This document shows positions 1 through 64,000 of a stretch of 64,000 nt of DNA, one piece after another. The first letter of the stretch is position 1; each line of letters opens with the position of its first letter. This stretch comes from Macrostomum lignano. Lineage: Eukaryota. The stretch is from contig NIVC01000010.1 in the NCBI GenBank assembly GCA_002269645.1, positions 1,736,001 to 1,800,000 of the forward strand, read 5' to 3'. The position numbers were made by a program, and so were the translations under genes. Under the pieces are notes generated by a model. The model did no database searches, was not told the DNA's origin, and saw only the letters and a program-made list of their open reading frames with translations.

Positions 1-94
1 GTTAAATAAAATTTACACGCTTGCAAATTCTAAAGCAGATGACAAATAACCAGTACTCATAAAATTGTATGCAGTTCTCGAATGCTTCTTGCAG

Positions 95-3000
95 AAAACT
101 GCTGCAATGCACACACCGGAAGGCTTACTGTGCAGTTTACAAATAGAATTGGTCAAGGTGAAGAATTGTGCTTCTGCGGCAACAGCACAGTAAATGAAAC
201 CATTGAAGCCTACGTCTGGATCACGGTACACTTTTATATGATCGAGACATATCAGGGCAGAGGGACTCGTGTGAATTTCCAGCGACTGAGATGTGAGTTC
301 CTTCTAATTTTTTTACATAGTTTTAAATAGAAGCTGTACAACTCTATTTGGATCAGAAATCCATATTGGATAAATAGATTTCTAGAGACTACGGTCCTAC
401 GTTCGCATACAGTAATTTTGCCGGACGTTGGATTTGGGTACCAAATTCTTTGTTGAGAAAAGACGTTCTTAGTTTTTTCGAATAACTTGCAATATTTCAC
501 CTTAGCTTCAGAATCGAAAGTCGAGCAAGTTACGAGCTACTTAGCTTGGATATATTTGTGAATGAACTTGGACAAAAACATACTTTGTTAAAAAATTGCT
601 TCATTTTTAACCCGTACCTTACGCTCAGAGATACTGTCAACGTATTGCAAAAGAACCCAATTGCAAAATTACCAATCTCGCCATAACATTTATTATTGCA
701 ATCGGAATTTTTTGCAACAAAACTTTTTAGTACAAAAGAATTCTAACTGCTCGCAGCCTCAACTATTAGATAGATACCACATCAAGCTTTCGGATACACT
801 GACTAGAACTGGCATCGGTTCGTGCATCTGGTCGTTCCGACCAATAGACAATGATCATTTGATAATACTTACCATCAACCGCCTCATTATGGAATCATTA
901 AGCCGGTATAAAAATTCGTGAGTATTTAATATATCACTTATACGCTCGCATTTACATGTACACTTGTACAAGCTTGTAATTATATGTTTTATTAGAACCA
1001 TGGGCAACTCCAAAATACGCTCGTAGGACACTACAAAATAGACGTATTTCACCAGAATTGCACCATAATTGCTGGTGTTCGGTAGCATTTCAGCTTGATA
1101 AATTTGTGAGTTTAAATAACGAAACAAAAAATTCTGAGTACAATTTGGAGAAAAAAATTCTAGCTTCATTTGGAACTTCGAGGTCCTTATAATTTCAGAA
1201 AGCTTCTCATTTTGCTAATGCGTTTGCTGCGAAAACCGGTCACTAGGGAGATTTGGACGATTTGTGAAATTAGTCACTTATTTTAGATCAACGAACTGTA
1301 TGCTTATATTAATAAGTATTAAATGGTGGCTGAATACTGGAAAAACATTTTAGCCAAAGTACCAGGTACTGTACAGTTCTGTGACTTGTACAGTAAATTG
1401 TAAACAGGTAATACACTGCCTACTATATTAGCAAGTACAGATGTACATAATTTATCGCAACCAGTGCAACCGCAGTAATAAAAAAATCAATAACAATATA
1501 GCAAATTCTACCCCATTTTTCCATGACCTGCTGTCTTTTGTCATACAGATAAAAAAGAGAGGTTAAATTGCGTCTGAAAGAAACGTCTGAGCCTCAATTG
1601 CTGCACTTTCTGTGAACTTTTGTGGCTACTATTTGCTGCAAGTTGTAAAGTTGTTTGCTTCAATAAGTTAGCTCGTACTAAGCAATTAAAATCCACTTTG
1701 TGTATTCCGCTGCACAATCGAAAAATTTTAGGAGACTCGTCTGTCCATGCGAAATGAAGGTGCAAGGTAGACAGTTAAACCCATCGATAATGGATCAACG
1801 GACTGCAAACCCTTACAGGAATGAATCACCGAGGGTGAGCAGGTCTTACATGAGGACCAAAGTTTGTTGCAACATTCCTAACAAACGTCAATTCATGTTT
1901 TCTGGGCTCGTCGAAATCAATATTACTTTTGATGAAAACAAGGTTCTCAGCTACGATTTGGACATTCAGAATGTTCCACATGCTGGCCCTGGATCGGAAA
2001 AATGTAATAGCAGCTTTCAAACTGTTTGATTTATTTTATTTTGCTAGATATTGCAGCCTAAGAGCAAAAAACGTCTTTGATGTTCATGACCGAATATTGG
2101 ATAATTTTTTCTATTCATCTGAGTCAATCCACGAGCAACTAATCTTAGCTAGTCCAATGCTCCTATTAAAAGTCAAATCAAGGTTTCATAGACAAAATTC
2201 ATATGCCCTCGTATGACATCTATGTACTCGTAAATTTACATTGTACCATGACCTTTGTGCCCGCTGGGCACTTATTCTTGCCTTTTAATCCCATAGACTA
2301 CATTTAAGCCCGCATGCAGGAATCAAACTTACTTTAATGCAAATTAGCAGGCAGCAATATTTATTTACACATTTCTTATAAGGTGGTTACACAAGAATGC
2401 GGTGAGGTGTCCCATATAGAGAATATAGGATCTACACTTCAGTCCCGCATTCGATTAATCCATGTATGGTCTTATTTAGTGCTTTTAGCTTCCAGTGCAC
2501 GGGGGTTGATACGCTCGTATTCTCTAGGTGTTTAAATGTCCTTGTAAATCGTCCAAATAGGTGTAAATGATTATTCTCTGTACTCATACTCGTAGGTAGA
2601 TTTTTCTACACACGGGCATATATTTATATACCCTTGTCAAAACCTCAAGTCAAACCCTTGAGTTGACTCCTATTATATGCTATGATCTGGACTGATATTG
2701 AGTGCTCAAAGGACGAGATAAAGTTAGCCTGAGAAAGTTTTTTTCTTCCTGAAAAGATTGAGACATTTATTCTCATTTATAGCACATTCGTATTTTTTTA
2801 CATTTTAGTGTGCCCTCCTTTTAAAAGAGTTAAGTCGAACTCCGATCACTATGCTCATGTTGGAACTAGAAATGATCGCACTGTTTCAAGTGAAAAAATC
2901 GAGTTGTCGTCCAAAGTCGATTGCATCTCTGTGCTCCGCAGTTTCTTGCTCAGTGAAGAACTACAGGCTGTAAGTTGATTTGTTGTTTAAGCTTTTAGAA

Positions 3001-5530
3001 AGATAACACACACATTCTCTGCGACGTGACAACGGTGAATAGAAATTAGGCAAAGTTCGCTGTACCCAATAATTATCAACTTTGCCGACATATGTTACTT
3101 TGGTATGCATAACTAAACTAAGAATACTATTCATTACACAGCAGGAGGGAGGGTTCACTGAGCAACTAATTTAAAATTTGAGTTTTCCTATCTTCACTCT
3201 TTTACTTCTTTAATTAATTTGATGATATGAATGAACCTAAAGTCTACGAGTCTCGTACCTGCACTTTCTTCAGCATCCTCGCACTGGCCAGTAAAAGAGT
3301 TACAAAATTCTGAAGTCAGCTCGTATAGCTTCTCTAATCACATCGTTCTCAAGTTGATTGACTCGATTCAATATACTTTAACTCTCCAAATTTTAGCCTT
3401 ACATATTCCAACGCATCAGAAAATGGAGGATATCAATAAGTTGCAACAATCAAAGTGGAGTCCTCTATGGAGTAAACAGAGACGACAACATAAACACCAT
3501 AGCTTGCAACAGCTCAGCAATTGTTCGGTTGTACAGACCAGATTTCTCAATTGAGACGGTTGGTACAGGTGGATTTACTGCCTATTTCGATCGAATCACT
3601 CAGATCCGCGGTGAGTCCATTTTTTAAGTTGATCAAGTTCTTCTCAGCTTAAATTGAAGTTCGGATTTTTATTCTAGATGGCGCAACCGACTGCAAAAGA
3701 TTTGAAATCAGCCAAACTGCTCAAATGAGTGCCAGCCTGCCACTCCTGTACATGCAGACATTAGACCGCCACAGTAAGTACATGTGTATGTGTAACAATC
3801 AGGGGCGCCGCCACCGGGGGGTACAGGGGGGATATGTCCCCCCAGTAAATGCTATGGGGGACATGCTAATGCCTTGTCCTCCCCACCCCACCTTTGTTGA
3901 CCTGTTATGGAAATCAATATTTTGCTTCAGGGCGACAAAGCATAGTGCCTGCGGCGCTAAAATGAGTGTCTGCGGCGCTAAAATGAGTGTCTGCGGCGCT
4001 AAAATGAGTGTCTGCGGCGCTAAAATGAGTGTCTGCGGCGCTAAAATGAGTGTCTGCGGCGCTAAAATGATCGCTAACAACACCGATTCTAAAAAAAATG
4101 TACATGTAGGAATTTAGTCATATACATGTACATGTGGAATTCTTGGCTTTGTCCCCCCACCATAAAATCCATGGCGACGCCCCTAGCAACAATGCAAAAT
4201 TGAGTCTCATTTACTCAAAAAACACAAAATTTTCAAATTTGATTTGGCTAATTTTAAACGTTCATCTTGCTTCTAGACTCATCAACAAAGCAGCATTTCT
4301 ACTGCTCTTACTCACTCAGGCCGCCGAACGGCAGTGACCTCATCGTTGAACTGCGAATGCCTTTCAGTAACGACCAGCTGGACCAATTCTGTCTAGAGAT
4401 TAGCGCCCAAAGCATTCGACCGAAACTGATATTTATCATTACTAAACTGGATGGAAGCAAAACTTTGTTAAGCTTATGCAACAATAACATTCCTGGTGGC
4501 TTGTCAATGCAGAGCAATTTAAAAGTCTGGCAGGGTGAAAAACTAGAGATTGATATCACAGTGGCTAAAATCTTTACAAATTGGAATAGGTCAGAGGATT
4601 CAGAGCGCCTCCTTCGATATAACTTCGATGTTGATGCTAATTTCATTGTGAGTCCAGGTGAGTTCTTGTTGGAGTAAATTAAAACACCAATCATATCGTA
4701 ATATGCGTATAACTTAACTCCGGTTGGATAACCTTTAGTGCAGGTCTGCACAAGACTAACCAGCTCAAGTGAGCAGTGGCAGCTGAGCGCAGACGGTACA
4801 CAGCTGCTCAACACTATGACAGTCCCTCCTGACAACACTCAGACTGACTGCAAACTTCAACTGGATGCCTTCACCGCTGCTCGAATCGTAAACAACACCA
4901 AACCCGCCAGTTCTGTGCGTGAAATCTCGATTTTATCGAAGGCAGATTGCTGGAAGCTGGAAGTGAAGCTGGACAAGTTCAGTACGGTTTGCGGACTCAA
5001 GCAGCTCGTGCTGACTGCGTCTCACTGGGACTCTCTGGCAGCGTCGGTCGAGCACATGCAGCGAGAGGTCTGCGGCTCGAACTCGCAGTTCGAATTCCGC
5101 GTTGAGGCCAGCCTGCAAGCGGAAGGCAGCGGAATGAGTCTCGCGTACAGCGGAGTGAGGTCCGGCTTCAGGGCTCGGCTCTCCATCTCAAGCTGCGTTC
5201 AGAGCTCTGCTCAGAGTGAGCAGCTGGTTGAGTCTCCAGGTTAGTAAAAATTTCTTCATAATTCTGAAAAAAAATTATCTGGCTTCACCAAAAACAGAAA
5301 TCTCTTTTATTACAGCCTCCGTGCAATCAGCTTCCTCGTTCTTTATCTTCCTTGTGGTTTTGCTGTCTCTGGCAAATGTTTTTGTGTTGATTTTCATGTT
5401 TCGGAAAAACATTTGGCGACAAGTGACGCACTGGATCGGTGCAGCACAGCAAAGACAAGCTGCCCAGTCTGTCTTGAACACATCTGAGGCAGATCATTTG
5501 AACCTTCTTTCTGATGTACAAGATACTTAA
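95..5530 (+). CDS. Multi-exon type I membrane protein with about 5 divergent CUB-like domains; 5' end lies outside the window
   Basis: Phase-consistent GT-AG exon chain: 95-292, 731-917, 1732-2003, 2891-2969, 3420-3610, 3678-3773, 4277-4657, 4739-5239, 5316-5530. CUB-like motifs: LCFCGNS...GRGTRVNF, GSCIWSFRP...LIILTINRLIME, GTGGFTAYF, FYCSYSLRPPNG, VCGSNS...SGFRARL. The last exon has a TM helix (FFIFLVVLLSLANVFVLIFMF) followed by RK and a short tail. Confidence 0.7.
3800..4185. mobile_element. Non-autonomous hAT-like DNA transposon (MITE) in an intron
   Basis: Termini CAGGGGCGCCGCCA and TGGCGACGCCCCTA are imperfect inverted repeats. Flanking 8-mers GTAACAAT (3792-3799) and GCAACAAT (4186-4193) match 7/8, consistent with an 8-bp TSD. 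No transposase ORF. Confidence 0.75.
3949..4070. repeat. 21-bp tandem repeat, about 6 copies, inside the MITE
   Basis: Unit CTGCGGCGCTAAAATGAGTGT read directly from the sequence. Confidence 0.95.
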
Positions 5531-7493
5531 TTTCGCTGAATTTCGATAAACTTCAACGAACCCCTGTCAGAATCTTTGATCGGCTGTTTGTCCTGCGTAC
5601 TTACGCTTGTGGAGTAATATTATTTAATTGATGGTATCAACCAATTGGCTTTTTCAATTGATCTTCAATCTATGCTCCAGTACGAGCTACCAGCTTAATG
5701 ATTGTGCAGAGACTCGTACCAGTATCTCACGAAACTGCTTCTCTGAATTTGAACTGCGTTGTTTTAAAGCCCTTTATCGGCGTTGGACGATCACCGATTT
5801 CACTATTGAAACTAATTAATTACATGTAACTATAGTTGCAACTCAATTTAGTTTATTATACATTATTCTGCTTTTCTAGCGCTTTATAATTTTTTATATA
5901 ATGTCATTTTCGCAGTATCGAGATTTCCCAAAGTTATTGTAATATTTTATATTACAATAAAATAATAATCTGTATCTGTGTACGAACCGAAATTTACTAC
6001 CATGAAGTTTTCGCAGGAACCAGTATACCAGTGAAGAATTGTATGGCGAAATGTTTTTGTTGCAATTTATAATAGTGAGGCACATTACGTACATTTTTAG
6101 TTGCAGATGACTGAAAATATTGGTTTTTGATTATTCAATTCATTTTCTTCTCATTCTTGCTTATTTAGTGTTCTACTGTAGGGCCCCTACAGGTAGTCCC
6201 TACAGCTAAGGGATTTGGATAAGAAACGTTCCAAAGAATTGGATTAGAAGTTTGGCCATAGACATTGAGAAAAGTGAGAAAATGGTCATTCGCGTTCTTC
6301 CAACTTGGCCATGTACATCAAAAACGGCAGCGGTCATTAATGGGTGCTTTCCACAAAAAATAGTCTTTCGCATCCTCGGGCTAAAAATAAATGGCGGGAA
6401 ACTACTATCGTGTCCCAATAACCCTAAATCCTAGATCATAAATGTCTTCGCGCCCTAGGCCAAAAGACATTAATGACCTCTGAAACCATGCTAGTATTAC
6501 AATTGGTGAGATATTTTCTCCTTTACACTGACAAATAACCCCTCCTTTCTTCTCTGCTCTTCCGCAATTCGCTCCTTCGACTTCTGCACAAACCGCCTCT
6601 TTCGCCTAGCCAATAAGCATTCGAATCACAATTTTATGTATTAAAAAAGTTTATAAATCATCCAGATTTTGCTAAATTCCATTGTGATTAAAACCATACA
6701 CAGTACTGAGTACTAACACTGGTTTTTAAAATGTCTAAAAAAATGTTTATAGCATCATCACGAAGTAAAATTTGTTTTATATTCTGCTGCTCTTCAAAAA
6801 CACATTGTTTTTCTTTCCAGGTTGCCCATTATTAATCCTTTAAAAAGGCGGTTATTCTTAATCTCGTACAGACAGGCAAAGTCGTAAAAATAGGATTCCC
6901 TTAAATAGCTTCTGACGAAAGGCATACAGAAAGATGAAAAAATTGCAGAGAGCCAGCATAACAATGATAGTATAGCCAGTGGCGCGGAGACTGTTTAAAG
7001 GAAGTATTTTAAAGGATACGCGATCGCGCCAGATAGACTGAAACGATTTCTTCTATAGCACTGGAAATTAATCAGACTGGCTAATAAACTGCTTAACTCA
7101 CTTTCGCCGCTGACATTGTGCAGTGAAGTCCAGCTGCCTGAAGTCCAGAGCTCTGACCGCAGCTTGAGATGGAGAGCCGAGCCCTAAAGCCGGACCTCAC
7201 TTCGCTGTACGCGAGACCCATTCCGCTGCCTTCCGCTTGCTGGCTGGCCTCAACGCGGAATTCGAACTGCGAGTTCGAGCCGCAGACCTCTCGCTGACCG
7301 TGCTCGACCGACGCTGCCAGAGAATCCCAGTGAGACGCAGTCAGCACGAGCTGCTTGAGTCCGCAAACCGTACTGAACTTGTCCAGCTTCACTTCCAGCT
7401 TCCAGCAATCTGCCTTCGATAAAATCGAGATTTCACGCACAGAACTGGCGGGTTTGGTGTTGTTTTTGACTAGAGCAGCGGTGAAGGCATCCA
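4862..7493. repeat. Inverted duplicated segment: 4862-5209 (+) versus 7146-7493 (-), about 350 bp
   Basis: Both copies encode DAFTAA...SVREISILSKADCWKLEVKLDKFSTVCGLKQLVLTASHWDSLAASVEH...SGFRARLSISSC. About a dozen nucleotide differences by eye. Confidence 0.92.
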
Positions 7494-7498
7494 TGCAG
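6858..7498 (-). CDS. 3' end of a convergent paralog (CUB-like exon + TM exon); upstream exons not found
   Basis: Exon 7498-7102 has acceptor cccctcctag and donor AAA|gtgagt. A 64-bp intron (7101-7038, ending tttcag) leads to a last exon 7037-6858 encoding SIWRDRV...GYTIIVMLALCNFFIFLYAFRQKLF...*. Its TM segment aligns with that of the + strand gene (L.L.N.F....FR). Confidence 0.55.
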
Positions 7499-8489
7499 CT
7501 AGGAGGGGTTGTTCGGCTCCTCCCGTGGGGGTGGGTTTGCGGCGTTGGGGTGGGTGGTTGTGTTCTGTGCCTTTTTAGGCCTCGCCTTGAGATGAAATCG
7601 CTTGTTCTCGCAGTGTTGAATTTTTAGGTGGATAGGTGAATAAAATTAGGTGGATATTATACTGGCTACAAGCAGGATCGAGAGAAAAATGCCCAGGCAA
7701 TAAAAATCCGCACTAAACGGTCGCATCATGTGGCAGTTGAATTTCTAATGCTCGTATTTCTAGCCACAAGTTTGAGGTTAGTTCCCAATTAAATTGCACT
7801 ATGCATGATGTTTATATTGTATAATAAAACTCCTATAAAGCATCAGTGGCTGGTGTCTCATCAAAGAAACTATTTCTGCCTGGAACTTTCTACATATATA
7901 CTTCCTTAGCATTTGAACTACATATAAATGTCTTGTTTTGTTTAAAAAATAGATCTAATCAACAACAAGTTTTTTAAGGCTAATTACGATACAATACACT
8001 GTATTTGCAATCTGGCAGGCTAAAGTTTCAGATTTCATCACTAATTTCAAACCTCTGCAGCTTCTAAAAGAATTCGCTAAAACTTTATGTTATAGGATAA
8101 CAAGGTTTTTAATGCAATAAAAATTAGAAGATAACCAAAATATCCGGTTGCGATGTCGTGCTAAAATGTCTGGTACAAAAGCACCAATTTGCTGGCTGAC
8201 TGATAAATGCTGCCTGTCAATCTTCAGCGCTTCATCTTGCACAGTGTGGATGGAGAATGCATGTAGCTAACAGGCATTGGTCAGAGATGAATTTTTGCTG
8301 AAAGTTGGTATTCGAAAAAGAATTAAATTTTTGCACGAGGGTTGTGGGCACCCTGGAGCAGTGTCTCTTCGATTCAGTGACATCTTCCCGAGAGGCAAAG
8401 CTGCCCACCCACTGATTCCTGAGCACACATACTCAGCAACAGTCAAAAGTTTCACCCTCCAAGCGAGATGAAATTTTCTCACTTCATGA

Positions 8490-8870
8490 GTGACGCAGCT
8501 TACTGCACGCGCGAAGCTTATTGCCACTTGGGTGTTGTCCAGGATGACAACGCGCTGCCACACCAAGCCGATGCTGTTAGTCAACTGAAAGAACAGCTAC
8601 AGCTACAGCACTCTGCACTGGCCTTCCCGGTCTCCAGACATGAATCCCATCGAGCATGTTTGGAACTTCCTGAAACGCAGCATTCAAAAAATGAATCCAC
8701 CACAGAATGTTGCGGAGCTGCGTCATGCCATTGAAATCGCTTGGCAGCAGTTTCCCCAGGACTTTCTGCGGCCGCCTCATCCTGGGGATGCCCCGCAGAG
8801 CCGCCGCACCTCTGCGTGCGAGGGGATCCCACACGCGTTGTTAAGCATCGCGATATTCTAACTGAATATA
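8490..8870 (+). mobile_element. Degenerate Tc1/mariner transposase fragment (C-terminal DDE region, frameshifted)
   Basis: QDDNALPH in one frame, then LHWPSRSPDMNPIEHVWNFLKR...ELRHAIEIAWQQFPQDFL in another. These match the Tc1 signature QDN..PH / WP..SPDLNPIE. No TIRs identified. Confidence 0.85.
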
Positions 8871-9950
8871 GCATAAAAATGAAACTGTTGATTTTGTGCG
8901 ACTGACGTTTATTTTTGATTCAATCAATTTTCACAACCTTGCGGCGGTCTACGAGTAGTTGCGTAACTTGAGGGTTCAATTGTGAGTGAGAAATTGTCTT
9001 GGCGTGACCCGAAGTTCTGCTGTTTTTCGTGACAGCTAGATTGTAGATTTTAAGTAGTTCCGATCATTTAAAATGGATGTTTTCTTGTCTCGGCTTGACT
9101 TTTATGGCTTCTCAATAAGCATATAGTTGCAGTCAGCTGGTTAGAAAAGCCGCTAAGATAAATGTAGCAACAGTGAACAGTTGAAATAAGTTCCTGCCTC
9201 ATCAAAAACCGAACGATATCTTAAAGACTGAATGCAACATGACCAGAACTCTTTACTTAGAGAACTTTTCTCAGATTTATGTAGATGTACATGCATCTTT
9301 TGAGAAGTTTTCAGCATTCTTATAATACATTAACTCTATGAAACATAGTACGATAGGCCTGATCTTCAGTAAATCAGCCAGATTTTAATAAGTATTACGT
9401 ATTTAACTTTTTTTGGAGTATAGAAGCACATATTCAGTTGTATCATTAGAACGATAACTATTGTAGCTTGAAGCTACGTTTTTACGTGTATTTCTGTGCA
9501 TTACCTTGAAACGTTTCTCATACGCAATGGCAAAACATACACATGCACACGCATGTTTTGAAGCTTTGTATGACTGTTATAAAATGGTGGACGACGCTTT
9601 TTTAAAAACAGTACTCACTGCTCTATGCACTTCATCGAATAAGACAGCGTACTGCGACACTGCTTAAAATATACTTAAATGAAGTGTGGGCAGCGAACAG
9701 AGCTAGTGATAGGGCTCTTACTAACCCCAGAGCTCTAAAAGTTTACAGCCAATGCAATTTCTAGCAAACAAATGAAAATGAAGAGGAAAACAAAAGAAAA
9801 GTCATAGAAGAAACCATACGAGTTAAAGCAGCCATATTACAACTATAATAAGTGATAGTTAGGCAAAATATTTTGGGAAAATTAAGTGACTCCGTACATA
9901 ATCTTTTGCACTTGTAGTAACGAAGGTTATTAGAGAAAAAAATTCTGATC

Positions 9951-11624
9951 TTAGCGGTGGTTCTTCGACCAGCGTACAGGAGCATCGTCGCTTTCCTCTG
10001 ACAGATCTCTCTGGTGGCTGTGGCTCTCTTTTTGTCTTCCATGTCGTGCTCTACGAGTGGCAGCAATGCAATCAGCGCATTCAAACGTCTGTGCGTGCAA
10101 TGACAAGGTCACATAGGGACATTGGAAAAGCATTTCCTCACGGCTCTGCGTTGGCTGCAGTCTGCTGCCTTCGCGGCACCAATGGCGTGGGCGAGAGGCT
10201 GCCGTCCTCCGATCTGAAATAGTCGTTACCTGACCCCTCTTTTGCGACTTTTGATATGCCGGTCTGTCTGAGTTATTCTGTAGACGATGCAGAATACTCG
10301 GTTGGACCAAACGAATCTCATCGTCTTCCTCACGGCACGTCTCATCGTCAGGCTCATCTTGATAAAATTTACCAATTTCATAGGGCATTTTGCTCCTGTC
10401 TTGCCTTTCGTATCGCCTAATTCTTTCGGGCCACCCTAAGTCACTCGATGCATTATTTCCAGAATAAATTTTATCCATTCGACGCTCTGGATGACGCAAG
10501 GTTTGCTCCAACTGCGGCTGTTCTTTTGCAGGAAATTCCAGAGTTCTTTTAGGTTTCTGTTTTGGTAGCTCTTGCCTCTGAGGCTGATGACTTTGTGGCT
10601 GCAGGACCGCAGACTGTTGAGGCTTCTGGCCTGACTGTCGAGTATTTACTGGTTTTCGTCGATCGTCAACGTAGATTTCGTTTTGGTTGGATAAATTTTG
10701 CTCGTAGTCCCAGTTGGTGAAGTCGTTCCGTCGTTCATCCCTGTTGCTACGGCGAGACTGAGACTGCCGTTGCTGCTGCTGAGACTGTGGCAAATAATGC
10801 AGAGATGGTGAAAGCGGCATTGACGTCCGAGGAGACATTTCAGATTGCACTGGCAAATTGTAGTCAGCGTTGCATTTTGGCTCTTTTTGCAGTCTCTGCA
10901 GCTGACGATGCTGCTTCCGGTTTGATGTGTTCTTGTTTTGTCTAGCGATTCTAGCAAACTTTTTGGCGTAATATTTTGGATCAAAATTAGTTTGGTCATC
11001 GCTCATTTCCACTGAAGAATTATCCGACGCGGTGAGAGGAGAGAGAGCCACCTGGTAGGCAACTTTTGAGCTCTGCTGCTTTCCTCCGCTTCTTTCACAT
11101 GGGTCTTTTGACATTAACTGCCGCATGTGAGGGCTGCACAGCTGCATGAAGCGGCCTTTCATCGATCCTCTTTGCTGGGGCTGAGCTGGCTTGCTTTGCT
11201 TATTTTGTAACAGCAAAGAATTTGAAGGCAGTTTGCCTGTCCTGCCGCTTAGCAGGCTGCGATACTGCTCTTGGAAGAAATCTTCGGAACCGCTAGAAAC
11301 ATTGCTGGCGTTGTCCTTGCCGATTGGACTACGCGGATTTCTGGGTCCGATGCTGCCCAGATTTATAAGTTCACCGCTTTCTTGACTGCTAAAGTCGCGG
11401 TCTCTACTGGCGCTTCTTTCAGAATAGGACAACGCCTCCTGTATTTCGTTTAGTCGACTCGGGTTCTGATCGTAATTGTTGCTAAAAGATTGCCCAGAAA
11501 GACGCGGGCGTCGCGTTTGGCACGATCGGCTGTCCAATTGGCTGCAGCCCTGCTGGCTGCCGTTTTGGCGTCGTCTTCTTCGGCCTCCAGCGGCGCGACA
11601 CGAAGGTAGCACTTTTGTTGGCAT
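9951..11624 (-). CDS. Uncharacterised 557-aa S/Q/R-rich, probably disordered protein, single ORF
   Basis: 1674-bp ATG-initiated, non-repetitive ORF flanked by AT-rich DNA. No recognisable domain; a Cys/His cluster lies near the C-terminus (HWC...CPY...H...CADC). Confidence 0.6.
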   Translation of the reverse strand: MPTKVLPSCRAAGGRRRRRQNGSQQGCSQLDSRSCQTRRPRLSGQSFSNNYDQNPSRLNEIQEALSYSERSASRDRDFSSQESGELINLGSIGPRNPRSPIGKDNASNVSSGSEDFFQEQYRSLLSGRTGKLPSNSLLLQNKQSKPAQPQQRGSMKGRFMQLCSPHMRQLMSKDPCERSGGKQQSSKVAYQVALSPLTASDNSSVEMSDDQTNFDPKYYAKKFARIARQNKNTSNRKQHRQLQRLQKEPKCNADYNLPVQSEMSPRTSMPLSPSLHYLPQSQQQQRQSQSRRSNRDERRNDFTNWDYEQNLSNQNEIYVDDRRKPVNTRQSGQKPQQSAVLQPQSHQPQRQELPKQKPKRTLEFPAKEQPQLEQTLRHPERRMDKIYSGNNASSDLGWPERIRRYERQDRSKMPYEIGKFYQDEPDDETCREEDDEIRLVQPSILHRLQNNSDRPAYQKSQKRGQVTTISDRRTAASRPRHWCREGSRLQPTQSREEMLFQCPYVTLSLHAQTFECADCIAATRRARHGRQKESHSHQRDLSEESDDAPVRWSKNHR

Positions 11625-12330
11625 TGTTCACATTGAATTTCAAAGTTCGTGCTTAAGACGAAATCTATAGTTTACTATGAGTTCTTCATCGGTGAGGCTT
11701 TTAAATTCTTCACCATAGACTACTGATGGTTGTCTTCTAAAATCTTATTATCATGAAAGTACGAATCTAAGGCTTCAAAAAAGGATGTCAACTTCGTCCG
11801 TAATTGGAATCGGAATATTAGAGCGACTGTTTCGCTATCGAACTCAACTAGTGAACCGATGGGTGTCCTCGTAAAATAGGGAGTCCCTCCAAAAAGTCAT
11901 GGCTTCAATTAATTTGCTGATACCTCCGCGAAAAGGCATGATTTATGTTTTTTGCATAAAAACGATTACATCTTGTAGTTCTTGGGTGCAGTAAAATTAT
12001 TTTTTTCTGAATTGAAAACATCAAAACTATAGGGTAATTTTGGGGCTTAGTAAGAGTGCTTTATACATATTACAGAGTTGATTATAATACGGAGAATAGG
12101 TTAGTCGATAGTCGATAGTAAGATGTGAAGGTAAATAAAATTTATCAGTGTTTGAACTAAAGAGCGGTAATTTAATTTTTTTGCTGGCAATATTAATCAT
12201 AGTCGCTTTATGTCTGCCAATCGATTTCATCAATTATTAAAGATGGAGCATGGCAAAAACAACTATTTCAGCCGCTGTTGAGACAGTTCCTGAAATTTTG
12301 CGGAATTTTTTAAAAAAAGAAAGTATGTTT

Positions 12331-15300
12331 TTAAACGTAAACCAATGATAAAACATGCCTACTCACATCCAGTCTCTTTTTTATTTCCTCCTGCACGATG
12401 TTTGGAACCCAGTGACGAACTGGCTTCCGAAGTAGGCGCAACATTAGCTCCTGATCAGGGCAATACCGGGCACTGATTGCAATTTCTTGCAGGTCTGAGC
12501 CATTGCGATCAGCAACTGCTTGAATCCACAGGTAAGCGCGCTCGTCGCTAGGGACAAACTCGAGGCGCAAACCATGCAGCAAGGCGTCAAAGTTAACAAA
12601 ATAATACGTATTCATGTTTGACAGCTGCAATGGAAAGCATTCGGAGAAAAATCTGGGCAGAAAGTCAAGCAAAGGCTGCCGGCTGAACTTGAAGCAAAAC
12701 TTCCAAGCCGAATCACTGTTCGACAGGTGCTTCCGGACGAGATCTTCTGTGGCGTTATTTGCTGTCATTCTTGCGGACCAATCGATTCCAAGGCTCACAG
12801 GAAACTGCCCAAAGTCAGTCAGAATTTTCACTGCAGCCTCTTGTTGTCCCAACTTGAGACAGTTGAGCGCTCTGAGAGTCTCCCTAGCGGAGCGGGCGCA
12901 GTCTGGCAGTCGATCAGTTAACTCAGCAACTGTCTGCTGCGAATAAGCCTCGCTTTTCGCTGCGCTCAGTAAGTACAAGCAACGCCTCACCACACCGTAG
13001 ATCTCGTGGTATTTTAGCTCTTTAGACTGGGACATCGACCCAGGAAGATGTGGCAGAATTTGAAACGGGTGAAAGTAAAACACACCAGTCTCACCAAGTG
13101 GCTTCAAACTGTTCTTGTATTCTGCTAGATATTGCGGCAGGTTCCTGATCACCGTTTGCACGGCCTCCATTACAGTCTGCAAGGCTTGAATAACATCTTG
13201 CGGACTTTGTAAACTTAATCCTTTCAAATACAAGCTAGCATCGCACAGAAAGAAATGATTCATTATTCTCCCGTTTAAATTGTTTTCCGTACAGTTTTCT
13301 TTGATACTGTCGTATAGAACTTCCAAGGAGCGCTTAATAAGGTTTATTAGATTCTTTGGATCTTTCCAAGCTTCCACAGGGGTTTCTTCAACCAATCGAA
13401 ATGTCAAGGTTTTAGCGTGATAAGACTTCAAGCCTTGAATGTTTAATTTATCTTTGTTACCAATAACCTTCTTGACGAGATACTTGAGCGAGACAAAGAC
13501 CTGTCCCTGCAAAGTAGTCAGACTTCTCAGCAGTCGCTTCTCCAGAAAAGTTGTGCTCACCCTGAGCTGCTGGCCAGCCATGCCGGCTGGGGCTGCGTGG
13601 ACGATATGACACGGAGAGTCAACCAACTCGTCCTGGAGTGACTTCAGCACAGACTCGAGGATATTCGAGCGCCGCAATCGTTCCGGTAAAAGAGGCGCTA
13701 TTGGCGGATAGCAGCAGAGGCGACAGGCGTCAACATTGTCCACGGCGGGCTTGAGCTCCGACCCGTTGATCGGTTTGGCTGGATTCGACGCTGCGGAAAA
13801 GTAAGTGGAAAGCTCATGTGAAAAGAACTTTTGGATCTTTAAAATTTCTGGCACGTCCGATTTAAAAATTGCATGTGCTTGTTTTACTAGTCTCGAAAAA
13901 TTTACTGTATTCCAGTTCGTAAAAATCTAATAAAAAGTACATTTACATAATTTAACTCATTATTTTCTTTTTGCCCTAATTGATTGAAATTTTGAAGGTG
14001 TGTGTATACGGGTATTGGCTCCGCGATTTATATCAGCAGACGAGAAGTGAACGCTCGGAAAACGATGCTGGTCGATCGTAACTTCGAACCTCGATTTACA
14101 ACATGGAGTCTTGCACCTTTGAACTAGAAGTAACGCTCCTGTTTTTTTCTGTCCCAGTTTTAATGGCAACTGTCCTTTATGAACTTTTGATTGTTAAAAA
14201 CTCATTAGCTGAGTTTATATCCTCATGCTCTTTTGTTTGTAAAGAGTTACCTAGTTTAGTAAAACATAGCAATTAGCCCTATCAAGTAACCAGGGTACAC
14301 ACAAGGCCACAACCCTTTTGGGAATGTTTTTAAGGTTTTCTTTAGTAGGCCAGGCGCTCCCATAGACTTCGAAATGACATAAAGTGAAATTAACTCTTAC
14401 CAAATCCTGAAACGACAATATGACCATCTGCGTACTCCACTTTATCCGACTCGGATATTTCCGGGCAGCGACACGCACCTTTCAAGTGATACAGTCTGCC
14501 CGGAATCAGCTGCATCATATCGATGTCTGATTCGCTATCTGTACTGCCGTCAAGTACGGACAAATTGTTCCCCCAGCCTTCCGAGTAACTACCAACAATG
14601 TAATATCCATCGTACGAGTTCATATCGCGAACAATCTGCTGTAGTACATCCGCAACAGCCGTTTGAAGTGCAACCCTGGAGTCTACAAAGCCTGACAGAC
14701 GGAGGGCTGAGTTCAGTTCGTCGCTCTGCTGTGAGACGTCTTGCTCGCTGCAAAATTATTATTGTATTGAAGTTTTCTGTACGTATAATCGAAGTCGCTG
14801 TTCGATATAGCGACTTTTGTTTACAGATTCATCCGTGTTTTTATTCATTTGCTAATACCAGCTTCGTCGCTAATCAAACCGTACGTCAAAACCTGTTTTC
14901 ATAATATGATAAATTAATCAGTATTTCCCCTGGTTTCGTTGCTTTCTAAATATCATTCATATTGATTCTCCCAAAATTTCTAGCTGCACACCTACAGGTA
15001 ATAGAAGAACTAAATATACCTTATTTCCAGACGCTCTAACTTTACAGTAGATAAACTACAGAGGTAAAAAACTATGACTATTATGCATGTAGAATCAACC
15101 AATTTTCTGTGGACAGAGGCACTCAGAAATAAAAAAAATCATAGATGCTTACCTATCTGATTTTTCCACAGAATTCGTACTATCTTTAGCTTGGTCCGAA
15201 GAATCAGATTTCGACAAGATCTCTTCCACATTCGCTAGCGCCTTTTTTAGCAATGCGATTACTTTATAGTGCCGATTTTGCGAAGCAATGAAAACCGGTG

Positions 15301-17104
15301 TCGCTTTGTAGCTTGTCTGAATCGTTGGGTCTGCCTGTGCTTTAAGAAGCGCATCAACCACACTCCCGTGACCTTTCTGCGAGGCAATAAAGAGCGGCGT
15401 TTCTCCTGTAATTAGCTGTTGATTCACGCTTGCTTGAGCTGTTAAAAGCAGTTGCACAACGTTGCGATGGCCGAATTGTGACGCGACGTAGAGCGGCGAT
15501 GCGCCTGTTTCAGAGCAGGCGTCGATGTCTGCACCTGCTTTTAGTAGCAAGCGCACAATTTGGTAGTGTCCATTTTGTGATGCAATATAGGCCGGTGTCT
15601 CTCCGATTTTTGATTGAAGATTAACGTCGGCTCGAGCTTGGATAAGAGACTCGACAACTCTTAGGTGACCGTTTTGTGCAGCGATATACAACGGCGTTGC
15701 ACCGGACTTCGCCTGGAGATTAACATTTGCACCGTATCTAATAAGCAGGTCTACAATAATGCAATGACCTTCTTGCGATGCCGTGTAGATGGGTGACAGG
15801 CCGCTTCTTGATTGCAAGTTGACGTCGGCTTCGTTCTCGATTAGGCCTTTAACTATTTTATAATGAGCGTGTTGTGCTGCCACAAGCAACGGTGTCTGAC
15901 CGAGCTGGTCCTGGGCATTAACCTGAGCTGCGGCTCTAATAAGAGAGCGGACTACCCTTAGATGTCCATTTTGCGACGCAATAAATATTGGCGTTGCGCC
16001 TGAATTTGTTGGAATGTGAATATCCACGTTTGCTGCGATTAGCAGATCAACCACAAGGTTGCAACCTTTCTCGGCTGCGATGTATATTGCTGACGCTCCA
16101 TTGTTTCTCTGCAAATTAAGATCAGCCTGCCGCTCGATGAGCAGCCGAACGACCTCCGGGTGGTTTAACTGAGAAGCTATAAACAGTGGCGTCACCCCGT
16201 GACTTTCCTGAACGTCGCAGGTGGCTTGCGCTTTCAGTATTGCCTTCACCACTTCACCGTGGCCCATAAGAGATGCAATAAACAGTGGTGATTCACCGGA
16301 GCTTCTTTGAAGGTTTATATCGGCTTGAGCATTGATGAGCAATTCGACTGTATTAGCATGACCCTTCTGTGAAGCGATGTAAATTGGTGTTGCGCCCAAA
16401 TTTTCTTGCATGTTTACATCAGCTTGAGCTTTGATTAGCTCATCTACAACTCTGATGTAGCCATTCTGGGAAGCCGTGTACAGTGGCGATGATCCAAATG
16501 AGATTTTCTTCGCGTCAACATCAGCGCGTGCCAAAATCAGACGCCTGACAATATCGTGATGGCCACTTTGGGATGCAATCCAAATTGGAGTGATGCCATT
16601 GGTAGTTGCTAAATTCACATCCACATTGGCTTTAATCAGAGCCTGCACAATAAAACAGCGGCCCTGCTCTGATGCAATATAAACTGGTGTTGATCCGGAA
16701 ACGGTTTGAATATTTACATCAGCTTGATAGTCGATCAGCAAATTTACAACGGCAAGGTGACCCTCCTTGGACGCTAAGTAGAGAGGAGAAATGCCAAAGC
16801 TGTTTTGCAGATTGACGCTGGCACCGAAGTCAATCAAGACTCGAGCCGCATCAGTGCGTCCCTCTCGACTGGCTAAATGTAGAGGGGAGGTGCACATTCT
16901 GTCTCCAGTGGGCAGCACCAGTCGGTCAATGTCGGTCCTGGATTTCAATGCCGTTTCCAAGTCGCGTAAATTTCCATGCTTGATAGCCTGCAGTAAAAAT
17001 TCTTCAACAGCAGAATCTTTCCAGTCTTGTTTAGTAGAATCGCCAATAGCTTGCATCAAAGCTGATAGTGCTAGCTTTAAAAGTACACCAACAGCTAGCT
17101 GCAT
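12331..17104 (-). CDS. Ankyrin-repeat / Mab-21 (cGAS-like receptor, cGLR) nucleotidyltransferase fusion, ~1252 aa, 3 exons
   Basis: Exons 17104-15153 (17 ANK repeats plus one degenerate; donor GATAG|gtaagc), 14747-14401 (acceptor ttttgcag; GSYSEG...SDID motif; donor TTTG|gtaaga) and 13790-12331 (acceptor ttttccgcag; VDNVDACRLCCYP, RVSTTFLEKRLL, LKSYHAKTL Mab-21 motifs). Phases 2 and 1 match, and the total 3759 nt equals 1253 codons. Confidence 0.85.
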
Positions 17105-17810
17105 GATTATGTCAAAACATTAGCAATGGTGAAACCAGTATAATTTGTTGGTAATTTTTTCTGGCCTTTTTACAAATAAAGTATCTGTCTGATCTTGTTT
17201 TACGAGTATTAAAAATTCCTGTCTTGCAATAAGAGACACTAAGGCTTCAGCAAGTGCTTTTCAGTTCCTACAGTGTACGCAAAGGCGCAAGGCTGTACAG
17301 TGGGGTAGGGAAATAGTGCGTACAAAATGCTTCCATTTTTCCTGAGCGGACTATCTTTTTCAGACCTGAATCGTACAATGCACGCGTACTAGACGTCTTT
17401 TTAAATACTATTTAATATTTTTGGATGAACTTGCTTAAGGCTCGTTTGTACCGTGGTCATGAGGGGCTGAAAATTGCGTCGCTGTTAAAGTTCGTGGCGC
17501 TGCAATGTACAGTGGACGTAAATATGCGTTCAGAGAAGCAATCAATAATCATTCAATAGATTTTCTGTACAGGCGTGCGACAATTAGACTTAATAAAAGT
17601 GCTGAATTAGCACATTTGAAAAGACACGTTATCGTAGTTGTAAGAAAGTCGAAAAGCAATATTAGAGCAATATAAAAAAGTTTACTGCGTTTCCCGATGC
17701 CTACTCATGCTAGTAGTATTATCAGAATTTTATCTTCCTAAAGATTCAAGCTGCCGCCATAAAATCTGCTTGGGAATAATAAAAAAAACGGCTGATTACA
17801 CCTGCCCTAA

Positions 17811-18073
17811 TGTGCAACCGACAGCTCAGCCGCAGCTATTGCGCGGCGCATCTGAAGGCTGCGTACGGCTGTTCAGTCCAAGGACTGGGGAGTCGCCTGT
17901 CACCACACACACCTTCAATTACCCCAGCTAATGCTGGCACCCATTTTACAGTTGAGTAAACTGAAGCAATTGAGAGTTAAGTTTCTTACTAAAGGACACA
18001 AATTGTTCCGAGTGGGTCGAGAATCGAACCCCGACCTTACAGTCGTGACTCTATAACCACCAGGCTAAAACTC
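17811..18073 (-). mobile_element. tRNA-derived SINE with CORE-like centre, copy 1
   Basis: Minus strand shows A box TAGCCTGGTGG, B box GGTTCGATTC and centre TGTGTCCTTTAGTAAG...CTGTAAAATGGG. The 3' module is shared with the copies at 32047 and 53722. Confidence 0.75.
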
Positions 18074-18127
18074 CTTTGGGAATAAATTTTAGAAGGACAC
18101 TTAACTTGAAAAGAATCGCTGTGCAAC

Positions 18128-18466
18128 CATGGATGAATGAATAGAATGGATTGCTATTCTGGCTCTGGCTATTTTCGTTTTTGACTCTTTTGCATCTGGT
18201 TCCCCCCCGTGCCTTTTCATTGGTTGATAATTGCCATAGACAATTTTCGGCCTTCGCCCTTTTCTTTCGATGCACAAGCGCTTTCGCTCGTGTTTTGAAA
18301 TAAAGGGGGAAGACCTACGAGCGCTCGATATTCTCTGCAAGTAACTGACAATTGTCTATGGCAATCATCAACCAATGAAAAGGCACGGGGGGAACCGGAT
18401 GCAAAAGAGTCAAAAACGAAAATAGTCAGAGCCAGAATAGCAATCCATTCTATTCATTCATCCATG
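18128..18466. mobile_element. MITE with ~118-bp terminal inverted repeats and a perfect 8-bp TSD
   Basis: 18128-18245 is the near-perfect reverse complement of 18350-18466 (termini CATGGATGAATGAATAGAATGG). TGTGCAAC flanks both ends (18120-18127 and 18467-18474). Confidence 0.9.
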
Positions 18467-19985
18467 TGTGCAACTCATTAGCTTGAAAACCATCGGCATA
18501 GGCCAATTTTCGGAAACTTTCTAGTCAAAGCTGGAAATACCTATAGAAAATAGACGATTATGTTGAAAGTTTTTAAAAGTGCTAATAAATTATTGAAGTC
18601 AAGGCAGCAAAAATTGCCTCCTAAAAGTCTACACTACCTTCAAACCCAGTTGTAACAGCCATCCTTACGTCTCAGGAAGAAATAAATTATCACTTCTTAG
18701 TTACGTGGGTTCAAATTTTGGCCACCCACCGGCAAGCGGACTAAGTTTATTGCTAGCAAGGCATGCAGTCAGCTATGAACTTTTCTCAGCGACAGTTTTA
18801 TGACTGGGTGAGCAACCCCCCTTTTGTGGAATTGCTTTGCTCCTTCTTAATGCAGGAGATAGCGAGGAGTTATTTCTTGCTAGAATCTATTTCTACAGTT
18901 TCATAAAGTAAATCGTAAACAGTTCTAGCAAAATAAATCAAGATGTATACTTAGACTGTTGTTTAATTACTTCCAATGCGTAATCTGCATAGTATGCAAA
19001 AAGTGCACGCATAGCACTCGCTATCATGCTTACATCACATGTAGGTGTCTCGATTCCAAATAATGCAATTTTTCACGGATCTCGGAATTGCCATGTCGAC
19101 TCTGACAAAAGATTTACGATTCGCATTCCGCATTGAAATGATTTATGGCGGCAGAGGAGTCTGCTTCTCTGTACATGGGCAAGCAACCCTCCAGCTTGTG
19201 CTTTCTAGTCTTTGCAAATCTGTAGGCTTATAGGAACTATACTAGACAGAAATATCTGAAATGTCTTTGGATTATAATATCGGAACACATGTATTTTCAC
19301 GGGAGCTAAGTCAAACTATAATATATAATTAGTCACACACAGTGTACTTATCCTGGAATAATAATATTTTCGGCAATAGGCATGGATAGCACACGCTGCA
19401 GTAGTGTCAGAGACAAGAGACAATACCAATCGAGAATTGTTAATAAATCCAATGAAGATTGTGACAAAATGATTTAATGGGAAGAAATGGTTACATATAT
19501 AAAAAGCAGAAGCAGTTCTTACTAAAAGAAGAAGCCGCAAAGAAAGAGCCGGTAGCTACTAGCTTTGCTACACAAGATAGAACAAGCTCGACGGAGTTGA
19601 ACCGTAAGAGCCTCAATACAAAAAACATAATTGAGTACACATCATAGTGAGGGAAATTTGATTTTGTGAAGTCAACCTTGAAAATTAAAGCTTCGTCGCG
19701 ATCAATACTGGAAATTTTCTGGGCCTTATGAAGCCCTAATCTACGGTCGACTCAAGCAGAGTTTTCTCCAAACCGGCCTCAAACGAAATTTGAACAGTTT
19801 TAGAGTGTAGCGGCATTTTACTTTAGTAGTCCATGGACCAGTATGTAATATTATTATAGAAATAGGCAGCATTCTCGAATGGCTTGCTTAGTGCGTATTA
19901 TCAATAGAATGGTGATAATGATAGCTCGTACTAACTAGTAACAATGCCCATAGTGCGTCACTGCTCGTTACCAAAATCGTTCAAA

Positions 19986-22900
19986 TTAAGTTTCTCCAGC
20001 TCCACTTGACTGCGTCAAAGCGAACATTGGAGCCTGCGCAATGAGCAGCTCAACGGCGTCCTCGCGCCCCAGTTCCCGCAGAACGTCAACCAGAGCTCCG
20101 ACATTGGTGCCGCCCGGCCCGCCGACTCGTCGCCACTCGTCCAGCAGGACAGCCGTTCGGCTGCGCAGCCACTCGTTGCCGCTGTGCACCGCGGGCACGG
20201 AGTGGATCAGGCCGAGCCGCACTGCCAGCAGGCACCAGTCCTTGCCGAGCGGATCCGGCGGATCAAACATGCGGCAGAGGCGCTGCAGAGTCGGGGCTCT
20301 AAGCGACGACAGTGGAAGCTGGGGGCCCAGGGTTAGATGCGACAGTAGCTCTCGGCTGCCAAAGCAGATCAGGTTTTCCAGGTCCTCTTCTTCTTCCTCC
20401 TCGTCTTGTGTCTCATCGCACGTTGAACCGCTGGCGGGAAACGCGATCGGGATAGTTGGCGGCGGAAAGCTGATCAAGCTGCCCGACTCACTGGACTCCC
20501 CTGTTGTGCTTTGGTGCTTCTGCATTGCTCGAAACACGGCACTCTGCGGCACGGCCAGTTTAAGTCTCCTTGGAAACTGACGCAGCTCTTTCGGGCTGAG
20601 CAAAGCCAGATCGAACTCTAGGCCGGGGCACATGTCGTCAATTGTCTGCTCCAACAGGCCGGCGATGTCTTGGCAGATACCAAACAGAAGCTGGGCCCGG
20701 GCCGGCGGACCCCTGGCTCGAAGTCGGATCAGCTGATCCGATTCTTCGAGTTGCAGCATGCACTCGACGCAGCCTTCCAGAGACAGTTTTGAGCCGTGGA
20801 ACCATTGGAAGAGATCGATGCGCAGCGGCTCCAAAGGCGGTGGTCTGCAGGCGGCTGCTTGAATACTCCGACGCAGACGGCACTGAACTCGAGGGAAAAT
20901 ATGCACTAGCTGGGAGGCGGCCATCGATGCCTTCAGTTGCCAGCCGCCATACACTGAGTTCTCGTGCTGAGCTGTCGGCTCCCATGGACTTCGGCCGCTC
21001 TCCAAGAAGTTCAAACAGGGAAACTCGTATTGAACATCTTCGTCACTGTCAGAATCTTCGGCGCCACCATCGAGGTCAGCTCGAGTGCAGAGATCCAGTG
21101 CAGACAGCAGTCGAACCAGCTGATCAGCAGCAGTTTCGCCCGTCATGAACTGAACGTCATTCACTGAGAATGTACCTGTGACGCGAGCCTGCGCAATGTT
21201 GTCATACGACAAAAGGTAGCCTAGTACATCGGAACAGAGCCACTGCGGACTGAGCACAATCATGTCCTGCTCTACTTCTGATTCTAGGTAGACGACATCG
21301 CCGGTGTATTGCAGTTCCTGGATGAGATCTTTCAGATGATCGTCTGAGCACAATGGGTTGACTTTGCCCCGTACGGCTTCAATAAACTGCTGCCAGGTGA
21401 AAACTGGGAATTCTGTGGCTCCAGCCCATTCTGGTAGTCGGCTCGCCACAGTGTCGAGAAGACCATTGCCTCGAGGCAGGTGCCGCAAAATTTCCGTTCG
21501 CCAATCAGCCAGTCTCTGTCGAAGCGACTTCATTTCAGCAGACATTGCCTCGCTGGTGTCAACCGCGAAGACCTCGTGGCAAACTTCGAGCCTGTACTGA
21601 GCCAATTCCTGCACCTCGAGAAGCAATCGGTCAGCGTCTGCACTCTCAAGGAGACCACGCGGTCCGTCGCCACGAAAGACAGTCGCCGCATCTGCGTGCG
21701 TTCCAATAAGCAGCACTCGGGCGAGGGTCTTTGGCTTGCCGCAGTATCCTAGAGGTTCCCTTGGTGGCAATCGGGCCAGCAAAAAGTGCAGCCAGAACAG
21801 GACCTTCTGACGCATCGTCTCGTAGCATTCCGCTAAGCTGAACAGAATGGCGTGTACGCACGAAGTGTCGCCAATAAAATGATCGTAAAACAGATAGTAG
21901 GGCTCGTAACCAGAGAATTCCCACACGCTGAAGTCCCCAGCGCCAGTGATGTTCAAGTTTTGAACAGCTATGCCGCGTGTGTAGGCCTCGTGTTGGGCGT
22001 CAAAGCTAATTTCTGATGGTGCAAAGGACCGCTGCAACAGCGAGAAGCACTGCCGTCGGTCCAACTCGTCGTCACAGTCGCCAACAATTACTTGACCAGT
22101 GGAGGCGCCGCTTCCCCCACCGCCGCCGCTGCCGCCGGCAAGAAACGTCCGACGCAAAAAGCCGGTGATTCGGTTCGAGCGCAAACTGTCAATTAGAGCA
22201 GTCTTTCCGCTGCCGCTGTGACCGAACACCTTCAGCTTGATTCTGGGCAGGCTGCGCTGAGTAGGCACCAGCTGCTCAACGCAGACCGCTCGTCGCTCAG
22301 GTCGCATCCGGCCCAGTAAACTGGCCGTCATTGTGTGACCCTGCGCGAGTGACATAACCTCGGGTAGAAGGCCCTCTTGACTCGCCAGCTGCGGATTAGC
22401 GCCGGCGAGAAGAAGACAGCGAACAACTTCAAGATGACCAGCTCTGGCCGTTTGATGCAGTGGCGTGAGTCCTTGGACGTTGACAGCGTCAACTCGACAA
22501 CCGTAGGCACACAGCGCTTGGACAACTGGCAGCTGCCCTAAACGACTCGCTGCATGCAATGGAGAGTCGCGTTCCGACGAGTCGAGCTGATCAAGCGGTG
22601 CTCCAGCGCTTATTAGTAGCATAGCCATAGCCTGGTGCTGTCGTTGAATAGCATGTCGCAGCGGACCCCAGCCCTCGCTGTCCGGAATATCCGGTCGAGC
22701 CCCGGCACGAAGGAGGACGCGCGCGACTTCGATGCCCAAGGATTCGCTGACGATCTCGGAGGCCGCTATCACTAGCGGCGTGCGCTGGTGCCGCCTGTCG
22801 CGCGAATTCGGATTGGCGCGTCGACTGCCGAGTAGAAGTAGGCGCAGAATAGTCAGGTGACCCCCGCGACAGGCCAGGTGTAGCGGAGTCTCACCAGCTC

Positions 22901-23324
22901 GATTCTGGCCCTCCGGGCACACCGATCTATCCAGGAAAAAAGCCGCCACCTCGTCGTTGCCGACGTGGCTAGCCAGGTGAAGACCATTTTCGCAATCGGT
23001 GTTCAACTGGTGCAGGTCGGCGCCTCGCTGCTCCAACACCATCAGAGCCTCGACGGAACCGCTATCCGCCGCAACGTGCACGACCGTTCGACCACTGCTG
23101 TCGCGACAGTTCAGGTCGACAGTAGGCGGTAGGGTCAGCAATGCGTCGCGAACTTGGCTGGGATCGCCGCTTGCGGCAGCTTCAAACAGGCCGGCCAGCG
23201 GGAAGGACGCATCACCGCCTGCCGCTTCGCCTTCGCCGGTATTCAAAGAAGCGTCGTTAGCATCGTTCGCCAAGGAGTTGACGCCGTCCGCAATGCTTGA
23301 GCCGTCAATTTCTAGTAGACTCAT
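19986..23324 (-). CDS. DAPK1: DAPK1-like Roco protein (ankyrin repeats - ROC - COR - death domain), no kinase domain, intronless, 1112 aa
   Basis: About 8-9 ANK repeats; P-loop IKLKVFGHSGSGKT; DAPK-type G3 FSVWEFSGYEPYYLFYDHF; COR LQYTGDVVYL...LSPQWLC; death domain DPPDPLGKDWCLLAVRLGL...LLDEW. An in-frame TAA lies two codons upstream of the ATG. Confidence 0.9.
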   Translation of the reverse strand: MSLLEIDGSSIADGVNSLANDANDASLNTGEGEAAGGDASFPLAGLFEAAASGDPSQVRDALLTLPPTVDLNCRDSSGRTVVHVAADSGSVEALMVLEQRGADLHQLNTDCENGLHLASHVGNDEVAAFFLDRSVCPEGQNRAGETPLHLACRGGHLTILRLLLLGSRRANPNSRDRRHQRTPLVIAASEIVSESLGIEVARVLLRAGARPDIPDSEGWGPLRHAIQRQHQAMAMLLISAGAPLDQLDSSERDSPLHAASRLGQLPVVQALCAYGCRVDAVNVQGLTPLHQTARAGHLEVVRCLLLAGANPQLASQEGLLPEVMSLAQGHTMTASLLGRMRPERRAVCVEQLVPTQRSLPRIKLKVFGHSGSGKTALIDSLRSNRITGFLRRTFLAGGSGGGGGSGASTGQVIVGDCDDELDRRQCFSLLQRSFAPSEISFDAQHEAYTRGIAVQNLNITGAGDFSVWEFSGYEPYYLFYDHFIGDTSCVHAILFSLAECYETMRQKVLFWLHFLLARLPPREPLGYCGKPKTLARVLLIGTHADAATVFRGDGPRGLLESADADRLLLEVQELAQYRLEVCHEVFAVDTSEAMSAEMKSLRQRLADWRTEILRHLPRGNGLLDTVASRLPEWAGATEFPVFTWQQFIEAVRGKVNPLCSDDHLKDLIQELQYTGDVVYLESEVEQDMIVLSPQWLCSDVLGYLLSYDNIAQARVTGTFSVNDVQFMTGETAADQLVRLLSALDLCTRADLDGGAEDSDSDEDVQYEFPCLNFLESGRSPWEPTAQHENSVYGGWQLKASMAASQLVHIFPRVQCRLRRSIQAAACRPPPLEPLRIDLFQWFHGSKLSLEGCVECMLQLEESDQLIRLRARGPPARAQLLFGICQDIAGLLEQTIDDMCPGLEFDLALLSPKELRQFPRRLKLAVPQSAVFRAMQKHQSTTGESSESGSLISFPPPTIPIAFPASGSTCDETQDEEEEEEDLENLICFGSRELLSHLTLGPQLPLSSLRAPTLQRLCRMFDPPDPLGKDWCLLAVRLGLIHSVPAVHSGNEWLRSRTAVLLDEWRRVGGPGGTNVGALVDVLRELGREDAVELLIAQAPMFALTQSSGAGET

Positions 23325-24742
23325 TACTTAGCTCGTAATTTGCATAATTTGAGCAGGCAGCGGTTGTAGTAGTGCGAGTCGCGGTAAGTGTCAGTTGATT
23401 AGAATTTCTATAGCTGCTCAATTTGATCAGGCCTCGGACCGAAAGCTGATTTGTTCGATCTTATTACATAGCCATCGGCGATTGGGCTGGGGCGGGGTTC
23501 GGGGTCAGACAGCTTCTAGTTCCAGCAGCGGGATCCGGGGTTGTTCGGGATAATATATGCAGAGTGTGTGGCAAATGCTGGGGCTTTGCTGGGAACGGAA
23601 GGATGGCATTGGGAGGGATTGGGGCGCGCCACCGCGATAGAGAGAGAGAGAGAAGATGAGGAGAGAGGCGGGAGGGGGCGCTGCATTTTCAGTGGGTGGA
23701 AAAACGAATGCGCAGAGCTGACTGCAGGCACTGCGCGAGACTTGCGGCCATGAGCGATGGGACAGAGAAAAAAGAGAGGCAGAGAGAGACCGTTGGATGG
23801 GGGAGAGGAGGGAGACTCCGAGACAGCCGACAGACGGTTTATCTGAGCGGAGGAGAGGGGGGGCCGGCCGCGGATTGTTAGGGCAGGCAGGCATTGCGTG
23901 TAGCAATAGCGACACGACTGGGAAGGGACGAAGGTAAAGTCCTCTCTGAGTGGCCGTAGGGACGACTGCTCGAGACCTCGTCCGAGGGTTGGAGGGCCCG
24001 ATTGCGCAAATTCCTCGGACATGAGTTCCTGCGAGGAAGGAATTAGGAATAGTGAGAGAGTCGGGGAAAAAACACAGCTTTAGAGAGTGTTGAGGGAGTA
24101 GTCTCAAAATGGGTCCTCGGAGGCCCAGGGCAGAGGGGGCATTTGAGCGCTTGATGAGTGCGTTAAGTTCGAACGGCAGTGCTGCTGCTGCTGCTGTTGG
24201 CAGACGAAAAAATTGAACGCGGGTGGGAGGGGGGGGGCAGCGGATCAGCAGGGAGTTGACTGAGATGCTGAATACAAATGCTACATCATGCTATAGTACA
24301 GTTCTGCTTGTCTCGCGAAGACAAATAGGAAAATTTGCAGTCACGAGAGCAGCAAGCAAGCTATATATGATCTAGAGTGAAATTTTATTGCTAGTGCTAC
24401 GGTGTCTCACTGAAAGGATTTCGCAAGCGCAAACAGCGTCGCTAACTACTCTGTAAAAATAGTATCGTCTTTTCTTTCTAACCTCAAAAAGAAGGATAAA
24501 AACCCGACCTTCAAAAATAAGGATGTCTTGCAGTAAATATGCTCGAAACAGCCAGTTAGCCGTCAAGACGCCACAAGTACATACAGAGGCGGCAAAATGC
24601 AGCATAGAGTACTGACTGCACTCAAACGTGTGGTCACGTCAGTCACCTGCATCCCCACTGCAGCAGTGAGCGGCCGTGAAGTTCTAAACTAGCAATCTGG
24701 ATTGGAAACTCATGACGGATTTGGCCATCACCAGGGAGCTTT

Positions 24743-25285
24743 AGCACCAAGGGGCGCCAAGCACCAAGGGGCGCCAAGCACCAAGGGGCGCCAAGCACCA
24801 AGGGGCGCCAAGCACCAAGGGGCGCCAAGCACCAAGGGGCGCCAAGCACCAAGGGGCGCCAAGCACCAAGGGGCGCCAAGCACCAAGGGGCGCCAAGCAC
24901 CAAGGGGCGCCAAGCACCAAGGGGCGCCAAGCACCAAGGGGCGCCAAGCACCAAGGGGCGCCAAGCACCAAGGGGCGCCAAGCACCAAGGGGCGCCAAGC
25001 ACCAAGGGGCGCCAAGCACCAAGGGGCGCCAAGCACCACGGGGCGCCAAGCACCACGGGGCGCCAAGCACCACGGGGCGCCAAGCACCACGGGGCGCCAA
25101 GCACCACGGGGCGCCAAGCACCACGGGGCGCCAAGCACCACGGGGCGCCAAGCACCACGGGGCGCCAAGCACCACGGGGCGCCAAGCACCAAGGGGTGCT
25201 AACACCAAGGGCCACCAAGCACCAAGGGGCACCAAGCGCCAAGGGGCGCCAGCACCAGGGGCGCCAGCACCAGGGGCGCTAAGCA
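24743..25285. repeat. 17-bp GC-rich minisatellite, about 31 copies
   Basis: Unit GCACCAAGGGGCGCCAA, with a block of GCACCACGGGGCGCCAA variants at about 25036-25186. Confidence 0.95.
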
Positions 25286-26097
25286 CTAATTTCAAATTTC
25301 AGATACTAAAACTAATTCTCTAATTTTGTTTTGAATTTTATCAACAGAATATTTTTCCTCATTTAATAGCAATTTGATCTGACTTCTTTCCAGACACTGT
25401 TTCTAGGACTTCTTGGCCTATGCGAGATGTTTATCGCAAATAATGGCTTTCGCTCCCACAATCCGTTTGCCGAGTGAACTAAAATAGCCTGCCTTGGGAA
25501 AAGAGAGGAGAGAGGGAGAAAGTCGAAGTCAAGTGCGCTTCGTGGAAAAGGTGCAGCAGTCTTCCATCGGGGGTTATGACTAAACTATAAGACTCGTATA
25601 TATACTGCATGCAGTCCCAGTCAGTCACTTCAGTCAACTATTCGAATCCAGCCCTGGGAGATTTCGACTGGCTGAAGGGCTAGACTTTTATCAGCTACGC
25701 CGCATCTGTGTGGTCCAGCCCTCAGTCTACGCTCGTAACAGAGAAAGTTCAAGTCGGCCCAGGAATGCGAGATGCTGCGATTATTGGGGGGGGGGGGGTT
25801 CGTTCGCGTGGCGCAAGTGTATTGGGGTGTGGAGGGCAGGGCAAACTTGCCGTCGAAGTTGCGTGAAATTTCACAAAAGTCACAGCTGCTAGTAGATGAT
25901 TCTGACAAAATATGTCAGGCCCATGCCGCTGACCCCTGTAAGTTTTAGTTAGAGGCAGGGGGCACACCCTGGCGCACTTTAGGCGACATTGTCACACATT
26001 AGCAAGAGGCAATACTGCCCATCCCGCCGACACCCCTGAGCAAGCGCACGGATACGTACGCAGCCATACGCACAGGCACACACTCACACAGGAGTTT

Positions 26098-27789
26098 AGC
26101 TGAGCCACTTCCGCTTTCAGAGCTGCTATCTCGGCGGCTGCCCTGGACTCCTGGCTGTTGCCAGCCGCTGCGGCCTGACCCCCCCCCCACCATGTGCACA
26201 GCTCGCTTGCCCTCGGGCTCCATCAGAGCCAACGATGCCCTCACTTGACGCACCCGCCTAATAGCGTCCTGGAGCGTCTCTGGCGCTTGCAGCAGCACGC
26301 TCTCCAGCACCCGGGCTGGCACCCGAATCCCCTTCAAAAACCTGTCTTTCACCAACTCTTCTCGCTGGGCCGCTGGCAGCATTGGGTACGATTTTCTCAT
26401 AAGCTCCTTGAGCACGTCTGCATACTCTTCAATGGGCTCGCCATCTTTCTGATTCCTACTCTGGAACTCGGTCTTGTAATCTTGAGCAGTCCTATTCTCA
26501 TCAAACCTAGCTTCTAGCTGCTCAACAAACTCTGCATACGGCAGATCGTCGGCCAACTCAAGATTCGCAACAGCCTTAAAAGGAGTATTAAAGTCAAGCA
26601 GACTGAGCAGCGCCTGCTTGCGCTGATCCCCTAGAATGTGAGCCGCCTCACAATACCCTGAGAACTGCTGCATCCAAAGGGCAAAGTCCTGTGTGGGCAC
26701 GTACTTATTTGGCCTCGGCACCCGCTGTGCCACATTAAGCTCATTTTGCAGACGCACCGTCAGGGCGTCAATCAGATCGTCTAATTGGCCATGGCTACAA
26801 AAACACAGAGACAACCGAAGCAAACAACACACAAATAATCTAGACAACACACAAAACCCTAAACACACGGCAGGACAGCAGGGGAGAGGACCGCTAATCC
26901 TGGTCACGGCACCACTTGTTGTGTCTCGGCCTAATGGCCGCTGGACGGGTCAAGGTTCGGGCCCTCCCCGCCTGAGACACCCCGGTCCCAGCCCTCACCC
27001 CGGCTATTCCTACCCTGTCTCGCTCGGTTCGGCGAGAGTTCGCCGGACCGACCACCCTGGGATCAGCGAGAGTTCACTGGTCCCAGGTCCCTACAGATCC
27101 CGGCCCCACGCGGCAACTCAGGAGAAGAAAGCACGCGCTCACCTCTGCGTTACAGACTTATTCGCGAAGCGTTTATTGGCACGAAGCAGAATAATCAGCG
27201 ATTGCGGGAGTCACGAGTTATTAGCTTGCAGAGAGCAGGTTTGCAGAGGGACGCCGACGAATGGGATAGAATACAAACAAAAAGAAAGAAACGTGGAGCG
27301 CAGCACGCTCAGGGCTAGCCCTTAAATAATATAACACAAAAAGGGGGAGGGGTGGGGCAGAATGGAGAGGGCGAGCCAAACCCTGGGGCCCAGCCAGCTT
27401 ATCAGCCAGCCAGCCAATACGAGCAGCCCCAGGGTGAGGCGGGCAAAGAGGGAGAGGGTAGGGTCAGCACCCAGATTGGACAGAAGTTGGGCCGGGGGCT
27501 GGGTGCAGAAAGGGGTAGGCCAGGGTTAAGGCTTACGCCTCTCACAAACCCTGGCCCGGGCGCGAGACGGGGGACGGGGCGGGGTGGCATGAAAACTGAA
27601 TACACAATCACTGGAAGGGCGCAGCCCAACATTTGGCATGTACACTTCACTGTGCCTTGGGGGTTGGACGAGCAGAGCCAAGCCGAGATTCCAATTTAGC
27701 CCCAAATTAGTGTGACTGCACTTGGAATCGAGCCTGGACCCCTGGTACATCAGAGCGCCACGCTGACCCCTGACCCCTATGTGTGAACA
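26098..27789 (-). mobile_element. Truncated Ty3/Gypsy LTR retrotransposon: candidate 5' LTR + PBS + frameshifted gag
   Basis: Gag-like translation (FALWMQQFSGYC...EFQSRNQKDGEPIEEYADVLKELMRKSYP...VKDRFLKGI) with frameshifts just after ATG 26792 and at a G10 run (26179-26188). The LTR 3' end ...ACAACA is at 26917 and AATAAA at 27177-27172. The LTR 5' end is uncertain (TGTT at 27336 or 27789). No pol and no second LTR. Confidence 0.75.
26896..26914 (-). other. Primer-binding site complementary to the tRNA-His 3' end
   Basis: TGGTGCCGTGACCAGGATT lies 2 nt after the LTR-terminal CA and is complementary to the ...TCACGGCACCA end of eukaryotic tRNA-His. Confidence 0.8.
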
Positions 27790-29059
27790 GATTTTATAAG
27801 AAGACTTCATCAAATCATAATTTTCATCTTCATTCTGAGATTAAATCATTGACTATCTCAATGATGTTGAAATACTGTTGTCATTTCATATTTTCCGTAA
27901 AAAGTGCATAAAAATGAATGGAATACATACTGTTAAAATTATCCATCTGCACAAATAAATACTTTCAATGGGATGATATGAGAGAAAGCAGATGGATATT
28001 TCTTGCAAATCTTACAAATCGTGAAATGCGATGTCATTTAAGCGCTAATTTTCCTCAATTCAAAAAAGTACAGAACGTCCTTAAATTAAGTTGTCTCACC
28101 GGTCCTTTAGGAATAAATTTTTTTCGCAAGCGGGGTTCCTTCGTTAGCTAAGAGCAGCGTTATTCCACATTCAAATGGAAATTAGATTTTTGTAAGAAGT
28201 GGCATGGAAGCTGGGAATTTTGCATGACAAAGCTTCTTGATGACTGCTTACTGGATAGTCGGTGCTAAAAGCACTAATACCAATACTTAATATTCATACT
28301 GGTAGAATTCAGCGCTTTTCACGTTCATACTACTATTACTAATTCTCAGTAGCAACTGAAGCACTTGAATGAAAAACACAGCAGAGATTTACGGTCTGTC
28401 TGGTGTCAGGTGTCTGACAAATTAAAATCAATCAGGTATTGGGAAGTTTAGCTGTAACTGAGCAGCAAACTCATTTTCATTCTAACTGTTTCTTTCATGT
28501 CACTTCCGTAATTGAAAGAGGCTGAGCCTGGGCATCGAACAGGGCCAGAAAGAGACAGTAAGTCTCCGCTAATGCTCTGCAGCTTCATCAAAAAGTCATA
28601 CACCATGCAGACGCTGTGTGGCCAGGAAGAGGCAGAAGATTCCTAATTGAAAGAAGATGATGATATGCAGTCGTGGCAAGTCTCCAAAGCAATATGCGCA
28701 CATGAGATAAAAAGGTTCCACCATTGGAGTGAAGATTCACTGCTGCTACAAGCAGCTCTTTGCGATGGCTTTCTATAGACAAAAAATAGGCTGATGCCTA
28801 ACGAAGCAAGGCCCTACTGACACGACTGCTCAAGACTCAGTTAAACGTGAGCAGCCCGTAATTCATTCCAGCTCAGGGCTTGATGCCCCCTATTGTACTC
28901 GCAGCCGCGCCTCATCTGGAATCTGTGTGTCTGGGCTGCCCTGGATTCACTCCATCCCTTCCATGCCGTGTGAGCTAAATGTAGAAATTCTGAGACCTCT
29001 GATTGCCCAGCTGATGGAGCTTGTGAGGCTTAATTTTGGCTGGGAAATTCGGTTTCTAA

Positions 29060-29420
<361 letters not shown>

Positions 29421-30161
29421 CATATTCTCAATTTCCAATTAACGCACCAATTGGCAATCAATGGAAGTATTAAGCTGCCAATAATCCAGCCATTTCTGGC
29501 ACCGGGCGCTGACCAGCCGCCCAGTGAGTGCACTATAAACATCTGGCCTGTTTGAACTCACTGTTTATACTAAGGCCCCGGCAGGCCTCAGTTGACATTG
29601 CCAGAATTCTGCAGTCGTGCTGGCAGGCCTTCATCATCTGTTGCCCATAGCGGCAGTCCAGCTTCCATTCCATAACAGTTGGCGAAGAAAATATTTTATC
29701 CTGCATAATTCATCGCCAACCACAGAGCGGTTTTAACGTCTCGCGACACCCCGTGTCTTTTTCCTGCAACCCTCCCCTTTTTTCTTGAGGTTTTCTGTCA
29801 GCCTCGCACCCGGCGTCTTTCGCACGCGCAAGGCAATAACTTCTTGTTGGCAAAGGTTTGTTTTAACTGGTAAACTAGCTTGCGCCGTTCGTTTCTTTGT
29901 TGCGGCGGTTGCTTTTTCTAAAGCAGTTCATATTTGTTTGCCCTCGAGAGTAGCTGGGGCTCAGGGCGCGACTTCTTTTAGTTGAATATTCAACAAATAA
30001 CTGGGTCGCAACAACTGGTAGTGCCCGGTTTCATTATCGTCAACTGCTAAGAGGGAAATCAAGCATTGATTGGGGAGTCGCCTATTTTAGTGACAAAGGG
30101 GAGATGGATAACTCACCATTATTTCAAGCTGATGTGTCTGAGTTTCCATGAGCTAAAGATT

Positions 30162-30910
30162 GTGCTTGACGCCATTTTTGGTTTTGATTGTGTTTGACGC
30201 CATTTTTGGTTTTGATTGTGATTGACGCCATTTTCGGTTTTGATTGTATTTGACGCCATTTTTGGTTTTGATTGTATTTGACGCCATTTTTGGTTTTGAT
30301 GGCGTTTGACGCCATTTTTGGTTTTGATTGTGTTTGACGCCATTTTTGGTTTTGATTGTGTTTGACGCCATTTTCGGTTTTGATTGTGTTTGACGTCATT
30401 TTCGGTTTTGATTGTGTTTGACGCCATTTTTGGTTTTCATTGTGTTTGACGCCATTTTTGGTTTTCATTGTGTTTGACGCCATTTTTGGTTTTGATTGTG
30501 TTTGACGCCATTTTCAGTTTTGATTGTGTTTGACGCCATTTTCGGTTTTGATTGTATTTGACGCCATTTTTGGTTTTGATTGTATTTGACGCCATTTTTG
30601 GTTTTGATGGCGTTTGACGCCATTTTTGGTTTTGATTGTGTTTGACGCCATTTTTGGTTTTGATTGTGTTTGACGCCATTTTCGGTTTTGATTGTGTTTG
30701 ACGCCATTTTCGGTTTTGATTGTGTTTGACGCCATTTTTGGTTTTCATTGTGTTTGACGCCATTTTTGGTTTTCATTGTGTTTGACGCCATTTTTGGTTT
30801 TGATTGTATTTGACGCCATTTTCAGTTTTGATTGTGTTTGACGCCATTTTTGATTGTGCTTGGCGCCGTTTGATGGTTTTGATTGTGCTTGGCGCCGTTT
30901 GATGTTTCTT
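30162..30910. repeat. 28-bp minisatellite, about 26 copies, with a 308-bp higher-order period
   Basis: Unit TGTTTGACGCCATTTTTGGTTTTGATTG. The variant GATGGCGTTTGAC recurs at about 30299 and 30607 (11 units apart). Confidence 0.95.
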
Positions 30911-31311
30911 ATTGTGTTTGGCGCTTCTTGGATGGCACAGATTGCCTTTGATGCCAGCTGGATGGCCTCTTTGCTGGGATTTCAGAAGCTCACAAGAAGT
31001 CAGAATTATTTAACATTGTTATTCCTTGCTTTTTTATTTCTGGACAAAAAAATAACGTAAAACATTTAATGCACCTCTTTAGAAATTCCATCAACAAGCG
31101 TCTTATTGAGGTGTAAGTTAATCCTCTTGACATCCAATTCACCTGAATTTATAAAAATAGCCTCATGGGCGACACTCCGCAGCCAATCAAAGCAGTCCAC
31201 CAATCGCCTGCAAGCTTGTAGATTTCTTTTCGAGGCAGGCATGAGCGACATCTTGATATCAGTCGGTCAGTCGGTGGTCGCCGCTCAGATCTGCCATCTG
31301 AGAGAATCCGC

Positions 31312-49235
<17,924 letters not shown>

Positions 49236-49932
49236 TTCGATTTACAGCGCCACTACTGCACCACTTTAACTAGCATATATTTTATTGGCTTTATAGCACC
49301 CACGTTTCGAAGTGGGGCATCACTTTCTAAGAAGCTTTGGTCCCCGGACGTCTAGAGCCCCGATTTGCCGATACTGTTACAAAAGGTTTTTACACAGCTG
49401 AATAAACCATAGCTTTAGTTATTTAACTTAAAACTCAGGATAGTTGATGGAATCGAGTTAGCCAAAAACAATTGGAGCTTAAGCCTACCAAGTAGGCTCA
49501 TATGTACTGTAAAGTGCTAAAACTTTAAAATTATAGTGTAGCTGTGCGTGTGATATGGGAGATTAAATTCGATCCAAGGACTGCTCTTTTCTTTGATGCA
49601 TCAGTGTCTGCCGACTAAAATTGCTTCACATATTACTGTCGATCGCAACCGTGCAAACCTTGTGCATTTCCAAATTAAATCGTATACCAAATTACATAAG
49701 GACAAAATAAAAAACCTAACGACGATGCGACTTTCATACAATTGGCCAAGTTTAGTGACCTGATTCATATACCGGTAGAAAAATATGCGTGTTTTTCTTT
49801 TTTTACTCTCCAAATACCAATCAAGTCACAGAGAAGGTCCGAAGGAAGAGCTGCACGTTATGTAAAACTTAAGGACACTGGGAAAATCTTTTTATTCCAC
49901 ATTTCTCAAATCTTAAAAGAAATCAAGACGTC

Positions 49933-50175
49933 TGTTGTGGCGTGAGTACTAAGTACAAGTATTGAGTACTTCAGTCGTACCGTATTTATGTTTCAACAGT
50001 ATTGTATTCAACTCAAATCATTGCGTAACATATAGCCAATCTGCCAGGTGTATACACCCAACGTGCACGCTTCATTTACTAACAAATATAAAGCGGCGGA
50101 GTCAGTGGAGACTCCACAATTCTTATTTCTCAACTCGATCGCTCGCACAAAAACCCACGCGTTCAATACACAACA
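49933..50175 (+). repeat. 5' LTR (243 bp)
   Basis: TGTTGTGGCG...ATACACAACA; matches 52375-52617. Confidence 0.95.
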
Positions 50176-50187
50176 TTGGCGACGAAG

Positions 50188-52314
50188 ATGGCAGACCTCA
50201 GTCTCAACCCACCAACGCCGTACCTGGCTAGCGCGGGCGAGCCAAGCTGCCCGTGGCCAAGGTGGAAAAGTCAGTTCGCGATCTATTCAACAGCAACGGA
50301 ACTGGACAAAACGTCGGAGGCGAGACAAATGGCCGTCCTTCGACACTGCCTCGGGCCGGAAGGCCAACGGCAGGCGGAAAGCGTGGAGGCGAACGACATG
50401 AAAAAAATGCTCGAAGAACTGGACAAAATCTTCGTGCCGAACAAGAGCGTCATCGGAGCTTGCTACAGGTTTCGGTGCAGGGAGCAGCGACCAGGGGAGC
50501 CGGTGCAGCAGTTCGTCAGAGATCTCCAACAGCTCGCGGCCGATTGCGCGTTCAAGGACCTGACAAATGAGATGGTCCGCGATCAACTCATCGAGAAAAC
50601 GTGCGTGCCACGTATCCGTGAGAGGCTGCTGATGGAACCAGACGACCTGACACTAGAGAAGTCCCTGCAGCTCGCCAACCAAATCGAGACAGCCATCAAC
50701 GAAGCCAAGGTCCTCAATGGCACATCAGGGGCGTCTCAAAAGACAGTGCACGCCGTCTCAAAGCAGAAAGTCAGAGCCAAGCCCAAAACGCGCAAGGACA
50801 GCGAGAAGTGCAGGCGATGCGGCGGCGACTACAGCAAGGAGCACAAGTGCCCAGCAATGGGAAAAAAGTGCAACAACTGCAATAAGCCGAACCACTTTGC
50901 CGCTGTATGCCGAAGCAACACGGTGGCAACAGTCGGCGAGGAGGTGAGCACCATCCTGCAAGTCGCGAACCAGGATCCGACTGCCGTCCACAACATCGAA
51001 TGCGCGGTCCGCGACGAGCTGCTGACGCTGACGCTGGACAGCGGTGCCTCCGTGTCGGTGATCAGCATGTCCGACTTCCAGAGAGTTCGACGACACGCAA
51101 CCAAGGGAAGCGGACCTCCAGCACGGCTCGTGGCCTACGGCGGCTCGCACATCAGGACCTACGGGACAGCGACGCTCCCGATCACGTTCAAGGACAAGAC
51201 GGCCTCAGTCTGTTTCCAGATCACAGAGGGCAGCTCAAGCCTTCTTGGGCGCTCCGACTTCTCGAAGTTTGGTGTGTCTCTTCAAATTAAACATCTCGGT
51301 GACGAGGGCTCACAACTTCAGGACAACTCCAAGGACTTCTTCGAGCCGATCAGGCAACAGCCGAGCACGCCAGCAGGAGCCTGGCAGGAGCTGCAGCTCG
51401 ACATCTGCGGAGAGTTCAGAGCGGCGCCGCGTCACCAGCGATTCGCGATCGTGCTCATCGACCGGTTCAGCCGATGGCCAGAAGTCGCGCTCGTAGAATC
51501 GGTCACAACCAAGGTAGTCGTCGACTTCCTCGAGGTCATCTGGTCGAGGTGGGGCATCCCGAAGAACATCACAACCGACAATGGACCCCAGTTCGGCCGC
51601 GAGTTCGACGAGTACCTGGCGAGCCTGGCGATCGAACACAAGCGAACGGCAGTGTACTGTCCAGAACAAAACGGCAACGTCGAGCGATTCAACCGCACTC
51701 TCGGCGAGGGCGTGACAGCGCACTTGGTCGCCGGGTGGAGCTTCTGCAAGGCCGTCCGAGCTGTCGTCGCGGCCTATAGGGCGACCCCAACGCACGTCAC
51801 GGGTTCGAGTCCACACGAGCTCATGACTGGCCGACCAATGCGCACCCCGCTGCTCGCACTCCAACCGGACTCGGAAGCCAAGCGGACGATGTCGGCTCAT
51901 GACCGGGTCGCCACGGCAAAGCAGCGAGCAAAGAGCGACACCGACCGTCGGCGGCATGCATCGGCGACGCGGACCACGGTAATCCAAGACGGCTCCTGGG
52001 TGCACATCTCCAAGCCTGTGGCACCGGGCAAGCTGGAGCCGAAGCTCGCCGGGCCGTTCCGGGTTCGCAAGCGATTCAAGACAACTGTGCTGCTCGAAAA
52101 CCGCAAGCGGTGGCACCTGCGGCGCTGCGTGCCGGCCGGACCGGGAAAAGGCAGCGACGACGACGGCGACGCGCAGCTCGACGAAGGTGGCGGCGGCCCG
52201 GAGGTGGATCCGCCAGGACCGCCTGATGATCTCGCTGGGGACCCGCCGGCACCCCTGCCGGTGCTGAGAAGGTCAGAGCGCGAGCGTCGCCCGCCAATGC
52301 GCTACCCGAACTGA
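50188..52314 (+). CDS. Single Gag - aspartic protease - integrase core polyprotein, 708 aa from the first ATG
   Basis: Gag with zinc knuckles (CRRCGG...HKCPAMGKKCNNCNKPNHFAAVC), protease LTLDSGASVSVI, then directly integrase WQELQLDICG / TTDNGPQF / NGNVERFNRTL, GPF and RRSERERRPPMRY. No YxDD RT motif, RNase H or HHCC. Confidence 0.92.
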   Translation: MADLSLNPPTPYLASAGEPSCPWPRWKSQFAIYSTATELDKTSEARQMAVLRHCLGPEGQRQAESVEANDMKKMLEELDKIFVPNKSVIGACYRFRCREQRPGEPVQQFVRDLQQLAADCAFKDLTNEMVRDQLIEKTCVPRIRERLLMEPDDLTLEKSLQLANQIETAINEAKVLNGTSGASQKTVHAVSKQKVRAKPKTRKDSEKCRRCGGDYSKEHKCPAMGKKCNNCNKPNHFAAVCRSNTVATVGEEVSTILQVANQDPTAVHNIECAVRDELLTLTLDSGASVSVISMSDFQRVRRHATKGSGPPARLVAYGGSHIRTYGTATLPITFKDKTASVCFQITEGSSSLLGRSDFSKFGVSLQIKHLGDEGSQLQDNSKDFFEPIRQQPSTPAGAWQELQLDICGEFRAAPRHQRFAIVLIDRFSRWPEVALVESVTTKVVVDFLEVIWSRWGIPKNITTDNGPQFGREFDEYLASLAIEHKRTAVYCPEQNGNVERFNRTLGEGVTAHLVAGWSFCKAVRAVVAAYRATPTHVTGSSPHELMTGRPMRTPLLALQPDSEAKRTMSAHDRVATAKQRAKSDTDRRRHASATRTTVIQDGSWVHISKPVAPGKLEPKLAGPFRVRKRFKTTVLLENRKRWHLRRCVPAGPGKGSDDDGDAQLDEGGGGPEVDPPGPPDDLAGDPPAPLPVLRRSERERRPPMRYPN

Positions 52315-52374
52315 ACCGTGTATGATGTACTGAACTGACATGCGATTACTTAGGGGAATCTCATGTGGGAAGGA

Positions 52375-52617
52375 TGTTGTGGCGTGAGTACTAAGTACAA
52401 GTATTGAGTACTTCAGTCGTACCGTATTTATGTTTCAACAGTATTGTATTCAACTCAAATCATTGCGTAACATATAGCCAATCTGCCAGGTGTATACACC
52501 CAACGTGCACGCTTCATTTACTAACAAATATAAAGCGGCGGAGTCAGTGGAGACTCCACAATTCTTATTTCTCAACTCGATCGCTCGCACAAAAACCCAC
52601 GCGTTCAATACACAACA
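52375..52617 (+). repeat. 3' LTR (243 bp)
   Basis: Identical to the 5' LTR by eye. Confidence 0.95.
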
Positions 52618-52684
52618 ATGTCCCACAGATTTTTGTGATGGAGACGGCCTTGGAAAATGTCATCTTTTTGATAAATGTAAAATG

Positions 52685-52925
52685 AGAGGGAGAAGGGGAG
52701 AAGAGAGAGAGGAGGGTGAGAAAGGGGAAGGGAGAGAGGGAGAGAGGGGAGAGGGAGAGAGGGGAGAGGGAGAGAGGGAAGAGGGAGAGAGGGGAGAGGG
52801 AGAGAGGGGAGAGGGACAGAGGGGAGAGGGACAGAGGGGAGAGGGACAGAGGGGAGAGAGAGAGAGGGAGAGAGAGGGGAGAAAGGGATGGAGAGTGAAA
52901 GGGGAGGGAAGAAAAGGAAAGGGAA
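52685..52925. repeat. GA-rich polypurine low-complexity tract (15-bp period in part)
   Basis: GAGAGGGGAGAGGGA-type units. Confidence 0.9.
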
Positions 52926-53721
52926 GACTGCTACGATGATCTGTCTCAAAAACACATATTCCATGTATTGATTGAATACGAGCGTATTTGTTTCACGAAC
53001 GGAATTCTGTATGCATTTGTCTCTCATTATAAAACATACCTTTGTGTGCCTCCTTTCTCTGCATTCGTAATTATACGTCGTATTTAGCTTAACAAAAGTG
53101 TTAAAACAGACTGAATTCAAAGTTTAAAGACAGCACTGTCTGTAAATGCTCCTTTTTCAACAGTCCGCTACGCTTGAGAGGCGGAAAGTTACTAAGAGAA
53201 GTAACTACTATAGAACCAATTGTGTACAGGGGCTACTGCTGCAGTCACGGTGAGAGCAAAAATGCCTGTACACTAACCATGGCTGGACTTAACAAGCAAC
53301 TGTACTTTGATCGCCTACCATGAGACGGGCAGGCAGAGCTAAATAAATTATATTTCAGACGTATTGTACAATTGTACGCGTGCGTGAGCTATAGCGACGG
53401 CAGTTAATATTTCCAGGAAAAAACATATTTTGCAAGCGAGCGCTGGCTAAAAAGACAGCATTAACTGCAGACTGAAATGCTTTCATATAGTTTTAAAGTG
53501 GAGCAACTTACTCAATTAGGAGCGCGTATGTAACAGACTAAACCTCTAATTCCGCTACTTCTTAAACTGTTTTTTAGCGTTAAGTAGCTAACTATTGAGC
53601 GTTTGTAACAGGCAGAGAGGTAAGTGCGCTGCGAGTAAATGTGCTAAGTTAATAAAATACTGCTTTAAACAGGATGCATGATCGAAAGTCTACTACTGGC
53701 TTCCTCACTTATAAGAGAAGA

Positions 53722-53985
53722 GGGTGGTTGTAGTCTAGTGGTAAGAGCGTCAGACTCACGATTTGAAGGTCATGGGTTCGTTTCTCGTTCCCACTGGAAC
53801 AGTTTGTGTCCTTGAGCAAGCCTTTGCCTTGAGCATTGCTTTACTTCACACAGATGTAAAATAGGTACCAGCATTAGCTGGGGTAATTGAGGGTGTGTGG
53901 CGATCCCCCAGTCCTTGGAATGAACAGCCGTACGCAGCCTTCAGATGCGCCGCGCAATAGCTGCGGCTGAGCTGTCGGTTGCACA
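53722..53985 (+). mobile_element. tRNA-derived SINE, copy 3
   Basis: A box TAGTCTAGTGG, B box GGTTCGTTTC, centre TGTGTCCTTGAGCAAG...TGTAAAATAGG, and a 3' module ending GGTTGCACA followed by a short A run. Confidence 0.75.
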
Positions 53986-54459
53986 AAAAGTTTTTAAATA
54001 GCTCGTATACGCTCATAGGAGCATATTGTAATAACTTCCTCTTACCAGATAAGTCCAAAGCTTAACAGTTCAGTTCTAAACACTTGTAAGTTTTGTCTGT
54101 AAGGTTTCAGCTTCAACTGATTAGGTTGAGGTAAAGTTTTCCATATTTGCTGCTGCCTCATGATGTGCAATAGACAAAACTTCAGCCGCTAAATCTAATT
54201 GAATGTTATGGATAGATAGATAGAAATACCGCTCCTAATTTTCAGACCTTCTAGTTTGTTTACAGTACGACTGAACTGTCAAGCATTGAACTTATCCGAT
54301 GAGAGGTTAAGAAAAAAGTGTACGCTCGTACCCTACAGATACTAGATACTCCTGGTTTGAGGAGCATACTCCCAATCATAGCACTCGTACTTGCCAAGTA
54401 CACCTACCAACGTACATAAACATCAGTGTACTTTATGACCGGTTTCAGTTGCAGACAAA

Positions 54460-56470
54460 ATGGATCGCACCCCAGTGTGCTGCACTGCCTACACAAGTCC
54501 TAACGACCTATGGCTGCAAATCCGTTGGGATGGCGGTCAGCAGCTCAAGTCATTGATGGTAGCCGCTACGAAATGGGCCGCTGCTGATCAGACTGCAAAT
54601 GTCCCATTGAGCACTTTGAGCTCAAACAAAGACTGGGTTCTGGTTCGTCCGAACAATTGGAATCTGTGGTTTCGCGCCAGACTACTGGGTCCAGTGGCTA
54701 GCGACAAGAGCTGCTGTCAGGTGCAGCTGGTGGACTTTGGAAACCGGCTATACTTGCCGCAGAGCCCCGACCGCCTGCTGCCGATGCCCGAATTCTTCGG
54801 AGAACAGAAGCTGCCGAGCTGCGCGGTGCCGTGCCGACTGGCGAGAATTTCACAGCGCAGAGACTGGTCCAAGCGAGACGCTAAACTGCTAGAGGAGCTG
54901 CTCACCATGACTACAGAGGATCGGATTCTAGATGCCGAATTCGATTGGGAAAAGTCAAGTGCGAACGCGCCGACGCCTGTGGAGCTCTACCAGCGCGGTA
55001 GCGAGTTGTCAATCAACGACGCGTTTGGTAATAGAACCGGCAGTCTGATTGCCAAGCTGAGAAGCGGCCAGGTAGTGAATTTCTTGCCAGCTAATCCGAC
55101 CACGCTGAGGTCAATGCCACCAGTGCAGCAGAATCAACCAATAAATGATTTCGACAACTCGTGGGACCAGCCTTTCAATGGCATGGTCAGCCATGTGACG
55201 GACAAGGGCATCGTGTTCGTACAGAAGGACGAAAAACTACTGTCTGGTCTTCAGAGTCAGCTCGAGCTGCTGAGCGACAGCGAAGATCTTGTTCGATTTT
55301 CGGCGAGCTCGTTGCCAGATAAGGATGAGATTTTCGCTGTTTTCCAGGTAAGTAGTGCATGGCTACATGCATAAGCTATAGCGGTATTAGCCTATCAACT
55401 TGTATGCTTTTCACCAAAACCACCGATTTTGCCTACTTATTTTTATACTTTTCAATGTCCATGGCATCAACGAAAAAATGAAAACACTTAATCTTGCAAC
55501 ACTGCCCCACGCTTCGCAGGAGCCGCCACTCCGTCACTACAGAGGACGAGTTTTAGAACTCCTTGGGGGTCAGCGAGTCAAGCTGCTTATCATTGACTTC
55601 GGCTTCGAGCTGATAGTCGATTGGAATCAGTGCGCCAAACTACCAGGTAGAATTCGTTACAAACCGCAGTGCTGCCCGTTTCTACCTGTGCGTCAGGTTA
55701 AAACCGGAGACCCAGGCGTGGATCGCCTAAGTTCGCTTTGGAAGGAAGTCAACAAGAACACTTCTCCAGTCAGGGTGACGGTTACTCCTACTGAAGTTCC
55801 GGACATGGACCCAGTCGAGGTGCAAACTGCAAGAATTGACGTCCATCTGAACAACGGCGGTAGAGAGGACATCGTGGACTTTCTGCTTAGCACTGGAGCT
55901 TCGAAATGCGCTGACACGAAAACTGTTGATCTGAGCACATGCAAGTATCGAAACTGCAGAGAGGAGCTCAACTGGGACGTGGACAATATCGTCTGTGGCA
56001 CGTGCACCCACGTAGAAACCGAGAATTCAGTCGAGCAGTTCGTATTCTTCCAACCGAACACTATGCAAGCAGTCGCCGAACAACTAAAGCTAAAACTGAC
56101 AATTTCCACCGACAAGCTGGAAAAATATGACGCAACCAGCTTCAAACAATTGCCAACGCCAGTTCTTGTACAGAAAGACGAAGACGGTGCCAATTTTCAA
56201 CGCGCCACGGTGGACAATGTTGACAAGACAACGTGCGACGTAACCTACGTAGATATGGGCAAACGGCAGCAAGGTGTTCCAATTGGCAGACTCTATAAAC
56301 TGCCTAGCGATCTGCTAACACTACCAACAATCTGTGTCAAGTGCCAATTGATAAATAAAGCTACCGGCTCCGAAACCGATGAAGTCAAAGTTGGTGACAT
56401 TAAAATCTTTACTATTGTTGGAGTGGCCGATGGCGCCTACAAGATTGCCATCGTGGGGACTGGAAATTGA
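54460..56470 (+). CDS. Protein with three extended Tudor domains (TDRD-like), ~612 aa, 2 exons seen; upstream exons possible
   Basis: Exons 54460-55347 (donor CAG|gtaagt) and 55520-56470 (acceptor ttcgcag|GAG), phase 0. Tudor motifs LWFRARLL...VQLVDFGN, HYRGRVLE...LLIIDFG and FQRATVD...VTYVDMG, each with SN-like flanking segments. Confidence 0.85.
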
Positions 56471-57604
56471 ACCTACCTTCGACATCATATCTAGATACTC
56501 GATATGCGAACAAAAAAACTGCTGTTTATCCTACTTTCAAGTACATACAGTAACTCAAAACAATATCTCGTACAGATGACTAGAAATTTATTCATCTGCA
56601 CTTTTAATAACAATAATTAGCAGCCAAAAATTTATTACTACTATTTATATTCCGCAGCGCCTATTTTTATGTAAGCTACGCGCAAAAATAATTAAAATAA
56701 ACACATGTAACTTCTCAGATATATTTGTAACCAATAGGTTACATTCAAGCACACAGGGTATTACGTGTAATGTATCAATTTGCGTGTGTATTATGTAAGT
56801 ACAAATTGAAGCGACAAAAACTGACTTCGAGAAGAAGCTGCACAATCATCATTAGCATCAGTCCAACAATTTAAATGCTGGCACCGCTAGGCCCATGGCA
56901 GACAGCTTGAAGCACTTAACAGGTTTCTGTGTCAATTTTGCTTCTCGAGTGGATGACTGACACCTGAAAAGTATTGTGAGCAACTTTCTTCGTTTGTCAT
57001 TTTTACAGGAAAAATGTACACTGCTATTAATTAAGCTGTGGCGATCAGGTATGCGAGTGCCGTGGTGATAGTACGAGTACATGCAGCCCCTCAGATTACT
57101 AAAGATAAAAGGCATCATGCGCCAAATAGCATCACAACTTAGTAAACTAAAATGTAAGATCCAGGCAAAACAGCGTGGGTGTGCTTGTTTTAAATGACGC
57201 TGCCCCAATCGCACAGGTAGTAGTTAAAAGTCCCACTTCTGACTACTTATTTAGTAATATCAGAAGAGGGTCTTTAGAGACACATTTGAGACCTGAATCA
57301 TGAATCATGTACGCCCGGCCTTACAACCGGAATCACAGGCGATGCTCTTAAGTGACCGGTCAAGATTACAGGCGATTGTAATTAAATAAGTTTTCACTCT
57401 GGTGTCATTTGGCGTCGGATTGTTAAAATTGCCTTTATAGTTATCATCATTGGGGCAATGCATTATAATAGGTACGAGTATTTATAAAAAAACTTCAAAA
57501 GAAAGAACCTAAACTAAATAAAAACTCGTATATTGAAAAACTGTATCTTAAGATTACTACCCTCGTATTTTATTACCAGTACCTGAGTATCTAAGAAGCT
57601 GAAT

Positions 57605-57750
57605 ATACGAGATGCTGGCCCAGCAACTAAAGATCTGGGAAGCTGACCTGGCTATTGAGTATTTGGGAAGCTGACCCAGCAATTGAGGATCTGGGACGGT
57701 GGCTCAGCAATTCAGAATCTGGAAAGCTGACCTAGCAATTGTGGATCATT
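57605..57750. repeat. Degenerate ~27-bp tandem repeat, about 5 copies
   Basis: Unit close to GATCTGGGAAGCTGACC(T/C)(G/A)GCAATTGA. Confidence 0.7.
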
Positions 57751-58352
57751 TAACATGAGCATTTAACTACATAATAATGAGTACTAAAAACGAATACTCA
57801 ACACTGCTTAGTAAACAATATAGTCAGTAGGCTCAGACAATATTGGACAGTTGATTTCATAACTGAATTAGCTGGCAATCATATTAGTCAATTGAGAAAT
57901 ATTTTCCCTAAACACTAAAACGATTGCCAAACAGCCTGTACGAGCGACGCCAGTTATCTGATACCTTGCCGTGGAAATGCAAAAAATAGAACTGCTTGCA
58001 ATCCACAGTTAAGTAAAGAAGGGCCCGCCGCTCAAGGAGCAAGTGCAATATTAGCTCCCACACTGTCCCTGGCCATTGCAGTGTCTGCGTATCGCTCGGT
58101 GAATCTGCTAAAGCGTTACGCATGTTCAAATAGCAAACCAGAGTCTCAAATTAGCGCGCCATTGTCATCATTGCCTGATTTATGAACTGTTCAAACTGTA
58201 CAAATATACAAGGCTTGTTCTGTTCAGTTTGACTAGGCCTAGGCTTTGTGTCACAATATTGGGATTCTATTTTTAGCCACAGCAAGTTTGGGACTTTTTA
58301 AGTCACAATGGAAAGCATTTCCAACAACTTACTCAATCGGATTAAAAACTAT

Positions 58353-59486
58353 TTAGATAAACTTGGATCTGATCAATTTAATTGGCAGTCGAAGTTTCAA
58401 TTGTCGCATCACCCGAACAAACTGATAAGGAAACGGCGCTTTGATAACTGACACTGATGCAGAATCGCTAGGCGATTTGCTCGGATCCACTGGCACAGCA
58501 ACGCGTTGGCAGTGCAAGAACAATGGCAAATCTCTAGCCCTAGCTGGCCGAATACCCAGTCTAGTTAGTGTGCTCTCCGGCAATCGTTGGGGCATCAGCC
58601 GATCTCGCATGCTCGAATACTTGTGATCACCGAGCACTGGCGTGTTCAAACCATAGCCCAGATGCACCCGGATCTGATGCTTGCAACCTGTCAATGGTTG
58701 GACTTCAACCAGAGCGCATCGTTCGAATTTGTCAACAACTCGATACCGGGTGACAGCTTCTTTAGCTCCCGACCTGCTCGAAGCTGTCGGCACCCGAGCT
58801 CTAGTCAGCACCGTCAAGTTGGCTTCATCGAGAGCCGACTGAGTCGGGCGTAAGGCCGCTCGCCAATCACAGTCTCTATGCTTAGCCGAAGCTGTCAACG
58901 GGATGTCAACGATGCCCTCCAACGGACTGGGCACATCGCGAGTTATACAATAATAGTACTTTTCTATACGGCGTTCTTTAAAACAGAGCTTTAAATGTCG
59001 AGCCTGCTGCTCGGTGCGAGCTAACAGTACAATGCCAGTTGAAGTTCGATCGATTCGATGCACCGGGTGCAGGTGAGGACAAGACAGTCGAGCCGCAAGG
59101 CCTGGCAGGTGATCGATTAAGTTAACTGATCCGCGAGCAACTGTGCCACCCTGACAGCACACATTGTAGGGCTTGTTAATTGCTACAATGCCGTATTTAT
59201 CCCAGACAATGTTCTTATAAAGAAATTCGACAATTTCATCAGGCTTTAGGCTGGCGAATGACCAGGTACGCTTGTTGGGTAGAACAGACCCGTCTTCTTT
59301 GTCTATGGGATTGTTAATAGGCATTTTATCGCCTTGTTTCACTTGAGCAGACGACTCAGATTTAGCCATTTTTTCACTGTTATTAATCATCTCAGTACGA
59401 ATTTTCAAAGCATAGTCAAATGCAGTGGCACTAGATGCATAGCATCGGGTGAAGGCTGGCAGTAGTGGCATCATTGATGAAAACAT
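58353..59486 (-). CDS. RPUSD4: RluA-family RNA pseudouridine synthase, RPUSD4-like (probably mitochondrial), intronless, 377 aa
   Basis: Catalytic HRIDRTSTG, KYYYCI, TGCKHQIRVHL and PVLGDHKYS motifs; N-terminus resembles a mitochondrial presequence. Confidence 0.85.
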   Translation of the reverse strand: MFSSMMPLLPAFTRCYASSATAFDYALKIRTEMINNSEKMAKSESSAQVKQGDKMPINNPIDKEDGSVLPNKRTWSFASLKPDEIVEFLYKNIVWDKYGIVAINKPYNVCCQGGTVARGSVNLIDHLPGLAARLSCPHLHPVHRIDRTSTGIVLLARTEQQARHLKLCFKERRIEKYYYCITRDVPSPLEGIVDIPLTASAKHRDCDWRAALRPTQSALDEANLTVLTRARVPTASSRSGAKEAVTRYRVVDKFERCALVEVQPLTGCKHQIRVHLGYGLNTPVLGDHKYSSMRDRLMPQRLPESTLTRLGIRPARARDLPLFLHCQRVAVPVDPSKSPSDSASVSVIKAPFPYQFVRVMRQLKLRLPIKLIRSKFI

Positions 59487-62400
59487 GTTTATGTAAAATC
59501 AGCAAATAGAACATTATAAAAGACAGCAAATCATATAAGTATGGATTGTTTGTTAAATAATAAAATAATTTCCTATCTTAAACTGAAAAAATAAGCTACA
59601 TTATTAAATTAACATCATACTTTCCCTGGGGCATTAGCAGCTATGAGTCAAGAGTGTTCTCAGCTAAGAATGCATGAATCTTGTGTTAGAATTTCAGGAG
59701 CCAATAGTTACAATCTAGGAATTTCTTCTAAAGTGAAGCTAAGAAAGACAGGTGCTAAAAGTAAAAGTGTTGCACAATGTGGACATTCTATAATGAGTGA
59801 GTCTAACAAACCAAGACTGCAAGATATACAAAAAAGCTCCTTTGGTGTATTTTTATAACAAGATAGAAAAAGTAAAAACGTCTATTTTGAAATTTAGCAG
59901 GAGCTTAGCTTTGACATGAAACTTGCACAAAAGTAGTCACAGGTACATGATGAAATAAAGAGCAACATGAAGAGCATCTATTATAAAGTGAAGGTCTAAT
60001 AATTATGCATTTATTTAAATTCAATGGCATACATAAGCACTATGAGCTAAAACACTAATAAGGTGATATATTGTTGCACATACAAATGCAACTTCCTAAA
60101 TTTAATCTAGCCAATGTGACAGTTTGCCATAAAATCATATACCTTTATCTAGAAGGTACTTTTGCAATAGCTTTGCACTGTATAAGCATATGCAATTCAA
60201 ATCTTTTCTCCCTGCCTTCAATAATCTTTTTTCCTTAAGGAATGTATCCCTTAAAAATTATTGATGCTTGGTACCTGCCTTGGCTTTGGCAAAGCAAGAC
60301 AAGCTAATGATAAATGAACAAACTAAAAACTAAATTTGGTTGCAACTTATTTGTAATTAAGAACTAGCGATTCTAAGGAGCCCTACTAAACAATTGGCTA
60401 TATAGCAACAATAGCAGCTAATAGTTTGGAAGCCTATTGAATAATATATATATAAGTCATATTGCCTAATAACTAAGCAAGTTCATTTAACTTCTATGCC
60501 TAATGGACAATGACCTCACATAAGCTCTCCTCAGAAGTTCCCTATAGCCATATCCTAAGAACAGAGCCACACAGCTTTAAAGCATAAACCCAATATAGCT
60601 ATGGTTGAATGCTAGCTTTGTAGTCTAGTGGGCTTTAACTTCAATAACCAATATAGCCACTACAACTACAACTACTGTCCATGCATGGATTTGGGGATTT
60701 AATCAACAAAGAGTTACAATGCCATATGCATGTTGCAGTTGGGTGGTAGGCCTAGTGGCTAAATTTAGGATAAATGTTTTCACTTTTAATACAAGATAAG
60801 ATCTTTAAGTCCCTAGGGTCAAAGATTCAAACAACATTTTTGATATTGTACAAACATTGTAGTTTAAATAGGGCTTAAGTTAAGATGAATAAAGCCAATG
60901 GGAAAGTCACCTAGCATTTGCCATTATCAAAGAAGTAATAAGGCAATATACCTAGAAATTTGCTATATTTTTGTATGCTAGGTGCTACAAATGCATATCA
61001 AAGGAATCAAAGAAATAACAAATGTCACTACTTTCTTACCTAGTCACTAGTTTATTTAGACTTCTCATCTGCTATTTAGCTCTCTTTGTTTACATTGTCT
61101 CAAACAATATAGTTCAAACCTCTCTTTCTCTCTCTCCTTTTCCTTTTTCTGATTGGTCAGTTTCTCATTCTTTTATAAGCCTCTTATTCTCTCACCTGTT
61201 GCATATTCAACCCTCCTTACTTTATGTCAGCCAACCTTTTTAGTTAAGCCTTTAAGTCCATTTGGCCTAGAGGCTCTTCCAAATCTGTCAAGCCATTTAT
61301 TGGCTTGCTTATTCGACTAAACATGCCTATAACAAGCTCCAAAAGTGGCCAACAAAGTTCTAGGCCTAGCAGCAAGTTTAATTGATATCTTCAAGAGTCC
61401 TAAGATATGGAATTCAGACTTATGGCCTCAAAAGTCATAGTTTTAAGAGTTGGATAGTTGAGTTGAAACATTGTTAAGCAAAATTTGGTAGTATGATATG
61501 CATATTTAAGTCTTTGTCTATTCTCACAAGACCTAGTTTAGCTAGTTTTAGCTTTTTATTGTTTGTTTTTTGTGACTGGTAAAGAGCAATAGGACAATGT
61601 ATCAGTTATAATAAATGCCAATATGGCCATAAGCCCCCTCACTGCCAAGGATATTATTAAGGCAATGGAATAGACTACCTATATACCAGATATAAAATAG
61701 CTTGTATAGTTAGCAATTAAGCACAATTGCTTAGTACCATATCTTAAAGTCAATATTGCATAAATATGTATAGTCTTATTGGAACCTTCCAAGAGACAAT
61801 CCTATCTAGTGAAGACTACAAAAACTAGTTTAAACTTGATATTCAAAGCTACATTGTTGAAGTTGCTAAAGCTCCTAAGCAAGCAAATGACTTGACACTA
61901 TAACTACAATTGACATTTCAGTCTAGCAAAGTGGTCAATGCTAAACTAAATGAGCAAGTTTTCTAAGCAGCATTCTACAACAATCTAGATATACAGCCAT
62001 GCTGGCCAAAGGACATGCTTGTTGCTAGATTTTATAGGTCCACTTTATTGAGATGGCATAGATATGTTTTTATGCAATATTTACATTTGGCTTTTTTTTA
62101 AAGAACATACTTACCAAATTTAAAATGTATATACTTCAATATTTATTTTCAAATTATGCCAAGAAAGTATATTTCAAGAAAATATACATTTGTTCATTAG
62201 TATTATTATTATTTTTATAGTTTCTAAAAGCCTGATTTACCAAAGTATCCTAATTTTATTATAGGAAGCTCAAATAAATATGATTTGCAAAATTGACTAT
62301 AGAGTAATTTTTGGCATTTAACATTTCTTGGCATCAACCTTGACTACAGGCTTACTCTAAAACCCCATTGTGAGGCTGTTATCACCAAATGCAGAGCACT

Positions 62401-64000
62401 TATTGTGCTATGGTGCTATGGTACAAACAGAGAGAGTGGGCCATCTCTGCACCTCTAATCTAGCCTACACTAGCAAAGAAAGCAAAAAGAACATTAAGCA
62501 ACAACAAAGGAAATGAACAACAAACAAAAAAACTTGCCAAGAAGAGTCAGAATGGCATCCAAGCTAAATCCACATAGTAAATTGTTGCATAGGTCCCACA
62601 CTGTGGATAACCTATAGATGCCAATTTCAGCCAGGAACCCACATTGGGCCTGCAGACCCTAACCTAGTAGACCTCAAAAGGCTCTTAATCTTGTACCAAG
62701 CAACAATTGCTTTTCTGTGCTTTTGTCAATAGTTTGATTTTTTTTATATACCCATGAAAAAATCATGCATCCCGTGTCTAAACCCAATTCAAATATTTCT
62801 TCTACTTTCACTATTTATACTAGCATCTAGAGAAGAAAGCCATTATAAATGATTATTAAAATGACAAAAATAAAAGTTTAAAAGAACGTCACCATTTGGG
62901 CTGGAACAGTGCATAGGCTCACTCTTATCTATTATCAGGCTCTCAATTAGCTGTACTCACAAATATCTATTAAACAAAATAAATAGCTTTTACTACCTTT
63001 ATACTACATTTTTACTTCCAATTTTTTTTATACAAAATAACTATTATTGCAAACCTTCAAATAATGCTCATTTTAATAATTATAAATATGTATATTGCGG
63101 CTAAGCCCCCCCCCCCAAGGGCTGACCTATAACCTTAAATTTTTAAGGTCAATGCATATTAACAACAACAAAGTCATTTGATTAGAGCTATTAGAGTTGC
63201 ATTGGATGATACCAATGGTTGGCATTGGCACTAATGCTATGAAATTGCTTTGAGACCATACTACAAAGCAAAGCTCTATTATATAGGCATTAGTAATTAT
63301 GACTAAAACAGAATTAAGGTCTACTATTTTTACTTTAGGAACCAAGCAACAAAAATATGATTCAAGCAAAGCCATTGATTCTAGGTTTTTTGTTTCATAG
63401 GCATGCAATGACATGTCAAAATTAAAAATGGCATAATGATTTTTTGCCATTATGTTATTGTCAAATTGCCAATGCTAAATCCCTGATTCCAAATTTCAGT
63501 TTTAACCATAAACTTTTAAATTTGTTCAAATATTACCTTGTTTGTTGTGATAGCTGCATTTTATCAATTTATTTGTTATGCCAATGGCATATTGAAATTG
63601 AAAATGACATAATGATTTTGATACTATTATGCAAAATGGCAATAAAAAACCTAGCATTGATCAATACTAAGCAAAAGTGTATCAATATATTTTGTAAAAA
63701 TTTCAATTTCAATTTCAAAGGTAAAAAAATATATATTTTGCATTGGTAAAATTTCTTGTCTAGCTAGATATGAATCTAGAATCATATTTATAGAATTGGC
63801 TATCTAGCAATATCATTCATTAAACTCACTATAGGGCATAGGCCTATGTACATTTTTAGCTATTGACAAGAAAATTTCCAAAAATAAATATTTTCATATT
63901 ATGCCAACATTTTAGAAAGGTTTTTTTCATTAAAATTCCATTCCTTATTAATCATTAATTGAGATGGCATAATTTATGTTGGGGCAAAAGGTTGTCCACT
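59450..64000. other. CpG-depleted compositional domain running to the window end
   Basis: Manual count of 6 CpG in about 4550 bp (near 59879, 60368, 61314, 62773, 62887, 63098), while GpC occurs on almost every 60-nt line. Confidence 0.9.

What the first reader, a model, noticed from the sequence alone, without database searches (positions are those of the whole stretch)
12331..17104. Hidden ankyrin-repeat cGAS-like receptor: 17 ANK repeats spliced onto an apparently intact cGLR nucleotidyltransferase
Seen: the ankyrin ORF stop (15149-15151) lies inside a GTAAGC donor. A 347-nt exon missed as a full ORF carries GSYSEG-x15-SDID, and the third exon carries a candidate third acidic residue (VDNV) plus the Mab-21 RVSTTFLEK and SYHAKT motifs. 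Both introns are phase-compatible, giving 1252 aa. Established: animal cGLRs (cGAS, Drosophila cGLR1) make cyclic dinucleotides that activate STING, and typically sense nucleic acid. Inference: a long ANK solenoid could replace nucleic-acid sensing with protein-ligand sensing or autoinhibition, giving an NLR-like sensor-enzyme. I cannot tell whether this architecture is already catalogued in this lineage.
Basis: partly seen in the sequence, partly recalled or inferred. Interest (0 to 1): 0.88.

Follow-up and report, generated by a model that had tools for sequence, protein, structure and literature searches.

The report
Flatworm ankyrin-repeat cGAS-like receptor gene
This is a real gene of the flatworm Macrostomum lignano that joins 17 ankyrin repeats to a cGAS-like enzyme domain with its catalytic residues in place, but it is already annotated in GenBank and its family was catalogued in 2023, so it is a correct reading rather than a discovery.

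Summary
On the minus strand, exon 1 (17104..15153; 17 ANK repeats), exon 2 (14747..14401; GS and DID motifs) and exon 3 (from 13790) join in frame through canonical GT/AG introns. One correction: a 77-nt third intron (12366..12290) was missed. The product is 1249 aa and ends at 12263, not 1252 aa ending at 12331.

This 1249-aa sequence is exactly GenBank PAA94479.1 (BOX15_Mlig023862g1, Macrostomum lignano, contig NIVC01000010.1). That annotation was built from RNA-seq transcript assemblies, so the gene is not hidden.

An AlphaFold model of the C-terminal 601 aa (pLDDT 88) matches cGAS and Cv-cGLR1. Profile comparisons reach Sp-cGLR1, cGAS and bivalve cGLRs. G703-S704, D725/D727 and D784 fit the published cGLR active-site motif and are conserved among paralogs.

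M. lignano has dozens of such ANK-cGLR paralogs. Li et al. 2023 list several as ANK-cGLR fusions and cloned five without the ANK part. None is among their 15 named active enzymes.

Enzyme activity, ligand and receptor remain untested. A conserved ~255-aa C-terminal domain with no structural match is the one unexplained part.

The parts
12263..17104 (-). Whole coding range of the gene: four exons, 1249 aa. It is identical to GenBank PAA94479.1 (BOX15_Mlig023862g1), Macrostomum lignano contig NIVC01000010.1.
   Evidence: The called gene in L003 (16221-21062) maps to window 17104..12263 and has a 1249-residue product. The exact sequence look-up found it.
15153..17104 (-). Exon 1 (1952 nt, residues 1 to 651 in part). 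It encodes an N-terminal hydrophobic helix, an ANK cap, 17 ANK repeats and the start of an acidic Ser/Asp/Glu-rich linker.
   Evidence: ORF 15149..17104. Pfam Ank E = 7.6e-114. The start is shared with paralog P0016 (MQAILKALASVLMQAAG).
15215..16900 (-). Array of 17 ankyrin repeats (residues 69-630) at a 33-residue period. Consensus: xxGxTPLYIASQxGHxxVVxLLIKAQADVNLQx.
   Evidence: Repeats are in register. Mean pairwise identity is 42%. Variability is highest at the beta-turn tip positions and on the outer helix.
14748..15152 (-). Intron 1 (405 nt, phase 2). Donor GTAAGC, acceptor TTTTGCAG. The TAA inside the donor is the stop of the unspliced ANK ORF.
   Evidence: Paralog P0016 has an intron in the same place and phase with the same GTAAGC donor.
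14401..14747 (-). Exon 2 (347 nt, residues 652-766). It encodes the linker end, the spine helix and the first part of the NTase core, with GS (14593..14588) and D725-I-D727 (14527..14519).
   Evidence: G52, S53, D74 and D76 (C-part numbering) are invariant in 16 family members.
13791..14400 (-). Intron 2 (610 nt, phase 1). Donor GTAAGA, acceptor TTTTCCGCAG.
   Evidence: Paralog P0016 has its junction at the same residue and phase. Relatives align contiguously across it.
12367..13790 (-). Exon 3 (1424 nt, residues 767-1241). It encodes the third catalytic Asp D784 (13740..13738), RVSTTFLEK (R843, S845, E850), KSYHAKT (Y890, K893), the Mab-21 C-terminal helix bundle and then the family-specific C-terminal domain.
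   Evidence: hhalign places D784 on the third catalytic Asp of Cv-cGLR1 and on the invariant Asp of bivalve cGLRs. Profile hits to Sp-cGLR1 and cGAS fall here.
12290..12366 (-). Intron 3 (77 nt, phase 0). Donor GTGAGT, acceptor TTTCAG.
   Evidence: Only the model with this intron reproduces the deposited 1249-aa protein.
12263..12289 (-). Exon 4 (27 nt): ELSQQRLK plus the stop TAG (12265..12263).
   Evidence: The resulting end...KKRLDELSQQRLK, resembles the paralog end ...VEERLQELRAPK (P0004).
12266..13113 (-). C-terminal domain (residues ~993-1249) beyond the end of the cGAS fold. It is conserved in the family (FHPF, LPDCARSARE-LRAL, DSAWKFCF, Y-NFDAL). Fold and function are unknown.
   Evidence: hhalign to Sp-cGLR1 ends at C-part residue 341, which is the template's C-terminus. 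AF2 gives pLDDT 81.6 and pTM 0.85. Foldseek finds nothing in PDB (best E 1.6) or BFVD (best E 2.5). Pfam finds nothing.

Best explanation
SHOWN. Window 12263..17104 (minus strand) is one four-exon gene of Macrostomum lignano. It is already deposited as PAA94479.1. Its 1249-aa product has these parts in order:
- a short hydrophobic N-terminal helix;
- a 17-repeat ankyrin solenoid;
- an acidic flexible linker of about 40 aa;
- a cGAS-like receptor (cGLR) nucleotidyltransferase core with every motif residue present;
- a family-specific C-terminal domain of about 255 aa.
It is one of dozens of paralogs of an ANK-cGLR family expanded in this flatworm.

INFERRED. It works as a cytosolic sensor-enzyme of the cGLR type. 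In the resting state the NTase core is inactive. Engagement of a ligand switches it on, and it condenses NTPs into a nucleotide second messenger, most likely a cyclic dinucleotide, that a downstream receptor reads. The ligand is unknown. It may bind through the ANK concave surface and/or the C-terminal domain, because the core is near-neutral to acidic (pI 6.1) and lacks the zinc thumb and basic tail of vertebrate cGAS.

The large, divergent paralog family suggests a diversified recognition repertoire. The gene structure and family assignment are near-certain (about 0.97). The stated confidence refers to the inferred mechanism.
For: Gene model:
- Canonical splice sites and an open frame.
- Exact identity to the deposited protein.
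- The annotation derives from RNA-seq-guided transcript assembly plus TransDecoder.
- Intron positions and phases are conserved in paralog P0016.
- Relatives align contiguously across the junctions.

cGLR identity:
- AF2 model of the C-terminal 601 aa: pLDDT 88.2, pTM 0.89. GS follows strand 1, DID sits on strand 2 and D784 sits on a later strand.
- Foldseek top 50 hits are all cGAS or Cv-cGLR1 (E about 1e-6, probability 1.00, TM 0.50-0.60 on the target).
- Family profile against PDB: Sp-cGLR1 E = 7e-8, cGAS E about 1e-7.
- hhalign: Sp-cGLR1 probability 96.4. Cv-cGLR1 alignment places D784 on its third catalytic Asp. Bivalve cGLRs from the Li screen give probability 99.3, E = 1.3e-20.

Selection on catalysis:
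- G, S, D and D are invariant and the third D is nearly invariant among 16 members that are only 32-59% identical to this protein.
- R843, S845, E850, Y890 and K893 are also invariant. From my own knowledge these correspond to cGAS nucleotide-contact residues; only the Sp-cGLR1 and Cv-cGLR1 alignments were checked here.

Family context:
- 85 clusters at 50% identity reach E <= 1e-30. All ten sampled are M. lignano. Most full-length ones carry ANK repeats.
- Li et al. 2023 classify M. lignano paralogs as ANK-cGLRs.

Against plain nucleic-acid sensing:
- Core pI is 6.1.
- No H-x5-CC-x6-C zinc thumb.
Against: - No enzymatic data exist for this protein.
- Five M. lignano paralogs were cloned without their ANK part by Li et al., and none carries one of the 15 'active cGLR' labels in Table S3. 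Their result in the primary TLC screen cannot be read from the held text.
- The single sequence scores below Pfam's cut-off for Mab-21_C (18.4 against 24.1 bits), and no Pfam NTase-domain model hits it.
- Sequence-profile alignments do not reach the N-lobe.
- The GS-to-DxD spacing (20) is at the upper limit of the published motif. V replaces Q/T before GS, and N follows D784 where a hydrophobic residue is usual.
- Whether M. lignano has a STING is unknown. cGAS and STING are reported absent from Schistosoma.
Confidence: 0.55

Rival explanations
1. Catalytically silent Mab-21-type scaffold. The cGLR fold is kept for binding or assembly, as proposed for MAB21L1/2, and the ANK array only mediates protein-protein interactions. 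No nucleotide signal is made.
For: None of the five screened M. lignano paralogs is among the 15 named active enzymes. The sequence is weak against curated Mab-21 models. There are small departures from the canonical motif: V for Q/T, N after the third Asp, and the maximal spacer. Most flatworms keep only Mab21-like proteins.
Against: GS, both Asp of DxD, the third Asp and the R/S/E/Y/K residues are invariant or nearly so across paralogs only 32-59% identical to this protein. That is the pattern expected under selection for catalysis. Li et al. placed these proteins among cGLRs with predicted complete active sites, apart from the Mab21L1/2/3 group. The screen used ANK-less constructs and only dsDNA or dsRNA as candidate ligands, so a negative result is weak.
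Confidence: 0.2
2. Active nucleotidyltransferase, but not a classical cyclic-dinucleotide-to-STING pathway. The product could be a linear or otherwise different oligonucleotide. Alternatively the signal could be read by a non-STING receptor, or in cis by the conserved C-terminal domain acting as a built-in effector or regulator.
For: A ~255-aa conserved C-terminal domain with a confident model and no structural relative is attached to every full-length family member. STING is reported absent from other flatworms and was not shown for M. lignano here.
Against: All characterised animal cGLRs make cyclic dinucleotides (and my own knowledge of cGAS and Drosophila cGLR1). Nothing in the sequence points to a particular alternative product.
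Confidence: 0.15
3. The fusion is an annotation artefact. The ANK ORF and the Mab-21 ORF are translated as two separate proteins, for example through intron-1 retention, which stops at the TAA inside the donor.
For: The ANK ORF has its own ATG and an in-frame stop immediately after the donor. M. lignano primary transcripts can be polycistronic and trans-spliced.
Against: Exon 2 has no upstream start that would give the conserved spine helix (one search lists only a truncated 77-aa ORF). Intron position and phase are conserved in a paralog. Dozens of independently annotated paralogs have ANK and cGLR in one product. The deposited CDS comes from assembled transcripts.
Confidence: 0.03
4. Decaying or unexpressed duplicate in a recently polyploid genome. 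The frame is intact by chance of youth and the gene has no function.
For: The M. lignano assembly is highly redundant and the family is very large.
Against: The nearest relative over most of the C-terminal part is only about 50-54% identical, and short partial matches reach 64-65%, so this is an old paralog. It still has a 1249-codon open frame, intact splice sites and all conserved residues. A transcript-based gene model exists.
Confidence: 0.05

Closest known systems
Macrostomum lignano ANK-cGLR paralogs catalogued by Li et al. 2023 (for example PAA86972.1, PAA45980.1, PAA68676.1, PAA58690.1, PAA67649.1, PAA68216.1)
   Same: Same species and same architecture: N-terminal Ank_2 domains, then a cGLR core, then the same C-terminal extension. 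Same motifs (GSxxEGWGNSL...SDIDh, RVSTxxLE, LKxYHAKT).
   Different: This paralog (PAA94479.1) is a distinct gene, 32-36% identical to the four screened ones that I aligned. It has one of the longer ANK arrays (17 repeats). I could not find its accession in the held supplements, but Tables S1 and S2 were truncated when stored.
[quoted passage not shown] 2023, Fig. 4C)
   Same: A cGLR NTase core fused to ANK repeats, interpreted as a ligand- or protein-interaction module.
   Different: They belong to another phylum (Cnidaria). Sequence relationship to this family was not tested here. No evidence was seen that they share the C-terminal domain.
Bivalve cGLR radiation (Crassostrea, Mizuhopecten; Li et al. 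Table S3 rows 81-83 and 94-98)
   Same: This is the closest non-flatworm profile match (hhalign probability 99.3, E = 1.3e-20). It shares the GSxxEG...SDxDh signature and an invariant third Asp.
   Different: No ANK array is seen in the stored constructs, which begin just upstream of the NTase core. The flatworm family has a 9-residue longer GS-to-DxD loop and a much shorter DxD-to-third-Asp segment (54 aa). The flatworm C-terminal domain is not matched by the weaker 600-750-aa hits of the exhaustive search.
Human/mouse cGAS, Sp-cGLR1 (8gjy) and Cv-cGLR1 (8gjw)
   Same: Same fold (Foldseek). Same catalytic motif layout. Shared R-x-S...E and SYHxKT elements.
   Different: 13-17% identity over the Foldseek alignments. 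This protein has no zinc thumb and no basic N-terminal tail. Its core is near-neutral to acidic (pI 6.1). It has a long ANK N-terminus and an extra C-terminal domain. Ligand and product are unknown.
MAB21L1/MAB21L2 (developmental Mab-21 proteins)
   Same: Same Mab-21 fold family. There is a weak profile hit (5eog, E = 0.23).
   Different: Li et al. state that the Mab21L1/2/3 group lacks a predicted functional active site. This family keeps GS, DxD and the third Asp invariant or nearly so.

Membership tests
cGLR (criteria of Li et al. 2023) | Active-site motif h[QT]GS-x8-20-[DE]h[DE]h-x50-90-h[DE]h | tested here: met
   The motif reads I-V-G703-S704, x20, D725-I-D727-M, x54, V-D784-N. There are two deviations: V at the Q/T position, as in the M. 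lignano proteins that Li et al. accepted, and N after D784. G, S, D and D are invariant and the third D is at least 90% conserved in 16 members.
cGLR (criteria of Li et al. 2023) | Sequence homology across both the NTase core and the C-terminal helix bundle | tested here: inconclusive
   The segment from the third-Asp strand to the end of the helix bundle is met: hhalign E = 1.3e-20 to bivalve cGLRs, probability 96.4 to Sp-cGLR1, and PDB profile E = 7e-8. The N-lobe (GS and DxD strands) is not reached by any sequence alignment. It is covered only by the structural alignment (about 390 columns) and by the motif.
cGLR (criteria of Li et al. 2023) | Predicted structural homology to known cGLR or CD-NTase enzymes (AlphaFold2 model) | tested here: met
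   The model has pLDDT 88.2 and pTM 0.89. All 50 top PDB matches are cGAS or Cv-cGLR1, with probability 1.00 and TM 0.50-0.60 on the target.
cGLR | Synthesis of a nucleotide second messenger that depends on the catalytic acids | not testable with these tools
   This needs recombinant protein and TLC or LC-MS. Five ANK-less paralogs were cloned by Li et al. and are not among the 15 named active enzymes.
cGLR | Convergence of the three acidic residues on a two-metal site | not tested
   Model coordinates are not exposed by the tools. Only the DSSP order is seen: strand 48-51 then GS, DID at the start of strand 74-88, and D133 in strand 131-140, in C-part numbering.
cGAS proper (vertebrate dsDNA sensor) | Zinc thumb H-x5-CC-x6-C and a basic DNA-binding surface or N-terminal tail | tested here: not met
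   No such motif is present. Core pI is 6.1. The N-terminus is an ANK array.
Ankyrin-repeat proteins (Pfam PF00023 / PF12796) | Tandem 33-residue ANK repeats above the curated score | tested here: met
   Ank scores 365 bits against a cut-off of 21.1, with 16 stretches. Ank_2 scores 404 bits. 17 repeats are in register.
Mab-21 (Pfam PF20266, Mab-21_C) | Score at or above Pfam's gathering threshold | tested here: not met
   This sequence scores 18.4 bits against the 24.1 cut-off, E = 0.0024. Several paralogs do carry a precomputed PF20266 hit, and profile methods recover the relationship.
cGLR-STING pathway | A STING (TMEM173) receptor encoded in the same genome | not tested
   There is no STING in the 64-kb window. 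No tool here searches the M. lignano proteome by family. M. lignano is absent from Li et al. Table S5.

The most novel reading that the evidence does not exclude
The ANK solenoid would be a direct protein- or ligand-recognition module that gates the cGLR core, giving an NLR-like sensor-enzyme. The conserved C-terminal domain of unknown fold would be a new regulatory, oligomerisation or effector domain. The dozens of divergent paralogs would then form a diversified, non-nucleic-acid pattern-recognition repertoire in an early-branching flatworm, a phylum otherwise reported to have largely lost cGLR signalling.
Probability: 0.15. Interest if true: 0.7.

Novelty: already known. Interest (0 to 1): 0.22.

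Why it matters
As a finding it adds little. The protein has been public since 2017, and ANK-cGLR fusions, including those of this species, were described in 2023.

It does matter as a pointer. No ANK-fused cGLR has a known ligand or a shown activity. M. lignano is a transgenic- and RNAi-tractable animal carrying dozens of them. The family also has a conserved C-terminal domain with no structural relative.

If the ANK or C-terminal parts gate catalysis, this would be a first example of a cGLR that senses something other than nucleic acid through an appended domain. It would also explain why ANK-less constructs are not among the named active enzymes of the published screen.

Tried and rejected
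- Three-exon model ending at TAA 12331 (1252 aa). Rejected: the exact look-up fails for parts of it, and the annotated range ends at 12263. The four-exon model reproduces the deposited protein.
- A further exon inside intron 1 or intron 2. Rejected: relatives align contiguously across the junctions.
- A second Mab-21 copy or tandem array in the window. None found. The only other ANK hits belong to the neighbouring ANK-Death gene.
- A different Macrostomum species as source, suggested by the top hit being only 54% identical. Rejected: the neighbouring ORF and this protein are exact GenBank M. lignano entries. simply did not return the window's own product.
- Single-sequence Pfam and PDB searches of the C-terminal part gave only sub-threshold hits. 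Profiles were needed.
- hhalign of the family profile against single cGLR sequences or the bivalve profile did not extend into the N-lobe.
- My regular expression for counting the motif across paralogs mis-anchored on DSES-type strings. I used the alignment instead.
- C-terminal domain: Foldseek against PDB and BFVD, Pfam and PADLOC gave nothing.
- ANK per-position entropy. Variability is high at the canonical binding-surface positions but also on the outer helix, so it is not discriminating.
- STING in M. lignano could not be tested. No STING sequence was available from the held supplements, and I did not type one from memory.
- The accession PAA94479 was not found in Li et al.'s supplements, but Tables S1 and S2 are truncated in the held copy, so this says nothing.

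Full report
**1. The observation**

On the minus strand, the 651-codon ANK ORF (17104..15149) ends in a TAA that lies inside AG|GTAAGC.

Exon 2 is 347 nt and encodes IVGSYSEG-x15-SDIDM. Exon 3 carries AVDNV, RVSTTFLEK and KSYHAKT, as stated. The ANK region has 17 repeats at a strict 33-residue period (residues 69-630), preceded by a degenerate cap. Pfam Ank gives E = 7.6e-114.

**2. Is the splice model real?**

Three independent lines say yes.

- Nine relatives give tblastn matches whose query coordinates run straight on from exon 2 into exon 3. P0020, for example, matches residues 577-687 and then 688-920. No coding piece hides in the introns.
- In the genomic locus of paralog P0016 (L001) the annotated protein is reproduced only with an intron of phase 2 after the ANK exon (donor again GTAAGC), a 350-nt second exon, and an intron of phase 1 at PGY|ASTP. 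That is the same residue and phase as SGF|ASNP here.
- The neighbouring 1112-aa ORF of the window is an exact GenBank protein on contig NIVC01000010.1 of M. lignano assembly GCA_002269645.1. The gene called next to it spans exactly window 17104..12263 with a 1249-residue product.

The 68 extra bases and three fewer residues are explained by a third intron: GTGAGT at 12366 to TTTCAG at 12290, 77 nt. With it the protein ends ...KKRLD|ELSQQRLK*. This 1249-aa sequence is letter for letter PAA94479.1 / A0A267HAB2, 'hypothetical protein BOX15_Mlig023862g1'.

The GenBank annotation of that assembly was made from a genome-guided transcriptome (STAR/StringTie/TACO plus a mapped de novo assembly, with ORFs by TransDecoder), not ab initio. 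By arithmetic, window position w corresponds to contig position 1,736,000 + w.

**3. What the C-terminal 601 aa are**

Alone, the sequence gives only sub-threshold hits: Mab-21_C at 18.4 bits against a cut-off of 24.1, and PDB cGLR1/cGAS at E 0.04-0.1.

With an alignment of relatives, the AlphaFold2 model is confident (pLDDT 88.2, pTM 0.89). Its 50 best PDB matches are all cGAS or Cv-cGLR1 (E about 1e-6, probability 1.00, about 390 aligned columns). A family profile reaches Sp-cGLR1 (E = 7e-8) and cGAS (E about 1e-7).

hhalign results:
- Probability 96.4 to Sp-cGLR1, ending at that protein's C-terminus.
- The query's P-AVDNVDACRL aligns with Cv-cGLR1's PIDVDLVPAIRI, which places D784 on the third catalytic Asp.
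- Probability 99.3, E = 1.3e-20, to a profile of bivalve cGLRs taken from Li et al.'s Table S3.

Measured against Li et al.'s own definition, the motif reads I-V-G703-S704, x20, D725-I-D727-M, x54, V-D784-N. It fits except for V at the Q/T position, which is shared by the M. lignano proteins they accepted, and N after the third Asp.

In 16 family members that are only 32-59% identical to this protein, G, S and both Asp of DxD are invariant, and the third Asp is kept in all but one. R843, S845, E850, Y890 and K893 are invariant too. The model's strand order fits a Pol-beta-type NTase: strand then GS, DID opening the next strand, and the third Asp on a later strand. I could not measure the metal-site geometry because coordinates are not exposed.

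**4.

The cGAS-like fold ends at about residue 992. The last ~255 residues form a separate domain that is conserved throughout the family (FHPF, LPDCARSARE-LRAL, DSAWKFCF, Y-NFDAL). It is confidently modelled on its own (pLDDT 81.6, pTM 0.85). It has no match in PDB (best E 1.6), BFVD, Pfam or PADLOC.

In the exhaustive search, the weaker hits of 600-750 aa (E 1e-11 to 1e-17) match only profile positions of about 106-320, not this domain.

The protein also begins with a hydrophobic 20-residue helix, shared with P0016 and P0004. The ANK and NTase parts are joined by an acidic linker of pI 4.05.

**5. Family and literature**

The word-indexed search found 35 relatives. All 33 that carry a species label are M. 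lignano, and many are already annotated with Ank plus Mab-21. The exhaustive profile search found 979 proteins at E <= 0.001 and 85 clusters at 50% identity with E <= 1e-30. Many of these are 1100-1400 aa with the cGLR part at the C-terminus. All ten that I looked up are M. lignano. Of 52 with more than 400 aa aligned, at least 27 carry ANK motifs upstream. Over most of the C-terminal part the closest relatives are about 50-54% identical to this protein. Short partial matches reach 64-65%.

Li et al. 2023 (PMC9980059) report:
- ANK and TPR fusions among about 3,000 cGLRs.
- That 'most platyhelminthes' have only Mab21-like proteins.
- In Table S2, Ank_2 domains in M. lignano cGLRs PAA58690.1, PAA67649.1, PAA68676.1, PAA86972.1, PAA45980.1 and PAA68216.1.
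- In Table S3, five M. lignano proteins (rows 89-93) expressed from just upstream of the NTase core, that is without ANK.

None of those five carries one of the 15 'active' labels. PAA94479.1 itself was not found in the held supplements, but Tables S1 and S2 are truncated there. No other paper in the library links Macrostomum with cGAS or cGLR in substance.

**6. Mechanism**

Shown: one polypeptide with an ANK solenoid, a flexible linker, a cGLR core with a complete and conserved motif, and an unknown C-terminal domain.

Inferred: a ligand-gated nucleotidyltransferase that makes a nucleotide second messenger. A simple nucleic-acid sensor of the cGAS type is less likely. The core has pI 6.1, whereas Li et al. 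find a higher pI for nucleic-acid-sensing cGLRs. There is also no zinc thumb. Hence the appended ANK and/or C-terminal domains are the best candidates for ligand recognition or autoinhibition.

The ANK repeats vary most at the beta-turn tip and first-helix positions that form the usual binding face, but also on the outer helix, so this is not a test.

Rivals:
- A catalytically silent scaffold.
- A non-STING output, possibly read by the C-terminal domain.
- An annotation artefact, judged very unlikely.
- A dead duplicate, judged unlikely given the old divergence and intact frame.

STING in this species was not testable here. It is reported absent from Schistosoma.

**7. Verdict**

The interpretation 'ANK repeats spliced onto an apparently intact cGLR' is supported. 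'Hidden' and the high interest score are not. The gene is deposited, transcript-based, and belongs to an architecture already catalogued in this very species.

What remains open for the whole family is whether it is active, what it senses, and what the C-terminal domain does.

Noticed in passing
window 19986..23324 (-): A single 1112-aa ORF in a GC-rich block (57-59% GC against about 43% around it). It has ANK repeats, a weak COR-A hit and a C-terminal Death domain (E = 3.8e-14). It is an exact GenBank M. lignano protein and is 99% identical to PAA66579.1. Its 90% cluster also holds 1741-1893-aa products named Ser/Thr kinase, so it looks DAPK-like. It lies 2.9 kb upstream of the ANK-cGLR gene on the same strand.
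   Followed up: partly
window 12266..13113 (-), residues ~993-1249 of the product: A conserved C-terminal domain beyond the cGAS fold. The AF2 model is confident, but there is no match in PDB, BFVD, Pfam or PADLOC. It is restricted, as far as sampled, to the Macrostomum family.
   Followed up: yes
window 17042..17104 (-), residues 1-21: A hydrophobic or amphipathic N-terminal segment, MQLAVGVLLKLALSALMQAIG. It is shared with paralogs P0016 (MQAILKALASVLMQAAG) and P0004 (MGFLQRLFSAVAACCLRVFG, which also has Gly2 and a Cys pair). It could be a membrane-association signal. This was not tested.
   Followed up: no
window ~14490..13714 (-), residues 738-792: Conserved His and Cys residues in the insert between DxD and the third-Asp strand: H738, C743, C745, H760 and C792 (YHLKGACRC...GH...CRLCCYPP). 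H738 and C792 are invariant in 16 members. They might form a zinc site unrelated to the cGAS zinc thumb. This needs coordinates.
   Followed up: no
window 29055..47524: A dense run of micro- and minisatellites, 17 TRF rows (some overlapping) with periods of 4 to 218 nt. Examples: 45528..46968 (48-nt unit, 30 copies), 35417..36327 (12-nt unit, 76 copies) and 39693..40312 (ATCT, 155 copies). The run coincides with strong AT skew. An Ig-domain exon (40902..42011, +) sits among them.
   Followed up: no
window 25999..26907 (-) and 50176..52314 (+): Retroelement remnants: a weak gag-like ORF, and a 712-aa ORF with an integrase core (rve, E = 5.9e-14) in a second GC-rich block.
   Followed up: no
window 54460..56470 (+) and 58353..59486 (-): Two adjacent Tudor-domain ORFs, probably exons of one gene, and a pseudouridine synthase ORF (PF00849, E = 3e-28). 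The latter is not in the protein collection as an exact sequence, so its true model is probably spliced.
   Followed up: no
window 9951..11624 (-): A 557-aa Gln/Arg/Ser-rich low-complexity ORF directly downstream of the ANK-cGLR gene on the same strand. It has no Pfam hit and no exact match in the collection.
   Followed up: no
tool behaviour: The word-indexed homology search did not return the window's own product (PAA94479.1), although that protein is in the collection as a cluster representative. The best listed hit was 54% identical, which briefly suggested a different species.
   Followed up: yes

What the first reader, a model, noticed from the sequence alone, without database searches (positions are those of the whole stretch)
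59450..64000. Sharply bounded domain in which CpG has been almost completely erased
Seen: 6 CpG in about 4550 bp, roughly 20-fold below what the local G and C content predicts (rough estimate). GpC, CpA and TpG are common, and TpA/CTAG words look enriched. Equally AT-rich non-coding DNA at 56480-58350 has several CpG per 100 nt, and all transposons in the window keep their CpGs. The switch coincides with the 5' end of the RPUSD4-like ORF. Established: germline 5mC deamination converts CG to TG/CA, and to TA after both strands. Inference: a targeted, dense, long-term methylation or deaminase domain in an otherwise CpG-normal genome, i.e. a locus-specific silencing or hypermutation system, or foreign DNA with this signature.
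Basis: partly seen in the sequence, partly recalled or inferred. Interest (0 to 1): 0.8.

Follow-up and report, generated by a model that had tools for sequence, protein, structure and literature searches.

The report
CpG-erased intergenic block in a flatworm
A 6-kb non-coding stretch next to a flatworm housekeeping gene has lost almost all its CpG sites and is still losing them about 15 times faster than its neighbours, which is the footprint expected of DNA methylated in the germ line of an animal whose methylation map is poorly known.

Summary
Window 59447-64000 holds 6 CpG against 118 expected (o/e 0.05). The window is Macrostomum lignano contig NIVC01000010.1. Read further along that contig, the block ends just as sharply at 65486 (11 CpG in 6.0 kb).

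It is not a misjoin or a contaminant. Two other homeologous contigs carry the same block at the same junction with the RPUSD4-like gene. It is non-coding, non-repetitive, and has no Pfam or Rfam match.

In a polarised three-copy comparison, C>T at CpG occurred at 3 of 14 sites inside the block, against 20 of 1390 non-CpG C/G sites (about 15-fold, p about 0.001). In the flanking genes and spacer the figures are 2 of 305 against 9 of 1320 (no excess). No other sequence context is elevated.

The best explanation is long-standing germline CpG methylation of an intergenic domain followed by 5mC deamination. M. lignano retains DNMT1 and DNMT3, according to the literature. The estimated gain and loss rates predict roughly the CpG count observed.

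It is not a one-locus system: an unrelated contig has a similar but weaker CpG-poor AT-rich domain.

The second CpG-free stretch in the window (45528-46971) is only a 96-bp satellite.

The kind of feature is known. What is unusual is the target (no gene, no recognisable transposon) and the extreme depletion. Methylation itself was not measured.

The parts
59447..64000 (.). CpG-depleted, AT-rich, non-coding block (the part inside the window). On the parent contig it continues to 65486. After a 5-CpG cluster (65487-65566) and a 555-bp insertion found only in this copy (65567-66121), a further 512 bp (66122-66633) is mostly CpG-poor. A (GA)n array at 67913-69136 lies beyond.
   Evidence: 6 CpG against 117.9 expected. 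Extension and second edge. No ORF longer than 107 aa. No Pfam hit in six frames. No Rfam hit. No internal repeats. Present in all three homeologous contigs.
58353..59486 (-). Single-exon RPUSD4-like pseudouridine synthase gene. Its 5' end marks the left edge of the block. It is CpG-normal (o/e 0.96).
   Evidence: PF00849, E=3e-28. Homologs are named RPUSD4. 60 of 65 aligned CpGs are conserved in all three copies, and 0 of 21 are polymorphic in 59000-59499.
59583..59595 (-). Candidate 3' (trans-)splice acceptor cttattttttcAG, 97 nt upstream of the RPUSD4 ATG and inside the block. If it is used, the gene's outron runs into the CpG-free DNA.
   Evidence: Sequence. A 65%-identical ortholog transcript (L005) starts with the last 16 nt of the M. 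lignano spliced leader, 7 nt before its ATG. The leader sequence is given in PMC5173321. Use of this acceptor is inferred, not shown.
59879..59880 (.). Residual CpG. States in L001/L002/L003: CG/TG/CG.
60368..60369 (.). Residual CpG. States: CG/CG/TG.
61314..61315 (.). Residual CpG. States: CG/CG/CA.
62773..62774 (.). Residual CpG conserved in all three copies. It is one of only three such sites between 59447 and 65486.
62887..62888. Residual CpG. States: CG/CA/CA. By the local sister relation I read it as a new CpG gained in this copy; the automated pass did not resolve the local topology at this site and does not count it.
   Evidence: topology read from the identity table
63098..63099 (.). 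Residual CpG. States: CG/TG/CG.
62553..62554 (.). Former CpG. This copy has CA, while its sister copy and the outgroup have CG, so this is a polarised CpG loss in this copy.
63632..63633 (.). Former CpG. This copy has TG, while its sister copy and the outgroup have CG, so this is a polarised CpG loss in this copy.
56480..58350 (.). CpG-normal intergenic spacer on the other side of RPUSD4, used as the non-coding control.
   Evidence: CpG o/e 0.745. C>T per CpG site 0.049 against 0.037 at non-CpG sites.

Best explanation
The block is an intergenic, non-coding, AT-rich stretch of the Macrostomum lignano genome that has been densely CpG-methylated in the germ line for a long time and probably still is. 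5-methylcytosine deaminates to thymine, so CpG turns into TpG or CpA about 15 times faster than other C>T changes. New CpGs arise only at the ordinary rate from the large TpG/CpA pool, so the sequence sits near a mutational equilibrium of a few CpG per 6 kb. The neighbouring genes (RPUSD4-like, Tudor), the spacer between them and the retroelement are unmethylated in the germ line and keep CpG o/e near 1. The sharp compositional edges are therefore the edges of a methylated chromatin domain: one lies at the 5' end of RPUSD4, the other near a small conserved CpG cluster, with a (GA)n array further out.

Shown: the depletion; both edges; presence of the block on three homeologous contigs; a CpG-specific excess of losses confined to the domain; gains at the normal rate.

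From the literature: M. lignano keeps DNMT1 and DNMT3 and has low-level 5mC.

Inferred: that methylation is the cause, that it acts in the germ line, and what targets it to this DNA.
For: (1) Depletion and two sharp edges.

(2) The organism is M. lignano assembly Mlig_3_7. It retains DNMT1 and DNMT3 and shows low 5mC (PMC11292947, PMC9246332, PMC10658182).

(3) Homeologous loci L002 and L003 have the same block at the same place, 1-4% diverged, so the depletion predates their divergence.

(4) Polarised substitutions on sister terminal branches. In the block, C>T at CpG is 3/14 sites against 20/1390 non-CpG C/G sites (Fisher p=0.0012). In the flanks it is 2/305 against 9/1320. Block against flank CpG gives p=0.0006. 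The result holds across window settings.

(5) T>C at TpG sites (2/577) equals T>C elsewhere (8/2309), so only the loss rate differs. Gains of about 0.0035 x 780 sites, against losses of about 0.43 per CpG dinucleotide, predict about 6 CpG per 6 kb. The observed count is 11.

(6) In the adjoining 66122-66633 stretch, 7-8 of the differences between L001 and L002/L003 are CG<->TG/CA, where about 0.85 are expected whatever the polarity.

(7) Two sites show three states, CG/TG/CA (64192 and 66477), which requires a loss on a short branch.

(8) By context, only CpG is elevated. There is no TpC, CpC or CpA bias relative to the flanks.

(9) Two copy-specific insertions inside or beside the domain (986 bp in L003, 555 bp in L001) still have CpG o/e of 1 or more. 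That fits slow decay rather than instant editing.
Against: No methylation measurement was available here.

The polarised test rests on only 2-3 loss events inside the block.

The simpler unpolarised count (15 of 22 CpGs polymorphic) is what a null model predicts. There are about 780 TpG/CpA sites, and ordinary transitions there would create about 8-10 new CpGs, so that count cannot be used as evidence.

Converting host non-coding DNA in silico does not reproduce the block. It predicts CpA/TpG o/e 1.40 and GpC 1.26; the block has 1.21 and 1.76, and it is CTAG-rich. The block therefore has an old or distinct compositional history.

Canonical invertebrate methylation targets gene bodies, but no gene or transposon is recognisable here. 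The RPUSD4 exon that abuts the block, and that may lie in the same primary transcript, is untouched.

A 5-CpG cluster at the far edge (65487-65512) is conserved in 4 of 5 sites.
Confidence: 0.68

Rival explanations
1. Fossil depletion. The block lost its CpGs in the past, either under a methylation regime that has since stopped or before it arrived at this locus. It now evolves neutrally and is slowly regaining CpGs.
For: The count of polymorphic CpGs in the block (15) is close to what ordinary T>C changes at about 780 TpG/CpA sites would give. The composition is not that of freshly deaminated host DNA. Only 2-3 polarised losses support ongoing decay.
Against: Polarised losses are about 15-fold above the non-CpG C>T rate (p about 0.001) and are absent in the flanks. 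The adjoining 512 bp shows a roughly 9-fold excess of CG<->TG/CA differences regardless of polarity. There are two three-state sites. The inferred ancestor had only about 10 CpG in 6 kb, which a relaxed sequence would exceed within a few times the homeolog divergence.
Confidence: 0.15
2. Foreign or mis-assembled DNA. On this reading the block is a contaminant, an assembly chimera, or a recent horizontal acquisition carrying the CpG-poor signature of its donor.
For: There is an abrupt change in GC content (48% to 32%) and in CpG at both edges. The k-mer profile is distinct: GpC 1.76, CTAG-rich, and enriched in AGGCCT and ATGCCA.
Against: Three independent contigs (2.39 Mb, 795 kb, 269 kb) carry the block with identical junctions and collinear flanks. 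A 787-bp host MITE inserted into it independently in two copies and also at an unrelated locus. The high GpC is an exaggeration of the host's own bias (1.24-1.45 in host AT-rich DNA). An unrelated host locus has the same kind of DNA. An ancient acquisition that was then methylated cannot be excluded, but it would merge with the main explanation.
Confidence: 0.04
3. A non-methylation cause. Candidates are selection against CpG or a structural or compositional constraint in an AT-rich spacer (for example nucleosome-excluding or late-replicating DNA), or a deaminase that does not depend on 5mC.
For: No methylation data are available. The block's non-CpG C>T rate is about twice that of the flanks (0.0144 against 0.0068), although the flanks are partly coding.
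Against: The excess is specific to the CpG context and to transitions. TpC, CpC and CpA contexts are not elevated. Other equally non-coding AT-rich host DNA keeps CpG o/e at 0.7-1.0. No known process other than 5mC deamination gives a roughly 15-fold CpG-specific transition excess (established knowledge).
Confidence: 0.08
4. Amplified CpG-free unit. On this reading the block lacks CpG simply because it is built from copies of a short CpG-free repeat, like the satellite at 45528-46971.
For: This is exactly the explanation for the other CpG-free stretch in the window: a 96-bp unit in 15 copies at 93-96% identity.
Against: Self-BLAST of 59300-65700 finds only one 38-bp internal match. TRF finds no array inside the depleted block; its only hit between the far edge and RPUSD4 is a short 20-nt array in the copy-specific CpG-rich insertion at 65567-66121. 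The repeat finder gives only short chance-level pairs.
Confidence: 0.01

Closest known systems
Mosaic germline methylation of invertebrate genomes (Ciona, oyster, annelids), read through CpG o/e
   Same: Sharply bounded CpG-deficient domains lie next to CpG-normal DNA. The cause is attributed to 5mC deamination in the germ line. The organism has DNMT1 and DNMT3 (PMC3827831, PMC4378273, PMC11292947).
   Different: In those animals the methylated domains are mainly the bodies of constitutively expressed genes, with CpG o/e typically 0.3-0.6 (own knowledge). Here the domain has no gene, the adjacent housekeeping gene is CpG-normal, and o/e is 0.05-0.07.
Vertebrate bulk DNA versus CpG islands
   Same: AT-rich non-coding DNA has CpG o/e well below 0.2. 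CpG transitions run roughly 10-15 times faster than other transitions. Protected CpG-rich segments sit at gene 5' ends (own knowledge).
   Different: The proportions are inverted. In the roughly 91 kb of M. lignano DNA examined, most sequence is CpG-normal and the depleted DNA is the minority. GpC is strongly over-represented, unlike in vertebrates.
Repeat-induced point mutation in ascomycetes and CpG-directed hypermutation of repeats in some basidiomycetes
   Same: C>T hypermutation leaves AT-rich, sharply bounded tracts.
   Different: Those processes are triggered by duplication and act fast. RIP prefers CpA. Here the sequence is unique within each subgenome, only CpG is affected, TpA is not raised, and young insertions inside the domain are still CpG-rich.
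CpG-free satellite DNA (example in the same window, 45528-46971)
   Same: More than a kilobase without a single CpG.
   Different: The satellite is a 96-bp unit amplified 15 times. The block is complex, non-repetitive sequence.

Membership tests
Germline CpG-methylated domain (5mC-decay footprint) | CpG deficit relative to base composition, with GpC not deficient | tested here: met
   CpG o/e 0.05-0.07; GpC o/e 1.76
Germline CpG-methylated domain (5mC-decay footprint) | CpG>TpG/CpA substitutions in excess of other C>T changes, confined to the domain | tested here: met
   Polarised counts: 3/14 against 20/1390 in the block; 2/305 against 9/1320 in the flanks. The adjoining 512 bp has 7-8 such differences where about 0.85 are expected. 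The number of events is small.
Germline CpG-methylated domain (5mC-decay footprint) | The organism encodes maintenance and de novo CpG methyltransferases (DNMT1, DNMT3) | not tested
   Taken from the literature (PMC11292947, PMC9246332).
Germline CpG-methylated domain (5mC-decay footprint) | Residual CpGs actually carry 5mC in germ cells | not testable with these tools
   Needs bisulfite, EM-seq or nanopore data. Wasik et al. 2015, cited for low-level 5mC, is not in the held library.
Invertebrate gene-body methylation | The depleted domain coincides with a transcription unit (exons and introns of an expressed gene) | tested here: not met
   No called gene. No ORF longer than 107 aa. No Pfam hit in six frames. 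No Rfam hit. The RPUSD4 exon that abuts the block is CpG-normal and not hypermutable. An unannotated non-coding transcript or an outron cannot be excluded.
Transposon-targeted methylation | The domain is a recognisable transposable element or repeat copy | tested here: inconclusive
   No terminal repeats at the edges, no transposon protein remnants, and no similarity to the rest of the window or to L004 apart from the inserted MITE. The whole genome could not be searched. The clear retroelement at 50-52 kb is CpG-normal.
RIP-like repeat-induced hypermutation | Duplicated sequence as trigger, and a CpA>TpA bias with raised TpA | tested here: not met
   The block is unique in the 69 kb examined. 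C>T at CpA is 0.043, against 0.057 and 0.020 in the two flanking non-coding stretches. TpA o/e is 0.91.
Contaminant or assembly chimera | The junction is unsupported by independent sequence | tested here: not met
   The same junctions occur on three contigs.

The most novel reading that the evidence does not exclude
In Macrostomum lignano the DNMT1/DNMT3 system is aimed neither at gene bodies nor at recognisable transposons. Instead it targets a minority compartment of gene-free, AT-rich, GpC-rich intergenic 'CpG deserts'. These have sharp edges at gene 5' ends or low-complexity arrays, and they also serve as landing pads for at least one MITE family. That would be a methylation landscape unlike the canonical invertebrate pattern, in a phylum where most lineages have lost DNA methylation.
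Probability: 0.3. Interest if true: 0.65.

Novelty: new member of a known kind. Interest (0 to 1): 0.45.

Why it matters
Flatworms are a phylum in which DNA methylation has mostly been lost. M. lignano is the regenerating, transgenesis-ready model that still has DNMT1 and DNMT3. [quoted passage not shown]

This locus gives a sequence-only pointer to where germline methylation has acted: a gene-free spacer, not the neighbouring housekeeping gene or the retroelement. It offers six named CpGs and two sharp edges at which a bisulfite or nanopore experiment could confirm or refute that within a single amplicon-scale region.

If the pattern is general, CpG o/e segmentation of the assembly would map the methylated compartment. 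It would also set up tests of what recruits DNMTs in an animal that lacks both gene-body and transposon targeting.

The three-homeolog comparison also shows how the neopolyploid subgenomes can be used as an internal mutation-rate assay.

Tried and rejected
(1) An exact-ORF look-up of the 377-aa RPUSD4 product found nothing. The annotated product has one extra residue and was reached through the homolog search.

(2) I first read '15 of 22 block CpGs polymorphic against 38 of 311 in the flanks' (Fisher p=1e-8), and pairwise CpG/non-CpG transition ratios of 19-30, as proof of hypermutability. I rejected this. With about 780 TpG/CpA sites and so few CpGs, ordinary T>C gains alone predict about 8-10 polymorphic CpGs. 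I replaced it with a polarised test.

(3) In-silico deamination of host non-coding DNA did not reproduce the block's dinucleotide profile, so 'recently converted ordinary spacer' is rejected.

(4) I tried to sample more of the genome through protein searches with the integrase ORF and the Ank/Death ORF. These returned one usable independent M. lignano locus (L004) and none, respectively. The Ank/Death ORF turned out to be single-copy DAPK1-like.

(5) Six-frame Pfam, Rfam at E<=0.1, tandem repeats and terminal or inverted repeats found nothing in the block.

(6) The second CpG-free stretch (45528-46971) was considered as a second domain and rejected; it is a satellite.

(7) Wasik et al. 2015, the reported source of M. 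lignano bisulfite data, is not in the held library.

Full report
OBSERVATION

In 1-kb windows, CpG o/e is 0.6-1.2 across most of the 64-kb window. It drops to 0.03-0.07 from 60001 to the end, while GpC o/e rises to 1.5-2.2.

The exact CpG list shows dense CpGs up to 59446 and then only six: 59879, 60368, 61314, 62773, 62887 and 63098. For 59447-64000 that is 6 observed against 117.9 expected (o/e 0.051). In 2000 mononucleotide shuffles the lowest count was 88.

- GpC and CpA/TpG are common (o/e 1.76 and 1.21).
- TpA is not enriched (0.91).
- CTAG is 2.7 times denser than in host non-coding DNA, but this mostly follows from its trinucleotides.
- The comparator spacer 56480-58350 keeps CpG (o/e 0.745) but is less AT-rich than the block (38.6% against 32.2% GC).

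WHERE IT IS FROM, AND THE OTHER EDGE

The ORF at 58353-59486 (minus strand) is an RluA-type pseudouridine synthase (PF00849). Its homologs are named RPUSD4.

Its annotated product is encoded on NCBI GCA_002269645.1, contig NIVC01000010.1, 2.39 Mb. That assembly is Macrostomum lignano Mlig_3_7. The window is positions 1,736,001-1,800,000 of that contig.

The fetched locus L001 overlaps the window without a mismatch and extends it to 69489. CpG stays near zero to 65486, giving 11 CpG in 6040 bp (o/e 0.070). Then five CpGs occur within 26 bp, at 65487-65512. The feature is therefore a discrete block of about 6 kb with two sharp edges.

Beyond the far edge lie, in order:
- a 555-bp CpG-rich insertion found only in this copy (65567-66121);
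- 512 bp that are again mostly CpG-poor (66122-66633);
- another copy-specific kilobase;
- a 1.2-kb (GA)n array.

WHAT THE BLOCK CONTAINS

Nothing recognisable was found:
- no called gene;
- no ORF above 107 aa;
- no Pfam domain in any of six frames;
- no Rfam family at E<=0.1;
- no internal or terminal repeats;
- no tandem array inside the depleted block; TRF's only hit between the far edge and RPUSD4 is a short 20-nt array in the copy-specific insertion at 65567-66121.

The other long CpG gap in the window, 45527-46967, is a 96-bp satellite in 15 copies and has nothing to do with this block.

IT IS NOT AN ARTEFACT OR FOREIGN DNA

The 90% cluster of the RPUSD4 protein has two further M. lignano members, on contigs NIVC01000199.1 and NIVC01001549.1. 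Their loci, L002 and L003, are collinear with L001 from the (GA)n array through the block, RPUSD4 and the Tudor gene. Identity is 94-99%. Both carry the same CpG-poor block. The junctions are therefore real, and the depletion predates the divergence of these homeologs.

Copy-specific insertions are informative:
- L003 has a 986-bp GC-rich insertion in the middle of the block, with CpG o/e about 1.
- L002 and L003 each have a 787-bp AT-rich element at different positions.

The 787-bp element has perfect terminal inverted repeats (GGCTCATTCCATATAAG), 4-bp target duplications and four internal TATGGTCGTAAC motifs, so it is a MITE. A third copy lies on an unrelated contig.

IS CpG STILL BEING LOST?

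My first version was misleading. Fifteen of 22 aligned CpGs in the block differ among copies, always as TG or CA, against 38 of 311 in the flanks. But the block has about 780 TpG/CpA sites and hardly any CpG. Ordinary T>C changes alone would therefore create about 8-10 such polymorphisms (reasoning from the rates). I set that statistic aside.

The polarised version works as follows. It finds the local sister pair from the surrounding 800 columns. It then counts only changes on the two sister branches, with the third copy as outgroup.

Results:

| Region | C>T at ancestral CpG sites | C>T at non-CpG C/G sites | Fold |
|---|---|---|---|
| Block | 3 of 14 | 20 of 1390 | about 15 (p=0.0012) |
| Flanks (RPUSD4, spacer, Tudor gene, downstream) | 2 of 305 | 9 of 1320 | about 1 |

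Block CpG against flank CpG gives p=0.0006. The result is stable across five parameter settings, with p between 0.0007 and 0.014. It rests on only two or three events.

T>C at TpG sites (2/577) equals T>C at other T sites (8/2309). CpG gain is therefore normal and only loss is accelerated.

These rates give a rough equilibrium. Gains are about 0.0035 x 780 = 2.7. Losses are about 0.43 per CpG dinucleotide. That predicts about 6 CpG per 6 kb, and 11 are seen.

Independent support comes from the 512 bp at 66122-66633. There, L002 and L003 are nearly identical and L001 differs. Seven to eight of the differences are CG<->TG/CA, where about 0.85 are expected from pool sizes and the local transition rate, whichever way they are polarised.

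Two sites show all three states, CG, TG and CA (64192 and 66477). That requires a loss on a short branch.

By sequence context only CpG stands out. There is no TpC, CpC or CpA bias compared with the flanks.

The fraction of variable CpGs switches at the same place as the composition. It is 0 of 21 in 59000-59499, against nearly all sites inside the block.

MECHANISM

The simplest account is germline CpG methylation of this domain followed by 5mC deamination. According to the literature, M. lignano retains DNMT1 and DNMT3 and shows low-level 5mC, whereas planarians and parasitic flatworms have lost them (PMC11292947, PMC10658182, PMC9246332).

Three points do not fit a simple picture.
- The block is not ordinary spacer that was recently converted. 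In-silico deamination of host non-coding DNA predicts CpA/TpG 1.40 and GpC 1.26, whereas the block has 1.21 and 1.76. It is also enriched in CTAG, AGGCCT and ATGCCA. It is therefore old, or of a distinct sequence type.
- Invertebrate methylation normally marks gene bodies. Here there is no gene, and the abutting RPUSD4 exon is untouched.
- The far-edge cluster of five CpGs is conserved at four sites, as if protected.

The left edge has one further feature. A 65%-identical ortholog transcript from another sequencing run (L005) begins with the last 16 nt of the M. lignano spliced leader, 7 nt before its ATG (leader sequence in PMC5173321). In the window a strong acceptor, cttattttttcAG, lies 97 nt upstream of the ATG. 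RPUSD4 is therefore probably trans-spliced, and its outron may run into the block. What starts that transcript is unknown.

HOW SPECIAL IS THE LOCUS?

One unrelated M. lignano locus could be fetched (L004, NIVC01000237.1). Downstream of a retroelement it has at least 8.3 kb of gene-free DNA with 26-40% GC, CpG o/e of 0.0-0.9 per 500 bp (0.24-0.68 per kb) and GpC o/e mostly 1.2-2.0. It also contains the third MITE copy.

Across 91 kb of non-redundant sequence, the block is the extreme tail of the CpG o/e distribution. So it is not a one-off locus-specific system. It is the most depleted example seen of what looks like a genomic compartment. The sample is far too small to say how large that compartment is.

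VERDICT

That inference is a long-term, CpG-directed, domain-restricted process in an otherwise CpG-normal genome.

Foreign DNA and misjoin are contradicted. A dedicated locus-specific system is not supported, given the similar domain on an unrelated contig. The CG-to-TA route is contradicted.

This is a new instance of a well-known phenomenon, the footprint of mosaic germline methylation. It has an unusual target and unusually complete erasure, in an animal where the methylation map matters and is reported as unknown.

Noticed in passing
window 45528-46971: A 96-bp tandem satellite in about 15 copies at 93-96% identity. GC is 45% with zero CpG and TpA o/e 1.35. A weakly related (about 70%) stretch lies at 42792-43147.
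   Followed up: partly
L002 8408-9195; L003 3222-4007; L004 14536-15321 (minus): A 787-bp MITE with perfect terminal inverted repeats (GGCTCATTCCATATAAG), 4-bp target-site duplications (ATTA, CAAT, TGAA) and four internal TATGGTCGTAAC motifs whose CpG is conserved in every copy. All three copies seen lie inside CpG-poor AT-rich domains. Two inserted independently into the same block in different homeologs.
   Followed up: partly
L003 4893-5878: A 986-bp GC-rich (55-61%) insertion, CpG o/e about 1, in the middle of the CpG-free block of one homeolog only. It has 26-bp internal inverted repeats. Its identity is unknown. It would be a natural test of whether methylation spreads into young inserts.
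   Followed up: no
L001 3369-3923 (window-equivalent 65567-66121) and L001 2975-3085 (66406-66515): Clusters of a GGCGCAC / TGCGCC motif, including 20-nt tandem units (ATGCGCCGAGCCATGCACCG). They occur in a copy-specific 555-bp insertion and in the adjoining conserved flank. The flank cluster's CpGs are the ones that differ most between homeologs.
   Followed up: partly
L001 354-1577 (window-equivalent 67913-69136), and equivalents in L002 and L003: A 1.2-kb (GA)n-rich low-complexity array, conserved in position in all three homeologs, lies just beyond the CpG-poor domain. It is followed by a 14-nt GCGGGCAAATCTCC repeat. It may be a domain boundary element; this is speculation.
   Followed up: no
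L001/L002/L003 alignment, whole 17 kb: Which two of the three homeologous copies are closest changes along the locus: (2,3), then (1,3), then (1,2), then (1,3). This indicates recombination or gene conversion among the subgenomes or haplotypes of this neopolyploid.
   Followed up: partly
window 59487-65486 and L004 13000-21341: The hexamers AGGCCT, ATGCCA/TGGCAT and ATGCAT are 5-9 times more frequent in the block than in the rest of the window. AGGCCT is similarly frequent in the unrelated CpG-poor domain. GpC o/e is 1.5-2.4 in the block and mostly 1.2-2.0 in the L004 domain. This is unexplained.
   Followed up: partly
window 19986-23324 (minus): A 1112-aa single-exon ORF with ankyrin repeats, a COR domain and a Death domain. 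It is the C-terminal part of a DAPK1-like kinase; UniRef models run to 1741-1893 aa. CpG o/e is about 1 at 53-61% GC.
   Followed up: partly
window 33000-41000 and 44000-45100: Several tandem or low-complexity stretches have CpG o/e 0.4-0.6 and CpG gaps of 500-850 bp (35507-36352, 39673-40355, 44385-45096), with skewed TG/TT content. They were not examined and are probably repeat-unit effects like the satellite.
   Followed up: no
L005 1-23: A transcript contig from run SRR30276804 encodes a 65%-identical RPUSD4 ortholog. It starts with the 3' end of the Macrostomum spliced leader (CTCAATTTATTGCATG), so this gene is trans-spliced in a related species.
   Followed up: partly
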